Of a stretch of 59,842 bases of DNA, positions 1-59,842 are shown one piece after another (within the stretch, counting starts at the first letter, position 1; every line of letters begins with the position of its first letter). The stretch lies in the IMG/VR virus record IMGVR_UViG_3300030109_000604, positions 1 through 59,842 of that record; one strand, 5' to 3'. The notes below the pieces were generated by a model. It searched no databases. It was not told where the DNA came from and was given only the letters and a program-made list of their open reading frames with translations. The stretch is from a virus (lineage: Duplodnaviria; Caudoviricetes). Made by a program: the position numbers and the translations under genes.

Positions 1-269
1 GACGTGGCCTTCTCCCTCACAATTGGTACAAGTCCGTGTCCGGCACCCCTTCTCACTCAAAGCGTGTCCTTCCTAAATCTTTCTGAGTCCAGTTCTTTAT
101 AGCCTTCCTTGGCTGCGTCTCCGCTGCGCCTAGAATTTGTTCGCTGCTTGTAAAGTTGCAACAGTTCGTTGGCCTCACCTACGGGGTAGGTTAGAAGAAC
201 ATACACCCGAAAGAATGTATTGTGGGGAAGTATCTCCATCTCCTTCACGCTGTACCCTGCCACGTTCAC
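1..269. repeat. Terminal direct repeat, copy 1 (circular overlap)
   Basis: 1-269 aligns without gaps to 59574-59842 with 9 mismatches (positions 38, 51, 52, 55, 56, 86, 90, 161, 192). Confidence 0.95.
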
Positions 270-662
270 CTCACGCATAATGTTTTTGGTCACGCGCTCC
301 GTGTCTTGCAGCGTGGGTGGAGCCATGCCCTTCCCAGTTTCCGTGACGTAGTTCTTCACCTGAGAACTCAACCGCCCTTCAATGCGGTCCGCTAGTGTAC
401 GCTTGGCATTCAAAATACTCTTGTCGATTGCCAGTTGCAGATCGGGGGATGTCCCGCTGCCTACTGAGTGTATAGCGTTCTCCGATTGGGGCAGTTCAGT
501 GAACCAATCAGGTAGTTCCTCAATGGTATTTGATATCATCTCCCGACGCTGCTCGCGCTTCTCTTCCTGTTTCTTGAGGAAGGCTTCTGGAGAACCGGGC
601 TTTGGTGTTGAGCACCCCCCCAAGATCGCAATCAAACATGCGGTTCCAATCCATCTTCTCAT
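57..662 (-). CDS. LPP20-like lipoprotein
   Basis: Signal peptide with lipobox LGGC; WF...SVGSGTS.DLQLA.DK...NAKRTLADRI pattern typical of LPP20-family proteins. Confidence 0.75.
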   Translation of the reverse strand: MRRWIGTACLIAILGGCSTPKPGSPEAFLKKQEEKREQRREMISNTIEELPDWFTELPQSENAIHSVGSGTSPDLQLAIDKSILNAKRTLADRIEGRLSSQVKNYVTETGKGMAPPTLQDTERVTKNIMREVNVAGYSVKEMEILPHNTFFRVYVLLTYPVGEANELLQLYKQRTNSRRSGDAAKEGYKELDSERFRKDTL

Positions 663-850
663 CCCTGTTGCTCCTCATCTGATTTTCCAAACTGCAAGTG
701 GTGTACTATCTCTAGCAATTTCCGAATGTTTTCTAGGTGGTTCTTCTCAAACTTAGATCCTCTTGCAAGGATCGCGTACCTGACGCCCTCAACAAATCTT
801 TGTGCATCTTCAACGGGAAGACTGCACCATCTCTCATGGAAGTCACTCAT
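659..850 (-). CDS. hypothetical protein
   Basis: 63 aa, 4-bp overlaps with both neighbours, SD-like GGAGG upstream. Confidence 0.65.
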   Translation of the reverse strand: MSDFHERWCSLPVEDAQRFVEGVRYAILARGSKFEKNHLENIRKLLEIVHHLQFGKSDEEQQG

Positions 851-1053
851 TGCCGTGCCTCCTCGTCATCCTTTTCGAGTGCCTTATTTGCTAGCATGGC
901 ATAAAACTCCACGCCCTCACTAACAGCCGCAATGTCCCGTATCTCTGTCAACGCCTCGCGCAAGGCAGCAATGCGCCGCAATGCTGGACCTGATTCTTCC
1001 ACAGCAAACCTCCTATTAAATGCTTCCATGAACTCGTGATATATGTTGCTCAT
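847..1053 (-). CDS. hypothetical protein
   Basis: 68 aa, 4-bp overlaps with neighbours in the operon. Confidence 0.65.
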   Translation of the reverse strand: MSNIYHEFMEAFNRRFAVEESGPALRRIAALREALTEIRDIAAVSEGVEFYAMLANKALEKDDEEARQ

Positions 1054-2369
1054 ACCGCTTTCTTTTTAACATGCTTGGACCCGCGCCAGTTGCTGTCACC
1101 CTTGGTCAGTTCGTAATCGTGGGTGATGACACCCAGCGCTGGATCACCACGGTGGCATGACGTGCGCCACACCCGCTTCTTGGATTTCTTAATGAACATC
1201 CAATGCCCACGCACCTCATGGTATCGGCGCTGAGTCTTGGACTCCGCGAAGCTCTTCATAGTGACTTCGATTCCACGGTTCTTTGGTAGATCAATGGAGA
1301 TCACATGGTAGGCGTTGCCCCTCACGTAGTTGCCCCATCGCCGCTGTGATCCCTGCATGCGCCGAGTGGGTTCCTTGATCACCCAATCGTGATTGAGGAG
1401 CGCCATGACCGTAAGGATAAATCGTGGGTCACCCTCGCATACACTCATTCCTAGCTTAGAAACTTTACGCAAGTCATCAGGATTAAATTCTGACTCTGTG
1501 TTGATAAGCCAGTGTACGGCGTGAGTTTGAACAGGTCGAATGTGACCGATCAAAGCCATCACGTCTGATGGAACCTCATCTTCTTTATACTTACCATGCC
1601 CGCCCCACTTTCCCGGTGATATCTTCCCAGACCACCACCAATCTGATAATATATTTAAGGTCCCGGATGTATCGTTGGAATTAAGTTTTTCCAGTTCCTC
1701 TTCTGTAGGAAGGCGCCCTAAGAACGAGGCCCCTCGCATCCTGTCTTCTTCTTTGGTGTAACCCGTTTCCAGCTTCACGGTAAATCCAATTGGGCTTCCC
1801 ATGAGTATCTCTGGACTGTCAGGACCCTCGCTAGCCACATAAAAACATTGACCGACAAGGTAAGGAGATTCCATACGAGGGCCGCCATCTAAGGGTTCGG
1901 TACGGCCCAGCGTAGCCTTGTAGCCCACGATCTGATTAGGATCAGCAACATAATAGCCCACGCGCCGTGCTTGGCTCTGATGCAAAGGCCCGTTAGGCCC
2001 CTCATCTAAAAATTTTTTTGATCTCTCTATTACCTCTGGTCGAAACCTGTCGGGGTGATCAACGATAGTCTGGCTTATCGCTTCAACTCTCGTGATCTCA
2101 TCCCATTCAATCCAGTTGTGAGGGAACGGACATCTGACATAGTTCCTAATGAGGCTGATGCACTGCTCCGGTGTGATGAGCGTTGCCATCCTTGCGGCGA
2201 ATTGAACAAGCTCATCGTCCAGCACAAACTTTCTTGATGAGCGAACGGCATTACGCACTATCCGCATCGCTTCCTTTGCGGTGCTTGTGCGAAACTGATG
2301 AGCCAGCCCCCGCTTGGGGTTCCCCATCACAGCAATTAGATCGTCTGCAAGTGTGAAGTCCGGTTCCAT
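1050..2369 (-). CDS. phage protein of unknown function with C-terminal HEVRGHW...W...RGD motif
   Basis: 439-aa ORF with SD GGAGAGGG; the C-terminal motif resembles one recurring in phage hypothetical proteins. Confidence 0.75.
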   Translation of the reverse strand: MEPDFTLADDLIAVMGNPKRGLAHQFRTSTAKEAMRIVRNAVRSSRKFVLDDELVQFAARMATLITPEQCISLIRNYVRCPFPHNWIEWDEITRVEAISQTIVDHPDRFRPEVIERSKKFLDEGPNGPLHQSQARRVGYYVADPNQIVGYKATLGRTEPLDGGPRMESPYLVGQCFYVASEGPDSPEILMGSPIGFTVKLETGYTKEEDRMRGASFLGRLPTEEELEKLNSNDTSGTLNILSDWWWSGKISPGKWGGHGKYKEDEVPSDVMALIGHIRPVQTHAVHWLINTESEFNPDDLRKVSKLGMSVCEGDPRFILTVMALLNHDWVIKEPTRRMQGSQRRWGNYVRGNAYHVISIDLPKNRGIEVTMKSFAESKTQRRYHEVRGHWMFIKKSKKRVWRTSCHRGDPALGVITHDYELTKGDSNWRGSKHVKKKAV

Positions 2370-2380
2370 GGTCCCTCTCC

Positions 2381-3184
2381 TTATCTAACTAAGCGGTATG
2401 CCTTCCTCACATAACGCTTCTGGTTGTTCGGTATCTCCATTAGCTTCAAGTTAAAGTCTTCGATGGAGTATTCCTCTAGCAGTGCTAGCTTCTGCGGCGT
2501 CGTAAGGACGTGGATCACTTCCTCTATCTCATTCCCTGACAAGTCGGCAGGAAACCTAGCTACTATGGAATACTTATCCCCGATTGGGATTGGAGTTCTC
2601 CCTGTGATCTTACTATCTAGGTCAAACTCATTCGGAAAGATCAGCGTTAGTTTGTTCTCGTGATCCTCCAATAGAATGTTCACAAACATTTCTTGTGTCG
2701 GGTCCACGGTGATGACCAGCGGATCGCCATCCCGAAGCAAGGGATTGGATAAGTCCACCCGCACGTCGAAGTTCGGATCGGATGGCTCTGATCTTGAGGT
2801 GACCCGTGCTTCCAGTATCACCCTGCACACCCTCTGATCCTGTAGGTTCTCCGTCACCCTTACTGTGCGGTCCCGAATGCCACTGATGAGACCGTCCAAC
2901 ATCGACCAAGTGAAGGTGTGGATCGGGCAGTTAACCCTATCACCCTCTTCCTGACACGACATGAATGTATCTGATGAGACGTACTCCCCACTAAATGACT
3001 GGATAGCATTGAGCTTTGCTCTGCTCTCTGCCTTACGACAGGCTTCCGCTTCTGTGATCTCAGAATGAATCACGTAGTCACCTTTGCCGTAGACCCATTC
3101 ATCAAAGACCATGGGCTGCGCATCTGGTGTGTTGAGATCCAACACCAGACGCAACAGCCCTATCCCAACGCTCAAATATTCCAT
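2381..3184 (-). CDS. DUF4384-like protein (N-terminal LPP20/FlgT-like region plus C-terminal beta-sandwich)
   Basis: EACRKAESRAKLNAI N-terminal region; GDPLVITV...LTLIFPNEF C-terminal motif. Confidence 0.6.
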   Translation of the reverse strand: MEYLSVGIGLLRLVLDLNTPDAQPMVFDEWVYGKGDYVIHSEITEAEACRKAESRAKLNAIQSFSGEYVSSDTFMSCQEEGDRVNCPIHTFTWSMLDGLISGIRDRTVRVTENLQDQRVCRVILEARVTSRSEPSDPNFDVRVDLSNPLLRDGDPLVITVDPTQEMFVNILLEDHENKLTLIFPNEFDLDSKITGRTPIPIGDKYSIVARFPADLSGNEIEEVIHVLTTPQKLALLEEYSIEDFNLKLMEIPNNQKRYVRKAYRLVR

Positions 3185-3402
3185 GGTAACTCCATCTGAG
3201 CCGGTGGCTTAATGAAGTATTTAGCCACGGTCTTGCCTTTCGGTGTAACGTGGGGTTTGGTCTCGACCTCAATGCCCTTGGCGCGAATGTCTGCAATCCG
3301 AGCCGCCAGCCTGAGGCACCCAAAATTATTGAGTGCCTCAAGTGGTGTGATGGTGTGTCCTGCATTCAACCACTCAAGAATGTCAGATGTTTGGCTCATC
3401 AT
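3172..3402 (-). CDS. winged helix-turn-helix protein
   Basis: SQTSDILEWL..G.TITPLEAL..FGCLRLAARIADIRAKG motif of a common phage wHTH family. Confidence 0.8.
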   Translation of the reverse strand: MMSQTSDILEWLNAGHTITPLEALNNFGCLRLAARIADIRAKGIEVETKPHVTPKGKTVAKYFIKPPAQMELPWNI

Positions 3403-3598
3403 CCTCTCCCTTGAACGCTTGGTGATTGATCACAAAGTCTTCAATGACCTGCCGAAACAAGGTTGCTGACGTGACGTTCTGACTTGCCGACAGAAGGCGC
3501 ATGGCCTCCAAAAGATTGTTCGGCATCAGTACGCTGTACTTGGTGAACTCACCCTTGAGTTTGGCGGGACGGTTCAGCAGACTATTTGAGTCACTCAT
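3383..3598 (-). CDS. ribbon-helix-helix (CopG-like) DNA-binding protein
   Basis: KYSVLMP-helix-SATLFRQVIEDF; start reassigned to ATG 3598, which has an SD. Confidence 0.6.
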   Translation of the reverse strand: MSDSNSLLNRPAKLKGEFTKYSVLMPNNLLEAMRLLSASQNVTSATLFRQVIEDFVINHQAFKGEDDEPNI

Positions 3599-4049
3599 TA
3601 TTATTCCTTTCATATGCTTCACGGATTTCTTTGAATTTTCTCTGGGCCGACTTGTTCTCTTTCAGTTCAGACAACGAGCCGACATTGAGAGCGAAACGCA
3701 AACGATCTCGTGTTTGTTCCTCCTCGCTCCCGTCTAGGTTAGGAAGCGGCGCATCGTGTGCCTCTCCCCATGCGCTCATGTAGAATTGGAACGCTGGTTC
3801 ACGGCAGACAATTGATGCCGCCGCCACAAGGTTGACCTCCTTAGGTGCAACCGGTTCATCATGGTCATCTAGTTCGACCATCGCTACGCCGAAGCGTGTC
3901 GCAGTTGTGTGGGAGAGTAGCCCCACAGGTACGTCATTGGGATGGATCAGCAGCTTGATCACCACCCCGGTCTGCGCCTTCATGTTGTTCACGACACTGT
4001 GAAGCTGCGCTTCAAAACTAAATGTCGCATCACGAATCTCTGTCATCAT
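3591..4049 (-). CDS. hypothetical phage protein
   Basis: SD AAGGAG before ATG 4049; C..PAFQ.Y...LR..L.V.S.SEL motif. Confidence 0.65.
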   Translation of the reverse strand: MMTEIRDATFSFEAQLHSVVNNMKAQTGVVIKLLIHPNDVPVGLLSHTTATRFGVAMVELDDHDEPVAPKEVNLVAAASIVCREPAFQFYMSAWGEAHDAPLPNLDGSEEEQTRDRLRFALNVGSLSELKENKSAQRKFKEIREAYERNNNE

Positions 4050-4332
4050 TCCACTCCTTCCAGAACTTCTCAGCCCACTGAATTGGATTGCGATCCACGA
4101 TCTCCCAGTATTTCTTCTCGTCACCCTTCATGTGGAGCATGGTGTGACAAGACCGGCAAAGCGGCACCACCCAGTTATCTCCGACTTTCTTACCCATCGC
4201 ATTGGGTTCAGCATAGGTGACGTGATGAGCGTCACCACACCAAGGCGTTCTGCACGCCAGACATGGCAGTTGGCGAACGTGAGCAAGGTACTTCTTGTCA
4301 CGGACGCGCTGCCGTTTGAAGTTAGAGATCAT
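4030..4332 (-). CDS. DUF968 / HNH-like zinc-finger protein
   Basis: YLAHVRQLPCLAC...DAHH...MGKKVGDNWVVPLCRSCH; start reassigned to ATG 4332. Confidence 0.8.
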   Translation of the reverse strand: MISNFKRQRVRDKKYLAHVRQLPCLACRTPWCGDAHHVTYAEPNAMGKKVGDNWVVPLCRSCHTMLHMKGDEKKYWEIVDRNPIQWAEKFWKEWNDDRDS

Positions 4333-4654
4333 CGAAATCAATAATCTCAGAGGACTGCTCCTCAACAACTGGCGCAGGAGCCGCAGCAGGAGCCTCCCCA
4401 CGGCGCGGAGGATATTGAGTGCCACCTCCACCACTCTGTTCCTTGACTTTGTTAATCTTAATTTGAACATATTCAGTTCCATTTTTGGTGCGCTTGACCT
4501 CGCCGTTCATGAACAAAGTGACGTTCTCCCCGGTTGCGTTATAGGCCGCAACCAATGTGTCGATATCTTCCTTGCGGAAGCTGATGTCACCGGACCAAGC
4601 CTTCCACGACTCATGCTTGCCGCCACGGTTGTCGAAAAGATTTCCAATCGCCAT
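4322..4654 (-). CDS. putative single-stranded DNA-binding protein
   Basis: Beta-rich N-terminus, flexible linker, acidic tail (IIDFDDL); adjacent to the annealing-protein gene. Confidence 0.6.
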   Translation of the reverse strand: MAIGNLFDNRGGKHESWKAWSGDISFRKEDIDTLVAAYNATGENVTLFMNGEVKRTKNGTEYVQIKINKVKEQSGGGGTQYPPRRGEAPAAAPAPVVEEQSSEIIDFDDL

Positions 4655-5511
4655 TAGTTATTCTCCTTGCTGAGATCAGCTTTTCGCTGACTGATCTGTG
4701 TGATGTGAATGTGCTTCTTCAGTTCTGCACTATGTGAGTTCGCAATTGACTTGAAGAGAACCACGTTCTCCGTCGTGAACTTCTGCAATGCCTCAAGGTC
4801 CAAGGTCTTGAGGATGGCCGGAAAGTGTTTGTTCACGTAGGCCTCCTGATCTGTCAGGGAACAATCCTCAGGGAACACGAACTTGAGCGTGTCAACGTCA
4901 TCGAACCCATGGATGAGGTTGGCATCGCCGTCATAAACATTTTCATATCCATCGGTTTCGCTGACAGTTTCGAGTGTCGCGCCAAGCTCTTCTTCCACAG
5001 CCTTGACCACGGGGTTCTCCTTGGCTTGCTCCACCACCGACTTGGTTTTTGGTTTGGGCGGCGCTGGCTGCTCTGGCTCTGGCTTATCTTGTGGGGTGTA
5101 GTCCTCAAGATCTTCCCCGGCGTAAATGTGAAACCCAAGGCCGTGGTATCCAATGGCCTTGGTCATGCACCGTTGAAGTGCGGTGTTCACTTGAAACGAA
5201 TCGGGATCAACAACTGGCTTGTTGTTGTTGTTGAGGACCGGGAGGATTTCTGTAATGTCCAGACCTTCAACACTGACTGTAACCTTGACGTATGCAAATC
5301 CATGGGAGTCACGGGTGTACGGAACCATGGCTCCGTCGAGATCAAAGAAATGTTTCTCGAATGTGGCGCTTGGAAACTTGTCCTTCAGCGCACCCCATGC
5401 CCAAGCCCACGACAGGTAGTCGAGATTGCCCTTTGTCTGGCGGTGCTTGTCCACCTCCACCTTCACCTCATTTGCGGCCAAGGTTTCCCACGCCGTTTTC
5501 TTATTCGCCAT
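4654..5511 (-). CDS. single-strand annealing protein, DUF1071/Sak3 family
   Basis: LDYLSWAWAW...LPVLN..NKPV..PDSFQVNTALQRCMTKAI..HGLGFHIYAGEDL; start at ATG 5511. Confidence 0.85.
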   Translation of the reverse strand: MANKKTAWETLAANEVKVEVDKHRQTKGNLDYLSWAWAWGALKDKFPSATFEKHFFDLDGAMVPYTRDSHGFAYVKVTVSVEGLDITEILPVLNNNNKPVVDPDSFQVNTALQRCMTKAIGYHGLGFHIYAGEDLEDYTPQDKPEPEQPAPPKPKTKSVVEQAKENPVVKAVEEELGATLETVSETDGYENVYDGDANLIHGFDDVDTLKFVFPEDCSLTDQEAYVNKHFPAILKTLDLEALQKFTTENVVLFKSIANSHSAELKKHIHITQISQRKADLSKENN

Positions 5512-5864
5512 CAGTTGCTGCTCCAAAAAGATTTCAATCGTCTCCACCATTTTCTCGTGGAGGGTTCCTCAGTAATAGCGTTCGAGATGTTCAGCCGCTG
5601 CGGGTTTTTCAGTTGGCTCTCAATGAGCGCATCCATAGCCCCCATTGATTCCGTGATGGGTTTCTCAATGGGCACCTCAGCCCTAACCTCAAACGCCTCA
5701 GGATTTTTCTTTCGGTGATCCCGAACAATCTTATAGGCGTGATTTACAGAGATGTTGAAGGACTCTGCCAGCCCTTCAACGATGTATTTTCTGCCCATAG
5801 TTTTCTGAGCTATGAAGTTCTCGACCAGTAGCCGATCCCTCACAATTTTGTCTGCCTTCTTCAC
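5511..5864 (-). CDS. hypothetical protein, possible HTH
   Basis: GTG start overlapping the exonuclease stop (GTGA); LAESFNISVNHAYKIV is HTH-like. Confidence 0.5.
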   Translation of the reverse strand: MKKADKIVRDRLLVENFIAQKTMGRKYIVEGLAESFNISVNHAYKIVRDHRKKNPEAFEVRAEVPIEKPITESMGAMDALIESQLKNPQRLNISNAITEEPSTRKWWRRLKSFWSSN

Positions 5865-6748
5865 TTCTCTTCCTCCTGATGTTGAGTGCAGAATGGTGCT
5901 ACCTCGCAGTAGCGTTGGCAGCGCAGCGGTTCCGCTGGCCGATGTTCGACAACCCACTTGGGATTGTCCGTCTTAAATTCCTTGGCCTCATTTTCTGAAT
6001 CAAATACTCGCTTGGCACGGGCGCTTTCGGCAGTGGCCTTGACTGCCCACTTGTCGCCCCTCTTCCAGCGTTCTTCGTCAGTGCAGAGAGGCAACGAGTC
6101 GAGGGCATCAAAGGTAACCTCAGCCCCAAGGTGGGCCTGTACACGGCTCTCAAGCCACGCTAGGCGCTCTTCCTTGGGCCATATGGGTATGTCCACTATA
6201 ACCACGGGAGCATCCGGGTAATCAGCCTGACGATCTGCTTGTGCTGAGGAGTGGTCCCTGAGAATTGCGCAGATGGATAGCCGCGTGACAGGCAAGCCCT
6301 TGTTCTCTTCAACCAGATGAGCGTAAGCGTTCAGTTGCTCAGTCCATGAGGGCAGTGAGAATGAGTTTGGCATGGCAGAGATGGCACGGGTAACTTTGTA
6401 ATCCGTGATCTCAATGCCGAAGTCGGTGATCTCTTGTATGTCAATCGCGCCAGAGATGGTCTGCCCAGAAACTTCTGCGCTGAGACGCTCTTCTTTAATG
6501 ATGGCGTTCGATCCAGCATCCCCGTCCTCTAATATCGTATGCACGGCGGAACCAAAAAGTTTCCAAAAGGAATCCGACACGTCCTCTTCTAAATCCTTCC
6601 AATGCTTCTTGGTCAGCAAGGCAATACGAGGTGGCTTCTGTAAGCCCGTCACGCTCATCCACGCATCGCCTTTAGAGTACCGGCCTTGCGATACCCGCAG
6701 CGCGTCGGCTATAGTGGACGGCAAGTTCTTTTTGTTAGTAATCTTCAT
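5861..6748 (-). CDS. PD-(D/E)XK Cas4-like exonuclease
   Basis: FGSAVH, ISGAID, DYK and QLNAY motifs plus Cys cluster (C...RC.RYC...FC); start ATG 6748 after a purine-rich SD. Confidence 0.85.
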   Translation of the reverse strand: MKITNKKNLPSTIADALRVSQGRYSKGDAWMSVTGLQKPPRIALLTKKHWKDLEEDVSDSFWKLFGSAVHTILEDGDAGSNAIIKEERLSAEVSGQTISGAIDIQEITDFGIEITDYKVTRAISAMPNSFSLPSWTEQLNAYAHLVEENKGLPVTRLSICAILRDHSSAQADRQADYPDAPVVIVDIPIWPKEERLAWLESRVQAHLGAEVTFDALDSLPLCTDEERWKRGDKWAVKATAESARAKRVFDSENEAKEFKTDNPKWVVEHRPAEPLRCQRYCEVAPFCTQHQEEEK

Positions 6749-6767
6749 CTCTCTTCTCCCGTAGGCA

Positions 6768-6796
6768 GAAATAGGATGGTCTGTTCGGAATGTCAA
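6768..6796 (-). promoter_or_regulatory. putative sigma70 promoter of the leftward recombination operon
   Basis: TTGACA-N17-TATTTC on the minus strand, about 20 nt before the exonuclease start. Confidence 0.55.
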
Positions 6797-7140
6797 CCAT
6801 TAAATTTACAGCCTTAGGAGAACCCGCATCGAAGTCCAACAGTCGCCGTATTGTTTTCAACGGTTCACGCCCACGGGTGATCAAATCAGCGAAGGCACTC
6901 AATTATGTGAGGACCTTTCAAATGCAGTGCCCTCGCCTTGACCCATTGTTGGAAGGCGACCTCAAGATCGACATGACAATTTATTACGCAACACGCCGCC
7001 CAGACTTGGACGAATCGGTGGTGCTGGATGCAATGCAAGACCTGATCTACAGGAACGACAGGCAAATCAAAGAGAAACATATCTGCTGGGGGCTGGACCG
7101 GGACAACCCCCGTGTGGAGATCGAAATCAATGCGCGGTGA
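6790..7140 (+). CDS. rusA: RusA-like Holliday junction resolvase
   Basis: GEPASKSNSRR...RRPDLD...LDAMQ..IY.NDRQI...DNPRVEI. Confidence 0.85.
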   Translation: MSTIKFTALGEPASKSNSRRIVFNGSRPRVIKSAKALNYVRTFQMQCPRLDPLLEGDLKIDMTIYYATRRPDLDESVVLDAMQDLIYRNDRQIKEKHICWGLDRDNPRVEIEINAR

Positions 7141-7444
7141 AAGCCGATTGTGGGGGGAGGTTTTACTTCTCGCAATCAATGACGTTGCGCGATCTCGCAC
7201 CACCAGAGAGATGGCTGAGGCAGTTGCTTGGTTCAAGTCAAGCCATTGCGAGGACATATGCTTTTTGTTGGGGTGTGATCCTCAGGTTCTGCGCAAGACC
7301 ATTGTGGATCTCGCCCGCCGCAGCCCAGCCCAACGAAAATTTTGGATGGAAAAAATAAAAGAGGACCTAAGAGGGGGGCCAGCGACAGACCTCGGAGGAT
7401 CAAGGGTTGCTCCTGTCGCCAGCCCTCACCATGGAATAAGTTGA
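7130..7444 (+). CDS. hypothetical phage protein
   Basis: LWGEVLLLAIND...WF.S..C..IC...G.DP pattern; overlaps the rusA end. Confidence 0.55.
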   Translation: MRGESRLWGEVLLLAINDVARSRTTREMAEAVAWFKSSHCEDICFLLGCDPQVLRKTIVDLARRSPAQRKFWMEKIKEDLRGGPATDLGGSRVAPVASPHHGIS

Positions 7445-7497
7445 TCCTTAAACTATGGTGTGCTAAATGGCAAGTGGGAAGTTGAGAGAGGTACACC

Positions 7498-9261
7498 ATG
7501 GGACTCAATGAAGAAATTATTTCACGTACACTACCATTCCAATCGAAGCTCAATCAAAATATTAGAATCACCTGTCCATCCTGTAGCCATAAGCGGAAGG
7601 GAAGGAACCAGCGTGAGCCGGTTCTGTCGGTCCTGATCAAGAGTGATCGACTGATATATGATTGCAAGCACTGCGGTATCAACGGGTGCGCCCCCCTCAC
7701 CACCACACCACCACGCCCACGCCTCAGTCGAGAGGCACGTCAGGTTGCTGAGGACGGCAAGCTAGGCAGGGTTAGCAGGGAGTACCTCACAGCAAGCCGG
7801 AAGATCGACACGCAGGTGCTTGAAAAGTTTGGGGTATTCAGCACTCAGAAGTTCTTTCCGAAGCTAGAGAAGTCAGTCGAAGCAATTGGGTTTCCGTATT
7901 TTGAAGACGGGGAAATATATGCCACCAAGTTTCGGGCTGTAACTGACAAGGCGCACACCCAAGATGGCGGCGGCGCATCGACGCTGTTCGGTCAGCACCT
8001 GATCAACGGGGAGACTACGTTGACAGTATGCGAAGGGGAGGTGGATGCACTCTCGCTTTGGTCGGCGTCCATTGCCAGCGTGTCGGTGCCGAATGGTGCG
8101 CCGCAAAAAATATCAGAGAACAAGGTTGACCCCAGCGAGGATAAGAAGTTCAGCTATGTCTGGAATGCTCGTGATCTTTTTGCTCGCATGGACAAGGTGG
8201 TTCTTGCAGTTGATGGGGATCAGTCCGGTGCAGCCTTGGCAGAGGAACTCGCAAGGCGAATCGGTAAGGCCAAATGCTGGCTGGTCGAGTGGCCGAATGA
8301 TTGCAAGGATGCCAATGATGTTCTTGTGAAGCACGGGCCTGAGGTTCTCAGGGATGCTGTGGAGAGCGCCACACCATATCCTTTGTCAGGCCTCAACAGC
8401 GCCGATCATTACGATGACGAGGTGGACAGGCTCTATCGGGAGGGGGTTGTCAAGGGGGAGACCACGGGGTTCCCATCGGTTGATGAGATTTACACGGTCA
8501 AGACGGGCATGGTCACGGTGGTCACGGGCATCCCGTCGAGCGGCAAGTCCAGCTTCCTTGATCATGTCATGGTGAACCTAGCCAAGGCCAAGGATTGGAA
8601 GTTTGCAATCTGCTCGTTTGAGAATGATCCATCCACTCACATTACTCAGTTGATTGAAAAGTATAGCGGCAAGCCGTTCTTCTCTGGCCCCACACCAAGG
8701 CTTGATGAGCGGTTGCTTCAAGAGTCGAAGGCGTTTGTGAAGGATCATTTTTGTTTCATTGACAACAATGATGGGGAGAAGGCCACGCTTGCCAGCGTTT
8801 TGGACCGGGCATCGGGGGCCGTGCAAAGGATGGGGGTGAGGGGGCTGATCATAGATCCCTTTTCTTATCTTGCGCTCCCTGACAAGTCGAAGAGTGAGAC
8901 GCAGCAGATCAGCGATATGCTTACGGACGTGAGGATGTTCGCCAAGCTGCACGATATTCACGTCTGGTTTGTCGCGCACCCTGCCAAGATGCGGAGGGAG
9001 GAGGGGGCCACGCCAATACCCAAGGGGTATGACCTCAGCGGTTCGGCACACTGGTTCAACTTTGCCGACGTTGGATTGACGGTGGCGCGGTTCGCTGACC
9101 AACACCAGAACCGTGAGCGTGTGAAAATTATATGTTGGAAAATGAGGTACCGCTGGCTTGGCTCTCAGGGTGAGCGTGTCCTAGATTTCGACGTACCATC
9201 GGGGTGTTATTATGAAGAGCAAACGGAAGTCCAAGCAATCCAGCATTGGTCCGACACCTGA
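7498..9261 (+). CDS. T7 gp4/Twinkle-like DNA primase-helicase
   Basis: Zn ribbon CPSC...CKHC, TOPRIM EGEVD/DGD/KDAND, Walker A GIPSSGKS, IIDP, VAHP.K, SGSAHW. Confidence 0.95.
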   Translation: MGLNEEIISRTLPFQSKLNQNIRITCPSCSHKRKGRNQREPVLSVLIKSDRLIYDCKHCGINGCAPLTTTPPRPRLSREARQVAEDGKLGRVSREYLTASRKIDTQVLEKFGVFSTQKFFPKLEKSVEAIGFPYFEDGEIYATKFRAVTDKAHTQDGGGASTLFGQHLINGETTLTVCEGEVDALSLWSASIASVSVPNGAPQKISENKVDPSEDKKFSYVWNARDLFARMDKVVLAVDGDQSGAALAEELARRIGKAKCWLVEWPNDCKDANDVLVKHGPEVLRDAVESATPYPLSGLNSADHYDDEVDRLYREGVVKGETTGFPSVDEIYTVKTGMVTVVTGIPSSGKSSFLDHVMVNLAKAKDWKFAICSFENDPSTHITQLIEKYSGKPFFSGPTPRLDERLLQESKAFVKDHFCFIDNNDGEKATLASVLDRASGAVQRMGVRGLIIDPFSYLALPDKSKSETQQISDMLTDVRMFAKLHDIHVWFVAHPAKMRREEGATPIPKGYDLSGSAHWFNFADVGLTVARFADQHQNRERVKIICWKMRYRWLGSQGERVLDFDVPSGCYYEEQTEVQAIQHWSDT

Positions 9262-9721
9262 GTCGGTAGCGCATGGGGAGTTTGTTGTAGAGGACGCCTC
9301 CACAGCAGCGGGGGATATAAGGTTCCGCCGAGTGGACGTGACCCAGCTTGATCGGTTGCTGATGATGAAGCGGATCACGCCACACCACCACCAAGTGGGA
9401 GAGGAACTCCTGGGGATTCTCCATCGCGCAAAGATGATCGGGGTGGCGGGGTCCAACTGGAACGGGAACCTATCTGGTGGGGAGCGCAGCATATCAGAGC
9501 GGCAAGCCGCAGCATACGCAGAGGCGGTGAAAGTTATTAGGCATCTTAAAGATAAGGGGGGGGATAGGATCAAGGACTTGATCCTTGGGGTCCTGCTAGA
9601 GGACAGGCCAGTGGCCGACATGCTTGCGATCAGGAGGATCACAAGGGGATTAGAAATCGTGGGGGATTTCTTTGCGGAGCGGTATGGCTGGAACCCGCTT
9701 CCGAATCTTCTCGCGGAATGA
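9212..9721 (+). CDS. hypothetical protein
   Basis: 169-aa ORF overlapping the helicase end and ending before a hairpin. Confidence 0.6.
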   Translation: MKSKRKSKQSSIGPTPESVAHGEFVVEDASTAAGDIRFRRVDVTQLDRLLMMKRITPHHHQVGEELLGILHRAKMIGVAGSNWNGNLSGGERSISERQAAAYAEAVKVIRHLKDKGGDRIKDLILGVLLEDRPVADMLAIRRITRGLEIVGDFFAERYGWNPLPNLLAE

Positions 9722-9736
9722 GCCGTGAGAAGTGGG

Positions 9737-9779
9737 GCAGGGGGGGTTTAATCTGATTGGTCTTGGGTTCCCCCCCTGC
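9737..9779. terminator. hairpin between convergent operons
   Basis: GCAGGGGGGG...CCCCCCCTGC 10-bp inverted repeat; long loop and no U-tract, so atypical. Confidence 0.45.
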
Positions 9780-9785
9780 ACTCCG

Positions 9786-9995
9786 TCACTTCAAATAGCC
9801 GGGCTTATCCACCTCAGCCATCTTCATGCTATCCCACACCTTGCGGGATAGTTTCTTGCAGTTGGTCGGCCAACGCACGGCTTCCCGTGCCCTCACCCAT
9901 TTGTACCCAACGCTGGCCTCGACGGTGCGCTTGCCGCAGCCGCAGCTAGGCCATAGCTCGTCACCGACGTGACCGGTGTAGTATTTAGGCTTCAT
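9786..9995 (-). CDS. hypothetical protein
   Basis: Strong SD AGGAGG before ATG; 69 aa. Confidence 0.65.
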   Translation of the reverse strand: MKPKYYTGHVGDELWPSCGCGKRTVEASVGYKWVRAREAVRWPTNCKKLSRKVWDSMKMAEVDKPGYLK

Positions 9996-10026
9996 TGCAC
10001 CTCCTCTTCTCCTTCATGTTTACAGG

Positions 10027-10449
10027 TCATTTCGACCCCCAATCTTCTAAACCGTCGCCATAGCCGTCTGGACCGTACTCGCCTAAGTCGCGATCATCAC
10101 GCTGTTGCTCATACTCTTCTTGATATTCGTCCCAATTTCTAGCCAACTGAAACTCAAAACCCGTTCGGCTTTCGAGCCTGTCAATCTCTGCACGCGCCTC
10201 ATCCTCAGTCGGTGCATGGACCTCAACAAATCTTGCCAAATCGTATACCCATAGCGTGTCGGGTAGCGTTTCGGGTAGCGTTTCGGGTAGCGTTTCGGGT
10301 TCCTCATCCAGAGAATTTTCTTCCACAGAAATTATCTCGTATTCCCTGAACATCTCGCGGATTTGTTCTTCGCTATAGGCGTGGATGTAAAGATGCTTCT
10401 TTGCTCCATGGAAAGATTCGTCTTGCGTCCTAACGTAATACCTTTTCAT
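10027..10449 (-). CDS. acidic hypothetical protein with (E/D)TLP repeats
   Basis: ATG 10449 overlaps the upstream stop; contains a 12-bp tandem repeat. Confidence 0.6.
   Translation of the reverse strand: MKRYYVRTQDESFHGAKKHLYIHAYSEEQIREMFREYEIISVEENSLDEEPETLPETLPETLPDTLWVYDLARFVEVHAPTEDEARAEIDRLESRTGFEFQLARNWDEYQEEYEQQRDDRDLGEYGPDGYGDGLEDWGSK
10249..10300. repeat. 12-bp tandem repeat (GGGTAGCGTTTC x3 plus a degenerate copy)
   Basis: Direct reading; encodes PETL repeats. Confidence 0.9.
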
Positions 10450-10631
10450 TGGCGTTGTTCCTTGTTCTGGACTGCTCCGTAACAATCGGGCAGTTGGGTT
10501 TGACGAACCGGGTGACCGGTCTTGGATTCATAGAGGTAACACCACGCCAAATACCTCTGGCCCTTGGTGTACAGGTGGGGGTTAGCGGCTACGTGAATAG
10601 CCGCCTCCCGCCAGTTGCTTTCCACGCTCAT
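10446..10631 (-). CDS. hypothetical protein
   Basis: ATGA overlaps at both ends. Confidence 0.6.
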   Translation of the reverse strand: MSVESNWREAAIHVAANPHLYTKGQRYLAWCYLYESKTGHPVRQTQLPDCYGAVQNKEQRQ

Positions 10632-11632
10632 AACTGTTTCATCATGTTGCGGGCGATGCGGTTTCTCAGTAGGGAGTAGGCACGCTTTGCGCTGGTGCCT
10701 GTACCGTGCATCTTATTGGGGTTCACGTAGTCACCCGTGAAAGCGAGGTATCGTTTCACAGGCTCGAACGAACGGTTGTCATACGAGGTCGTACCGTCAC
10801 GGCCATACGTCTCAAGCGCATGAAAGCACACGATCTTGATCCCGTGATCAGTCGGTTCCCCGTCGATCTCAGTCATCACGTCCTCTGCTGCGAGGACAAG
10901 GTACTGATAGGTTGATCCACCGGTTGCCTTTTCTGAAACCTTTTCGAGAAACGGTGGCCTCAAACCGTGGCCCTCATTAAACGTATCACCTTTCTGAGCC
11001 GATAAATCTTTCCAATTTATCAGCCGATTGCCAAACAGGGGCATAACGTGGGTGAAGAAATTAGAAGTGACTTGGACTTGAACTCTAGATTCGGAGCCGT
11101 ACTTTTCGTGGTCAAAAGCAAACGCCGGGCGGTCCCCCATGGGGAAGCCTGTTTTTGAAAGGCCAGACGAGTCCTCTGAGGTCGGGAAGTCTATTGCTGA
11201 ATCCGAACCGATGCCAGCCATCGTGAAGCTATTAAACTTCACTCGGTCCCGCCACTTGCCCAACGTACAGTTGCGGATCATACGCATGCGCTTTTCCCAG
11301 CGTCCAAGAAACGTGCGGAACACTGGCTCAAGATGCACACCCCGGCGTGTCTGATTGATGGTGGTGTGGAAACGAGATTGGCGGCGATAATGCCTGATCA
11401 TCTGGTGATAACCGGACAAGGCCTTGTCGAATTCCTGCAACTCGAAATCGCCGCTGATCTTTTCGAGGTAGCTGCGTGCGGTGTACGTTCTCAGGTCATC
11501 GTCAGAGTCGAGGATGGAGTCGCCATCTGGCATTGGCGCAAACGGACTTACCTTTCTGGTGGAGTGCTCCTGAATAAACAGGCACAAGGCATCCAGACCA
11601 GCCTTGTTCTTTTGATATTCATTGTAATCCAT
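10628..11632 (-). CDS. hypothetical early protein
   Basis: Long ORF; start reassigned to ATG 11632, downstream of the VWA stop and a GCAA-loop hairpin. Confidence 0.65.
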   Translation of the reverse strand: MDYNEYQKNKAGLDALCLFIQEHSTRKVSPFAPMPDGDSILDSDDDLRTYTARSYLEKISGDFELQEFDKALSGYHQMIRHYRRQSRFHTTINQTRRGVHLEPVFRTFLGRWEKRMRMIRNCTLGKWRDRVKFNSFTMAGIGSDSAIDFPTSEDSSGLSKTGFPMGDRPAFAFDHEKYGSESRVQVQVTSNFFTHVMPLFGNRLINWKDLSAQKGDTFNEGHGLRPPFLEKVSEKATGGSTYQYLVLAAEDVMTEIDGEPTDHGIKIVCFHALETYGRDGTTSYDNRSFEPVKRYLAFTGDYVNPNKMHGTGTSAKRAYSLLRNRIARNMMKQL

Positions 11633-11672
11633 GGTGATAATACGGGGAGCCTTGCGGCCCCCCGCTCCCTGT

Positions 11673-12965
11673 TTAGTTGAGGTGAATGGTCTTGCCGAAA
11701 TCGGCGGTGCGAGAGGTGGTCGATACCCAAAGCACCGGATAGTCTGGCTCATCAGGCATCGAACATTCGAGGTCGGTCAGATAGATAAACGAGTCGACCT
11801 CGATTTCGTTCTCATAAACGTAATCGAATGGCGGTCGGAAGTCGGTACCGCCGCCGCCGTACCGGCCAAGGTCTTGCTGATCAATCGAGGCCGGGTCATC
11901 GTACTCGTCAACGTGGGCGATGCGCGTGTCGCAATAGATCACGGTGACCTGTTCGGCGTCCACGTCCTGGCATACTGACTTGGCCTCCGACATCAATGCA
12001 GCATACTCATCTTGAGATACGCTGGCGCTGGTATCGACGGCGATCACGATATGACCGACGCCCTCACGTATGCGGCGCGGCGCAAAGATACCGCGCTGTA
12101 CCCATTTCTTGTCGGCACGCCGCCAATCGTAGCGGTGGTCGGAACCCTTACCCAGAAAACGGGCAAGCTCGTGACGCCAATCAACCTTGGCGTCACGCAG
12201 ATCGTCAACGTATGCGGCAAGGGAACCGGGCAATTTGCCTTGTGCCTTGGCGATCTGCGCAGCGTTTTGAACGTCAGCCATAAGCTCCCGCTCCATCGCC
12301 GCAATCTCTTGGGCATCAAGGGGTTCGCCATCGTCACCTTCAGCGTCGATCACAACGCCGGTTCCGGTATCGTCGGCGAAAGGATCACCGCCGCCACCTT
12401 GCGGGGCATCGTCATCATCACCGCCGCCCGTGTCGCTATCATCACCGCCACCTTGCGGGGTATCATCGTCACCGCCGCCCGGCTGGGGTGATGTGGGTTG
12501 CTCCTGAGCAAGCTCGTCGGCCAGAATCTCAGTTGAATATTCAGACCGGTCACGCTTCAGATCACCGACGGCGCTCCAATCAAGGGCACTGGCGGGTAAC
12601 GACTTGCTATCCTTGCGCAGCAAGTCGTTGATGATCACGTCACCGCAGATATTCCATAACTTGGGGTCACGAGAACCGCGCCGCAGGTGGTGGAAAAATA
12701 TCTTGTGATAAACCTCGTGAGCAAGAACGGCTTGCACCTCGTGATCCGATAGGGTCAGCGCAAAGTCGGGATTGATATAAAGACTCTTGCCGTCGGTTGC
12801 CATGGTCGGCAACGTGTCCGTCCAAACGGTCGGCATTTGGATCAACATTGCAGCCGTGAACGGGTCCGACATTTGCAGTTTGATCTTGGCACGGGTGACG
12901 TGCCGCACCGCCTCAGCAGACGGATCGACAACCCCATCATTTAATTGTGATACAAGTGAACTCAT
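11673..12965 (-). CDS. DUF2201-type metallopeptidase plus VWA domain protein
   Basis: TMATDG, HEVYH (HExxH), acidic Gly linker, MIDAS DTSAS, GGGTDF.P.F, YLTD. Confidence 0.9.
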   Translation of the reverse strand: MSSLVSQLNDGVVDPSAEAVRHVTRAKIKLQMSDPFTAAMLIQMPTVWTDTLPTMATDGKSLYINPDFALTLSDHEVQAVLAHEVYHKIFFHHLRRGSRDPKLWNICGDVIINDLLRKDSKSLPASALDWSAVGDLKRDRSEYSTEILADELAQEQPTSPQPGGGDDDTPQGGGDDSDTGGGDDDDAPQGGGGDPFADDTGTGVVIDAEGDDGEPLDAQEIAAMERELMADVQNAAQIAKAQGKLPGSLAAYVDDLRDAKVDWRHELARFLGKGSDHRYDWRRADKKWVQRGIFAPRRIREGVGHIVIAVDTSASVSQDEYAALMSEAKSVCQDVDAEQVTVIYCDTRIAHVDEYDDPASIDQQDLGRYGGGGTDFRPPFDYVYENEIEVDSFIYLTDLECSMPDEPDYPVLWVSTTSRTADFGKTIHLN

Positions 12966-12967
12966 TT

Positions 12968-13876
12968 TCAACCTCCAAAAAAACCAGCAAGGCGGTCGGT
13001 GATTTCCGACGCCTCAGATTGCACAATCTTGACCACCTCAGCATTTGAGGGGTTTTTGAACTCCGCAACATCGTGACGGAGCAATTCGCTGCCCTTGATA
13101 TCATCGACAAGGGCCGCAAGGTCAGGGTCACCGGCAACATTCAGCGCCGGTAAGATGTTCACGAGGTCACCAAGATTGGTGATCATCGTGTCGTAAAGGC
13201 GGCGGTTCGCCTCCGTCTTTTTCTTGCCGCCAGCCTTGCGAACTTCCACAGACTCGTATCCGTCCAAGCATGTGGCGATATGCGAGACCGCCTTGTGCAA
13301 CCGCTCGAACGTGTGACGGGTAGCACTTCGCAACAAGTCGGCGTTGTCGTCGTCGATTTCCGCCCGTATCTGCGCGGCCTTGTCGTCGACAATCTTGGCA
13401 TAGAAGTTAGCGCCGGTCGGCACGTCCCGCGCCCGCCATTTGAATTCATACATGGATTCAAGATCGGCGTAGCGTAGGTAGTCATCCTCCCGAAACATGC
13501 CGTTGAGTTGCTTGCGGCGCTGTTCGATTAGCTGGGGAAGTTTCCCGGCCAAGTCGGAGACGGCGGTATTAAACCGCCGCTTGTGATCATCCATGGTGGT
13601 CATGTACTTATCGAAAAGCTCAACGGGTAACAGGCGATAGGTGCCATCCCATGGGAGGGTCAACCGCTCGTGGTCACCGCGTGCCGCACGTGCCGCACGC
13701 TGCGGCCCATCCACCATGCGCGGATCAAGTAGGTGCTTGTCATACTTGCCAGCGTTGTGCGAAGCGGCATGCTCCGCGTTGATCTTGTCGGTCACGTCCC
13801 GATCCTTGCGCGTGAACCCGGCGCAATTGATCTGCAATGTGATAAGCATCGCGTTTTCTTGAAGAATATTTTCCAT
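12968..13876 (-). CDS. DUF3150-like helical protein
   Basis: K.LL...TLPW...RLLP...F...Y...LN...DP.L pattern; sits between the AAA and VWA genes. Confidence 0.7.
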   Translation of the reverse strand: MENILQENAMLITLQINCAGFTRKDRDVTDKINAEHAASHNAGKYDKHLLDPRMVDGPQRAARAARGDHERLTLPWDGTYRLLPVELFDKYMTTMDDHKRRFNTAVSDLAGKLPQLIEQRRKQLNGMFREDDYLRYADLESMYEFKWRARDVPTGANFYAKIVDDKAAQIRAEIDDDNADLLRSATRHTFERLHKAVSHIATCLDGYESVEVRKAGGKKKTEANRRLYDTMITNLGDLVNILPALNVAGDPDLAALVDDIKGSELLRHDVAEFKNPSNAEVVKIVQSEASEITDRLAGFFGG

Positions 13877-13880
13877 GTTC

Positions 13881-14930
13881 TCAGCCCTCCCCGATGAGGT
13901 TAGATGTTTCGATCAGGATGTCGGTAAATCCTGTCGTTGATACTTTCTTGCCCGGATCACCAGCGGCCTCGTTCCGACGTAACAGCGCGGAAACAGCAAC
14001 CGAATGATACTCAGGCGGCAAGCGCTTGATATAGGCGGCGCATGCCTTGGCGGTTTTGTTGGTGACGGAGGCAATCAAGCTCCCGATCATGGCGTACCGC
14101 ACGTCGGCTTTCTCAGGTACCGGTGCCGCATCAGGGTTAGCGAACACCTCAGATGGTGCCACAAGGTCACGCCAAATGCGCAGGAACCCGGTGAACTTCG
14201 CTTGCTCACCAACACCGATTGCACCGGCAATCATTGGCATTTCGATTGCCTTAGGCACCTCAGCCTTGATCACGTCGGACACTGCGACCCATGTACGAGG
14301 GCAGGGGAACGGCGTGCCGTCGGCAGCATGGCGGTGTAGCGCATCAGGAAACTGGCTCAGGTACGTGGTGACCTCAGGTGCTACGTCGATCTTGGCAAAG
14401 TGTGCCAGCGTCGGATCAAGCTCCGCCTCAACGGTCACAATGTTGAACCGGGAAACCAAATGCTCAGGTATCGACTTAACCGCCGCCTTGTCCGACTTGC
14501 GGTTGCCGTTGGCAATGATCAGGCAATCCTCAGGGAGACGGTGACCAGCTACACGCCGATCCCATATGACCTGAGCGCTAGCCTTTTGAACGTCGATATC
14601 ACACTGGGGGAATTCCTCAAATATGATCAGCGACTTGGAACCGGCCTTGGCGGCGTCGATCACGTTGCGGCCCCAAACGGGTAGCAATTGATCCATGGCG
14701 TCACCGACTTGGGTGACCCAGCCAGTGACCTCAGCCGGTTGATAGTTTGAAAGGTTGACCACCTCGACATGCCAGCCCTCATCACGGGCGACTTGAACCG
14801 GCGCTTGCGACTTGCCGACGCCAACGGGACCCAAGATCAGGAGCGGGAAACCGTCAACGCGCTCAGACTGAATCGCCATAGCGGCGCGAATGTAGGCGGG
14901 TACGTTTGCAATACTGATAATGTTTTCCAT
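13881..14930 (-). CDS. MoxR-like AAA+ ATPase
   Basis: Walker A GPVGVGKS, Walker B IIFEEF, ANGNR, LVSRF, PCPRTW; start at ATG 14930 after SD GAGGA. Confidence 0.9.
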   Translation of the reverse strand: MENIISIANVPAYIRAAMAIQSERVDGFPLLILGPVGVGKSQAPVQVARDEGWHVEVVNLSNYQPAEVTGWVTQVGDAMDQLLPVWGRNVIDAAKAGSKSLIIFEEFPQCDIDVQKASAQVIWDRRVAGHRLPEDCLIIANGNRKSDKAAVKSIPEHLVSRFNIVTVEAELDPTLAHFAKIDVAPEVTTYLSQFPDALHRHAADGTPFPCPRTWVAVSDVIKAEVPKAIEMPMIAGAIGVGEQAKFTGFLRIWRDLVAPSEVFANPDAAPVPEKADVRYAMIGSLIASVTNKTAKACAAYIKRLPPEYHSVAVSALLRRNEAAGDPGKKVSTTGFTDILIETSNLIGEG

Positions 14931-14942
14931 GATATCCTCATA

Positions 14943-14997
14943 AGCGTTTCGGCGGTGCTGCCGCCTCATCAGTGCCCTAGCAACAAGGGCAGACACT
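14943..14997 (-). ncRNA. type III hammerhead ribozyme
   Basis: Minus strand: AGUGUC^UGCCCU(UGUUGCU)AGGGCA CUGAUGA GGCGG(CAGCA)CCGCC GAAACGCU; full core, three stems, GUC cleavage triplet. Confidence 0.92.
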
Positions 14998-15000
14998 ACT

Positions 15001-15200
15001 TGTTCAAACGGGGCCGGTTATTCTTTCCCACCGTAAGGGCTACTTTGTGCAGGCTACCGGGGCTTTAGGCTTGGGCGTTATTCGCCTCATCGTTACCGGA
15101 TCAAAGCCATCGTTCACAAAGCATCGCTAGGCTTGCTAGGCCTGAGTTTCACGGTTAGCTGGAACCTCCTGATCAAAATTTGCGACCTCGTTGCCGCAGG
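15001..15200 (-). ncRNA. candidate structured leader/ncRNA
   Basis: Nested helices ACCGUGA/UUACGGU, UGCUUUGUG/CACAAAGUA, GGCUUUG/UAAAGCC, GGCG/CGCC and 5' hairpin UGCGGC/GUCGCA; no convincing ORF. Confidence 0.55.
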
Positions 15201-15201
15201 C

Positions 15202-15232
15202 ATCTTATGGCAGATTGTAATCTTCTTTGCAA
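15202..15232 (-). promoter_or_regulatory. putative promoter of the leader/AAA operon with an operator-like palindrome
   Basis: TTGCAA followed by CATAAG at 17 bp or TAAGAT at 19 bp; AGATT-AC-AATCT inverted repeat in the spacer. Confidence 0.45.
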
Positions 15233-15461
15233 CCCCTTTATTCAGGAATGTTCCATATTATTTGGGGTCACTATTCCCAGCCTTCTAGCCGGTCACTTGA
15301 TAGGTGACGTATGGCAGCGGGAAACCTTACAGCATGATCTATTCTGCTGAGTCTTTATATATAGGGTCCACACAAGGGGTATCTGAGGGGTCCGGTACAG
15401 CCTAGCCTAGCCGTTAACATGCTCTAAGAAGAATGTCCTTGACATTGGAAAAGTGTAACAA

Positions 15462-15523
15462 GATCAAGCACTTAGGTACCCACAAAAGAAGTGTGGTCTT
15501 ATTTAGCCTGTAAGTCATTGATA
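15462..15523. promoter_or_regulatory. two inverted IHF-consensus sites
   Basis: gATCAAGCACTTA (15462-15474, 1 mismatch) and TATCAATGACTTA on minus (15511-15523, perfect WATCAANNNNTTR). Confidence 0.55.
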
Positions 15524-15645
15524 TTAAAGGCGGAATCCTGATAGGCCCAAGTCGGAGGCCTCTGGTGGGGTAGGTGCTGAGAACCTCTAATCATGCTCTA
15601 TGGGGCTTAAAATGGACGACAGAGCGTCAAGCACAAAAGCGCCAT

Positions 15646-15672
15646 TGTGGATAACTTTCTGTGGATAACTTT
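15646..15672. promoter_or_regulatory. tandem perfect DnaA boxes
   Basis: TGTGGATAACTTT twice (15646, 15660); TGTGGATAA is the reverse complement of TTATCCACA. Confidence 0.65.
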
Positions 15673-15797
15673 TGGAGGCCAGAATATTGAAGGGGACCGC
15701 TCCGCAGCATATGGTTCGCCGGTTTAGCGAAAACCCTTTTCGCCATTTGGCGCTCCATGCTATAGGGGAGCGGTACACAATAGAGGGGTGTAAGGGT

Positions 15798-16322
15798 ATG
15801 ACTGAAAAGAAGCCGTATCTCACGTTAGTGGACGGGTCACTGGTACAGCAACGCAACGTGAAGCTAACCGCCAAGCAAGCTGGGTTTATCAGGTCTGTTA
15901 TGGGAACCGACGACAACGGGAAACCGAACACGCTATCGCAAGCGTACCGGGACAACTATGATTGTTCCAACATGACGGATAAGACTGTTCACGAGAAAGC
16001 CAGCAAGCTAGCTGCGCAGGACAAGATAGCGGCAAGGCTTAGGGCCTTAGAGCAGCAAAAGGATGACACTGCGCTGCGCTCCGCGCACTCGCGCCTGGAA
16101 TTCATTCTTGAGCGCCTTGAGATAGAAGCGCTAGGCCAAGGGGACGACAGTAACAGCGCCAGCCGGGTCCGTGCCTTGGAGCTACTTGGCAAACTGGCGC
16201 ACGGCGGCGGTTCTCTGTTTCAGGAGCGCATTGCAACTGAGGATACGCGGGACAGCGGCGCGATACGTGAGGAACTCGAACAGCGCTTGTCCCGCCTACT
16301 GGCAGGGAACAGCGCAGAATAA
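15798..16322 (+). CDS. terS: terminase small subunit
   Basis: KLTAKQAGF...SQAYRDNY...ASKL...KIAARL...SRVRALELLGK; start ATG 15798. Confidence 0.8.
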   Translation: MTEKKPYLTLVDGSLVQQRNVKLTAKQAGFIRSVMGTDDNGKPNTLSQAYRDNYDCSNMTDKTVHEKASKLAAQDKIAARLRALEQQKDDTALRSAHSRLEFILERLEIEALGQGDDSNSASRVRALELLGKLAHGGGSLFQERIATEDTRDSGAIREELEQRLSRLLAGNSAE

Positions 16323-16620
16323 GCCCCCACCCCTCCCCTTGTGCCGTACCGCTCCCCACCTACCCGGCACTATCAGCCTGCGTTGCGGAGTGCATGGCGC
16401 GACCGACCGACCTGAGCGGCCCGGCGCTACCCGTGACCTGCCCGGGCCCGGGCCCCGGACCCTTGATCGGGACCGCTCCCGGCTAGGGGTACCCACCCCC
16501 GGCCCCCCCTGGACCGAGCAAGCTACCCCACCACCACCACAGGCTAATCCCCACGAACAATTACCCTCCTTTGATACTTCTTAGGGACCCCTCCCTTTGT
16601 TCTTCTTCAGGACTCCTTTA
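16323..16620. other. C-rich, GC-rich non-coding region after terS (candidate packaging site)
   Basis: Many C4-C6 runs, CCCGGGCCCGGG and GGGTACCC palindromes; overlapping ORFs are low-complexity. Confidence 0.4.
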
Positions 16621-16624
16621 AGAG

Positions 16625-16653
16625 TTGACCCCCTACCCCCTTTTTTGTACAAT
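16625..16653 (+). promoter_or_regulatory. sigma70-type promoter
   Basis: TTGACC-N17-TACAAT, followed by SD GGAGG and ATG 16672. Confidence 0.75.
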
Positions 16654-16671
16654 GGTTCCATGGAGGTTGAT

Positions 16672-17100
16672 ATGAACAGAATGATTTTTCTAGTACCGGT
16701 ACTACTCTCTACGTTAGTACCTACTATTGTATTATCTAAAGAATGTACCCGTACTAACTCTAGTACAGATACTAAATTAGAACTTGTACCTAAGTTAGTA
16801 CCTATGGTACCTAAGGTACCTAGCAGGCCGCTGGAGAAGAAAGAACTGATTAAAGGTAAGCGGTATCTTTCTTTAAACTGCGATGTGCCTAAAGACATCC
16901 GTGATCAAATTCGGAATAGGTATAAGATGACCCCTGTGTGGTGGGGTCTAAATGATCACGACAATACCTATCTCGTTCATCGTAATCCGAAGACAAACAA
17001 CTGGGTGATGTTCGCTGCGTTTAAGAGTGGCGCTATTTGTGTTGTTGGCACGGGGCCTACAGGTGCCCTTGTTGATGTGAAGAGCGGCGAGATCCATTGA
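16672..17100 (+). CDS. hypothetical protein with signal peptide
   Basis: MNRMIFLVPVLLSTLVPTIVLS hydrophobic N-terminus; C-terminal NPKTNNW...C.VGTG pattern. Confidence 0.65.
   Translation: MNRMIFLVPVLLSTLVPTIVLSKECTRTNSSTDTKLELVPKLVPMVPKVPSRPLEKKELIKGKRYLSLNCDVPKDIRDQIRNRYKMTPVWWGLNDHDNTYLVHRNPKTNNWVMFAAFKSGAICVVGTGPTGALVDVKSGEIH
16693..16822. repeat. GTAC / GTACCTA short-repeat array
   Basis: 10 GTAC in 127 bp; GTACCTA at 16717, 16786, 16798, 16807, 16816. Confidence 0.85.
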
Positions 17101-17378
17101 CGGACGATAACATTACGGCGCTCCTGACGGAGCGTGAGAAGACACACGGCGATGCAGCCAGCACGTTTTCCCTTGCGGGGGATTTGATTACGACGCTGTT
17201 GGCGCATCGTGAGGGGCCGATCAAGCCGCACGAGTTTGCTATCGTAAATATCCTGCATAAGATCGCCCGGATATCCTGTGGCAGTTACCACAAGGATCAC
17301 TGGGATGATATTAAAGGCTATGCAGATCTTGGGGAGAAGTTCCACAAGGAGTTGACAGAAACCTGTCAAGGGGGGTAG
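17097..17378 (+). CDS. DUF6378-like protein
   Basis: EREKTHGD...KIARI..G..H.DHWDDIKGYA.LG. Confidence 0.8.
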   Translation: MTDDNITALLTEREKTHGDAASTFSLAGDLITTLLAHREGPIKPHEFAIVNILHKIARISCGSYHKDHWDDIKGYADLGEKFHKELTETCQGG

Positions 17379-17465
17379 AAGTTGTATGTTCGCCGTATAG
17401 TGTGTATTGATCATGGTGACGATACAAGACTTTGTGGTGAGTGGAATCTCTCGACCTCCCCTATT

Positions 17466-17501
17466 GGGCCTCGCCGTTTTCTCCCTGTTACGGCGGGGCC
17501 T
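17466..17501 (+). promoter_or_regulatory. strong hairpin with CUCCC loop upstream of the methyltransferase
   Basis: GGGCCTCGCCGT / ACGGCGGGGCCT 12-bp stem. Confidence 0.55.
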
Positions 17502-17518
17502 AATTACTAGGAGGTTGT

Positions 17519-18013
17519 ATGAGAAAGATGCACGACAACTACCCGACGCCGATGAGTATCGTTCACGAACTTGTCAAGCGGTGGGCAAAAGAGGGTATGA
17601 TCTTTTGGGAACCGTGTTCTGGAGACGGCAGGATAGCCGAAGTGTTAAAGACCAAAGGGTGTCGGACAATGACAACCGATATCTCTATGGGTCAGAACTT
17701 CTTCGACTACCAGAGGGGCATCTGTCCCAACGTGATAACGAACCCGCCGTTCAAAGACATTCGGCCTTTTATTGATCATGCTTTCGCTATCGGTGTTCAC
17801 AGTATGGCGCTCGTCTGTCCTGAAAGGCTTTGGGCTTGTAAGAAAGGGCGCGAGCAGTTTATGCGCCACAGACCTACAAGGTTTGCGAATATGGATTGGC
17901 GCGAAGACTATTTGCAGAAAGGCGGCTCACCGGATCGGGCGCTGGCTGTAGCGATGTGGGACACGCCCCATTCAGAAACTTGTTCCTATGAAGTCTGGAC
18001 AAGGACAGAGTAA
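17519..18013 (+). CDS. orphan amino-(N6-adenine) DNA methyltransferase
   Basis: DNYPTP, WEPCSGDG (motif I), ITNPPF (motif IV); SD AGGAGG. Confidence 0.85.
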   Translation: MRKMHDNYPTPMSIVHELVKRWAKEGMIFWEPCSGDGRIAEVLKTKGCRTMTTDISMGQNFFDYQRGICPNVITNPPFKDIRPFIDHAFAIGVHSMALVCPERLWACKKGREQFMRHRPTRFANMDWREDYLQKGGSPDRALAVAMWDTPHSETCSYEVWTRTE

Positions 18014-18261
18014 TGATTACTTACCGTGGCGAAAAGTTTAGCGGGTACAACAAACCCAAACGCACGCCCGGTAAGAACAAGAAGTTTGCCGTGTTGGCAA
18101 AGCAGGGCAAAGAGGTGAAGCTGGTTCGGTTTGGTGATCCAAACATGAAGATCAAGAAGGACCAGCCGAAGCGGAGAAAAAGTTTCAGGGCGCGTCACGG
18201 ATGTGACAGCAGGCCTCCCAGCAAACTCAGTGCCCGTTACTGGTCCTGTAAGAAGTGGTAG
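18013..18261 (+). CDS. small basic phage protein
   Basis: GYNKPKRTP...KLVRFGDPNM...RRKSFRARH.C...SARYWSCKKW. Confidence 0.8.
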   Translation: MITYRGEKFSGYNKPKRTPGKNKKFAVLAKQGKEVKLVRFGDPNMKIKKDQPKRRKSFRARHGCDSRPPSKLSARYWSCKKW

Positions 18262-18267
18262 GGTAAG

Positions 18268-18444
18268 ATGGCGAAGGGCGTTCCTCATTATTTCCGAGAT
18301 GGAACCAAGCATACTGGGGGTATGCACAAGATGCCCAACGGTGAGATGCACAGTGGCGCCCGTCACACAAACAACAGCAAAAAACTTTTTCATTTTGCTG
18401 ATCTTTCAGCAACCGCAAAAAAGAAAGCGAAGAGTAAAAAGTAA
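18268..18444 (+). CDS. small basic His-rich protein (not in ORF track)
   Basis: 58 aa MAKGVPHYFRDGTKHTGGMHKMPNGEMHSGARHT...KKAKSKK; fills the gap and has a TAATG overlap with the next gene. Confidence 0.75.
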   Translation: MAKGVPHYFRDGTKHTGGMHKMPNGEMHSGARHTNNSKKLFHFADLSATAKKKAKSKK

Positions 18445-18653
18445 TGGCTAAGTTGTGTGCCAAAGGGAAAGCTGCCGCCAAACGTAAGTTTGATGTGTAC
18501 CCTTCGGCTTATGCGAATATGTACGCAAGTGCCGTATGTAGTGGCAAGGTCAAGCCCGGCGGGAAAAAGAAAAAGGAAGCGGGTGGATCTGTTGGCCGGG
18601 GATGTGGCATCACGCGCAAGGGTGCCGGGGCCGTTATGAGAGTCACGGCATGA
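18444..18653 (+). CDS. small basic protein
   Basis: AKRKFDVYPSAYANMYAS..C motif. Confidence 0.75.
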   Translation: MAKLCAKGKAAAKRKFDVYPSAYANMYASAVCSGKVKPGGKKKKEAGGSVGRGCGITRKGAGAVMRVTA

Positions 18654-18904
18654 GCCTCCGTAAGTGGGTGGATGAACAGTGGGTGGACATAGGTGCGCCT
18701 AAGAAAAACGGGAAGTACCAGCCTTGTGGCAGGAAGTCCTCCTCATCAAGTAAGCGTAAATATCCGAAGTGTGTTCCGCTTGCTAAGGCAAAACGAATGT
18801 CGTCTTCGCAGAAGAAAAGCGCTGTGTCGCGTAAGCGAGCTAAGGCGCAGGGCGTAAAGGGAAAGCCAACAATGGTTTCAACTTTCGCTAAGAAGAAGAA
18901 GTAG
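18650..18904 (+). CDS. small basic protein (DUF5872-like)
   Basis: SLRKWVDEQWVDI...CGR...YPKCVP.AKA; start ATG 18650. Confidence 0.75.
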   Translation: MSLRKWVDEQWVDIGAPKKNGKYQPCGRKSSSSSKRKYPKCVPLAKAKRMSSSQKKSAVSRKRAKAQGVKGKPTMVSTFAKKKK

Positions 18905-20401
18905 ATGCAGACTCTAGCTGCCCTTCAGTCTCAGATAAGCCAACTGCCCTATCACGAGCAGTGTGAACTCTTAGAACTGATGGAGAAGCTGGAGACAGCA
19001 AAGACACGGGAAGCAAGCCAGACGGACTTTCTTGCATTTGTCAAAGCAGTATGGCCTGCCTTCATTGAGGGCAAACACCACAAGACAATGGCTGAAGCCT
19101 TTGAGCGCGTAGCCGAAGGCAAGCTAAAACGCTTGATCGTCAATATGCCTCCTCGACATACAAAGTCTGAGTTTGCTTCCTACCTGTTACCCGCTTGGTT
19201 CTTAGGGAAGACGCCGGAAAAGAAAGTTATCCAGACAGCGCATACCGCAGAATTAGCTGTAGGCTTTGGACGTAAGGTTCGTAACCTGTTTGGCGATCAG
19301 AGCTTCAAGGATATTTTTCCCGGCTCGCAGTTGCAGTCGGACAGTAAAGCAGCGGGACGCTGGAACACCAACAAAGGTGGTGAGTATTTTGCTATCGGTG
19401 TTGGTGGTGCGGTTACCGGTAAAGGCGCAGATGTTCTGATCATTGACGATCCTCACTCAGAACAGGATGCGGCCCAAGGGCAGTATCATCCTGAAGTCTT
19501 TGACCGTGTGTATGAGTGGTACACATCCGGTCCTCGCCAGCGACTACAGCCCGGAGGGGCCATCATCGTGGTGATGACCCGCTGGAGTAAGCGGGACCTG
19601 ACCGGGAAGATTATAGATAACTCTGTGAAGCGGGCAGGTTCTGATGAGTGGGAGGTGATTGAACTCCCGGCCATTATGCCCTCAGGTAATCCGCTGTGGC
19701 CCGAATACTGGGGCATTAAAGAGTTAGAGGCCTTGCGCTCAGAACTTCCGTTATCGAAGTGGTCAGCGCAGTATCAGCAAGATCCAACCTCAGAAGAGGG
19801 AGCGCTGATTAAGAGGGAGTGGTGGCAGGAGTGGAAGGGCAAGCACCCGCCTCCCTGCGAGTTTGTTATTCAAAGCTGGGACACGGCGTTTCTTAAAACG
19901 GAAAGGTCGGACTACTCAGCTTGCACAACGTGGGGCGTTTTCTTTAATGAGGAAGAAGACGCTATGCACATTATTCTTTTGGATGCTTTTAAGGAGCGCA
20001 TGGAGTTTCCAGAGCTTAAGAAGCGTGCATACGAGATGTGGCAGGAAGTTGAACCTGATGCGTTTCTGGTAGAAGGTAAGGCCTCCGGGATGCCTTTGGT
20101 GTTTGAACTTCGACAGATGGGAATACCTGTGTCGGAGTATGTCCCATCAAGGGGAAACGACAAGATTGCCCGCGTAAACTCTGTGGCAGATATGTTTGCA
20201 TCGGGTATGGTCTGGGCACCGATGACACGGTGGGCTGAAGAAGTTATTGAAGAGTTTGCTGCGTTTCCCGCTGGGGATCACGATGACCTTGTGGACAGTT
20301 CAACGCAGGCTTTAATGCGATTTAGACAAGGCGGCTTCATCCGTAATCCTACTGATGAAGAAGACGAATGGATGCCACCTCGTTATGCGGAGTATTATTA
20401 A
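18905..20401 (+). CDS. terL: terminase large subunit
   Basis: NMPPRHTKS, TGKGADVLIIDDP, VMTRW, QSWDTA, FP.G.HDDLVDS. Confidence 0.97.
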   Translation: MQTLAALQSQISQLPYHEQCELLELMEKLETAKTREASQTDFLAFVKAVWPAFIEGKHHKTMAEAFERVAEGKLKRLIVNMPPRHTKSEFASYLLPAWFLGKTPEKKVIQTAHTAELAVGFGRKVRNLFGDQSFKDIFPGSQLQSDSKAAGRWNTNKGGEYFAIGVGGAVTGKGADVLIIDDPHSEQDAAQGQYHPEVFDRVYEWYTSGPRQRLQPGGAIIVVMTRWSKRDLTGKIIDNSVKRAGSDEWEVIELPAIMPSGNPLWPEYWGIKELEALRSELPLSKWSAQYQQDPTSEEGALIKREWWQEWKGKHPPPCEFVIQSWDTAFLKTERSDYSACTTWGVFFNEEEDAMHIILLDAFKERMEFPELKKRAYEMWQEVEPDAFLVEGKASGMPLVFELRQMGIPVSEYVPSRGNDKIARVNSVADMFASGMVWAPMTRWAEEVIEEFAAFPAGDHDDLVDSSTQALMRFRQGGFIRNPTDEEDEWMPPRYAEYY

Positions 20402-22866
20402 TGGCAATTGATAAGGCCCTATCAGGATCGGGAACGCCGATGGAAGAGGGCGATGCTGTAGAGATTGAGATCGTCAATCCCGAGGCAATGTCTATACAAA
20501 CGCCAGATGGTGGTGTGGTTATCGACTTCGATCCCGAAGCCGAAGATCTTATTGAGCATGGCTCTAATCTTGCTGAGTACATTGATGAAAGCGAATTAGG
20601 CTCTATCAAGTCTGAGCTCATGGGCGCGTTTGAGGCAGACCGGGCTTCACGCAGTGAGTGGGAAGAAACTTATATCAAGGGCCTTGATCTTTTAGGTCTA
20701 AAGATTGAAGAGCGAACAACGCCGTGGCCGGGGGCGTGCGGGGTGTTCCACCCGGTATTGTCAGAAGCGGTTATCCGTTTTCAGGCGCAGTCAATTATGG
20801 AGACGTTCCCTGCAAAGGGGCCGGTTCGCACTCAGATTATCGGAGACCTGACCGAAGAAAAAGAAGCTCAGGCTATTCGTGTTCAGACCGAGATGAACTA
20901 CCAGCTTACGGAAGGGATGCCTGACTACCGAAGCGAGCATGAGAATATGTTGTTCGCTCTGCCGCTAGCGGGGAGTGCTTTCAAAAAAGTTTACTATGAC
21001 GCCGACATGGAGCGGCCAACCGCTGTGTTTGTTCCTGCGGAAGATATGGTTGTTGCTTATGGGGCCAGCGATCTTCTGAGTTGTGGGCGCTATACCCACG
21101 TAATGAAGAAGACAAAGAACGAGGTCCGTAAGCTACAGGTTGCAGGGTTCTATAGGGATATTGATCTTGGCAACCCGTCTCCTGACTACACCAAGGTGCA
21201 GGAGCAGTACAATTCTTTGCAGGGCGAGCGGCCTGACTTTGAGTATGATGATCGTTACACGCTTCTTGAGTGTCATGTTGATTTGGATCTGGCGGGCTTT
21301 GAAGACGAGCGGGACGGAGAAGAGACCGGCATAGCATTGCCTTATGTGGTGACCATCGACAAGTCATCAGGGAAAGTGCTTTCAATCTATCGGAACTGGG
21401 AAGAGACAGACCCCGTTAAAAAGAAACTGTTACACTTCGTTCACTATAAGTATTTGCCGTCCTTGGGGTTTTATGGCTATGGGCTTATCCATTGCATCGG
21501 CGGGCTGACAAAATCTGCAACATCTATACTCCGACAGCTTGTTGATGCGGGCACTTTGTCCAACCTCCCGGCTGGCTTGAAGTCACGGGGGTTGCGGATT
21601 AAAGGTGATGACAGTCCAATCATGCCGGGCGAGTTCCGGGATGTGGATGTGCCCGGCGGCGCTATTCGGGACAACATTACCTTTATGCCCTACAAAGAAC
21701 CCAGTGGGGTTCTTTACCAGTTGCTGGGGAACATTGTAGAGGAAGGCAGAAGGTTTGCTTCGCTGGCTGATATGAAGATCAGCGACATGAACAACGAAGC
21801 CCCCGTGGGCACTACTCTTGCCATCATAGAGCGTGGCATGAAAGTTATGTCTGCGGTTCAGGCTAGGCTTCACGCGTCAATGCGCAAAGAGTTTGGTATT
21901 CTTGCCAGCTTGATTAAGACGTATCTTCCTGCGCAGTACGCCTACGAAACCGGCTCCGTAAGGGCTGAAGATTTTGATGACCGCGTAGACATCATTCCGG
22001 TGTCTGACCCGAACGCGACGACAATGGCGCAGCGGGTCATGCAGTATCAGGCCGCGTTACAGTTAGCCGCACAGGCTCCGCAAATGTACAATCTGCCTGA
22101 GCTTCATCGTCAGATGCTGATGACTATGGGGCTTCAAGACGTTGATAAGATTGTTCCTGACACTGACGACATGAAGCCGACAGACCCTGTTACAGAGAAC
22201 GAAAACATTATCAATGGCAAACCCGTCAAGGCTTTCTCGTATCAAGATCACAAGGCCCACATTACTGTTCACATGAACGCTTTGCAGGACCCCAAGATCA
22301 TGCAGCTTGTTTCTCAGTCTCCACAAGCAGGAGCTATCCAAGCCGCAGCAGAGACACACATACGCGAACACTTAGCGTTTGAGTATCGTAACGAGATTGA
22401 GCAGCAGATGGGCGTGCCGCTTCCGCCAGAAGGTGAGCCGTTACCACGAGACGTAGAAAAAGAACTGGCTATGTTGTTGGCTCAGGCTTCAACCAAGTTG
22501 CTACAAAAAGATCAGGCAGAGGCCCAACAGAAACAAGCCATGGAGCAGGCTCAAGATCCAATCGTCCAGCAGGCTCAGGAAGAGCTTAACATTCGACGGA
22601 TGGAAGTTGAACGGAAGGCTCAGGCAGACAAGATGAAAGCTGACGTGGAAATGGACAAAGCAGAAATGCTTGATGCCCGTGAGCGTGAAAGAATTGAATC
22701 TAACGAGCGTATCACTGGTGCGCAGATTGGGGCAAAGATTGCCAGCGAGGTCTTGGAGGGAGAGATCGAAGGCGTTCAACTGGCAGAAAAGGAAAAGATG
22801 GAGGGAGCTAGGCTTGGTGTCGAAATAGCCAAGGCGGTTCTAAACAATGAAGGGAGCAAAGACTAA
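20401..22866 (+). CDS. portal protein
   Basis: Follows terL; HPVLSEAVIRFQA, LPLAGSAFKKVYYD, GFYGYGLIH, DAGTLSNLP; long helical C-terminus; start ATG 20401. Confidence 0.9.
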   Translation: MAIDKALSGSGTPMEEGDAVEIEIVNPEAMSIQTPDGGVVIDFDPEAEDLIEHGSNLAEYIDESELGSIKSELMGAFEADRASRSEWEETYIKGLDLLGLKIEERTTPWPGACGVFHPVLSEAVIRFQAQSIMETFPAKGPVRTQIIGDLTEEKEAQAIRVQTEMNYQLTEGMPDYRSEHENMLFALPLAGSAFKKVYYDADMERPTAVFVPAEDMVVAYGASDLLSCGRYTHVMKKTKNEVRKLQVAGFYRDIDLGNPSPDYTKVQEQYNSLQGERPDFEYDDRYTLLECHVDLDLAGFEDERDGEETGIALPYVVTIDKSSGKVLSIYRNWEETDPVKKKLLHFVHYKYLPSLGFYGYGLIHCIGGLTKSATSILRQLVDAGTLSNLPAGLKSRGLRIKGDDSPIMPGEFRDVDVPGGAIRDNITFMPYKEPSGVLYQLLGNIVEEGRRFASLADMKISDMNNEAPVGTTLAIIERGMKVMSAVQARLHASMRKEFGILASLIKTYLPAQYAYETGSVRAEDFDDRVDIIPVSDPNATTMAQRVMQYQAALQLAAQAPQMYNLPELHRQMLMTMGLQDVDKIVPDTDDMKPTDPVTENENIINGKPVKAFSYQDHKAHITVHMNALQDPKIMQLVSQSPQAGAIQAAAETHIREHLAFEYRNEIEQQMGVPLPPEGEPLPRDVEKELAMLLAQASTKLLQKDQAEAQQKQAMEQAQDPIVQQAQEELNIRRMEVERKAQADKMKADVEMDKAEMLDARERERIESNERITGAQIGAKIASEVLEGEIEGVQLAEKEKMEGARLGVEIAKAVLNNEGSKD

Positions 22867-23108
22867 TGGCTAAGGAAGCTGCTCGTAAACGAGCGCGTAC
22901 ATCAAAGGGACACTACAAGCCTGACGATCCATCCACACCGGATGTAAACGAAGCATTTGTTTCGGTTGGTGGCGTGGAGGCGAAGCCGCAGACAAAAAAG
23001 GCTGCGCCAAAAAAGAATGTTATTCCATTGGTCACGCTTGAAGGGGATCGTATGTACCCTGAGCAGGCCAAGAAGTATTGGGCAAAGATTAACAAGAGCA
23101 GTTCTTAA
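22866..23108 (+). CDS. hypothetical protein
   Basis: RAR..KG.Y.PDDPSTPDVNEA motif; TAATG overlaps. Confidence 0.75.
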   Translation: MAKEAARKRARTSKGHYKPDDPSTPDVNEAFVSVGGVEAKPQTKKAAPKKNVIPLVTLEGDRMYPEQAKKYWAKINKSSS

Positions 23109-23302
23109 TGGATGTCCAAACTCTCGCTGCCCTGTTGCAAAAACGTCTTCGTGAATACATGAACGAAGGTGCAGACCATCTCGCAACAGGAGGCGCAAAA
23201 GATTACCCGGAATACCAGAGAATGGTAGGCCGCATTGACGGGATAGCTCTCGCAGAACGTGAACTTCTTGATCTTGCCAAGGAGCAGGACGAGGAGGAGT
23301 AG
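23108..23302 (+). CDS. small head-module protein
   Basis: LATGGAKDYPEYQRMVGRIDGI motif; lies between portal and groES. Confidence 0.75.
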   Translation: MDVQTLAALLQKRLREYMNEGADHLATGGAKDYPEYQRMVGRIDGIALAERELLDLAKEQDEEE

Positions 23303-23305
23303 CGC

Positions 23306-23337
23306 AAAGGGAACCGTTGCCCCTTTTGAAAGCAACG
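23306..23337 (+). promoter_or_regulatory. H-type RNA pseudoknot upstream of groES
   Basis: AAAGGG/CCCUUU crossing CGUUGC/GCAACG; loops of 3, 0 and 5 nt. Confidence 0.65.
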
Positions 23338-23353
23338 CGCAATGAGGAACATT

Positions 23354-23719
23354 ATGTCTGAAGTGGTTGAGTTAAAGAAAGATGCGCCAACTCAACTTCC
23401 TGAGCCGCAAGGCTACAGGTTGTTGATAGGCATGCCTGAGGTTGAAGAGAAAACAGTTGGTGGCATATACAAAACAGATCATGCTATGGAGACAGAATCT
23501 GTTGCCAGTATTGTTGGCTTCGTTATTAAAGTGGGGCCTGATGCGTACAAAGATGAAAAGCGGTTTCCTTCGGGACCGTGGTGCAAGGAAGGTGACTTTA
23601 TTCTCTTCCGTGCTTTTCAGGGGACACGTATCAAAATACATGGTAAGGAGTTCAGGCTGATTAACGATGATGGCGTCGAAGCCGTTGTTGATGATCCGCG
23701 TGGATACACGAGGGCATGA
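23354..23719 (+). CDS. groES: GroES-like co-chaperonin
   Basis: P.GYRLLI...EEKT.GGI...VIKVGPDAY...WCKEGDF..F..F.G...RLINDD.V.AVV. Confidence 0.9.
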   Translation: MSEVVELKKDAPTQLPEPQGYRLLIGMPEVEEKTVGGIYKTDHAMETESVASIVGFVIKVGPDAYKDEKRFPSGPWCKEGDFILFRAFQGTRIKIHGKEFRLINDDGVEAVVDDPRGYTRA

Positions 23720-24627
23720 TGGCTGAAGAAGCGGTAGAAGTCGCAACCGAAAGCGACGTAGAAGTTCAAGTCGTTGATGATACTCCCGAAGAGGATCGTG
23801 TTGCTCCGCGTGATCAAGAGGCAGCAGCCGATTTCGATATCTCAGAAGATGAGATTGGGCAGTATTCGGATCGTGTGCAAAAACGCATCAAGCGTTTGAA
23901 GTACGAGTTCCATGAGCAACGCCGTGCCAGAGAGACGGCAGAGCGGCAGAACCAAGAAGCGGTGGCTCACGCACAACGTATCGTGCAGGAGAACCGCGAA
24001 TTGAAGGGCCTCTTGCAAAGAGGAAACGAGGCTCTTTTTAAGGCTACTGAAGCAAAGACGGACAGCGAGCTTCAGATGGCGGAAAAAGATTTCCGGGAAG
24101 CCTACGAGGCGGGTGATACAGATCGCATCGTGGATGCCCAGAAACGCGTTAATGACGCACAGTTTTCTCGGCGCAGTGTTGAAGAAATGCGCCCAGTACA
24201 AGGGGAGCAGGCCCCAGTAGCTCAGGCACAGCCTCAGCAACAGGAGTATGTTCCTCCTCCAGATCCTCGTGCTATCGAATGGCTGCGCGAGAATCCGTGG
24301 TTCGGTCAGGACAAGGAAATGACTTCCTTTGCCTATGGCCTCCACGAAAAACTGGTAGTGGACGAGCGGATATCTCCGCAATCAGAAGACTACTACCAAC
24401 GTATAGATGAGCGGGTAAGACAAGTCTTCCCTGATCATTTTGATGGTGGCGATCCTCCTCGTGAGGAAGCGCCGCGAAAATCCGTGGTGGCCCCTGCAAC
24501 TCGTGCAGGCAAAGCCCCGCGCAAGGTTACGTTGACACAATCCCAAGTTGATCTCGCCAAGAAACTTGGGGTGACAGCGGAGCAATATGCTAATCAGATA
24601 GCAAAGGATATGGCGCATGGTAGATGA
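23716..24627 (+). CDS. head scaffolding protein
   Basis: Acidic N-terminus, coiled coil YSDRVQKRIKRL, W...NPWFG, C-terminal LT.SQV.LAKKLGVT.EQYA. Confidence 0.75.
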   Translation: MMAEEAVEVATESDVEVQVVDDTPEEDRVAPRDQEAAADFDISEDEIGQYSDRVQKRIKRLKYEFHEQRRARETAERQNQEAVAHAQRIVQENRELKGLLQRGNEALFKATEAKTDSELQMAEKDFREAYEAGDTDRIVDAQKRVNDAQFSRRSVEEMRPVQGEQAPVAQAQPQQQEYVPPPDPRAIEWLRENPWFGQDKEMTSFAYGLHEKLVVDERISPQSEDYYQRIDERVRQVFPDHFDGGDPPREEAPRKSVVAPATRAGKAPRKVTLTQSQVDLAKKLGVTAEQYANQIAKDMAHGR

Positions 24628-25084
24628 CCCTCGGACTAAACGAGAGCATGAAACACGCGAACTAGAGTCGCGCACAGAAACCGGGTGGGTACCGCCTTCT
24701 ATCTTACCCAATCCTGACCCGCAGGAGGGATGGGTGTTTAGGTGGATACGCACTTCTATAGTTGGTCACGCTGATAACACGAATGTCTCTAAGATGTTTC
24801 GTGGTGGTTGGACGCCCTGTAGGGCCGAAGACCATCCTGAGCTTTGCATCCAATCGGATGTAGACTCGCGTTTTGGAAAAGACGGGAACATTGAAGTTGG
24901 TGGATTGCTTCTTTGCAAAATGCCAAAAGAGAAAAGTCAACAGCGTGCGCAATACTATAGGGATCTAGCTGCTCAACAAATGGCAGCAGTGGATTCTAAT
25001 TTCATGCGGGAGCAAGATCCACGTATGCCTCTCTTACAACCGGAGAGGAAGACGCGGGTTGACTTTGGCAACGGAGGGCAATAG
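24617..25084 (+). CDS. conserved head-module protein
   Basis: W.PPS.LP.P...GW.FRWIR...VGGLLLCKMP. Confidence 0.75.
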   Translation: MVDDPRTKREHETRELESRTETGWVPPSILPNPDPQEGWVFRWIRTSIVGHADNTNVSKMFRGGWTPCRAEDHPELCIQSDVDSRFGKDGNIEVGGLLLCKMPKEKSQQRAQYYRDLAAQQMAAVDSNFMREQDPRMPLLQPERKTRVDFGNGGQ

Positions 25085-25096
25085 CTCTCCATTTTT
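25073..25096 (+). terminator. putative intrinsic terminator
   Basis: GGAGGGC-AATA-GCTCTCC followed by ATTTTT. Confidence 0.55.
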
Positions 25097-25115
25097 CGTA
25101 AGGAGAAATTGAATC

Positions 25116-25730
25116 ATGGCTGGTTCAGTAGAAGCGCCTTATGGGATGGTTCAAGTCGGAATACTTGGTCAAGGGTATAATACCAGTGGTCAAACGATGT
25201 ATCCGTTGGGTTCCAATAACACCAACGCGATTTTTGCGGGGCAACCCGTACACTTCGCTGCTGGTGTTACGACGGCTATCGCAGCCACCCCAACGACTAC
25301 GTTTTCGGCAACCAACACTCCCATCGGTGTTGCCTGCGGGTTTCGTTATGTAGACGGAACCACGGGGGCTTTGACGTTTTCAAACCATCTTGTAGCTAGT
25401 GCGATGACTGCTTCTGGACACTCTGACGTTCAGGTTTATGTCTGGGACAATCCTCGCGCTGTCTTCAAGGTACAGGCAGATGCCGCGATGGCTTCGACGG
25501 ACGCAGGAAAGAACTCTGCTCTGACGAACATCACGGCGGTCAACACGCTCGACCTAAGTAAGCAGAGCAAGATGACCGTTGATGCGGACGCTGCTACCAC
25601 TGCAACCCTTGCTGTTCGCATTATTGGGCTTTATGACGCGCCGAATAATGATTGGACTGACGCATTCCCCGATGTTCTGGTAACTTGGAACCCCGGCGTG
25701 CATCAGTACGATACAAGCACGTTGGCGTAG
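25116..25730 (+). CDS. capsid decoration/cement-like protein
   Basis: Beta-rich, Ala/Thr-rich; directly precedes the capsid gene; strong SD. Confidence 0.65.
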   Translation: MAGSVEAPYGMVQVGILGQGYNTSGQTMYPLGSNNTNAIFAGQPVHFAAGVTTAIAATPTTTFSATNTPIGVACGFRYVDGTTGALTFSNHLVASAMTASGHSDVQVYVWDNPRAVFKVQADAAMASTDAGKNSALTNITAVNTLDLSKQSKMTVDADAATTATLAVRIIGLYDAPNNDWTDAFPDVLVTWNPGVHQYDTSTLA

Positions 25731-25742
25731 GAGGCTAGATAG

Positions 25743-26660
25743 ATGGCTATTTCAAGAGCACAAATGCTGAAGGAGCTTCTTCCTGGCCTCAATGCTTTGT
25801 TTGGGTTGACCTATGAAACCTATGAAAATGAAAGTGACGAGATCTACGAGACGGAGACCTCGGATCGTTCATTTGAAGAGGAGGTCAAGCTGACGGGCTT
25901 CGGGCAGGCTCCGGTCAAACCTGAGGGGGAAGCAATCTCTTACGACTCTGCTAGTGAGAGCTTCTCGGTTCGTTACAACAACGAGACCATTGCCATGGGC
26001 TTCGCCATTACGGAGGAGGCTATGGAGGACAACTTGTATGATTCGCTTTCAGCGCGTTATACAAAAGCATTGGCAAGAGCCATGGCTTACACCAAGCAGG
26101 TGAAGGCTGCGGTTCCTCTCAATCAGGGTCTCCCAACTGTCAACAACTTCAACTCTGGTGATGGCGTGTCATTGTTTAACACGGCTCACCCGACTGTAGC
26201 TGGCGGCACCAACTCCAACACCCCGACCACTCAGGCCGATTTGAATGAGACCAGCCTTGAAGCTGCTGTTATTCAGATCGCCGGTTATGTGGATGAAAAG
26301 GGTCTGTTGATTGCTGCTCGTCCGCGTAAGTTGATTGTCCCGCCGAACAATATGTTTGTGGCTACTCGCATCCTCGATTCGGATGGTCGCACTGGTACGG
26401 CTGACAATGACATCAACGCCATTAAGAACAACGGGACTATTCCTGAGGGTTATTCGGTGAACCACTATCTCACCGACAGTGACTCTTGGTATCTCATTAC
26501 CGATGTTCCAAACGGCATGAAACACTTTACTCGTGTTCCGCTCCAGACTTCTATGGACGGCGACTTCGACACGGGCAACGTGCGTTACAAGGCACGGGAG
26601 CGCTATTCGTTTGGCGTTTCCGATCCGCTTGGTATCTTCGGCTGCGAAGGTGCTGCTTAA
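25743..26660 (+). CDS. major capsid protein (Mu gpT-like family)
   Basis: MAISRAQ..KEL.PGLNALFG, GF.ITEEA.EDNLY, GDG..LF...HP, DFDTGN.RYKARERYSFG.SDP. Confidence 0.9.
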   Translation: MAISRAQMLKELLPGLNALFGLTYETYENESDEIYETETSDRSFEEEVKLTGFGQAPVKPEGEAISYDSASESFSVRYNNETIAMGFAITEEAMEDNLYDSLSARYTKALARAMAYTKQVKAAVPLNQGLPTVNNFNSGDGVSLFNTAHPTVAGGTNSNTPTTQADLNETSLEAAVIQIAGYVDEKGLLIAARPRKLIVPPNNMFVATRILDSDGRTGTADNDINAIKNNGTIPEGYSVNHYLTDSDSWYLITDVPNGMKHFTRVPLQTSMDGDFDTGNVRYKARERYSFGVSDPLGIFGCEGAA

Positions 26661-26664
26661 TTAT

Positions 26665-26693
26665 AGGGGGGGCGTATGCCCCCCTTATTCTTT
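26665..26693 (+). terminator. intrinsic terminator after the capsid gene
   Basis: GGGGGGGC-GTAT-GCCCCCCT followed by TATTCTTT. Confidence 0.75.
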
Positions 26694-26765
26694 CTGGGTG
26701 TTACTAGCCCTATCGACTGACCCAGCAGACGCTATGACGACGGTGGGGTTTATCTCTCATAGGAG
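26694..26765 (+). ncRNA. pseudoknotted RNA element downstream of the capsid gene (candidate Mu-gpT-DE motif)
   Basis: CUGGGU/ACCCAG crosses AGCCCUAUCG/CGGUGGGGUU; CUAUGA/UCAUAG overlaps the next SD; location matches the Mu-gpT-DE motif. Confidence 0.6.
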
Positions 26766-26771
26766 AATGAA

Positions 26772-27233
26772 ATGAGTTCGACGACTTTCTCAGGCCCGAT
26801 TAAAGCGGGGACCATTAAAGAAACTACCGGAACAGTGGTGGGCACCGACATGAAGAATGTCGGCCAAGTTGTTATGGCACAGTCCCACGCAATTGACCTT
26901 TCGGGTGGTGCTATTGCAGCGGGAACTACGGATGTAATTATTCCGGCTAATTCGCAGATTATTGATATCATCTTTGACATCATTACGGCTGCAAGTGGCA
27001 CGACCAACATTAGTGTTGGTAAGGTAGGTGGTTCGGCTACGGCATTTGTAAACGCCTACACAATTGGCACGACGGCTGGACGGCAGTACCCAACGACAAA
27101 AGCTGGCGGTGCTTTGGCGTGGGAAGATGTTGGAACCAGTGATGTAAGGATGAACGTCACCAACTCAGCGGCTACATCCTCTGGTGAAGTCAGGCTTACC
27201 TTCCTGTATCAGCAGAACACCAATTACGCTTAA
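26772..27233 (+). CDS. capsid-associated structural protein
   Basis: TTFSGPIKAG, IPANSQI.DI motifs. Confidence 0.7.
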   Translation: MSSTTFSGPIKAGTIKETTGTVVGTDMKNVGQVVMAQSHAIDLSGGAIAAGTTDVIIPANSQIIDIIFDIITAASGTTNISVGKVGGSATAFVNAYTIGTTAGRQYPTTKAGGALAWEDVGTSDVRMNVTNSAATSSGEVRLTFLYQQNTNYA

Positions 27234-27253
27234 GGAACTGGAAGGAGGTTCTG

Positions 27254-28231
27254 ATGACTAGTTTAAGGTCATTCACTTACACCTACTCAGGTTCTGCGGA
27301 AAACAAAAGTAACCCTGCGGCAGACACTGATGCCTGTGGAGATGCAGCTACGTTAACCGATGACCAGTTCTATATGCTGCTTGATGGCGGCATGGCAACG
27401 GCTGGTGATGGTGACGGCATCTGCACGTCTCAGAGCGTGACAGGGCAACTTAGTATCAACGGCGCAGACTCCGATGAAATCGGTGGAAAGCGACGTGTAA
27501 ACTTTGGCGTGTCTTCGCCTCGTAGGGTTTCTATATCTTCTAGTAACAACAACTCAAGTTTGACCTTTACAGTTAAAGGGCTGAACGGGAGTGGTCTGGA
27601 AGTAACGGAAACCCTTACAGGGCCTAATGCTGCCAGCGTCTACACTGTAAATTTGTTTTCTCGTGTGGACATGGTGTTTAGCAGCGGTACGACAAATGCT
27701 GTAACTGTTGGCGACAATGCCGGTCATGTAGATTTTGGTAGCCTGTGCCGCCAAATAAACATCACGTCTGATGGTAACTCCAGTGCGATTACGTTTACTG
27801 TCAGTGGCCTTGATGTTTATGGTGCGGTGCAAACCGAAGACATTACAGGGCCTAACTCTGGCACTGCTACCGGGTCTAAGTTTTTCAGGTTTGTGTCCTC
27901 AGTTAAAGCGTCAGCTTCTGACAGCAATAGTGTCAGCGCAGGCGTGATAGCTGGTATCCGTATTATGATTAACAATCAGGATACGCGCCTCAAGAACTGG
28001 TACATGGTGCAAGCTGCAAATGCTGCTAAAGCAGAGATTGCTATGGAAGATGGTGCAACATCTTCTGCGGCAGGCAGTGCGTTGCTTACCTTTAATCCGG
28101 GCCAAGGTGACGGGGTGGTTAACTACCCGGACGTTGGTGGATCTGGAATACGGTTTGCTACAAGCATGAGCTTTGATATGCCGGTAGATGTGGATCTTCT
28201 TACCTCAGCCACATTTATGTTTGATGGCTGA
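27254..28231 (+). CDS. structural protein with nested duplicated beta domains
   Basis: Two copies of R...I.S....S..TFTV.GL...G...TE..TGPN. Confidence 0.75.
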   Translation: MTSLRSFTYTYSGSAENKSNPAADTDACGDAATLTDDQFYMLLDGGMATAGDGDGICTSQSVTGQLSINGADSDEIGGKRRVNFGVSSPRRVSISSSNNNSSLTFTVKGLNGSGLEVTETLTGPNAASVYTVNLFSRVDMVFSSGTTNAVTVGDNAGHVDFGSLCRQINITSDGNSSAITFTVSGLDVYGAVQTEDITGPNSGTATGSKFFRFVSSVKASASDSNSVSAGVIAGIRIMINNQDTRLKNWYMVQAANAAKAEIAMEDGATSSAAGSALLTFNPGQGDGVVNYPDVGGSGIRFATSMSFDMPVDVDLLTSATFMFDG

Positions 28232-28388
28232 TAGTAAGTTGGCTGCTGAACTTATGGCGCATGAGCGAGAATGTGCTGTTCGGTGGGAAGCAATAGAAAA
28301 ACGATTGGCTCGTCTTGAGTTGATGAGTTGGGCGTTCAACATTGCTATTGTATCGGGGCTGTTTGCAATTGTGATGAAGGTTGTCTGA
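28224..28388 (+). CDS. small coiled-coil protein with C-terminal TM helix
   Basis: HERECAVRW..IEKRL.RLE followed by a hydrophobic helix. Confidence 0.7.
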   Translation: MADSKLAAELMAHERECAVRWEAIEKRLARLELMSWAFNIAIVSGLFAIVMKVV

Positions 28389-28798
28389 TGTCTTCTGCCC
28401 GTGACAAAAAAGTTGCGAAGGTTATGGGTGAGTATAAGCGTGGTACTCTTAAAAGCAGTTCAGGCAAAAAAGTTACGAATCGCAAACAAGCTCTGGCAAT
28501 AGCTAGTAGTGAAGGAGATAGAGTTATGCCTCAAGGTAAGGGTACTTATGGGAGCAAGCGTGGTCGTCCCCCGAAGAAGGCCATGTCGAAGGGTGGCCCG
28601 GCAAAGAAGAAACCTGCTGGAAAGAAGAAGCAGGGGTTCAATGCTCGTCTGGATGAGTCATTAGGCTCACGTAACAAGGCCAAAGGAAACTTGGGTTCTC
28701 GCCGCCGCGAGAGCGAAGGCATGGAGAAGAAGATGGGCCGTAAGAAGTTTGCAGCGGTCAAGACCATGGACAAGGGTTCAAGGAAGAGGAAAGCCTGA
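28388..28798 (+). CDS. basic protein (DUF6496-like N-terminus, AT-hook-like KRGRPPK)
   Basis: KVAKVMGEYKRGTL.S.SGKKV..RKQA.AIA.SE; internal SD plus ATG at 28526. Confidence 0.75.
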   Translation: MSSARDKKVAKVMGEYKRGTLKSSSGKKVTNRKQALAIASSEGDRVMPQGKGTYGSKRGRPPKKAMSKGGPAKKKPAGKKKQGFNARLDESLGSRNKAKGNLGSRRRESEGMEKKMGRKKFAAVKTMDKGSRKRKA

Positions 28799-29001
28799 TG
28801 CCGACATTAAATCCAAAGACGGCCTCCAAGAACAAGGTCAGCAACCAAGAAGCGTATGGCAGCATGCCCGTTGAGGTTGAAGGCACGGGTGGTGATGTCG
28901 GGGAAGCCAAGCAGCGCCGTGTCGCAGCCTATGGCAACAACAAAGGCGGTAATGTAATCAGGCAGACCAAGGGCCTGTTTACCTACGGCCCTATGGCGTA
29001 G
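28798..29001 (+). CDS. small hypothetical virion protein
   Basis: TGATG overlap; C-terminal TKG...GPMA. Confidence 0.65.
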   Translation: MPTLNPKTASKNKVSNQEAYGSMPVEVEGTGGDVGEAKQRRVAAYGNNKGGNVIRQTKGLFTYGPMA

Positions 29002-29010
29002 GAGGTTTGT

Positions 29011-29547
29011 GTGGCAGATATTTCTAGATACAGCCGAAATCCTAAAGTAGGTCGAGGTTACGATACAGCTTTGCCTGCTGAAAGAGAAGCGGAGTACACC
29101 AGAAGGGCAAGCCCTCTCGGTAAATATTCCCCTCGTGCAGCTATATTGTCAGGAGTAAGCAAAATGATTGATGCTTTCAGCGACGACGAAACGGCGAGAG
29201 GCAGGAGGCACGCAAGGGGCGCTGCTAAAAAAATGAAAATTGACGGCAAAAATCCTAAAGAAGGTGGCGGCATGGCAAGAGATATGCGTGATGGAATGGC
29301 TATGGGCGGGCGCACTCGTGTTCCCAGAGTAGACGATTCCAAGGTCCTTATGGAAGCTGGTGGGTACTCCGGTGGCTTGGCTGAGAGTGGTCGCGGCACA
29401 ATGGCTGGAGAGATGGGCCGCAAAGGATCTATGTCTGTGCGTGAGGCTGGCGAGGATATGTTTGAACTCAGCAAGCGCAAGCGTGGTATGCAAGGCGGTG
29501 GCGCTGCAAGTTCTTATAACCGTCGCTACAACAACCAGAACAAGTAA
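29011..29547 (+). CDS. basic Gly/Met-rich protein
   Basis: SD AGGAGG plus GTG; several MxxGG motifs. Confidence 0.7.
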   Translation: MADISRYSRNPKVGRGYDTALPAEREAEYTRRASPLGKYSPRAAILSGVSKMIDAFSDDETARGRRHARGAAKKMKIDGKNPKEGGGMARDMRDGMAMGGRTRVPRVDDSKVLMEAGGYSGGLAESGRGTMAGEMGRKGSMSVREAGEDMFELSKRKRGMQGGGAASSYNRRYNNQNK

Positions 29548-29553
29548 CCCGTC

Positions 29554-30255
29554 ATGGCTGTTGAGACGACTGCCACTTTCAATCTTGATATAAACGAGAT
29601 GGCCGAAGAGGCGTTTGAGCGTTGTGGTCTGGAGATGCGTACAGGTTACGACCTTCAAACCGCAAGGCGCAGCCTCAATCTTATGGGTCTTGAGTGGCAG
29701 AACCGTGGACTAAATTTGTGGTGCATTGAGGAAAAATACTTCGATTTCACGCAGGGCACACAAAAGTACACGCTTGATGCAGACACGATTGATGTAATCG
29801 AAGCGGTTGTTCGGACAAACCCCGGTACCCAGAACCTACAGATCGACTCAAGTATCTCGCGGGTATCTCCCGTTACATACGCAACAATCCCTGACAAGTT
29901 GGAGCAGGGACGCCCAAATCAGTATTGGGTAGACAGGCAACGTGCTGCGCCCGTTATTCATATCTACCCAACGGCGAGTAGTGACTTCACCAGCGCACAG
30001 TTTGTGTACTGGCGAGTAAGACGCATGACTGATACGGGTATCAAGGGTTCTAACAACTATGATATTCCCGCGTTGTTTCTCCCGGCTATGGTCGCTGGGC
30101 TTGCGTACTATATCGCTCTCAAGAAGCCTGAGGTGTCAGACCGTGTGAGCATGCTCAAGCAAATATATGAAGAGCAGTTCCAGTTAGCCGCAGAAGAGAA
30201 CAGGGTCAAAGCACCGTTCCGGTTAATTCCGCTAGCGGAGTATTACTCAGCATGA
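29554..30255 (+). CDS. head-tail adaptor / tail tubular protein
   Basis: EEAFERCG...ARRSLNL...W.NRGLNLW, Y..IP.K...GRP.QY, GLAYYIA.K. Confidence 0.75.
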   Translation: MAVETTATFNLDINEMAEEAFERCGLEMRTGYDLQTARRSLNLMGLEWQNRGLNLWCIEEKYFDFTQGTQKYTLDADTIDVIEAVVRTNPGTQNLQIDSSISRVSPVTYATIPDKLEQGRPNQYWVDRQRAAPVIHIYPTASSDFTSAQFVYWRVRRMTDTGIKGSNNYDIPALFLPAMVAGLAYYIALKKPEVSDRVSMLKQIYEEQFQLAAEENRVKAPFRLIPLAEYYSA

Positions 30256-30605
30256 GTTACCCGTATGCGCGAGGCAAATATGCTTATGGGTACTGTGACA
30301 AGACAGGCTTCCGGTATCCGTTGAGTGAACTTGTGTACGAAGTGCAGAAGGGAATACGCACGGGACTTCGCGTGGGCAAGGATGTTTTTGATCCTGACCA
30401 GCCCCAGAACTGGGTGGGCGCTATTCCTATTAGCGATCCACAGGCTTTGTTTGATCCTCGTCCTAATGGGGCTACGGCAGGCCGGGGGTTGTTTTCTTGG
30501 GACCCGGTGGGGGACGGTAACAGCGCGAAGGTCTTGGGAGATCAAGGCATGCAGACGATGCAGATTGATTCTGCTATTGGCACAGTGACCATTGTAACGA
30601 GTTGA
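30252..30605 (+). CDS. conserved tail-module protein
   Basis: YA.GKYA...CD.TGFRY...D.DQPQ...DPQAL..PRP. Confidence 0.7.
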   Translation: MSYPYARGKYAYGYCDKTGFRYPLSELVYEVQKGIRTGLRVGKDVFDPDQPQNWVGAIPISDPQALFDPRPNGATAGRGLFSWDPVGDGNSAKVLGDQGMQTMQIDSAIGTVTIVTS

Positions 30606-30609
30606 TATT

Positions 30610-31251
30610 ATGGCATTAACATATTCAACATTAGTTCAAGCCATTAAAGATTATACGGACTACGAGGAAGCAGTTTTCGATTCTCAAATAGACCGGTTTA
30701 TCTCAAATGCTGAACAACGGATTTTGCTTGATGTTCAGTTGCCTGTCTTTAGAAAAAACCAACAGGGCACACTCAATGCAGACAATAAGTATCTTGCGCT
30801 GCCTAGTGATTTTCTTGCGCCGTTTTCTTTATCGGTTGTGTCGTCAAACACCTACGACTTCCTTTTAAACAAGGACGTTAATTTTATTCAAGAGTCTTAC
30901 CCTGACACAACTGAAACAGGTAAGCCAAAGTTCTACGCAATCTTTGATGATACCAATCTTATTGTAGCCCCGATGCCTGATGCAGCGTACACGATGGAGT
31001 TTCATTACTTCTACGCGCCTGATGGCTTGTCTGCTGCGAACACGTCAACATGGCTTTCAAGCAATGCTTACGATTCGTTGCTGTATGCCGCTCTTGTGGA
31101 GGCCTACATTTTTATGAAGGGCGACACAGAGTTGTTGAGTTACTATCAGGGACGCTATCAAGAAACGCTGCCAAGGCTCAAGAACTTGGGTGAAGGCCGC
31201 GACAGAAAAGATGTGTACCGTTCAGGACAACTTAGGATTCCGGTGACATGA
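30610..31251 (+). CDS. head-tail adaptor-like protein
   Basis: TY..L..AI.DY, FI..AE.RI, G.PKFYA, TWLS.NA...LLY..LVEAY.FMKG. Confidence 0.75.
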   Translation: MALTYSTLVQAIKDYTDYEEAVFDSQIDRFISNAEQRILLDVQLPVFRKNQQGTLNADNKYLALPSDFLAPFSLSVVSSNTYDFLLNKDVNFIQESYPDTTETGKPKFYAIFDDTNLIVAPMPDAAYTMEFHYFYAPDGLSAANTSTWLSSNAYDSLLYAALVEAYIFMKGDTELLSYYQGRYQETLPRLKNLGEGRDRKDVYRSGQLRIPVT

Positions 31252-31544
31252 GTTTAGAAGGATCGGTTGGAAGCGGAGAGATTGGCCCGGTTACTGTTCA
31301 TACTACCCAGAACAGGGGGCACTCTCCTGAGGAAATAGCAGAGATGTGCGTTAACAAGATTGTTCACATCTCTCAAGATGCGCCGCCGCATGTGCGCGAA
31401 CAGGCCCTTGCCTTCCGCGAGAAGGTGAAAGCAGTGGTTGCAGAATATATGCACAGGGCCGTGCAGAGTGACCGTACAACCCTGTGGAACGTCCTAAAGA
31501 ACGAAGGGTTCCACGACGAAGCTGAGATCATAAGGAGACTCTAA
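31248..31544 (+). CDS. conserved hypothetical protein
   Basis: V.TT..RGH.PEEIAE....KI..IS..APP...QA.AF. Confidence 0.75.
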   Translation: MSLEGSVGSGEIGPVTVHTTQNRGHSPEEIAEMCVNKIVHISQDAPPHVREQALAFREKVKAVVAEYMHRAVQSDRTTLWNVLKNEGFHDEAEIIRRL

Positions 31545-32050
31545 TGGCAATCAACCAAGCAATGTGCGGTTCTTATAAGCAAGAGATTACCGCAGGGATT
31601 CATTTCTGGGTTCAGCACACGCGAACCTCAAGCACTATAGCCGCCGACACGTTCTATATTGCAATGTTCACTGCTAGTCGAACAGATGCAAATGAGGACC
31701 TCACTGGCTACACGGCAACGAACGAAGTCAGCGGCACAAACTATACTGCCAAAGGGCAGGCTTTAACTAGCGTTACCCTTGGGTTATCGGACAACAGCAG
31801 TGCGGTGCCTACAGCGTTTCTTGATTTTGCGGATACGACATGGAGTTCCTCGACTATATCTAACGCACGGGTTGCCGTTATATATAACTACACTTTGTCT
31901 TCCGCAGGAACTGGCGCAACTGTAAATCACGCGGCTTATCCTTCTGTGTGCGTGTTAGACTTTGGTGGGAACAAGTCCTCCAGTTCTGGAGACTTCACCA
32001 TTCAGTATCCTGCCAACGACGCGAACAACGCCATTATAAGATTGGCGTAG
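31544..32050 (+). CDS. tail structural protein
   Basis: AI.QAMC.S.K.E, NEVSGT.Y.A.G..L, VLDFGG.K....GDFTIQ.P. Confidence 0.75.
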   Translation: MAINQAMCGSYKQEITAGIHFWVQHTRTSSTIAADTFYIAMFTASRTDANEDLTGYTATNEVSGTNYTAKGQALTSVTLGLSDNSSAVPTAFLDFADTTWSSSTISNARVAVIYNYTLSSAGTGATVNHAAYPSVCVLDFGGNKSSSSGDFTIQYPANDANNAIIRLA

Positions 32051-32053
32051 TCT

Positions 32054-32665
32054 ATGTCCTCTGTAACCATTATCTTTGGCACTGGCTGGGGAAGGGCTGG
32101 CTGGAACCAAGGTGCGTGGAACGCAGGGGGTATAAGCTCTTTATCTATAGCGAGCGCTGTTAATAGCGTTACGGCGGTAGAGGGTGCAGGTGTAACAGTG
32201 TCTCCGTCTGCGGTGCAGGCAATCTTTTCTTTCGGCACATACAGTGTTGGCGAAGGCACAGGAATTACAATAGTTGAGTCGGGCGTGTCTGCGGCTTCTG
32301 CTATTGGAACGGGGTACACAGTTTCTGGGAAGGCGGTTGTATCGCCAACAGAAGTAGGGAGCGTATCAGCTAGTTTCTCTCTTGGAACTTTTGATGTTAC
32401 GGGCGGCATTGCGTTCTCAGTGACGGGAGTTCAGGCGGTAGGCACCACAGGAACTGAAACTGTCGTCGAGGGAACGGGAATTGCAGTAGCGACGACAGGG
32501 ACTCAAGCAGCCAGTGCAATTGGTACGGTGACCCCGGCCAGCATGGTTGTTGGTGTGACAGGTGTTTCAATTTCGGGGACAATAAACTATCCGGTTATAT
32601 GGCAACCTATTGTTCCTGACCAATCTCCAGATTGGGTTCCCATAGGCAGCAGAGACGCAGCGTGA
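32054..32665 (+). CDS. tail fibre-like beta-repeat protein
   Basis: GWGR.GW..GAW N-terminus and V.G..A...IGT repeats. Confidence 0.7.
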   Translation: MSSVTIIFGTGWGRAGWNQGAWNAGGISSLSIASAVNSVTAVEGAGVTVSPSAVQAIFSFGTYSVGEGTGITIVESGVSAASAIGTGYTVSGKAVVSPTEVGSVSASFSLGTFDVTGGIAFSVTGVQAVGTTGTETVVEGTGIAVATTGTQAASAIGTVTPASMVVGVTGVSISGTINYPVIWQPIVPDQSPDWVPIGSRDAA

Positions 32666-32672
32666 GGTAAAA

Positions 32673-33986
32673 ATGGCAAGTACATACACAACAAATTTTG
32701 GTATCGAAAAAATTGGGTCTGGCGATCAGTCTGGCTCATGGGGCACCACGACCAACTTTAACTTGGACATCCTAGATCGTGTGGCTTCTTTCAAAGCCGT
32801 TGCGCTAACTGGAACCACACACACCCTAACTGTTAGGGAGGCTTCCCCAGACTCTGGGACAGAAAACCTTCAGGATGGAATGTTCCGCGTCATTAAGTTT
32901 ACGGGGGCGCTTGGTGCAAACAATACTGTGACCGTAGCTCCGAATACGACGACGGCATACTTTATCTTTGTTAACTCGACAACGGACTCTGGCTCTAGTG
33001 GCCCGTACTCTGTGGTTATAAAGCAGGGTTCCGGTGCTGAAATTACCATTCCAAACGGGCACTCATCGGTTGTTTTCTGTGACGGCGCAGGATCTGGCGC
33101 TGCTGTAACGGATGCCTTTGCAAAGCTGTACGTCTCTGATGCGATACAGATTGGATCTGGTGCCGCAGAGGACACAAAGATTGTTTTCGATGGTAACGCC
33201 CAAGACTTCTACGTTGGCCTAGACGATTCAGCCGATGACTTGATTATTGGATCTGGTTCTGCTGTAGGCACCAACCCAGCAATAGCTGTTGATGAAAACC
33301 AACTAGTGACCTTCCCAGCGGCAGCGGTGACCATTGGTGACGGCACAGCGGAAGACACGAAGCTGGTGTATGATGGCAACGCTAAAGATTTCTATGTTGG
33401 CTTAGATGACAGCGCAGATAAGTTAGTAATCGGTGTTGGTTCGACTGTTGGAACAAATCCTATTATAACTCTTGATGATGACTCCGTAGTAATTGGTGAT
33501 GGCGATGCGGTAGACACAAAAGTTGTGTTTGATGGTAACGCTCAGGATTTCTACATAGGGCTAGATGATTCGGCTGATGATCTAGTGTTTGGTCAGGGGT
33601 CAACGGTTGGCACCAATGTTGCCTTTGCGATTGATGAGAACCAAGTTACGCAGTTTAGTCATGCTGCGGTAGGCTCTACGCAGACAGCTTCAATCTCTGG
33701 CAATACCACATTGGACTTTCAAACGTACCAGAACTTTGTTTTGACCTTTACAGGCAACGTAACGCTCGACAACCCAACGACTGAAGCAGTTGGTCAATCT
33801 GGATTTATCTTTGTAATTCAAGATGGGACGGGAAGCAGAACGCTTGCGCTGGGAACTGATTACGAGACAGTAGGAGGTGCGGGCTTGACTATTTCAACAA
33901 CGGCTTCGGCAGTTGATCTCATCCCATATGTTGTTAAAGCGAGCGGGTCTATCCAGTTAGGCACCGCGCAGTTGGCGTTTGCCTAA
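32673..33986 (+). CDS. tail fibre protein with three approximately 62-aa repeats
   Basis: MASTYT...G.QSG.WG.TTN.N; three copies of DTK.V.DGNA.DFY.GLDDSAD.L..G.GS.VGTN; C-terminal IQDGTGSRTL. Confidence 0.85.
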   Translation: MASTYTTNFGIEKIGSGDQSGSWGTTTNFNLDILDRVASFKAVALTGTTHTLTVREASPDSGTENLQDGMFRVIKFTGALGANNTVTVAPNTTTAYFIFVNSTTDSGSSGPYSVVIKQGSGAEITIPNGHSSVVFCDGAGSGAAVTDAFAKLYVSDAIQIGSGAAEDTKIVFDGNAQDFYVGLDDSADDLIIGSGSAVGTNPAIAVDENQLVTFPAAAVTIGDGTAEDTKLVYDGNAKDFYVGLDDSADKLVIGVGSTVGTNPIITLDDDSVVIGDGDAVDTKVVFDGNAQDFYIGLDDSADDLVFGQGSTVGTNVAFAIDENQVTQFSHAAVGSTQTASISGNTTLDFQTYQNFVLTFTGNVTLDNPTTEAVGQSGFIFVIQDGTGSRTLALGTDYETVGGAGLTISTTASAVDLIPYVVKASGSIQLGTAQLAFA

Positions 33987-36900
33987 TGCCTATTTGGTCG
34001 CCAGCGCTGTTCTTCGCTTCAACTAGCGACACGGCGTATACCATACAGGACTCTGTGATGCTTGATGGCAGCGCAGATTACTTGACGCTTACGCCAAGTT
34101 TTAATGCTTTAGACAATACCAAGGTTACTTTCTCATGGTGGCAGAAGCGCTCTACTCTTAGCACTGTAAGCTGGTTGTATGACGCTGGAAGCAACAACGA
34201 TCAAATGCAATTCGCAGCAGCGGATGATTTAGAAGTTTCCTTAAATGCCACTACAGATGCTTACTTAAATACAACAGCACTTTTCCGTGACCCGACAGCG
34301 TGGCAAAATTTTGTTGTATCGTTTGACACAGGTAACTCAACTTCTGGAGACAGAATGAGGATCTGGAATAATGGTACGGAAATAACTGCTTTTGATACAG
34401 ATACTATGCCAAGCGCCGGGTACGCTTTGGATTTTCTTGCAAACGGCATTGTTCAAAACCTTGGAAGACGAGGCAACAACTCTCAATTTTGGGGAGGCTA
34501 CCTTGCAGAGTTCATTGGCTTAGACGGCATATCTGTTACTGATGCGTCGAAGTTTGGAGAAACAAATGATGACGGCATATGGATTCCGAAAGATCCATCA
34601 GATACAGACAACATAGCCGATTGGGGTGGTAGCAACTCATTTTGGTTGAAGTTCGCAGATGCAACAAACTTAGGCTTTAACAGCAGGCCCACGGCAGTTA
34701 CGGCTGTTGCGGAGACTTACAAGATAGATAACTCGCTGTGGTTAGATGGTAGCGCGGACTATCTATCAAGAACGCCTTCTTCAACTGGAACACCAAAAAC
34801 ACAGACCTTTTCTTTTTGGACAAAAGCTAACGTCACCTCTGGCGATACCGCAATATTTGGAGCTTGGCCTGACGACAGCAACCACAGCTACATTGACTTT
34901 AATGGTGGAGGGGCGGGAATACTTAGAACTGCTGTTCAGGTTAGTGGGTCAAATAAACTAGATTTACGACCAACACCCGTCTACCTAGACACCACTGCGT
35001 GGAAGCATTGGGTTTTCATTTATGACTTCACCAATGAAGTATCAACAGACCGTTGCCGGGTTTACCGAAACGGTGTTCGCATAAATGCTTTTGGGACCGC
35101 AACATACCCAGCAACAACTGATACTCCGCATTGGGCTACGTCAGGCACACCAGAAACAATCGGGGCTGTAAAGCCTTCAAGCCCGGTGTGGTTCGCAAAT
35201 ATTTATCTAGCAGACTTTATTCGACTTGATGGATACGCAGCAGAGCCTACAGATTTTGGTGGTTGGAACGCTACCGGAGATTGGGTGCCTATTGATCCCA
35301 CATCTTTTGTGACATCTAACAAAGGCACGAATGGGTTTCACTTAGACTTTGCAGACCCAAGTGCGCCGGGAAATGATATAAGCGGCAACAACAATGATTT
35401 TGCTGCTAATGGCACTATTGCTACAACTCAGACAACTACTGATTCACCCACTAACACCTCTGGTGACAATGAAGGCAACTACGCCACGCTTAACCCTCTT
35501 AGTAAAAGTTCAGGTGGTGCAACCACTGCAACAATTAGTGAGGGCAATACAAGATGGCTTCGGCCTAATGACGGTAGCAATAACCAACAATGCTACGCCA
35601 CCTTTGGCGCAGATGAGGGCAAGTTCTATTTCGAGTTTAAGTTGCTTCAAGCCAACAACGGGTTTGATACTGGACTTTTTGCCGAAGGGGAAATAAACGG
35701 CAACGAAGGCGCTGGCTATACGGGTTATGATGTTCAGGGGTATTACCTTGAGAACTATGGAACTGGTGTTGTATGGAAGGTGACCACCGCTGATGGATCA
35801 GGGGGTGGCTCAAGGACGGACACTGGGGACAGTTGCACAGCAAACGATGTGATGAAGATTGCCGTAGATTTTGACGCTGGGAAAATCTGGTTAGGAAATG
35901 TCACTCAAGATACCTATTACAATTCATCTGGGGCAGATGTAGCTTTTAACACAAGCACGCCAACCTTTACGTTCACAGCTAACACGCGACTGTTCCCTTA
36001 TATCTTTGGTCACGCCCAAATAAACGAAGCGAAGTTTCGCTTTAACCCAGCATTGTGGACAGGCTCCGCACCAACTGGGTTTAAGCCTTGGAACACATCG
36101 GAGCTTCCATCACCAACTGTGACTGATCCACGAGCATATTGGTCTAATTCTTTATATTATGGCACTGCTCAAAATCGTTCAGTACGTCAATGTTTTGATA
36201 GTACAGGTACAGCATGGACACCTGATTTTGTATGGATAAAAGGTCGTAGTCATGCTGGTGAGCATGTACTTCTTGATTCTGTTAGAGGCGTTACTAAAGT
36301 TTTAACGCCAGATAGTAACGCCGCTGAATTTACTGATACAAAATCTTTAACGTCATTTGATGAAGGCGGGTTTACTCTGGGCGTTGGTGATGATCGAAAC
36401 GATAGCAATGACGATGGTAAAACCTATGTAGCTTGGTGCATGAAGGCAGGAGGTGCTGCTTCAAGTAATGGCAACGGTAGTATTACAAGCTCAGTAAGCG
36501 CAGCAAATCACGGCGGGTTTTCTATTGCAACGTGGACGGGAAATGGCAGTGCGGGTGCGACTATTGGTCATGGGTTAAGTCGCAAACCCGCAATGGGTAT
36601 CTTTCGGCGTTTATCACTAGCGCAAGACTGGGCGGTTTACCATGAAGGATTAGATGCCTCTGCCCCAGAAGATAAGTATGTCAATTTAAATTTAACTAAT
36701 GACGTGCAAGATGCTACATGGCTCAACGATACTGCGCCAACTACATCTGTATGGACACTTGGCACAAGCGGATATGTCAATACATCCAGCGAAACTTTTG
36801 TGGGGTACTTTTTTGCTAGGACACCAGGATTAATTGGTATCGGGACGTACACTGGTAACAACTCTACTGACGGCCCAATGGTAACCATTGATGACGGCGC

Positions 36901-37183
36901 TTCTGGATTTAGACCGGCTTGGTTAATGATTAAAGAATATAGCGGCAGTAACAATGGTAATTGGTTTATAAGAGACAGCGCCAGAAATCCGTACAACCCG
37001 ACTGATCTTGACCTAATGGCTAATTCGACAGACGCGCAATATACGGATTCAAACTCTGATATAGATTTTACGGCTAACGGTTTTAAGATTAGATCTAATG
37101 CTGGCGGCTATAATGAAAGCGGTGCGAAGAATCTATACATCGCATTTGCAGACCAACCATTTAACTTAGCGCGGGCGAGGTAG
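33986..37183 (+). CDS. tail/receptor-binding protein with tandem LamG/ConA-like and SPRY-like domains
   Basis: Two LDGSADYL..TPS domains, GKFYFE, PDFVWIK.R, HGL...P, GF.PAW.MIK. Confidence 0.85.
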   Translation: MPIWSPALFFASTSDTAYTIQDSVMLDGSADYLTLTPSFNALDNTKVTFSWWQKRSTLSTVSWLYDAGSNNDQMQFAAADDLEVSLNATTDAYLNTTALFRDPTAWQNFVVSFDTGNSTSGDRMRIWNNGTEITAFDTDTMPSAGYALDFLANGIVQNLGRRGNNSQFWGGYLAEFIGLDGISVTDASKFGETNDDGIWIPKDPSDTDNIADWGGSNSFWLKFADATNLGFNSRPTAVTAVAETYKIDNSLWLDGSADYLSRTPSSTGTPKTQTFSFWTKANVTSGDTAIFGAWPDDSNHSYIDFNGGGAGILRTAVQVSGSNKLDLRPTPVYLDTTAWKHWVFIYDFTNEVSTDRCRVYRNGVRINAFGTATYPATTDTPHWATSGTPETIGAVKPSSPVWFANIYLADFIRLDGYAAEPTDFGGWNATGDWVPIDPTSFVTSNKGTNGFHLDFADPSAPGNDISGNNNDFAANGTIATTQTTTDSPTNTSGDNEGNYATLNPLSKSSGGATTATISEGNTRWLRPNDGSNNQQCYATFGADEGKFYFEFKLLQANNGFDTGLFAEGEINGNEGAGYTGYDVQGYYLENYGTGVVWKVTTADGSGGGSRTDTGDSCTANDVMKIAVDFDAGKIWLGNVTQDTYYNSSGADVAFNTSTPTFTFTANTRLFPYIFGHAQINEAKFRFNPALWTGSAPTGFKPWNTSELPSPTVTDPRAYWSNSLYYGTAQNRSVRQCFDSTGTAWTPDFVWIKGRSHAGEHVLLDSVRGVTKVLTPDSNAAEFTDTKSLTSFDEGGFTLGVGDDRNDSNDDGKTYVAWCMKAGGAASSNGNGSITSSVSAANHGGFSIATWTGNGSAGATIGHGLSRKPAMGIFRRLSLAQDWAVYHEGLDASAPEDKYVNLNLTNDVQDATWLNDTAPTTSVWTLGTSGYVNTSSETFVGYFFARTPGLIGIGTYTGNNSTDGPMVTIDDGASGFRPAWLMIKEYSGSNNGNWFIRDSARNPYNPTDLDLMANSTDAQYTDSNSDIDFTANGFKIRSNAGGYNESGAKNLYIAFADQPFNLARAR

Positions 37184-37185
37184 TC

Positions 37186-38943
37186 ATGCCGCAGTCATAT
37201 TCCCCGGTCGACTTTCCACAGGATTGGTCCGCAGTAAGTATGTCTGCTTCTAGCCAGTTCACTGACTCCTGCTCGGATGATGCAGATAACGATATTGGGA
37301 ACTACTGTACTTGGAACGCTATTTGTGCCTTTCCTTCAGCGAAAGTCACGTTAGGCGATGGTAATACTAAGGCTACAATAACTCCTGATGGAGCTATTAT
37401 CGGAAATCAGTTTTTTGATGTTACCGATAGTGATGGGTTCTATTGGGAAACAAAGTTTATATCTAATGTAAGTAATGCAGAACACGTTGGCATTGGACAG
37501 CAAACTGTGCCACTAAATAATACAAGTTATCTTAATAATGGCATAGCCACTTATCTTAGTGATGGTGGTGCGGATCATACATCTAGTGATAGATATTCAG
37601 GTGGAACATTCCCCACCTATACTGATGGCGATACAATTAGTGTAGCCGTTAAGGGTGGAGCTATCTGGTTTGCAAAAAATAACACTTGGATTAATGGTGC
37701 ATCGGCAGCAGAGATTGCGGCTGGAACAACTACAAATGCAGTGTTTACTGGCTTGACAGGTATGTGGACTCCTATGGTTCGTGGGCATAGTGGCAGTGCT
37801 ACAGTATCAACAACTAATTGGGGTGCATCTGCTTTTGCGTATACACCGCCAACTGGCCTAAAGCGCCTTATGACAGCAGATAGATCGGCTCCGACTGTAA
37901 CCAAACCAGATGATTTTTTTAATACGCTTTTGTACACCGGGAATGGTGGAACCTTAGCGGTAACTGGCGCGGGATTTCAGCCTGACTTTGTTTGGTTAAA
38001 ATGTCGTTCCGTCGCTACAAACTGGAATGTGGTAGACGTTGTTCGTGGTGCCGATGCTATGTTGAGAATGGCAAGTAGTACCAACACAGAACAAAGTGGT
38101 GCGAACCAAGAATTTGAGAGCTTTGACTCTGACGGGTTCACGGTAATTCATCACGGCGGTGTTGTTGAAGAACTAAATAGGAGCGGTGCAACTTACGTGG
38201 GGTATTGCATGAAGGCTGGTGGGTCTCCTTCTAGCAATGTTCAGGGGAATGTCACGAGTTCAGTTAGCGCAGCGAGTCACGGCGGGTTCAGTATTGGAAC
38301 ATTCACTACTGGCACCACTGGCGCGATCACGATTGGTCATGGCCTCAGCCGTGCGCCCGGAATGATCATTGTCAAAGACAGAGTATCGACAGGTCAGTAT
38401 TGGACCTTTCTTGAATCACAAGGTGCCGGAAAATATTTAACTCTTAATACTACTGACGCGCCCGCATCTAGTACGGCAGTGTGGAATAATACGGCCCCGA
38501 CAGCCACTGTGTTTTCTACGCAAGATAATGGTGCATGGTTAACGGCTAACAATAGTCATGTGTTCTATGCTTTTGCTAAGACGCCGGGTCTAATTGGCAT
38601 GGGAACCTACACGGGTAATGGCTCTGCCGACGGAGCATTTATACAAGTTGATGATGGCGCATCTGGCTTTAAGCCAGCTTGGGTAATGGTCAAAAGACTA
38701 GAAGCTGGCTATGCGTGGCATATTCAAGACGCAGTTAGATCTCCATATAACCCAACGGCACTGGGTCTTAATGCCAATGACACTGGAACCGACAGCGCCT
38801 CAACAGCGTATGATTTTATTGCTAATGGATTTAAGTTAAGAACCACGGATGGTGGATATAATGGCTCTGCGTCATATATGTATTTAGCGTTTGCAGAAGA
38901 TCCATTTGGTGGTGACGGTGTAGCGCAAGCAAGAGCTAGGTGA
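37186..38943 (+). CDS. paralogous receptor-binding protein (SPRY-like plus shared C-terminal module)
   Basis: Aligns to the C-terminal ~600 aa of the upstream gene; both end in ARAR. Confidence 0.85.
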   Translation: MPQSYSPVDFPQDWSAVSMSASSQFTDSCSDDADNDIGNYCTWNAICAFPSAKVTLGDGNTKATITPDGAIIGNQFFDVTDSDGFYWETKFISNVSNAEHVGIGQQTVPLNNTSYLNNGIATYLSDGGADHTSSDRYSGGTFPTYTDGDTISVAVKGGAIWFAKNNTWINGASAAEIAAGTTTNAVFTGLTGMWTPMVRGHSGSATVSTTNWGASAFAYTPPTGLKRLMTADRSAPTVTKPDDFFNTLLYTGNGGTLAVTGAGFQPDFVWLKCRSVATNWNVVDVVRGADAMLRMASSTNTEQSGANQEFESFDSDGFTVIHHGGVVEELNRSGATYVGYCMKAGGSPSSNVQGNVTSSVSAASHGGFSIGTFTTGTTGAITIGHGLSRAPGMIIVKDRVSTGQYWTFLESQGAGKYLTLNTTDAPASSTAVWNNTAPTATVFSTQDNGAWLTANNSHVFYAFAKTPGLIGMGTYTGNGSADGAFIQVDDGASGFKPAWVMVKRLEAGYAWHIQDAVRSPYNPTALGLNANDTGTDSASTAYDFIANGFKLRTTDGGYNGSASYMYLAFAEDPFGGDGVAQARAR

Positions 38944-38949
38944 TTAGGC

Positions 38950-39066
38950 ATGGCTCAAAAAATGCAAACAAAAGTAGAGCGAAAGATAATCCGCCGCAGA
39001 AGTAAGCCTGTTCATCTTCGGCATCGAAAGAAGCTGGGGCCGAAGTCGCACATGCGCGTTAGATAG
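38950..39066 (+). CDS. 38-aa very basic peptide (not in ORF track)
   Basis: MAQKMQTKVERKIIRRRSKPVHLRHRKKLGPKSHMRVR; fills the intergenic gap. Confidence 0.55.
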   Translation: MAQKMQTKVERKIIRRRSKPVHLRHRKKLGPKSHMRVR

Positions 39067-39080
39067 ATTGGAGACGCAAG

Positions 39081-39662
39081 ATGACTACGATTTATAAAGT
39101 TGGCGATAAGTCAATTAAGCCCGGAAGGTCGTGGAAAGACGCCGCTGGTACTGTGCAGCCAAAGAATTGGCACATCTGGAGCGCAGAGGAGAAGAAGGCC
39201 GCTGGGATTAAAGAAGTTGTCTTGCAACCGTTTCCTGATAAGCGCCTCTACACTTCTTCTCACACAGCTACAGGCAGCGTCACTTCTAAAAACAAACCGC
39301 TAGATGACACCAACGAAGTGGACAAAGACGGCAAGCCCATTCTGGATGCTAATGGTAAGCAGCTAGTCACCCTTGGCGTTAAGAGCAATTTGAAGAACGA
39401 AATTAAAGACCAACAACAGTCTCTGCTTTTCCAGACAGATTGGGCCGTTATCCGTAAGGCGGATAAAGGTACCGAGATTCCAGCAAACATTCAGACATGG
39501 CGTGACGCAATCCGTGCAAAGGCTACCGAAATGGAAGAGGCCATTGATAAGGCTTCTAACACAAAAGCAATGGAGGCTTTGTTCGTTAAGTACACCACGG
39601 ATAGCGATGGCAAAACTACGAAGTCAGGCATCCTGTACGATTGGCCTGAACTCGCGGAGTAG
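39081..39662 (+). CDS. tail fibre assembly chaperone-like protein
   Basis: P.NW..WS.EEK.A.G, LL.QTDW.VIRKA....IP......R.AIR. Confidence 0.7.
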   Translation: MTTIYKVGDKSIKPGRSWKDAAGTVQPKNWHIWSAEEKKAAGIKEVVLQPFPDKRLYTSSHTATGSVTSKNKPLDDTNEVDKDGKPILDANGKQLVTLGVKSNLKNEIKDQQQSLLFQTDWAVIRKADKGTEIPANIQTWRDAIRAKATEMEEAIDKASNTKAMEALFVKYTTDSDGKTTKSGILYDWPELAE

Positions 39663-39668
39663 ACCTTC

Positions 39669-41966
39669 ATGCCGTATCAGAACATCACTCTCCGTCCCGG
39701 TATTGTGAGGGAGACCACTTCCTATGCAAACGAAGGGGGATGGTTTGATTGTGACATGGTGCGGTTTAGGTATGGTTTGCCTGAGAAGTTCGGCGGTTGG
39801 ACAAAAGCAACGTCTTCTTCTTTTCAAGGCGCGTGTCGGTCTCTACACAATTGGGTCGCCGCAGACGGTTCAAACTATCTTGGGGTGGGGACTAACTTAA
39901 AATTCTATATAGAAGAGGGAAACAACTTCTACGACATTACCCCAGTTAGGAGGACGGCCTCCCTGACAGCAGCGGCGCTAGCCACTGTTAACACAGAAAA
40001 GACTGTTACTGTTACTGATCCCGGACATGGGGCGTTACAGAATGATTTTGTTACCTTTACAGGTTTAAGCGCAGTTAATGGTATTGTTGCTGGCGACCTT
40101 AACAAGGAGCATCAGATAACAAGTGTCACGGATTCCAACATCTATGTTATTACAGTCACTGGGGCAGCGACCTCGACGGGAACTGGTTCGGGGGGAGATG
40201 CGTTCACAGCGACGTATCAGATTAATACTGGTCCCAATTCGACCGCTGGCGGTACTGGTTGGGGTGCTGGTCTGTGGGGTGGCATTGTTACGGGCGCTAC
40301 AGCTACTACTTTAAACGGAGCTATATCTAGCCCTACATCTACGTCGAACATTACATTAGCTTCTGCCACTGGTTTTTCGTCAGGCAGTAGCACCTTGGGT
40401 ACAACCATTACCGACGCCAGCACTTCGATCACCGTGGCTAGCTCTACAGGGTTTCCTGATAAAGGAACAATTACAGTAGGCTCTGAAGTTATTAAGTACA
40501 ATAACCTGTCCGGGAATGTATTTACAGACCTCACTCGTGGAGCTTTCGGAACAACTGCTGCCGCCCATACATCTGGGGCGACTGTAACTTATCTGGGAGT
40601 TGTCCTGATAGACGATGAGCTTATCACCTACACTGGCATTTCAACTAATGACCTGACAGGAATAACACGGGGCACCAGAGGAACAACTGGGGCCACTCAC
40701 AGTGACGCTGTTCCAGTTCAGGATGCTCGTACTTACATTGGGTGGGGAGACGCCTCTTCCGTCACCGTAACGAATGAGCTTCGCTTGTGGTCACAAGATA
40801 ATTACGAAGAGGATCTTCTCTTCAATGTGCGTGATGGCGCTATTTATATATGGCAAAAAGTTAACGGCCTCTTAACGGCAGGAGTCGATCTTAGTTCTTT
40901 GGCAGGTGGCATTGATGTTCCCGTGGTTGCAAAGCAAGTGCTTACCTCTGATCGTGACGGTCATGTGATTTGTTTCGGAACCAATCCTGCTGGGTCTAGT
41001 ACACAAGACCCCTTGTTGGTTCGCTGGTCTAATATAGAGAGCTTTACTGATTGGGATATAACGGGCGCAACGGCTGGGGATATGCCGTTAGGATCAGGTT
41101 CAACCTTTGTTAAAGCAGTTGAAACTAAACGTGAGATTGTTATCTGGACAGATACTGCGATGTACTCCATGACATTTGTAGGAAGCCCAGACACATTTAA
41201 GTTTACGCAAATATCAAATAACACCACCATTATTTCCCCCAATGCTGTGGGGAACGTCGATGATGTATTGTTCTGGATGGGGCGCGAAACTTTTTATAAG
41301 TATGACGGGCGTGTTCAGCAGATGCCCTGCCCGATTAGGTTCAAAGTGTTTGGAGACCTGAACACAACTCGGATAAGTACAATCTATGCAGGGGTTAATT
41401 CAGAGTTCACGGAGGTGATCTGGTTTTATCCCTCTGCCGATTCTGAAGAGAATGATTCTTATGTTGTCTACAACTATGGCGAGAACGTCTGGTACTACGG
41501 AAAACTTTCCCGTACAGCTTGGTTGGACAGGGGGGTTCGTGATTTCCCTCAAGCTACGGGGGTAGAGTCCAACCCCTACTTGTATAATCACGAAAGCGGT
41601 AACGATAACGACGGCTCTGCTATTACGGCTTTTGTAGAAAGCTCTCAGTTTGATATTGGACAGGGAGACCAGTTTAGTTTTGTGGATCGTCTAATTCCTG
41701 ATCTTACTTTCGACGGGTCAACAGGAGTGGACCCCACGGCAACCTTCACTATACAAGCGCGTAATTTCCCCGGCGCTACCTATGATCAGTCTCAATCGGC
41801 TGGCGTTACCAAGACTGCAGCAACCCCAATCCAACAGTTTACGAATCAGGCCTTCTTACGAGTGCGGGGCAGGAGCATATCATTAAAGGTATCAAGTGAT
41901 GCCGAAGGAGTTCAATGGAGGCTAGGTGTTCCGCGTCTGAACATTAGACCGGATGGCAGAAGATGA
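39669..41966 (+). CDS. tail nozzle / DNA stabilisation protein (P22 gp10-like) with inserted domains
   Basis: RPGI....T.Y..EG.W...D.VRFR.G.PEK.GGW, D..LVRWS, FWMG...F..YDG, F.EV.WFYPS, WRLG..R....PDGRR. Confidence 0.8.
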   Translation: MPYQNITLRPGIVRETTSYANEGGWFDCDMVRFRYGLPEKFGGWTKATSSSFQGACRSLHNWVAADGSNYLGVGTNLKFYIEEGNNFYDITPVRRTASLTAAALATVNTEKTVTVTDPGHGALQNDFVTFTGLSAVNGIVAGDLNKEHQITSVTDSNIYVITVTGAATSTGTGSGGDAFTATYQINTGPNSTAGGTGWGAGLWGGIVTGATATTLNGAISSPTSTSNITLASATGFSSGSSTLGTTITDASTSITVASSTGFPDKGTITVGSEVIKYNNLSGNVFTDLTRGAFGTTAAAHTSGATVTYLGVVLIDDELITYTGISTNDLTGITRGTRGTTGATHSDAVPVQDARTYIGWGDASSVTVTNELRLWSQDNYEEDLLFNVRDGAIYIWQKVNGLLTAGVDLSSLAGGIDVPVVAKQVLTSDRDGHVICFGTNPAGSSTQDPLLVRWSNIESFTDWDITGATAGDMPLGSGSTFVKAVETKREIVIWTDTAMYSMTFVGSPDTFKFTQISNNTTIISPNAVGNVDDVLFWMGRETFYKYDGRVQQMPCPIRFKVFGDLNTTRISTIYAGVNSEFTEVIWFYPSADSEENDSYVVYNYGENVWYYGKLSRTAWLDRGVRDFPQATGVESNPYLYNHESGNDNDGSAITAFVESSQFDIGQGDQFSFVDRLIPDLTFDGSTGVDPTATFTIQARNFPGATYDQSQSAGVTKTAATPIQQFTNQAFLRVRGRSISLKVSSDAEGVQWRLGVPRLNIRPDGRR

Positions 41967-42259
41967 TTTTTACCGCTGGAGTTCCTGTATTTCCGACACC
42001 TCCTGAGGAGTACGACGCAGCATATGTTGCTGATCTTATAAGGGCTTTAAACTATTTTGTAGATCAGGCAGGCAATGCTGGCCCGATGCGAGGCACAACT
42101 CTAGTTCTGACTGATCTTCCTACAAGTGGGGCACAGTTAGAAACTGGTACGGTGTACAACGATAATGGTACACTCAAAGTAGTTCTCGTAAACGTGGGGT
42201 ATGCAAGTTCAGTAAGTGCTGCATTAAGTATTGGCACTGTAACAGTTACGACATCGTAG
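41963..42259 (+). CDS. small tail protein
   Basis: P.PP.EYD..Y...L.R.L..F, LPTS...L..G.VY.D.GTLK.V. Confidence 0.7.
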   Translation: MIFTAGVPVFPTPPEEYDAAYVADLIRALNYFVDQAGNAGPMRGTTLVLTDLPTSGAQLETGTVYNDNGTLKVVLVNVGYASSVSAALSIGTVTVTTS

Positions 42260-42263
42260 GTGT

Positions 42264-45047
42264 ATGATGGACGATTTTGATATGTTCGGCGACCAAACTG
42301 AAATTGGTGATCCGGGCGAACACGATCTTGGACTCGATGATCCGTCTGAAGAGGCGTTTTATGATCCGCCTCCATACGAGCCGCCCCGTAATATTATCAG
42401 CCCAGATAGGAGTCCTATCGGGCAGGCTTTTGATGCGGTGATAGGACTTGTTCCAGACCCAACTACCGTGAAAGGCGCTTTTGATCTAGGCTTAACTGCT
42501 TTCAGTCTGGGGTCAAATAAAGCGGCAATGCAAGCGGCTAGCTATGCTAACACGATGATGAATGCCGCAGGTCGCACTAGCCCTCCCTCTTCATCTTCCT
42601 CAAAGGGGTTTACACAACCGGGACCGCATCCTGATGAAGGTAGGTTTGATATAGCTGGAGCGCCGCCCCCGCCGGGCGCTCCTCCAGCTATGCTATCTAT
42701 ACCAAGTGGTCGGCCCACACCAGTTAGCCCAGTAAATATTGTGAGCTTGAGGGACCCAGTTGAGTTCCAGACTCAACCTATTCCGAGTATTCCGAGTCCT
42801 ATTCCGGGTATTCCGAGTCCTCCGCGAGAAGAAATTGTAGGTAGGCCCCGGAGCCCATCAATGGAGCGAGAGCCGCAAATGCGAGCCGCGTCGAGAACTC
42901 CTTCCGGTCAGCAAGTAGAAATGCGTTCTACGACAGCGCCTTCCGAAGGACGACCTTCTCCGGCCCAGAACATTGCAGCGCTAGGGAACTATACAGGTGG
43001 AGAAACAGGGCGAAATATCGACGCATTTCTTGGTAAGGGAGTAGAATTTTTTGGTGGCCTTGAAAGGGGCGCTAAGGATTTTGCTGAAAACCTTGCTAAT
43101 CTGTTCACGGGCAAGTCGCAGAATGTAGCAGCCCCATCAGGCCGATACTCCCCCTTTGGCCCGCCAACGCAAACTGCGGAACGAGACCCTAGTAAGTATG
43201 GCGGCCAAGATGGTGACGGGGCAGGAGATCCCATTTACCCTCGTGAAGCAAGCGCTCCGGTTGCGCAGGAGGAACTAGCGCCGATTAACCCGGCTGCTTA
43301 CGAAAGTTACTTTATGGGGTATGATCCCGATTATGATCCTTATTTAGCTGGCTTTGTGGGACAGCCAGATATTTACGGGCGGCGCGAAGTAGTAGCAGAA
43401 GGTGGTGGTGGCATTATGAATTTACGAAAACAAGCAAACCAATTGGCCGCTCAGGGGCGTGGTGGGGACACCATGCTTATGCACATGCGCCCTGACGAGG
43501 TGGCTGGTCTGGCTTCTCTAGGAGGAGTTACTAGGAACCCGTCTACAGGATTGCCTGAAGGCTTCCTGCTTCCTGCTCTTGGTGCGTTCTTGCCCGGTAT
43601 GATGGGCTTGGGGGGCGGTAGTATTTTGGGTGGCGCTTTAGCTACGGGCTTGGGCGCAGGCGCAGGGCAGGCGTTGCAGAGTAAAATGTTGGGGGAGGAA
43701 GATCCACTTAAGAAAGGAATGATGGCGGGCCTCACCGCAGGTCTAGGCAGCGCAGCGCTTGGCGGGTTTGGTCAAATGTTTGGAGGGGAAGTTGGCGGGT
43801 TTTCTGGTTCTCTCACCCCTGAAACTACAGCCGGATTAACTAAAGCTGGCGGGGATGCTCTTGGCGAGGCTTCAAAAAGAGCAGGAATGTTTGAGCTTAA
43901 CCCGACATTTCCCTCCAGAGGGCCACAGCTAAGGAAGGCGGGGGACGCAGCCCGCGAAGCACTGGCGGTTAATCCGGGAATAACGGGCGGAACGCTGGGT
44001 GGCTTAGGTGGTATGGCGGCAGACCTTTATGCTATGCACGGCGCTGGAAGCAAGATGCCCGAAGAAGGCACTTCAAGCAAAAGTTTCCGAGAACCGCAGG
44101 TGCGTAAGCGCACAGGGTTAGCGCAGTCTGGTGACCTCACCTCCTACGGGTTCGGCCCAGAGGGTTTGTTCTTCGGGGAGGGGGTCTATGCGGAAGACGG
44201 CGGCAGGCCAGTAAAGAGGATGAGTCCGGGTGGTTTCGCTAGGCCTCTTATGAGCAGGCCTCCTATGGGCAGGCGCTTGCCCCGCTCTCCTTTCGGGGGG
44301 CAAAGCGAAGGTGTTCAAGGCAGTGTGTCTGAGGCGACACAGAACTTAGGAGAAGCAGGGCAGGCATTGCGATCAGCGACCGATCAAGTGCAGAGAGCGC
44401 AGGGCACCCTTAATCCTAGCATGCGGCGGCAAGGTGGATTTGGGGGCGGTATGCTTGGTGGGCTAGCGAACTTGTTTGGAGGCTCTAACCAGCAACAGAT
44501 GCTACAAGAGCAACAACAACTTGATGCTGAAAGAGCGCCATATATAGATCCGCGCAGGAGGATGGAAGAAGGTGGCATCGCCTCAATGCCCCCAGAGGGC
44601 GGTGATGCAGTGGCGTTGCAAGTAACACAAGACGCAGTAGAAGCCGTGCGCGGTGAACATCCTGAGCCAGAGATAGCTATCGAATCATTTGTTTCTTACT
44701 TCGGCCCGGAAGCGTTTGAGAGTCTTCGTCGCCTAGTTATTCAGGAAGAGTCCGCAAGGACTATGGGCAAGGCAGACGGACTTGTTAATGGCGATGATGG
44801 TGGCCGGGATGACATACAGCGTGGTACTATTGACGGAGATCAAGAGCTTAACATTAGCGGGGGCGAGTACATATTCTCTGCTGACGATGTGGCTCTAATC
44901 GGTGATGGGAATACCGAAGCTGGCGCAAGAAGGTTAGATGAGGCGCGAGATAAACTAAGGCGTTCAGCTAGGGGCACGACAGAGCGGCCTGCTTACATGG
45001 GTGAGGGCGCTGCTACGGAGATGATGGAAGAGGTAATGACTGCTTGA
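42264..45047 (+). CDS. internal virion / ejection protein
   Basis: GRGGDT.L.HM...EV..L......NP.TGLPE, Gly-rich hydrophobic segments, C-terminal G..DD...S.GEY..SAD.V..IG.G.T.AGA..L. Confidence 0.7.
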   Translation: MMDDFDMFGDQTEIGDPGEHDLGLDDPSEEAFYDPPPYEPPRNIISPDRSPIGQAFDAVIGLVPDPTTVKGAFDLGLTAFSLGSNKAAMQAASYANTMMNAAGRTSPPSSSSSKGFTQPGPHPDEGRFDIAGAPPPPGAPPAMLSIPSGRPTPVSPVNIVSLRDPVEFQTQPIPSIPSPIPGIPSPPREEIVGRPRSPSMEREPQMRAASRTPSGQQVEMRSTTAPSEGRPSPAQNIAALGNYTGGETGRNIDAFLGKGVEFFGGLERGAKDFAENLANLFTGKSQNVAAPSGRYSPFGPPTQTAERDPSKYGGQDGDGAGDPIYPREASAPVAQEELAPINPAAYESYFMGYDPDYDPYLAGFVGQPDIYGRREVVAEGGGGIMNLRKQANQLAAQGRGGDTMLMHMRPDEVAGLASLGGVTRNPSTGLPEGFLLPALGAFLPGMMGLGGGSILGGALATGLGAGAGQALQSKMLGEEDPLKKGMMAGLTAGLGSAALGGFGQMFGGEVGGFSGSLTPETTAGLTKAGGDALGEASKRAGMFELNPTFPSRGPQLRKAGDAAREALAVNPGITGGTLGGLGGMAADLYAMHGAGSKMPEEGTSSKSFREPQVRKRTGLAQSGDLTSYGFGPEGLFFGEGVYAEDGGRPVKRMSPGGFARPLMSRPPMGRRLPRSPFGGQSEGVQGSVSEATQNLGEAGQALRSATDQVQRAQGTLNPSMRRQGGFGGGMLGGLANLFGGSNQQQMLQEQQQLDAERAPYIDPRRRMEEGGIASMPPEGGDAVALQVTQDAVEAVRGEHPEPEIAIESFVSYFGPEAFESLRRLVIQEESARTMGKADGLVNGDDGGRDDIQRGTIDGDQELNISGGEYIFSADDVALIGDGNTEAGARRLDEARDKLRRSARGTTERPAYMGEGAATEMMEEVMTA

Positions 45048-45463
45048 AAGTATCTATTGTCCCGCCCGAAAGGGTGCATGAGTGCTGGAATGAGGTGGCT
45101 CCGCTGCTTCAGCCAGCGGTGGACAGATCCGGGGGAAGGTTCCTCATGGAGGATGTCTATCATTTAGTTGCTACAGGTGAGAACCACTTGTGGGTAGTGT
45201 TTGAAGATGGGGTTATTGTGGCGTGTTGCACTACAGCGTTTACGGAATACCCGCGAAAGAGAATGTTAACAGGGCAATTTTTAGGTGGAAGCCAGATGAT
45301 GGAATGGGTTCCCAAACTAGATGAGGTCTTACAACAGTGGGGCACAGATCACGGGTGTTCTGGGATTGAGTTGACCGGGCGCAAAGGCTGGCTCCGGGTT
45401 TTGGATAAGATAGGCTGGGACATTACGTTCTACATAATGGAGAAAAGCTATGGGCAAAGGTAG
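45044..45463 (+). CDS. GNAT-like protein of the ejection module
   Basis: LWV......T....YP.K......GG, GC..IE..GRKGW.RVL. Confidence 0.65.
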   Translation: MKVSIVPPERVHECWNEVAPLLQPAVDRSGGRFLMEDVYHLVATGENHLWVVFEDGVIVACCTTAFTEYPRKRMLTGQFLGGSQMMEWVPKLDEVLQQWGTDHGCSGIELTGRKGWLRVLDKIGWDITFYIMEKSYGQR

Positions 45464-46589
45464 CGGCGGTGGGCCTACCCCCACCCCTACAAAAAGCACG
45501 GTTACACAGACAAGTCTGCCCGAATATGCGCAGCCTTATTATGAGGACCTATTAGATCGTGGCGTAACGGAGTCAAAGACCCCTTATGAAACCTATGGTG
45601 GCCCCCGTATAGCTGGCTTCACTCCAACTCAACAAGCCGGTTTTGATATGCAAGTAGCTTCTGCTACGGAAGCACCTACTGGCATGACGGATGCTAGGGA
45701 CTATTACTCAGGAATTTTAAATAGGTCTTATCCTTCTCGACCCGGAGGAGGCAAGCCGGGCCTTGGGGGGCGTTCTCCTTTGCCCCCGAGGCGCTTTATG
45801 GAAGCTGTTGCAGGGTCGCCGCCGCCACCTGGGGGTGAGCAAATGGATGCCTCCGGAGTTTCTGGCGGTCAGAGAGGCCCTCGTGCCTTCCAGGCCCAGA
45901 ACTACCAGAAGTTTGTTGGGGGGTATGACCCATCAGAGTCCTATAAGGAATACATGGACCCGTACTTAGAGGACGTTCTTGGTCGTCAACGAACACGGGC
46001 CGATGAACTCTTTGCTGAACAGCAACAGGCACGGACAGATCAAAGAATTGCAGCAGGAGGCCGCAGAGGCAGTCGTCGTTACGTCCAGCAGGCCTTGGAG
46101 CGTGATAAGTATGAGCAACGCATGGGTGACCTAGAGGCCAAGCAAAGGTCTCAAGGGTATCTCTCAGCCCAACAACAGGCTAGGGACCAGTTCTTGCGTG
46201 ATCGGCAGGCTCGTATGGACGCTGCAAAATTGGGGAGCGCCGATAGATTGTCGGAGGCTGGCTATGGTTTACAAGCAGCGGCGGCGGCTGCGGGGCTTGA
46301 TCCTCAATTGTTTGCCCTACAGCAGCAACAAGCTGGCGCATTGCAAGGAGTGGGCGCTGCGGAGCAGAAGATGGATCAATCAAACCTTGATCTTGCTTAT
46401 CAAGACTTCCTTAACCAGAGGGACTTTGATCGTAGGCAGCTTCAGTTCTTGGCTGGTCTACTACAGGGCGTGCCTGTTACCCCTCAATCCGAGGTCTACC
46501 AGTATCAAGCCCCCGGATCATTTAGCGGTCAGTTGGCTGGTGCTGGTCTTGGTGGTTTGGGGTTATACAAAATGCTTTCAGGATCTTAG
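45450..46589 (+). CDS. DNA ejection/transfer protein
   Basis: MGKGSGG N-terminus, LPEYAQPY, Y.GPRIAGF, YMDPY...V, Q..LD.AYQDF, Gly-rich C-terminus. Confidence 0.7.
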   Translation: MGKGSGGGPTPTPTKSTVTQTSLPEYAQPYYEDLLDRGVTESKTPYETYGGPRIAGFTPTQQAGFDMQVASATEAPTGMTDARDYYSGILNRSYPSRPGGGKPGLGGRSPLPPRRFMEAVAGSPPPPGGEQMDASGVSGGQRGPRAFQAQNYQKFVGGYDPSESYKEYMDPYLEDVLGRQRTRADELFAEQQQARTDQRIAAGGRRGSRRYVQQALERDKYEQRMGDLEAKQRSQGYLSAQQQARDQFLRDRQARMDAAKLGSADRLSEAGYGLQAAAAAAGLDPQLFALQQQQAGALQGVGAAEQKMDQSNLDLAYQDFLNQRDFDRRQLQFLAGLLQGVPVTPQSEVYQYQAPGSFSGQLAGAGLGGLGLYKMLSGS

Positions 46590-46593
46590 GGCC

Positions 46594-49260
46594 ATGACAA
46601 ATATTCTACAGATGCAGGAAATACTAAAGAGTATTCCCGACCAAAGGCTTATGCAGGAAATGCAACAGCCGACAGGCCGTGCGCCCCAGTATCTGGTGAT
46701 GACTGAGATCCAGCGGCGCAAGAAAGTTCGTGACGAATATCAAGGTCAAATGCAAGACCAGCAAACTACAGTAGCAGAAGACATGGTGATGGAGCCTGCT
46801 CCTCAACAGCCTCCAATGGCTCCTGCGGGCATGCCTCCACAGATGTCTCAAGGTATGCCGCCACAGATGCAGCCGCCTATGGCTGCGGCTCAACCTCCTA
46901 TGAACATGGAGGGCGGCGGCGCTCTGTATATGCAAGAGGGATCGAAAGCCTCTCAGTATTTCGGGGCTGTGGATTTGAACCGTTTGGTAAGTTTAGTCGA
47001 GGCAGAGGCAGGTAATCAGGATCTTGCGGGCAGACGCGCAGTTGCTGCGGTGATCTTAAACAGAACGCTTTCTGATCAGTTCCCTGACACGATTCAGGCT
47101 GTGGCTGAACAAAGAACCCCCGGTGGAAGTTACCAGTTTAGTCCTTTGATAAATGTAGGTGGTGATATAGATAAGTTGCCAGCAGGATCGGCGGGGACAA
47201 GGGCAGCGGTTCTTGATCTGTTGTCGGACTTTAACAACAAGAACCCTGTCGGGGATGCGTTGTATTTTCAGAACCCTGAAATATCTGGGATGATCTTCCC
47301 TGCTTTGCGCGGGAACTATGATGATGGCAAGCGAAACAATAAACCCTTCCCTGATGGCGTAACTAAGATTGGCGATCATGTTTTCTCGACCCGTTATGGA
47401 AATGAGAAGGCCCCCGAGTTCGAGCCGGTGGCATTTAGGGTAGAAGATAATGCGCTTACAAGTGTAGACAGGAAGCGTCTTGGTACTGATGAAGCGCTGA
47501 AGATTACAGGTGCTGGCGAAGAAGTGATAATGGCAGAGTCTGAGCCTGCTCCTGTGCCTCCCTCATCCTTTCGAGGTGGCATTGCAGGAATCCCCGAAAA
47601 GATAGATCAGAGAACAGGCGGCTTTAGAGGGCCTTCCTTGGCTGAAACGCTACAGCAAGCTCCGCTTCCTCAAGAACAATTGGTAGGGGGCCTAGATGCG
47701 TTCATTCCTGATCGTCGCTTCACTACCAAATCAGGAGCGCAAGTTAAAGCAGAAACCCTTGCTGGTCTTCAGTCTCCAGACACTAACCTGCCTGTTGAGC
47801 TTTATGATGCTGCTGCTCTTGCAGGTTCTGGCTTGCCCATTGGGGAGGTTCCCCCTCCCGCGCCTCGCCCTGATGTTGTTAAGCGTATGGGGGATATAGC
47901 TGCGGCTACAAATGCGGCGCAAATGGCTGAAGATCCTTTGGTTGCGTTCGGAGGATTAGGTGCAACGGGTAGTCAGGCCACCCCTTTCGTGCCTGACCCT
48001 AATGTGGTTAAGCGCCTGCAAGATATGGCTGCGGCTACAAATGCGGCGCAATCGGCTTCTCCAGACTTTAGCTTGCCCGTGGCAGGGTATGATGCTGCTG
48101 CCTCTGCGGATCTGGGTTCCAGCCCAAGATCTTCAGCTACATTAAGGCGCAAGGAGAGGAGGCCCGCCGCAGCACCAGATCCTTTAGCGAAGCTCCGAGA
48201 GTTTGCCAGCAATACAGTAGATTTTTTGCGCAGTGGCGCTCCTTCTCCTGCAATGTCTGCCCAGCCAGACTACTCTCTTGACGTAGCTGGATATGATCCA
48301 GCTTCTGATCTAGCCGCTGCAATTCCGGGCAACGTAGATGAGTTTGGTGAATTTAACGTGAAGCCGCGTTTTGAAACTGCATCTATTGATCCTCCCTCCG
48401 GCGCAGCCGCCCCTCCCGCTGCTACTCAAGCCGCTAATCTCACGTCAACTCCTGCTGGCCTGTATGAGAATTTAGATCCAAAAGCCTATTCCGATCCGTC
48501 TGCTGGAAAAGAAGTTGTTGCTGGTGTACAATCTGTTAGGGACGCCGCCGCAGCAAGTGGGGCAGGCACCACCACAGCAGCCGCACCAACCGGCGGCATG
48601 GCAGACCTTCTCGCCCAGCTACAAGCAGGGCGCGACGATGCCAAGGCTATGGGCCTACTCACTGCTGGTCTTGGGATCATGCAACAAGCCAGCCAGCCGG
48701 GCGCTACCTTATTAAGCTCTATCCCCGGCGCAGCAGCAGGGGTCAAGCAGTACAGTGCGGATAAGGCTAATCTTGCCAAGCAGCAGCTTGCTCTAGCCAC
48801 CCTTGCCAATCAGCAGCGAGCAACGGATATAGCCGCTCAGAAAGCAGGGCAGTTACCTAAGTATCAGGCTATTCGAGAAAACCTAAGGGCAGCTATCTAT
48901 AACGATCCCACTCAGAGGGATAAGTATTTTGACAAGGCAGGCAAGCCCAATGCAGCATTTGAAGAGTTGGTTATAAGCAAGACTAGGACCTTGCCTGACC
49001 CATCGCTTACTCGCGCTCGCTTGGAGTCAGCGGCTAATAAATATGCAGATTCAAAAGCCGGTTTGGCTGAGGCCTCAAGAATCAGGGAGGAACTTAAAAA
49101 GAAAAACCCGACCATGAGTGAGGCTGATGCTTTCAAAAGAGCTTCCGAAATTTTGCGTCGAAGATTCTTGTATGGAAATAATTCTACTGTTCCCTCTGCG
49201 GGGGTACAATCTGTGGTGCGGGGCGCTGATGGTAAACTGTCTGTGGCTCCTGCGGGTTAA
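46594..49260 (+). CDS. ejection protein with SleB-like (Hydrolase_2) peptidoglycan hydrolase domain
   Basis: AEAGNQ...G..AVA.VILNR....FP.TI..V...YQFS...ALYF.NP...IGDHVF; start reassigned to ATG 46594. Confidence 0.8.
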   Translation: MTNILQMQEILKSIPDQRLMQEMQQPTGRAPQYLVMTEIQRRKKVRDEYQGQMQDQQTTVAEDMVMEPAPQQPPMAPAGMPPQMSQGMPPQMQPPMAAAQPPMNMEGGGALYMQEGSKASQYFGAVDLNRLVSLVEAEAGNQDLAGRRAVAAVILNRTLSDQFPDTIQAVAEQRTPGGSYQFSPLINVGGDIDKLPAGSAGTRAAVLDLLSDFNNKNPVGDALYFQNPEISGMIFPALRGNYDDGKRNNKPFPDGVTKIGDHVFSTRYGNEKAPEFEPVAFRVEDNALTSVDRKRLGTDEALKITGAGEEVIMAESEPAPVPPSSFRGGIAGIPEKIDQRTGGFRGPSLAETLQQAPLPQEQLVGGLDAFIPDRRFTTKSGAQVKAETLAGLQSPDTNLPVELYDAAALAGSGLPIGEVPPPAPRPDVVKRMGDIAAATNAAQMAEDPLVAFGGLGATGSQATPFVPDPNVVKRLQDMAAATNAAQSASPDFSLPVAGYDAAASADLGSSPRSSATLRRKERRPAAAPDPLAKLREFASNTVDFLRSGAPSPAMSAQPDYSLDVAGYDPASDLAAAIPGNVDEFGEFNVKPRFETASIDPPSGAAAPPAATQAANLTSTPAGLYENLDPKAYSDPSAGKEVVAGVQSVRDAAAASGAGTTTAAAPTGGMADLLAQLQAGRDDAKAMGLLTAGLGIMQQASQPGATLLSSIPGAAAGVKQYSADKANLAKQQLALATLANQQRATDIAAQKAGQLPKYQAIRENLRAAIYNDPTQRDKYFDKAGKPNAAFEELVISKTRTLPDPSLTRARLESAANKYADSKAGLAEASRIREELKKKNPTMSEADAFKRASEILRRRFLYGNNSTVPSAGVQSVVRGADGKLSVAPAG

Positions 49261-49272
49261 TGGGCGCTGTAA

Positions 49273-52200
49273 ATGGCACAATTATTTGAGTTTGAGGGGC
49301 AACAATATTCTTTCCCCGATGACGCAACTCAAGAAGAAATCTTTGGTTTTTTAGATCAAGCATCCCCTGCGCCAACTCCTGAGGAACCTTCCGAAAAAGG
49401 GTTTCTTGATAGAACTGGAGAGATGCTCAAGGGCGGCGCTCAAAGGTTTGCAGGGTCCAGTGCCTATGGCCTAGCGTCGGGTCTTGAATATTTTGGAGCT
49501 TCTCCAGAAACTCAAGAAGAACTAAAAACCTATGCTGCGCAACAGGAGGAGTCTCTAAAGGGCATATCTCCAATTAAACCTTTGTTAGAAGCAGAGAGCT
49601 TGGGGGATGTAGCATCTTCGGGTTATGACTATTTAGTGCAGTCAAGTCCTTACATGGGCGCAATGTTAACGGGCGCTTACGCTGGGGGCAAAGCCGCTGC
49701 CGCCCTGCCAATACCTCACCCGGCAGTTAAGGCCATTACTATGTTCGCGGGAGGATTGCTGGGGGGCGCAGCGGCAACGTATAATGCGTTCTTTGGGGAC
49801 AATGTTAAAGAAGCGGAGCAAGTTAAAGGAAGAAAGCTAACCAAAGAAGAAACAGAGGGTGCTGCGGTGGCTGCGGTAGGGCAGTCTATTGCTGATGCAG
49901 TTATATCAAAGATACTGCCGTCTAGGGGCAGTCCAAAACTAATTACAAATACGCTTAAAAAGCTAATGCAAGGTGGTGCTGTTGAGGGGACCACTGAAGT
50001 TTTTCAAGAGTCTCTTTCCATACTGCAAGCTAATGATTTTGATTTAGATTCTTTAAGGACGCCTGAGGCCACGTATCGTTTAAAAGAAGCGGGCCTAGCC
50101 GGTATGGTTATTGGAGCGCCTATTAGCGCTGCTACGGGTCCGTTTACTAGAGAGGCTCCTCCAACAGCCCCACCGGTACTTCCCGATGTTACTGAGGGTC
50201 TACAAGAAACATTAGATGTAGAGACTGAAACTACCCTTGAGGAAGATACTGCTGATGGGGAGCAGTCCGTTACAGAAGCGGATATGGCTTCCGAGGGTCA
50301 ACTGGATTTAAATTTTGCATCTGAAGAGGTTGCGCAGGACGAGGTAGAATCTGCGGTTACGCCGCCAGCGAGTGACGAGTTCGTAACTGAGCAGGTTGAG
50401 GGTGGGGTGGATGAAACAGTCGCTCCCGATGTAGGGCCTGTTGACATTGCCGGTGTATCTGATGAAGTCGTAGACGAACAGTTGCGACAAATTGTTGCAG
50501 ACCCACCCCCTGAGGGGCCTGCCGCTCCTGATCTGGGGGAGCTTGACCTAGAAGTTACGGAGCCTGTCTCTCCAGAGTTTCAGCCGAGTACATTAGAAAC
50601 ATTTCCTGTTGCTGAAGAACAATTGGAACTGTTTGATACTTCTACGATTGAGGCGCTTACTGCTTCTGCGCAGTCGGCTACTCCGAAGCTATCTATTCCT
50701 GAGCATATTGTAAAAAAGATAATTGAGAACTTGAACCGCCGCCTTCAGGCACGCGGTCTGGCCGATGACGTGTCGTTAATTATAACTGATACAATATTCC
50801 GGCCTGAGATGGGGGCAGACCCAGACTCCACACCCAGTGAAGCTAAGTACATTCCCCGTACACAGTCGGCTAAGGGCGCAATAATCTTAGCCCTTGATGC
50901 TCTCCCCGAATCCACCCTGAGGAAACCCAAAGAGATGGCAACCTATCTTGCCGGTCTCACGGATCACGAGACTGTTCACTCATGGGTGGACATTGGGGTG
51001 ATAAACGACAACGACATGCAGGCTTTGTCTAAGGCGGCGTCCCTAGCCCCGCACTGGTCTGATCCTAATAAGACAGTGATGGACGTAATAGCAGATGTGT
51101 ACCCTGATCTTGATGCTGAGGGGCAGATAGAGGAAGCGGCGGCTGAATTATTCAGGGGCCATGCGGCTGGTAACGTAGTTCTCAAGGGACGGCCCCTGTC
51201 AATATGGCAACGCATTATGAACTTCTTCAGGAATCTAAAAGGAGGCCTAGCAGAAGCTGACATATACAAGGCGGCTCAGGTCTTCGACAGGGTTGGCATG
51301 TCACCTGACTTTGTATCGGCTGCGCCCACTGCTCCCGCTGATGACTTCGGAGATGAGTTGGTTGAGGCGGTGAGTGGTAAGGATAAGTCGCTAGGCGAAA
51401 AGTTACGCGACGACAAGGAAGCTCGCTCATTTCAGGGTGGTCCCAATATGTGGAAGCCCGAACCCGGCAAGCCGTTTGGTACGCCTCAACTTAAATTTGC
51501 GGGTACTGTTGGGGGTCAAGCGCATGGTTGGGGGTTTTATAATTCTCAAGATGTAGAAGTTGGGAAAGACTTTGCAGGAAGAAGCGGCAGGGGGCAGCTT
51601 CTTGAGCTTGATATTCCAGATGATGCGATAGCTAAATTCATGGACGAAAGCCTGCCACTGAGCAAACAATCTCCGAGTGTGCAACAGGCAATCGGGCGTA
51701 TTTATGATCGCGTTTACGACCGTGGATTTAGACAGTCTATGAGGCAACTCATGGAAGGAAAAGATCCAACAGGTTTTAGAATTTATCGGGACATTGGTAC
51801 TTACGAAAAAATATCTGATAAAGAAATAAGTTTGATGTTGGCCGAAGAAGGGATTCCGGGACTTAAATATGGCGCTGATCCCCGCTTAAGTGGTAGCCCA
51901 ACACCAGAAGGTGTTGCCATGCGTCTTATAGAACTTACGGGTAGTGTTGATGGTGCCATTGCTGAGGCTCAAGCCCGTATAGCTGATGCAGAGCAGAGAG
52001 GAGTTCTTGATCGGGCTGACTCAAGGTTCAAAGTGCCTGCTGCTTTGGAGATCCTGCAAGAACGAGGTGATCCTCGTAGGTATAACTACGTGATCTGGGA
52101 TCAAGATGTTCTAAATAGAGTAGAGGTTAAAGGCGTTAATGAAGTACCGGTCAATCAGGTTGCTGTTAACCTTTCCTCTGCGACAGAGAGTATCCTTGGT

Positions 52201-55200
52201 CTCAAGGATCTACAGGATCAGGCCAACACTGGAGACATAGAAGCACAAGGACTGCTTCAAGATGTAGCTTCAGACTCTTTATCCTACTTGTTGAGCGGTA
52301 TTCCTGATGTACGTGTACTGCCCACGCCCGCACAAGGTTTGTACTTTGGTGATCTAGAGCCATCAATAGGGCTAGACGTTGGTTTCGTGCAGGATAACAA
52401 GAAAGACGTTCTTGCTTCTCTGGCTAAATTTGCCAGCAACTTCAATCAAGAACAGATTCATGTTCGCACTGGTGCTGACGAGAATACAGACGTTGGGTTT
52501 ACTTATCCTGATGGGTCCTATAATACTGCTTCAGTGCGGTTCTCTTTGCGTGAGCCTCTCACCCGCCAAGAGATTGAGGAAGTAATATCTAGCTCAGGTT
52601 TGGTGGGTGTAACTGCTACAGATACTTATTTAGATGCGTACTATGTAGGAGATCCTAGTGATGCAGCCGCCATCCAACAATTCAAACAAGCCGCAGACCG
52701 AGCCTCAAAATCTCTTGAAGGACGCACTAGCGGAGTTGACCCAGCAATTCAAAGACTCTGGGCATACGGTGAGGGATATGGAGCCACCAACCCGTACTCA
52801 GACATACGAGGCCCACTTCGTCCCCCGGAAGCGAACGAAGGGAACCGAACCAGTTGGAGAATAGGTCAGCGCCTACGTGGCCGTCCGTTTATTCCGGTTC
52901 CTTCTCAGCAGACCTTAACCCCTGAGCAGCGCGATCTTCAGTCTGAGATAGCTGATGCGTTTGATGATATGCCCCTTAATGATCTGGGCAATCCAGACGT
53001 GCGCAGAGCCTATGATGAACTGGCGCGAGAGCTAGACAGTCAGTACAGAGCGCTCCCTATCAAGGTGGAAGTATTCGAGGGAGAAGGCGAGCCGTATGCA
53101 AACAGTGCGGCTATGCGAGAAGACATAAACCAGAACAATCATTTGTTTATTTATGGCACTAACGCAGACACCTTCGGCCCTGAGGGTGTGGTCTACGACA
53201 ACCATCCCATGCTTAAGCAGTCGTCATACACTGATGTAAATGGCTACCCCTTGCTTATCAACGATCTGTTGAGGGCAGTGCACGACTATTACGCGCATAC
53301 GATGGCACCAAATAAGTTTGGTCCGTTGGGCGAGGAAGCTGCATGGCAGAATCATATGAGGATGACCCGAAGCCCGTGGGCTAGATGGGCGCTTACCTCA
53401 GAAACAAGGGGCCAGAACAGTTGGGTTAATTTCCACAGGCTCGCTATTGACCCAAGTAAGCGTGCGGACTCGCTGCCAATTACGGAGCGTGAGTTCTCTG
53501 AGCAGAAGACGGCGTTGCTCCCCATAGAATACACGATGACCGGCGATCCTGTTATTGATGAAGAGATGCTCGACATAGCATCTCCCGATAAGGAAGCGCG
53601 AAACTTTCTTGTTGGCCGTTTTTACAAAAAAGAAACGATGTTCGGAGTTCAGTTCGTTAATGAAGATGGTCTTGGTTTGGTTGGAGGGGTGCCAAGTGGA
53701 AGGGCCAGCACACCGGGGACAGCAAACCTTCGTTTTGCGATTATGGATCAGAACATTAGAGGGGAGGACAACAAGCCTATTGCTCTTGGCGAGACAAAAA
53801 TAAATGTCAAGCTGGAGGATGGCGAATTAACTGAAGAGATAGAGGGCATTGTTGACATAGAAATAGAAGATGCCTACCGCAACACGGGCATCGGAAGCCG
53901 CGTAATCAACTCTTTGTTAGAGAATACCACTGACGGTCTGAACATCTACGATATTCAAGAAAGCGCATTGCCATATTGGCGGGACAAGCAGGGGACCTCA
54001 ATTGTTGAAAGAAGTTCTGCTGAGGGTGACAACCTAATTGATGGATTTATTCCGAAAGGTGCGCCTGCGCCTAGTGTGGAAAGAACGGCGGCTTCTCCTG
54101 ATAAAGAAGCGCGGCGCTTTGTTGACTTGCCTAAGGAAGCGCAGCGACTAGTCAGGACCACTGATGCTAACGGTAGGCAGACCGCTAGGTTCGGAACGAT
54201 CCAGTACAAAGGGAACAATGTCCCTGTAGTTCTACACATGGGTACACCAGAAGACTCTGGTATGCGCCATGCGGATAAACATCTTCTTAATTTTGAGACG
54301 TTCACTCCGTATGAGTCTGTTCCCATAGCGCTGAAGTCTTTGATGACGGCATCGTTCAACCCTGAGCGGCAAGCCCCCCGTAAATCTCCTGCCCTTACAT
54401 TTACAGAGGGTGGCGACAGGGGCCAAGCAGGCAAGTTTACCATTGAATGGCAGGACCCAGCATCTCGGTTCCCCATAAAGGCGGCATTTACATTACTGGA
54501 GCCAAACACAATCAGTGGGGTAGAGGTTCCTGTCTTTGCAATGGATACCATCTTTGTAAATACGGGTAGAGAAACTCCCGCTTATCAGGCAGCGGAAACC
54601 ACGATCAGACGCGAAGGCGTGATAGAGCTAGATAAGATCTCACGCCCCGGCAAAGAGGCCGTGCTAGATGCAGTCGCTAACTTCAAGCAGAAATCAAAGA
54701 AAGAAAAGTTTGCTAGGCCCATATCGCAAGAGTTCTCCATCAAGTCCACGCCTACTGATATGGGTATCGACATGCCCTCAGGTATGGTCGCGCCTCAGCA
54801 GCATGAAACCTTGGGCGAAAAGGTTCTTACTAATCTTGGCATGGTTGGCGGCAGTCCTTTAGATAGCTTCGGAGATTTCTTTAAGTGGTTCCGCACAAAC
54901 TTTGTAGATATGTGGGACCCAATCCGTCGCACTGAAGTTGGCCTGTCAGAGCAGGATGAAAAGAACCAGAATTTCCTGAGCGCATCTAGTTCAGCATGGG
55001 CGGCTATGCGAATGGCGCGTAGAGGAACTGCTGTTACAGCATACTCCCTGTCAAAAGGTGTGCCGACTTACCGTGACGGCTATACCTCGGTGAAGGATAT
55101 ACCGGAGGACGCCTTACAAACTAACATAGATGGCACAACAGAGGTCAGTCGAATAGCTGGAACCGATACGGGCTTGATCCCCATCATTGAGCCGCTGAGG

Positions 55201-57621
55201 AAAGGCAATCGTTTCGAGGCATTTCATCTGTATGCGATAGCCCGTAGGGCGGCGCGTCTTATTCGTGAAGGGCGGGAGCGTCTTCTCACTCAGGATCAGA
55301 TTGCGCAGTATCTCGCCATGGGGAACAGCCGTGCTGAGATAGCGCAGATCATGGATGTTTCAGAGGCTGAGGTAGATACTCTCTTGGCTGGGCGTGATAT
55401 TAAGTTCAATGATGATTTCTCTGATATCTTCCAAGATTATCAAGTATGGAACGGTTACTTCGTAGATTTCTTGGTAGACACAGGGGTTCTTACTAGAGAG
55501 AAAGCCGACATATGGAAAGAGTCTGCCGATTATATTCCGTTCTATCGCCAACTTGATCCGTCATACAAGGACACTGCTGGCGAAAGCCCCATGTTTGAAG
55601 GGCTAATGGCAAGCGCACCTCCCCCCGAACTAAAGGGAAAGGGGATGATATGGTCGATCATAGCAAAGGATGCGCAGGGCAACGAGACGATGCTGCCCAC
55701 CACGTTCAATCAATCTGAAAAGAATGTAGCTGAGGCATACGCGCAGAAATACAAAGATGAAACAGGGATGGACGTAAGTGTAGTTCGCAAGGGCATGCCG
55801 ATTGGCGGCTTCCTAGATACCCTTACAGAAAATGCTTTGTCTGCTGTTCAGACAGGCATGATGAACGTGGGTATGCAACGGACAATGCGGAACCTTGTTT
55901 TGGCAGATCCCCAGACAACCGTGAGAACGAAACCGGGGACGCCGGGTTCAGTTACATTCCACGTCAAGGGTGAGCCAATAACGCTATACGTGGGTGATCG
56001 TGCGCTTTATTCGTCTCTTAACAATTACCTTACCAATCAGAGGATCAACCCGTTTGTCAATTTCTTGGGGATGCCTGCTCGTTTTCTGAGGGAAATGATC
56101 ACCCGATCACCAGACTTCATGGCGGCAAACATGCTAAGAGATTCGTTGTCAGCATGGGTAACTAGTGGTCGGGACACCAAAGCCTTGATAGGAACCATTG
56201 GTGGTTTCTCTCAGGCCCTACGTGGTAGCACTTCTGCTGATGCGCTGGCTGCGGCTGGTCTGATGACGGGGTTTGATTTTGGTGGAGACCCCACCAAGAT
56301 GACCGATTTTATAAACAAAGAACTGCTTAAGTATAAGTATCCTTCAGCAGTGGGACGGTTTGCACGTAACCCATTGAAGGCCCTGTGGGATGCAACAGGT
56401 ACAGCTTCCCGTGCTTCGGATGCAGCTACTCGTATTGCTGTGTATGAGAGAGTCCTTAAAGAAACAGGCGATGAAGCACAGGCTATCTTTGAGGCGCAGG
56501 AAGTTATCAACTTCTCAGCACGGGGGCAGTCAGCACTAATACAAAACCTTGCGGTGGTGGTGCCGTTCTTGAACGCTCGTATCCAAGGCTTGGATGTTCT
56601 GTATCGTTCTTCGATGGGGCGCAAAGGGTTTGCAGCGAGGCCTGAGTCCGACATCGTGAAGAGAAGGTTTATGTTCAGAGCCATGTTGGTTGCCATGAGT
56701 AGCGCAGCGTACTGGGCCATGGTTCACGATGATGAGGAATACATAAACCAAAACCCAGAGATCAAAGATAACTACTGGATAATTCCGTCGGCGTGGATAC
56801 CCGGTTATGACGGACCACCCCTCAGGTTCCCGATACCGTTTGAGGTAGGGTTCTTGTTTAAGACCATACCTGAAAGGGTCATGGCTTTGTATTTTGGCAA
56901 GGATGTGCCTCGTGATATTGCGCAGACATTGCGGCGGGGTCTGGTGAATACGTTTGAGTTTAATCCAATCCCTCAAGCAGTGTTGCCGCCTCTTGAGGTG
57001 ATAGCCAATTACAGTTTCTTTACAGGGCGCAAGATTGAAGGACAGTATCTTGAGGGACTGTTGCCGGGATACCGTTATAGCAGCAGGACCTCTGCTCTCG
57101 CTATGGAACTTGGTCAGATGTTTAATTATTCCCCTGTAAAAATTGATCATATGATTAACGGTTATGGCGGCACCTTGGGCACAGTAGTCATTGATACTGT
57201 AGATCAAGTTATGAGGGGAGCATCGGCTGATTTGGGAGAACGCCCCGCTAAACAACTTAGCGAGTACCCGTTTATTAAAAGATTTTTAGCAACGCCAGAT
57301 GCACGAGGCCTTGTCACACAGTTCTACGAGTTGAGAAGAGAAGTTGGTCAGGCGGTTGATACCGTCAAAATGTTAGAGAAGGGCGAGCTTACGTTAGCAG
57401 AAGGCGCAAAGTTGGCAGATAAGAAAGTAAAACTGATTGCTATAGAAAATGTGGTAGAAGATATATCTAGCCTTCTTGTTAAATTGAGAAATGAGCGTAA
57501 GCGGATTCAAGAGTCGAACATAAGTGCTGAAGCGAAACGACAATTGATTGACGAGGTCACAGCTATGGAGCTTATGGCTGTTGAGTCTATCCCGGAACTA
57601 AGGCAAGAGGCGTTTCAGTAG
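49273..57621 (+). CDS. large polyvalent virion protein (zincin, ART-like, GNAT, BECR-like and LPD38-like modules)
   Basis: HETVH...EEAAAE; GQAHGWGFY...NYVIWD; RAVHDYYAH...GEEAAW; YRNTGIGSRVI; GMRHADKH; C-terminal VPFLNARIQG...P.PFEVG. Confidence 0.8.
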   Translation: MAQLFEFEGQQYSFPDDATQEEIFGFLDQASPAPTPEEPSEKGFLDRTGEMLKGGAQRFAGSSAYGLASGLEYFGASPETQEELKTYAAQQEESLKGISPIKPLLEAESLGDVASSGYDYLVQSSPYMGAMLTGAYAGGKAAAALPIPHPAVKAITMFAGGLLGGAAATYNAFFGDNVKEAEQVKGRKLTKEETEGAAVAAVGQSIADAVISKILPSRGSPKLITNTLKKLMQGGAVEGTTEVFQESLSILQANDFDLDSLRTPEATYRLKEAGLAGMVIGAPISAATGPFTREAPPTAPPVLPDVTEGLQETLDVETETTLEEDTADGEQSVTEADMASEGQLDLNFASEEVAQDEVESAVTPPASDEFVTEQVEGGVDETVAPDVGPVDIAGVSDEVVDEQLRQIVADPPPEGPAAPDLGELDLEVTEPVSPEFQPSTLETFPVAEEQLELFDTSTIEALTASAQSATPKLSIPEHIVKKIIENLNRRLQARGLADDVSLIITDTIFRPEMGADPDSTPSEAKYIPRTQSAKGAIILALDALPESTLRKPKEMATYLAGLTDHETVHSWVDIGVINDNDMQALSKAASLAPHWSDPNKTVMDVIADVYPDLDAEGQIEEAAAELFRGHAAGNVVLKGRPLSIWQRIMNFFRNLKGGLAEADIYKAAQVFDRVGMSPDFVSAAPTAPADDFGDELVEAVSGKDKSLGEKLRDDKEARSFQGGPNMWKPEPGKPFGTPQLKFAGTVGGQAHGWGFYNSQDVEVGKDFAGRSGRGQLLELDIPDDAIAKFMDESLPLSKQSPSVQQAIGRIYDRVYDRGFRQSMRQLMEGKDPTGFRIYRDIGTYEKISDKEISLMLAEEGIPGLKYGADPRLSGSPTPEGVAMRLIELTGSVDGAIAEAQARIADAEQRGVLDRADSRFKVPAALEILQERGDPRRYNYVIWDQDVLNRVEVKGVNEVPVNQVAVNLSSATESILGLKDLQDQANTGDIEAQGLLQDVASDSLSYLLSGIPDVRVLPTPAQGLYFGDLEPSIGLDVGFVQDNKKDVLASLAKFASNFNQEQIHVRTGADENTDVGFTYPDGSYNTASVRFSLREPLTRQEIEEVISSSGLVGVTATDTYLDAYYVGDPSDAAAIQQFKQAADRASKSLEGRTSGVDPAIQRLWAYGEGYGATNPYSDIRGPLRPPEANEGNRTSWRIGQRLRGRPFIPVPSQQTLTPEQRDLQSEIADAFDDMPLNDLGNPDVRRAYDELARELDSQYRALPIKVEVFEGEGEPYANSAAMREDINQNNHLFIYGTNADTFGPEGVVYDNHPMLKQSSYTDVNGYPLLINDLLRAVHDYYAHTMAPNKFGPLGEEAAWQNHMRMTRSPWARWALTSETRGQNSWVNFHRLAIDPSKRADSLPITEREFSEQKTALLPIEYTMTGDPVIDEEMLDIASPDKEARNFLVGRFYKKETMFGVQFVNEDGLGLVGGVPSGRASTPGTANLRFAIMDQNIRGEDNKPIALGETKINVKLEDGELTEEIEGIVDIEIEDAYRNTGIGSRVINSLLENTTDGLNIYDIQESALPYWRDKQGTSIVERSSAEGDNLIDGFIPKGAPAPSVERTAASPDKEARRFVDLPKEAQRLVRTTDANGRQTARFGTIQYKGNNVPVVLHMGTPEDSGMRHADKHLLNFETFTPYESVPIALKSLMTASFNPERQAPRKSPALTFTEGGDRGQAGKFTIEWQDPASRFPIKAAFTLLEPNTISGVEVPVFAMDTIFVNTGRETPAYQAAETTIRREGVIELDKISRPGKEAVLDAVANFKQKSKKEKFARPISQEFSIKSTPTDMGIDMPSGMVAPQQHETLGEKVLTNLGMVGGSPLDSFGDFFKWFRTNFVDMWDPIRRTEVGLSEQDEKNQNFLSASSSAWAAMRMARRGTAVTAYSLSKGVPTYRDGYTSVKDIPEDALQTNIDGTTEVSRIAGTDTGLIPIIEPLRKGNRFEAFHLYAIARRAARLIREGRERLLTQDQIAQYLAMGNSRAEIAQIMDVSEAEVDTLLAGRDIKFNDDFSDIFQDYQVWNGYFVDFLVDTGVLTREKADIWKESADYIPFYRQLDPSYKDTAGESPMFEGLMASAPPPELKGKGMIWSIIAKDAQGNETMLPTTFNQSEKNVAEAYAQKYKDETGMDVSVVRKGMPIGGFLDTLTENALSAVQTGMMNVGMQRTMRNLVLADPQTTVRTKPGTPGSVTFHVKGEPITLYVGDRALYSSLNNYLTNQRINPFVNFLGMPARFLREMITRSPDFMAANMLRDSLSAWVTSGRDTKALIGTIGGFSQALRGSTSADALAAAGLMTGFDFGGDPTKMTDFINKELLKYKYPSAVGRFARNPLKALWDATGTASRASDAATRIAVYERVLKETGDEAQAIFEAQEVINFSARGQSALIQNLAVVVPFLNARIQGLDVLYRSSMGRKGFAARPESDIVKRRFMFRAMLVAMSSAAYWAMVHDDEEYINQNPEIKDNYWIIPSAWIPGYDGPPLRFPIPFEVGFLFKTIPERVMALYFGKDVPRDIAQTLRRGLVNTFEFNPIPQAVLPPLEVIANYSFFTGRKIEGQYLEGLLPGYRYSSRTSALAMELGQMFNYSPVKIDHMINGYGGTLGTVVIDTVDQVMRGASADLGERPAKQLSEYPFIKRFLATPDARGLVTQFYELRREVGQAVDTVKMLEKGELTLAEGAKLADKKVKLIAIENVVEDISSLLVKLRNERKRIQESNISAEAKRQLIDEVTAMELMAVESIPELRQEAFQ

Positions 57622-57649
57622 GAACGCTCCCCTACAATAGGAGATAAGT

Positions 57650-58099
57650 ATGTTAAGTTTGCTCGGGTCCCTATTGGGATTTGGTACTTCTTTCCTGCCA
57701 AAGGTTATGGATTTCTTCCAAGACCGTGCAGATAAGAAGCATGAACTAGCGGTAATGGAAGTTCAAATACGTCAGCAAAAAGAACTAGCTGATCAGAAGT
57801 TGGAGATGGTCAATGTGGAAGCAGATGTACGAGAGATGGAATCTCTTCACAAGTCTATGCAGCCTACCGGCGTGGCGTTTATCGACGGCCTTCGTGGTTC
57901 TGTTCGTCCTGTTATCACTTACGCTTTCTTCGGGCTGTTCATTTTTGTTGAAGTATCCGCTTATCTCGCACTCACTTCCCAAGGAGTATCTGGATTGGAC
58001 GCGGCCAACGCTGTCTGGTCTGAAGAAACCTCAGCACTGTTTGCCGCCGTCATTAGTTTCTGGTTCGGCGGACGCGCCATCTCCCGCGCTAGAAAATGA
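57650..58099 (+). CDS. holin-like protein (3TM/GTA-holin-like)
   Basis: LRGSVRPVITY...ISFWFGGR with TM helices; upstream of the lysozyme. Confidence 0.75.
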   Translation: MLSLLGSLLGFGTSFLPKVMDFFQDRADKKHELAVMEVQIRQQKELADQKLEMVNVEADVREMESLHKSMQPTGVAFIDGLRGSVRPVITYAFFGLFIFVEVSAYLALTSQGVSGLDAANAVWSEETSALFAAVISFWFGGRAISRARK

Positions 58100-58551
58100 G
58101 GATCAATGCGAAGGGGATGCAGATAATAAAGCTCTTTGAGGGCTTCCGCTCTGAGCCGTATCTGTGTTCCGCGATGGTTCCCACCATTGGGTTTGGTTCT
58201 ACTTGGTCCTTTGATGGCAGTCGTGTCACCCTATCTCACCCGCCGATTGATGAGGCAGAGGCCGAGGAGCTACTTCTACGAGAGGTCCGTAAGTGTGAGA
58301 GAGCAGTAGACCGTCTGATCAAAGTTGAATTGAACCGCAACGAACACTCCGCTCTCCAAAGTTTTGTATATAATTTGGGCAGCGGGCGGCTACAGTCTAG
58401 TACCTTAAGATCCCTCTTGAACAGGGGCGCTCCCAAAGAAAAAGTTGCGGACGAGTTCCCGAAGTGGCGCAGAGCCGGGGGTAAAATATTACAGGGTCTA
58501 GTCAGAAGACGAGCGGCAGAGAGGGCCTTGTTCCTGTACGAAGGAGAATGA
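58096..58551 (+). CDS. endolysin, GH24 lysozyme
   Basis: IKLFEG....Y.C....TIG.G, AL.SF.YNLG.G....STL, GLVRRR.AE..LF. Confidence 0.95.
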   Translation: MRINAKGMQIIKLFEGFRSEPYLCSAMVPTIGFGSTWSFDGSRVTLSHPPIDEAEAEELLLREVRKCERAVDRLIKVELNRNEHSALQSFVYNLGSGRLQSSTLRSLLNRGAPKEKVADEFPKWRRAGGKILQGLVRRRAAERALFLYEGE

Positions 58552-58552
58552 T

Positions 58553-58906
58553 ATGGAAGTGGATGCAAGGCTAGGCATACAGGCAGCAATCATGTTAGCC
58601 ACAATTGCTGGTGGGTATGCGGTTGTTAAGGCTCAGTTACAGCGCGTCATCTCTGATCTGGTTGATCACATAAAGAAGTTTGAGAAACATAAGTCAGCGT
58701 TCGATGCCCGACTTGATGATGCGGAGTCCCAGAGAAGTGTGTTCGCTAGTCAGATATCCACGCTCATTGATATCAATAGTGTGTCTGCATTGGAGCGCCG
58801 CAATAGAGAGATCGCTACGCTGCAAGCTGAGGTCAAAGTGTTGCAAGCTCAGATCCAACACTTAAATGATATACACAACTCAAAGCATCCAGAGACAAAT
58901 AAGTAG
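58553..58906 (+). CDS. membrane-anchored coiled-coil protein
   Basis: N-terminal TM segment plus heptad repeats; SD AAGGAG. Confidence 0.7.
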   Translation: MEVDARLGIQAAIMLATIAGGYAVVKAQLQRVISDLVDHIKKFEKHKSAFDARLDDAESQRSVFASQISTLIDINSVSALERRNREIATLQAEVKVLQAQIQHLNDIHNSKHPETNK

Positions 58907-58923
58907 GAGAATAGGAGGCTAGC

Positions 58924-59457
58924 ATGGACCCCATCACAATAGCAGCCGCCATTGCAGCCACCAAAACACTAGTGAAATCGGCACGGGGTGTTCAAGAGAT
59001 TGCGCACGGTATTGACGGACTGTTCCATGCCAAAGAGGAGCATGAAAAAAATAAAGACCACGAAGCTGGTAGCTCAATCGGCAGAAAGAATAAGTCAATT
59101 CTTCAAAAACGCGCTAAGGATGACGGCTCCGAAACTTCTATGTCTGCCAGTGCCGCAGCCATCATCGAACGCAAGCAATTGGATCAGCAGCTTGAGGACC
59201 TCAAAAATGAGATCAATCGTAAGTGGCCGAGCGCTCCTAACGAACCCTCCACTTGGGACCTCATTTTAAAAGAACGTGAGAAGAGGGTTGCTGCAAAGAA
59301 AGAACGCGAGAGGCTCGAAAAGATTGAGGCTGAAGAACGTGCGGAGCGGCGTAAAAAACTTTTACTTGAGCTTGCCAAGGGACTTATCGTTGCGACCATT
59401 GCGGGGGGCATTGGTACGTTCCTCTACTGGGCCGCACAGCAAGGTGGCAGTGCCTAA
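58924..59457 (+). CDS. hypothetical protein with C-terminal TM
   Basis: MDPITIAAAIA N-terminus, charged coiled coil, TM helix; SD AGGAGG. Confidence 0.75.
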   Translation: MDPITIAAAIAATKTLVKSARGVQEIAHGIDGLFHAKEEHEKNKDHEAGSSIGRKNKSILQKRAKDDGSETSMSASAAAIIERKQLDQQLEDLKNEINRKWPSAPNEPSTWDLILKEREKRVAAKKERERLEKIEAEERAERRKKLLLELAKGLIVATIAGGIGTFLYWAAQQGGSA

Positions 59458-59633
59458 CTGTCCAACTCTATCAGCCCCACACCACCACACTCTATACATA
59501 TGACCTCGAACTCTTCGATGGAGGGGAAGGCAAACCTATCGCCCGTGTGTGTAAGCCGAGTGGCTTCCACTATGACGTGGCCTTCTCCCTCACAATTGGT
59601 ACAAGTCCGTATCCGGCACCCCTCTTCGTTCAA
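59454..59633 (-). CDS. DnaJ-type zinc-finger mini-protein (not in ORF track)
   Basis: 59 aa MNEEGCRIRTCTNCEGEGH...CIECGGVGLIELDS with two CxxCxGxG motifs; TTG start overlaps the lipoprotein stop. Confidence 0.75.
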   Translation of the reverse strand: MNEEGCRIRTCTNCEGEGHVIVEATRLTHTGDRFAFPSIEEFEVICIECGGVGLIELDS

Positions 59634-59842
59634 AGCGTGTCCTTCCTAAATCTTTCTGTGTCTAGTTCTTTATAGCCTTCCTTGGCTGCGTCTCCGCTGC
59701 GCCTAGAATTTGTTCGCTGCTTGTAAAGTTGCAGCAGTTCGTTGGCCTCACCTACGGGGTAGGTCAGAAGAACATACACCCGAAAGAATGTATTGTGGGG
59801 AAGTATCTCCATCTCCTTCACGCTGTACCCTGCCACGTTCAC
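59574..59842. repeat. Terminal direct repeat, copy 2, including the 3' end of the lipoprotein gene
   Basis: Matches 1-269 at 260 of 269 positions. Confidence 0.95.

Follow-up and report, generated by a model that had tools for sequence, protein, structure and literature searches.

RiboJ-type insulators are engineered 5' UTR hammerheads, derived from a plant satellite RNA, that remove a variable leader from an mRNA. The put RNAs of phage HK022, about 70 nt long, work in cis on RNA polymerase; no ribozyme follows them. Cleavage by self-cleaving ribozymes yields a 5' product that ends in a 2',3'-cyclic phosphate and a 3' product that begins with a 5'-OH, and the effect of the latter on mRNA stability depends on host RNases. 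In bacterial 5' UTRs the glmS ribozyme is a self-cleaving RNA whose cleavage gives the mRNA a different 5' end. For all other self-cleaving ribozymes of bacteria, and for hammerheads in bacteria and phages, a 2019 review by Weinberg et al. calls the biological roles largely elusive (PMC6765202). Many hammerheads are found in prophages, often flanking genes, as reported by Perreault et al. in 2011; the same report describes a hammerhead in the haloviruses HF1/HF2, 13 nt before the first early gene, where the mapped 5' end of the transcript equals the cleavage site (PMC3088659).

The locus described here lies in the window, by which we mean the whole stretch of DNA analysed, a complete 59,842-bp virus record of a tailed phage. 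With the phage type III hammerheads of Rfam family RF00008 it shares the CUGANGA and GAAA core, the GUC cleavage triplet, an open stem III with stems I and II capped, and a location between phage genes (PMC3088659). As in HF1/HF2, the hammerhead lies a few nucleotides upstream of the gene that opens an early polycistronic transcript, but the halovirus element comes from an archaeal virus and is a core variant needing high salt, and the available part of that report describes no conserved or interchangeable upstream leader (PMC3088659). The glmS ribozyme is one ligand-dependent RNA of fixed sequence that is tied to one gene, whereas here the upstream domain is swapped between phages and no ligand-sensing element was found. 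RiboJ-type insulators likewise make the mRNA 5' end and translation independent of upstream sequence; here, however, no engineering is involved, and conservation extends to the leader that is removed. The put RNAs, set beside this locus by their description, are similar in being structured RNAs directly downstream of phage early promoters. A pattern scan of viral contigs returned 48 stretches whose core is similar, and many of these are complete type III hammerheads directly before an RBS and ATG. Together with the prior reports, these phage 5' UTR hammerheads make the arrangement itself one of a known kind. A full-text literature search, judged by title and the start of the abstract, found no account of a conserved or interchangeable leader RNA that such a ribozyme releases; the supplementary alignments of PMC3088659 may already list members of the present hammerhead sub-family. 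We suggest that the cassette slot and the conserved type A leader described below represent a novel version of the hammerhead arrangement known from phage 5' UTRs.

Replication and recombination genes run along the minus strand between about 14930 and 57, and packaging and structural genes lie on the plus strand from about 15672 onward. Between them, 14930-15672 is the sole large divergent intergenic region of the genome, and the leader and ribozyme lie inside it, ahead of an operon encoding an AAA ATPase and a VWA-like protein (Table 1). The sample origin is marine metagenomes: 20 of 24 listed runs contain at least part of a searched 1.1-kb stretch, and all labelled runs are marine or seawater; none of the runs with the sequence is an RNA run. 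Strain variants resembling two of the relatives discussed below, L002 and L003, are present in DNA contigs (four runs). Matches to the AAA protein in cultured phages, mostly N4-like, do not exceed 31% identity within the matched part; no relative of this protein was found in prokaryote genomes, and the GenBank phage collection gave no DNA match to window positions 13800-16000. Neither tRNA nor tmRNA genes were detected in the window or in 8 loci. A plus-strand ORF of 2782 aa (49273-57621) matches only PHROGs of unknown function and, given also the distant N4-like affinity of the AAA protein, might encode a giant virion protein. On the plus strand of the intergenic region TGTGGATAA, which reads as the E. 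coli DnaA-box consensus on the opposite strand, occurs twice (15646-15654 and 15660-15668), 5 nt apart and just upstream of a small-terminase-like ORF, and it is found at the corresponding place in L004. The pair could be a DnaA-dependent origin or a regulatory site of the divergent region. A plus-strand terminator-like hairpin (15480-15496, with a T-run to about 15505) lies in mid-intergenic position, about 40 nt downstream of a TTGACA at 15439-15444, and could mark a very short plus-strand transcript or be a barrier between the divergent units.

Table 1. Features of the leader, the ribozyme and the operon behind them (positions in the window).
Feature	Position	Strand	Evidence or remark
Putative early promoter	15204..15232	-	-35 TTGCAA 15232-15227, 17-nt spacer, TG 15212-15211, -10 CATAAG 15209-15204
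5' terminal hairpin UGCGGC AACGAG GUCGCA, then AAAUUUU	15181..15198	-	Also reported by terminator scan
Shine-Dalgarno-like AGGAGG, no conserved ORF behind	15165..15170	-	GGAGG invariant in 5/5 type A leaders
Hairpin P_a: AGGC 15143-15140, loop, GCCU 15132-15129	15129..15143	-	Both-side changes in 2/4 pairs
Long imperfect hairpin, outer helix 15123-15115/15049-15041	15041..15123	-	Compensatory changes, insertions
Inner parts of long hairpin	15108-15105/15055-15052, 15099-15096/15060-15057, apical 15086-15083/15077-15074	-	Lie inside the outer helix
CCC...GGG hairpin 15039-15037/15029-15027 and invariant single-stranded GGGAAAGAAUAnCCGGCC block	15012..15039	-	Near-invariant in 5/5 type A leaders
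Type III hammerhead	14941..14999	-	Rfam RF00008 37.3 bits, E 3e-6, full length; covariation in nine copies
RBS GAGGA and ATG of AAA ATPase gene	14939-14935; 14930-14928	-	
Downstream operon AAA ATPase / 302-aa / VWA-like	11673..14930	-	Domain and PHROG matches
AAA ATPase gene	14930-13881	-	phrog_1297 ATPase, E 3.6e-64; AAA_5 weakly; first minus-strand gene
302-aa protein gene	13876-12968	-	Second gene of operon
DUF2201_N + DUF2201 (VWA-like) protein gene	12971-11673	-	Third gene of operon

The elements of the ribozyme follow in the order GUC, stem I hairpin, CUGAUGAG, stem II hairpin, CGAAAC and the 3' strand of stem III, and the motif predicts cleavage between C14992 and U14991. Its 3' end, at 14941, falls 1 nt before the RBS of the AAA ATPase/VWA operon. 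At Rfam gathering thresholds no family is reported in the window; the RF00008 match was obtained with E-value thresholds on 14700-15700 (Hammerhead_3, E 3.1e-6). Nine copies are known from the window and its relatives, and all of them miss the RF00008 gathering score of 48.5 bits, which sets them apart from the family: the window reaches 37.3 bits, the eight scored sequences span 25.7-43.6, and the L065 hammerhead is not listed for RF00008 at E ≤ 5. The columns of the catalytic core (CUGANGA ... GAAA) are invariant in 9/9 sequences, position 7 being U or C, as the consensus allows. The NUH cleavage triplet is GUC in eight of the nine and GUA in L065, and three helices surround the core, with stem III open. 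On an alignment that was fitted to the model, and so favours the structure, 93.3% of cells are paired and both sides have changed in 8 of 17 pairs, a count reached by none of 500 shuffles; for covariation the alignment scores 0.353 and the shuffles 0.174, and again 0/500 come up to the observed value. A model built from the nine homologous copies (R1) finds one copy in the window (83.5 bits) and one in each of eight relatives (range 62-84 bits), and in seven loci that are more distant it finds no copy. All three stems and the core are present in all nine sequences in which the AAA protein is 75-97% identical to that of the window, and in none of the examined relatives at 72% or below. Judged from sequence, the ribozyme adds a new member to a class already known.

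Both hairpin loops of the sub-family carry a motif that is kept in all nine copies, GCU in loop I (14971-14986) and AGCA in loop II (14953-14961, both minus strand), a further difference from RF00008. By eye, these could form a loop-loop pseudoknot of 3-4 bp, as has been reported for many hammerheads (PMC3088659). A second hammerhead was considered in the leader, where CGAUGAGGCG...CGCC resembles the core and stem II; it was rejected, as that core is not kept in L002 or L004 and R1 finds a single copy per locus.

Upstream of the leader, the first-pass annotation of the window had marked a promoter-like element. A consensus promoter scan does not list 15232-15204, but its position is conserved: TTGCWA (TTGCAA or TTGCTA), a spacer of exactly 17 nt and a hexamer recur at the same place in 9/9 hammerhead-bearing sequences. 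The spacer sequence varies and ends in TGn in eight of the nine, and the -10 hexamers are CATAAG, TCTAAA, TCTAAG, TATAAG or GACAAG. Transcription is predicted to start near 15198 ± 2. Between leader and ribozyme, nothing that could be a promoter is conserved among the hammerhead-bearing relatives, and the terminator scan found no terminator there. With the sole conserved promoter-like element upstream of the leader, leader, hammerhead and AAA gene are therefore most simply placed on one transcript, which agrees with the earlier proposal that the hammerhead would define the 3' end of the leader, at C14992.

Searches with the AAA protein identified 23 loci (9 from viral contigs, 14 from metagenome contigs), of which 21 were examined; L010, the 3' part of the contig of L009, and L077, which is without upstream DNA, were left out. 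Counting the window, they give 14 different upstream sequences. The hammerhead is present in nine of these (window, L002, L003, L004, L009, L065, L068, L070 and L072) and absent from five (the L006 group, L007, L008, L075 and L076). Among the nine, four unrelated inserts occur between the conserved promoter and the conserved ribozyme. Cassette type A (window, L002, L003, L004 and L072) is about 195-240 nt long, and type B (L065 and L009) about 180 nt; types C (L068, about 231 nt) and D (L070, about 174 nt) are each represented by a single sequence. Between the window and L009, the 150 nt upstream are 93% identical, the promoter 97%, and the stretch from the ribozyme to the ATG 97%, whereas the cassettes are 59% identical, the level that the window cassette shows against its own shuffles (mean 60%, maximum 65%). 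L065 has an AAA protein 97% identical to that of the window, yet contains the type B cassette. The boundaries of the cassettes fall at the predicted transcript start and at stem III of the ribozyme. By blastn, no trace of types B, C or D was detected in any other of 122 loci, nor in the GenBank phage collection.

All four cassette types open with a helix that lies no more than 3 nt from the predicted start. In types B and D a helix of 8-10 bp is predicted to close the cassette, in which the first nucleotides of the transcript pair with those 1-2 nt before stem III. The cassettes other than type A look like RNA as well. The minimum free energy (MFE) of type D is unusually low (z = -4.37), and that of type B gives a z near -2. 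The two type B sequences differ in their helices by changes that, in all cases examined, keep the pair; one is compensatory (GGCUGG/CCAGCC vs GGCCGG/CCGGCC) and four are wobble changes. A different conserved leader (GGGACTGCTTA.CTATGTTCCTTTTTTACTTCAACCAACTATAGGAGA) is present in two loci without hammerhead whose AAA proteins are 71-72% identical to that of the window, L006 (2940-3000) and L007 (2330-2395); in L007 it stands before an additional gene that has been inserted ahead of the AAA gene.

The type A leader can be aligned in five sequences. It is 76% identical between the window and L004 and 81% between the window and L072 (78% and 85.5% by blastn over 159 nt), while the four-fold degenerate sites of the adjacent AAA gene are 40% identical and the whole gene 71-72% at the nucleotide level. 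The excess over four-fold sites implies that the leader is under purifying selection. Compensatory changes, by RNAalifold and our own count, affect two helices and five pairs, of which the unedited MAFFT alignment shows three; they come from 5 distinct sequences with essentially one deep split. In P_a, AGGC/GCCU is replaced by GAGC/GCUC in L004 and L072, and 20/20 cells are paired. The outer helix of the long hairpin contains one pair changed on both sides in the unedited alignment and three after one gap was moved manually in L004 and L072, with a bulged A; one of the three, G-C vs A-U, separates L004 from L072 and is thus an independent event. L002 has a perfect 6-bp hairpin inserted inside the long hairpin, and L002 and L003 have hairpin insertions of different length just 3' of it. 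The 5' terminal hairpin, as read from the alignment, is kept in the window, L002 and L003 and adopts a different register in L004 and L072. We regard the type A leader as a candidate for a new family of non-coding RNA, and the purifying selection on it is clear.

The overall folding energy of the leader is unremarkable. The MFE of 14992-15232 is -58.4 kcal/mol, compared with -64.6 after shuffling (z = +1.38), and of 200 shuffled sequences 184 were equally stable or more so; among the type A leaders, z is -0.67 in L002 and +0.91 to +2.09 in the other four. The annotation had described the RNA as of no recognised family, and this holds: an Rfam search of 14700-15700 at E ≤ 10 gives only the hammerhead as a credible match, as do searches of the relatives and cassettes. 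A resemblance by eye to RNase P RNA or a cobalamin riboswitch (AGUCC stretches of B, C and D; parts of A) was dismissed, as no Rfam match accompanies it. No significant antisense target was found in the phage genome, the best being 11 nt at E 2.3. A 22-nt pattern from the type A core retrieved from viral contigs only the 4 contigs already known. A looser 16-nt pattern retrieved 54 stretches, including those 4, and in 12 of the others examined by blastn the match extended over only about 16-27 nt around the pattern. In prokaryote genomes the core pattern has 3 matches with unrelated flanks, which were taken as chance. Two seawater runs (X8, X10) contain a contig at depth 42-50 that matches only 15060-15116 (57 nt), with 5 differences, plus about 24 nt on two flanks, which suggests a more divergent, abundant type A relative.

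For the interior of the leader, the annotation had drawn a model of five nested helices. All are present in the window: 15155-15149/15036-15030 (7 bp), 15123-15115/15049-15041 (9 bp), 15108-15102/15067-15061 (7 bp), 15086-15083/15077-15074 (4 bp) and the 5' hairpin 15198-15181, which agrees with the terminator scan. Comparison supports 15123-15115/15049-15041 and gives the other four no such support. Helix 15108-15102/15067-15061 shows uncompensated changes, and the alternative 15108-15105/15055-15052 with 15099-15096/15060-15057 fits as well; helix 15155-15149/15036-15030 is reduced to a 5-bp core. There, the loop UACGG of the CCC...GGG hairpin can alternatively pair with 15154-15150, and only one-sided C-to-U changes are seen. 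Across the five alignable sequences the five-helix model is 85.7% paired with one pair changed on both sides, no better than shuffles. Covariation among the homologous leaders was detected in two helices and, for the model as a whole, stays at the level of shuffles. The sequence motifs listed with the model are all there: CCGGU twice, ACCGG once, the AGGAGG at 15170-15165 without a substantial ORF, and three CGAUG at 15126, 15112 and 15092, where 0.22 would be expected (Poisson P 0.0015; 37 of 5962 sliding 241-nt windows contain three or more). The CGAUG motifs are not conserved in L004. Overall, sequence comparison has partly confirmed the earlier observations and lends partial support to their interpretation; all of this evidence is comparative and comes from nine distinct sequences.

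A leader that is conserved within its type, in a slot whose content is freely exchanged, leads us to see in the ribozyme an insulator and release site, and in the leader an RNA with a function of its own. We tentatively favour, at a little below an even chance, a mechanism in which the promoter drives a structured leader that the hammerhead then releases as a separate immediate-early non-coding RNA, so that the ribozyme would serve as a natural insulator as well as the point of release. A sigma-70-type early promoter with an extended -10 would start a transcript that carries, in order, the 5' hairpin, the type A leader (about 205 nt), the hammerhead, and the RBS and AAA ATPase/VWA operon. Self-cutting after C14992 would separate the leader RNA from the operon mRNA. 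The 5' hairpin and the 2',3'-cyclic phosphate of the released leader should both slow exonucleases, and the operon mRNA would always begin alike, with a 5'-OH and two ribozyme hairpins 1 nt from the RBS, whatever lay upstream. The leader would act after its release, in trans. We infer the start site, cleavage in vivo, the stability of the released RNA and its action in trans.

The functions earlier put forward for the leader, a decoy, an anti-defence RNA or a partner of the AAA/VWA complex, are speculation, and a switch controlling cleavage finds no backing, in that no conserved alternative pairing was found. The existence of at least four interchangeable cassettes weakens the case for a fixed partner of the conserved AAA/VWA proteins; a modular, fast-swapping function fits better. 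The slot might be the RNA counterpart of an anti-defence or host-takeover island, holding interchangeable structured RNAs of about 200 nt that are the first to be made in infection, are released by the ribozyme with both ends protected, are exchanged between related phages by recombination and are each tuned to another host factor or defence, while the hammerhead makes any cassette compatible with the operon; we hold this extension to be quite unlikely. Cassette polymorphism in near-identical phages is the pattern usual at arms-race loci. If released RNAs do act on the host, they would represent a new way for phages to deliver immediate-early RNAs. The locus suggests for phage hammerheads a concrete and testable role, which would be that of an insulator permitting exchange and release of the leader.

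Several other explanations compete with release of a trans-acting RNA. The leader might act in cis before the cut, as a riboswitch-like sensor, an attenuator or a put-type processive antitermination RNA for the early operon of about 15 kb, with the ribozyme tidying the mRNA afterwards. Its 5' UTR position directly after an early promoter would suit such an element, conserved internal loops and single-stranded blocks resemble binding sites, and in B and D the closing helix directly adjoins stem III, whose predicted pairing probability is 0.6-0.8 in B/D contexts vs 0.0-0.09 in type A (window, L002, L003, L004, L072), in a calculation whose indexing was faulty for L003, L068 and L070 and whose nearest-neighbour folding does not model the hammerhead core. 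However, Rfam searches, relaxed to E ≤ 10 on short stretches, matched no cassette to a riboswitch or to any other family, and the lack of a terminator between leader and ribozyme speaks against an element of this kind. The sole leader-core pairing in the MFE structure of the window (AUCAG/CUGAU) is absent from L002, L003, L004 and L072, and a sensor or polymerase element is not expected to be swapped between phages with 97% identical AAA proteins. Action in cis is therefore unlikely in our estimate, though it retains appreciable weight. A coding role is far harder to sustain. The AGGAGG is followed after 12-13 nt by a GUG, and the opposite strand has frames at 15133-15288 (51 aa) and 15180-15350 (56 aa), but among the relatives no frame on either strand is conserved in length and phase. 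The frames opened by the GUG run for 6-16 codons and those on the other strand for 44-104 aa, start codons and ends differ, the part that the frames share is conserved promoter DNA, and it is truncated in L004. That the region encodes a small protein is thus highly improbable.

Conservation could also act on the DNA, on operators, on iterons (the three CGATG) or on part of a replication origin. This reading draws on the location in the only large divergent intergenic region, on the nearby pair of DnaA-box-like TGTGGATAA, on the enrichment of CGATG and on an RNA fold energy that is nothing unusual. Compensatory double changes and hairpin-shaped insertions fit a constraint on RNA (or single-stranded DNA) and not a duplex site, while CGATG is lost in L004, the long-range closing helices of B and D adjoin the ribozyme, and the cassettes are bounded by the predicted transcript start and stem III; we consider a DNA site improbable. 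Alternatively, the leader could be functionless and the ribozyme serve only to define the mRNA 5' end, leaving upstream sequence free to drift or be replaced. Similar hammerheads directly precede the RBS of many different genes elsewhere in phages, cassette turnover is high, and a constitutive 5' UTR ribozyme is explicable by mRNA maturation alone. Free drift is at odds with the 76-81% identity of type A against 40% at synonymous sites, with the compensatory changes, with the pair-preserving differences that are the only ones in the type B helices examined, and with the low folding energy of type D, and a functionless leader accordingly has a low probability.

Near-identical hammerheads also occur in another group of phages, where at 12 loci a hammerhead followed by AAUCAACAA...GGAG precedes at least 5 different proteins. 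In L081, L087, L101, L104, L106, L107, L108, L110 and related loci the ribozyme is followed by AAUCAACAA(UCAAC)...GGAG, which looks like a portable ribozyme-plus-RBS module.

Follow-up and report, generated by a model that had tools for sequence, protein, structure and literature searches.

A type III hammerhead motif before the ATPase gene of an uncultured marine phage: conservation and a putative role in trimming the 5′ leader

A motif of 55 nt with the appearance of a hammerhead ribozyme lies on the minus strand directly before an ATPase gene of an uncultured phage, which raises the questions of whether it is a real ribozyme and what a self-cleaving RNA at this position would do for the gene. 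The window, i.e., the whole stretch of DNA that was analyzed, is the whole virus record of 59,842 b. It was assessed as 100% complete by CheckV and carries a terminal direct repeat of 269 nt, and it is the complete genome of an uncultured marine phage. Hammerheads occur abundantly in phages and prophages, and what they do in them is still called unresolved in the available text of reviews (PMC6765202; PMC13725137), and mRNA processing into products with differing stabilities or translation efficiencies was put forward in the 2019 review as a suggestion that needs work (PMC6765202).

The initial annotation had described a canonical type III hammerhead, and every element that it listed was found when positions 14997 to 14943 were read on the minus strand. 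Stem III is formed by AGUGU (14997–14993) and ACGCU (14947–14943) and comprises 5 bp, one of which is a U-G wobble. Stem I is formed by UGCCCU (14991–14986) and AGGGCA (14978–14973) with 6 bp, and stem II by GGCGG (14965–14961) and CCGCC (14955–14951) with 5 bp. Stems I and II are closed by loop 1 (UGUUGCU, 7 nt, 14985–14979) and loop 2 (CAGCA, 14960–14956), respectively, and stem III is open. The catalytic core consists of C3 to A9 (CUGAUGA, 14972–14966) and of G12 A13 A14 (GAA, 14950–14948), the latter being invariant across all aligned sequences. Agreement with the hammerhead core consensus was found at C3 U4 G5 A6 N7 G8 A9, at G12 A13 A14, at the A15.1-U16.1 pair and at H17, which is C. 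By an established rule, the cleavage position of a hammerhead is read from the GUC triplet, and from the position of this triplet relative to the core the cut is predicted to fall 3′ of C17 (14992) and 5′ of U1.1 (14991). This is 61 nt upstream of the A of the ATG at 14930, and the coordinates are those at which the cut had been placed before. Hammerhead cleavage after C17 leaves a 2′,3′-cyclic phosphate on the leader and a 5′-OH on the mRNA.

The two loops could form a kissing-loop pseudoknot in which UGCU of loop 1 (14982–14979) faces AGCA of loop 2 (14959–14956) with four possible Watson-Crick pairs. A tertiary contact between loop 1 and loop 2 is a requirement of natural hammerheads that cleave fast. 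The U at the first position of loop 1 and the A at the last position of loop 2, both of which had been pointed out initially, match a pair described by Dufour et al. as common to natural hammerheads (PMC2632901). Downstream of stem III, a Shine-Dalgarno-like GAGGA is located at 14939–14935 on the minus strand. The initial annotation was right in placing the hammerhead next to the ribosome-binding site, and only its spacing needed a trivial correction: 3 nt separate the end of stem III from the motif, so that GAGGA starts at the fourth nucleotide after stem III and not at the fifth.

The covariance-model search with Rfam that had been suggested initially as a check recovered RF00008 (Hammerhead_3), which under E-value reporting matched positions 14999–14941 end to end with 37.3 bits, over model positions 1–54. 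The E-value was 1.9e-6 over 601 b and 4.4e-8 per genome for RF00008 alone. When the whole window was searched with all 4227 Rfam families, RF00008 was the sole match with E < 0.05 (E = 1.9e-4). At the Rfam gathering thresholds no match was obtained in the whole window, the gathering score of RF00008 being 48.5 compared with the 37.3 bits of the motif; among the orthologues described below, the scores ranged from 25.7 to 42.0 bits and were likewise below it. The gathering score is a database threshold and no property of the ribozyme, and the shortfall arises because loop and stem lengths depart from the consensus of the model, while all core positions of the window align to RF00008 and every one of them matches. 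Two simpler measures were not significant on their own: the bare core pattern was found twice compared with 1.35 matches expected, and the minimum free energy of the motif was unexceptional (z −0.11), with a minimum free energy structure that differs from the hammerhead fold. For this reason, the case for a hammerhead rests on three lines of evidence, namely the covariance-model score, conservation, and covariation. The hammerhead in the window is more than a chance occurrence, and the observation is confirmed.

Searches with the ATPase as query recovered nine loci from viral contigs and 14 loci from metagenome contigs, several contigs being common to both collections. A hammerhead at the same place was present in five of the eight related loci on viral contigs (L002, L003, L004, L005, and L009; RF00008 36.3–42.0 bits) and in nine of the 13 metagenome loci with upstream sequence (L131–L138 and L144). 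RF00008 detected no hammerhead in the viral-contig loci L006, L007, and L008, and none was found at the metagenome loci L139–L142, the ATPases of which were 72–44% identical to that of the window. Sister lineages with 71–72% identical ATPases (L006, L007, L139, and L140) thus lack the hammerhead, as do more distant ones, and the ribozyme is therefore dispensable for the operon.

In an alignment of nine distinct orthologous sequences, 95.7% of the cells were paired, compared with 32–55% in slid controls. Changes on both sides were found in 6 of the 18 pairs, and the covariation score was reached by none of 500 shuffles. Two of these pairs belong to stem III, in which two of five pairs had changed on both sides (GC/AU and UA/UG/CG) with 100% of the cells paired, and four belong to the six pairs of stem I. 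The core was retained in all nine orthologues, with U or C at N7, as the consensus allows, and with C or A at H17; a GAGG or GGAG motif was retained at the position of the Shine-Dalgarno sequence. Natural variants were also detected. In L131, GUC is replaced by GUA and stem I comprises 7 bp; in L138, the second pair of stem I is A-U instead of G-C; in L136, stem II is bulged; and in L134, stem II contains an insertion of approximately 18–20 nt, with GCU of loop 1 and AGC of loop 2 retained. A class covariance model was built from 29 members of the class described below, the window included, and the orthologues tested with it lay outside its training set. They scored 60.6 (L138), 55.0 (L131), 47.6 (L136), and 44.7 bits (L134). 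The same model found no second copy within the window and none in the loci lacking the ribozyme. On comparative sequence evidence, the window motif is a real, evolutionarily conserved type III hammerhead, and it is probably active.

These comparisons bear on the alternative that the motif resembles a hammerhead only by chance, or that it is inactive, a relic without present function, which seems highly improbable. A score under the Rfam gathering cut-off, a bare core pattern that is frequent by chance and the related phages that lack the hammerhead would all fit such an origin. However, this alternative is opposed by the E-value of 1.9e-4 for the whole window, by a full core that is intact in 9/9 orthologous sequences, by compensatory changes in stems I and III at ATPase identities down to 76%, and by a fold that is retained in the natural variants with GUA (L131), with the stem II insertion (L134) and with A-U in place of G-C (L138).

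A pattern derived from the window, GUCUG...CACUGANGAG...CGAAAC, matched at least 118 stretches of viral contigs. Among the matches listed for viral contigs, all three stems could be formed in 98/127, and 69 unique cores were present. The same stem filter was passed by 37/114 matches in bacterial and archaeal genomes, and this lower share fits a higher proportion of chance matches in a collection that is far larger. Cultured bacteria with the same subclass as the window were Tropicibacter sp. R16_0, Ruegeria sp. 6PALISEP08, and Pedobacter chitinilyticus. Within the class, one large subclass stands out by its loops: loop 1 comprises 7 nt, with U at the start and GCU, GCC, CCC, or ACC at the end, and loop 2 ends in AGCA, GGCA, GGGA, or GGUA, respectively. 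In a class alignment of 29 members chosen by eye for loop type, one loop-loop pair was UA in 14 members, CG in 12 and UG in one, and another, in the same eye-picked members, was GC in 23, CG in two, AU in one and GU in one. The structure of this alignment was 93.5% paired, which was matched by none of 500 shuffles, and 11 pairs had changed on both sides. All stem I cells were paired in these 29 members of the wider class, and one pair of stem II was CG in 14, GC in 10, and AU in five. Without any picking, at least three Watson-Crick loop-loop base pairs were possible in 32 of 62 unique loop pairs among the matches listed, compared with a mean of 12.1 and a maximum of 23 of 62 when the loops were re-paired 1000 times. 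The complementarity of the two loops that had been claimed initially is borne out by this contact, which covaries across the class, and by the UGCU/AGCA pairing in the window. Among the matches listed, loop 1 started with U in 40/69 cores, loop 2 ended with A in 60/69, and stem I was 2 bp longer than stem II in 42/69. Judged by its loops and stems, the window hammerhead belongs to a large phage class of type III with a covarying contact between loop 1 and loop 2. The canonical core and the stabilizing loop contact suggest a fast, constitutive cutter.

Phage hammerheads and their pseudoknots were published in 2011, together with one example that precedes a start codon by 13 nt (PMC3088659). According to the available part of that paper, pseudoknots between stem I and stem II occur in approximately 40% of hammerheads, in all types, and are commonest in type III with a 2-bp difference between the stems (Perreault et al., 2011; PMC3088659). 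The bacterial and prophage hammerheads described there share the core, the type III topology, the phage context and the Watson-Crick contact between loop 1 and loop 2 with the window. They differ in two respects: the difference between the stems is 1 bp in the window, where stem II has 5 bp, and not 2 bp, and the window contains a single ribozyme, which forms part of the 5′ UTR of the gene heading the operon, after a divergent intergenic region, whereas several ribozymes flank genes inside a long transcript in the published cases (PMC3088659). With UGUUGCU and CAGCA, the window also fits the CChMVd-type motif, in which loop 1 comprises seven nucleotides, from a U at its 5′ end to a pyrimidine at its 3′ end, and loop 2 has A as its last nucleotide (PMC2632901). 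However, CChMVd-type ribozymes, as presented in that source, are viroid ribozymes for rolling-circle RNA replication (PMC2632901), and the phage class adds three covarying Watson-Crick pairs between the loops. The window hammerhead is a good further example of a well-populated known phage class and no new kind.

The position of the class relative to genes was analyzed in 67 contexts among the matches listed that were not identical to one another and extended for at least 600 nt downstream, the window and two relatives included. A start codon of an ORF of at least 50 aa was located no more than 40 nt from the end of stem III in 63/67 of these contexts among the matches listed, compared with a mean of 26.6 and a maximum of 36 of 67 for random positions on the same strand (200 trials). 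The distance from stem III to the start codon in the 63 contexts, again among the matches listed, had a median of 17 nt with quartiles of 12–24, and it is 12 nt in the window. An SD-like motif was found between stem III and the start codon in 37/63 contexts among the matches listed. No particular gene is served, because the downstream proteins form 49 clusters among the matches listed. When maximal ORFs were used instead, the median gap was 98 nt upstream and 30 nt downstream, and the downstream ORF was the nearer one in 38/58 cases among the matches listed; this analysis is less clear than that of start codons, because maximal ORFs read through the ribozyme. A search of literature listings and text passages found no published quantification of adjacency to ribosome-binding sites for phage hammerheads. 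A precedent is the HHphage hammerhead of haloviruses HF1/HF2, which lies 13 nt before the start codon of a helicase and for which the 5′ end of the transcript maps to a position at most 3 nt from the cut (PMC3088659). Like the window hammerhead, HHphage is located a few nucleotides before the start of the first gene in a replication-module transcript, at 13 nt compared with 12 nt from stem III (PMC3088659). The mapped 5′ end supports activity of HHphage in vivo (PMC3088659). HHphage is a core variant from an archaeal virus, whereas the window hammerhead has a fully canonical core and comes from a bacterial-type phage.

In the window, the gene that follows the hammerhead encodes an AAA+ (MoxR-like) ATPase (minus strand, 13881–14930, with the ATG at 14930–14928; phrog_1297, E = 3.6e-64; weak match to AAA_5). 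This ATG was taken to be the real start, because the N-terminal MENII is conserved among relatives and because the ribozyme region of L003 differs in length by 1 nt, which breaks any upstream frame. Three co-directional genes are located downstream of the ATPase gene (minus strand, 10628–13876), with products of 302, 432, and 374 aa, the second of which contains DUF2201_N and DUF2201 (VWA-like; phrog_1314). The ATPase gene thus heads four co-directional genes, and the term operon used in the initial annotation was a fair one. In the opposite direction, the neighboring gene on the plus strand starts at 15672 or 15687 and ends at 16322 (phrog_51, E = 1.9e-7), and from there on the plus strand carries genes for a weak TerS-like protein, TerL (18905–20401), the portal (20368–22866), and structural proteins, and a 2782-aa ORF. 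The divergent intergenic region between the two gene sets comprises approximately 755 nt (14931–15686), of which the hammerhead forms the last 55 nt. Within the leftward transcript, the hammerhead therefore precedes all genes: it is part of the 5′ UTR of the ATPase gene and does not separate two genes.

No DNA similarity to cultured phages was found. A protein search among cultured phages gave only matches of at most 32% identity, to ATPases of N4-like phages, in which the pair of an ATPase and a metallopeptidase/VWA protein is also adjacent (≤32% identity), and no hammerhead of the window's class was present at the two N4-like ATPase loci examined. A general association between this ATPase and hammerheads was considered and rejected: a nearby class hammerhead was detected at 4/80 loci of more distant ATPase relatives, representing three lineages, in a scan with a model that detects only type III forms of the window's class. 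At L186, the hammerhead lies approximately 850 nt upstream of the ATPase gene.

On the minus strand, the leader that cleavage would remove (14998–15686) has no ORF of at least 40 aa. The distal half of the intergenic region was shown to be conserved between the window and both L131 and L134, with partial conservation in L004. It contains two perfect TTATCCACA 9-mers (15646–15654 and 15660–15668), which are the only ones in the window and which we take to be the DnaA-box consensus, together with a TTGAC...TTTTAAGCC block and a TATATATAAAG block. The 90–230 nt directly upstream of the hammerhead consist of unrelated sequence in L009/L131, L134, and L136, and a DNA contig from run X3 has its breakpoint at 14998/14999, exactly at the 5′ edge of the hammerhead. 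The ribozyme thus remains joined to the gene when the leader is replaced, and it is with the gene, not with the leader, that it moves.

Approximately 175 nt upstream of the hammerhead are conserved in the window, L002, L003, L004, and L138. For this proximal leader, RNAalifold predicted 29 pairs, four of which had changed on both sides (five sequences from two lineages). The G-U variants in it fit only the strand of the ribozyme, and the insertions found in L002 and L003 fall into loops and are themselves hairpins. According to this model, the proximal leader may fold in the clade of the window. The upstream RNA could on this basis be regarded as the main product, i.e., a structured non-coding leader RNA with a 2′,3′-cyclic phosphate at its 3′ end, with the ATPase mRNA as a by-product. 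We consider this unlikely. It would account for the conserved stretch with its predicted pairs, both-sided changes, strand-specific G-U variants and hairpin insertions, and for distal blocks that are conserved even in lineages with another proximal part. However, the proximal leader was swapped in L009/L131, L134, and L136 with the ribozyme kept, the predicted structure was derived from the same five sequences of two lineages in which it was assessed, and the conserved distal blocks may be DNA signals, either promoters or an origin with DnaA boxes. The folding energy of the leader is also unexceptional (z +0.89 at both 141 nt and 700 nt), and the leader showed no match to an Rfam family and contained no tRNA or tmRNA. 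A pattern scan for homologues of the leader recovered only contigs that were already known and one chance match (L129), no phage promoter repeats common to the leader were found, and a sigma-70 scan upstream revealed no minus-strand promoter.

The explanation that we prefer, and that we judge to be reasonably probable, is that of a functional type III hammerhead in the 5′ leader of the leftward operon, which trims the leader and standardizes the 5′ UTR of the ATPase mRNA. The motif, its conservation and covariation, its link to the gene and the recurrent position of the class shortly before start codons were observed directly, and from them we infer that the site is transcribed, that the RNA is cleaved in vivo, and that mRNA stability and translation are affected. 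Transcripts would start somewhere within the 755-nt divergent region and fold into the three-way junction, and the kissing contact between loop 1 and loop 2 would aid this folding, upon which the RNA would cut itself after C17 (14992). The long leader, variable between relatives, would depart with its 2′,3′-cyclic phosphate, and it should dissociate because stem III comprises only 5 bp. The ATPase mRNA would retain a fixed 5′ UTR of 61 nt, with the 5′-OH directly inside the stem I hairpin (U1.1 being paired), and in the predicted fold the part after the ribozyme is a single-stranded GAAACGCUUAU run into the Shine-Dalgarno sequence. In stem III, the 3′ strand, with its end 3 nt upstream of the Shine-Dalgarno sequence, would also be released upon cleavage. 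In this way, the ATPase mRNA would have the same 5′ end, stability and ribosome access regardless of the sequence upstream.

By analogy, this effect would likely work like that of engineered ribozyme insulators of the RiboJ type. Such insulators equalize the 5′ UTRs of transcripts from different start sites and raise their stability, and uncleaved mRNA decays faster, as reported in the available part of the source (PMC7536230). As in the window, a hammerhead is placed between a promoter or leader and the ribosome-binding site, and the same short 5′ UTR results; however, RiboJ was engineered from a ribozyme of a plant satellite RNA with an added 23-nt hairpin (PMC7536230), whereas the window hammerhead is natural and lacks an added hairpin, and its insulating effect is putative. 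Trimming and standardization of the leader are the best reading, since the ribozyme stays linked to the gene across leader swaps, since the class is located near start codons and since an engineered analogue is known. The search for RNA covered three sequencing runs, as contigs only, and yielded one RNA-library record, a contig of 151 nt (14824–14974) with a depth of 2; the cut is not covered by this contig, nor does the contig end there, and it may stem from DNA carry-over. Unmasking of the Shine-Dalgarno sequence by cleavage was considered as a further mechanism and is not supported, as partition-function folding predicted an accessibility of 0.43 from the Shine-Dalgarno sequence to the AUG at every leader length tried.

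The initial annotation had further proposed that an mRNA with a 5′-OH and a hairpin cap withstands RNase E stimulated by 5′-monophosphates and may tune translation, and for hosts with RNase E this can reasonably be inferred. In hosts with RNase J, a 5′-OH end can promote decay, as in the case of the glmS ribozyme, and the argument is then reversed. A loss of the mRNA in this manner is part of another alternative, which appears improbable to us, namely that cleavage lowers or gates expression: the 5′-OH or the loss of the leader would mark the mRNA for decay, or competition between ribosome binding and ribozyme folding would set the level or timing of expression. The Shine-Dalgarno sequence begins so close to stem III (after 3 nt) that a bound 30S subunit, given the size of its footprint, would reach into the ribozyme, over the 3′ strand of stem III and the core GAA, and so short a distance is typically seen in the class as a whole (a median of 17 nt from stem III to the start codon among the matches listed). 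Differing stabilities and translation efficiencies of the products are also named as possibilities in the available text of the 2019 review (PMC6765202). On the other hand, the predicted fold pairs the 5′ nucleotide of the product within a hairpin of 6 bp and would thereby impede exonucleases that act from the 5′ end, the canonical core with its loop contact suggests a cutter that is fast and constitutive, and no ligand-binding or switch element is evident.

A wider reading goes beyond the trimming and standardization of the ATPase leader, and we put it forward tentatively, as possible but doubtful. Phage type III hammerheads with kissing loops might as a rule be devices adjacent to ribosome-binding sites, the cleavage of which licenses translation from a standardized 5′ end, as a natural counterpart of synthetic insulators; in the window, cleavage might in addition set free a leader RNA that is conserved and possibly structured, from an origin-like region with the two presumed DnaA-box 9-mers. 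According to this reading, an intact ribozyme and an initiating ribosome could not share the same RNA, because stem III ends a median of 17 nt before the start codon among the matches listed.

The find leaves knowledge of the ribozymes themselves unchanged and is a useful test case rather than a discovery. It is a clean case, with a single ribozyme, a canonical core, a fixed distance of 61 nt from the cut to the start codon, and natural variants in which the leader is swapped. With this locus and with the nearness of the whole class to start codons, both standardization of the 5′ UTR and cleavage-licensed translation become directly testable, and such a study need not await the uncultured phage, since cultured bacteria carry the same subclass.

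As a separate observation, two tandem hammerheads of a different loop type were found in phage L023/L026, where they flank a gene for a 141-aa product. The second of these is located 24 nt before the gene for an ATPase that is 31% identical to the ATPase of the window.

The stretch at 14999–15089, directly 5′ of the type III hammerhead ribozyme (14943–14997, minus strand), was found to be swapped for unrelated sequence in the related contig loci L009, L131, L134, and L136, all of which contain an ATPase gene and a ribozyme. This upstream swap was seen even among close relatives with ATPase identities of up to 97%. In L131, the replaced cassette was shown to be flanked by a 13-bp long-range inverted repeat, and in one DNA contig from sequencing run X3 the breakpoint coincided with the 5′ edge of the ribozyme.

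The conserved leader adjoining the ribozyme (15000–15175, minus strand) was predicted to adopt a multi-helix fold of 29 pairs. Changes on both sides were detected in 4 of these predicted pairs, and the G-U variants in the leader were compatible with the minus strand only; the evidence for the fold is thin, as the comparison comprised five sequences from two lineages. The insertions present in the leaders of the related loci L002 and L003 were hairpins in their own right. Besides, a terminator-like hairpin followed by AAAUUUUGA was located approximately 190 nt upstream of the ribozyme (15181–15198, minus strand); this hairpin was retained in L131 and present in an altered form in the related locus L004.

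At the distal end of the intergenic region, two perfect copies of the 9-mer TTATCCACA, the DnaA-box consensus, were found on the minus strand with a spacing of 14 nt (15646–15654 and 15660–15668), and no further perfect copy occurred in the window. Both are contained in a direct repeat, AAGTTATCCACA, of which an identical copy was present in L131 and L134, and the pair is situated immediately 5′ of the SD that precedes the plus-strand gene starting at approximately 15687. The repeat could serve as an origin or as a promoter under DnaA control.

Several variants of the hammerhead were found in other contigs. The variant in L134 (1407–1483) contained approximately 18–20 nt inserted within stem II and retained the loop-loop partners; it scored 44.7 bits with the class covariance model compared to 25.7 bits with the Rfam model RF00008. 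In three other class members (L021, L022, and L096) the loop sequences were exchanged between the stems, with AUAGCA as loop 1 and UGAYGCU as loop 2, so that the loop-loop contact is kept in a mirror arrangement. In locus L026 (1472–2039; same as L023), a gene encoding 141 aa was located between two short-looped type III hammerheads arranged in tandem, the second one 24 nt upstream of an ATPase with 31% identity to that of the window.

The same ribozyme subclass was also present in genomes of the cultured bacteria Tropicibacter sp. R16_0, Ruegeria sp. 6PALISEP08, and Pedobacter chitinilyticus, with an ORF beginning 15–26 nt downstream of every ribozyme copy. The P. chitinilyticus copy contained covarying loops (ACCU/AGGU).

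Elsewhere in the window, a 269-nt terminal direct repeat with 97% identity (1–269 and 59574–59842) was detected, which is consistent with a complete genome, despite the classification of the record as "linear, no end repeats". A plus-strand ORF of 2782 aa (49273–57621) matched solely PHROG families of unknown function; because of the N4-like ATPase/VWA pair, possible identities for its product are a virion RNA polymerase and a large ejection protein. Four tandem copies of the 12-nt unit TAGCGTTTCGGG were found at 10252–10299, within a minus-strand ORF (10027–10485).
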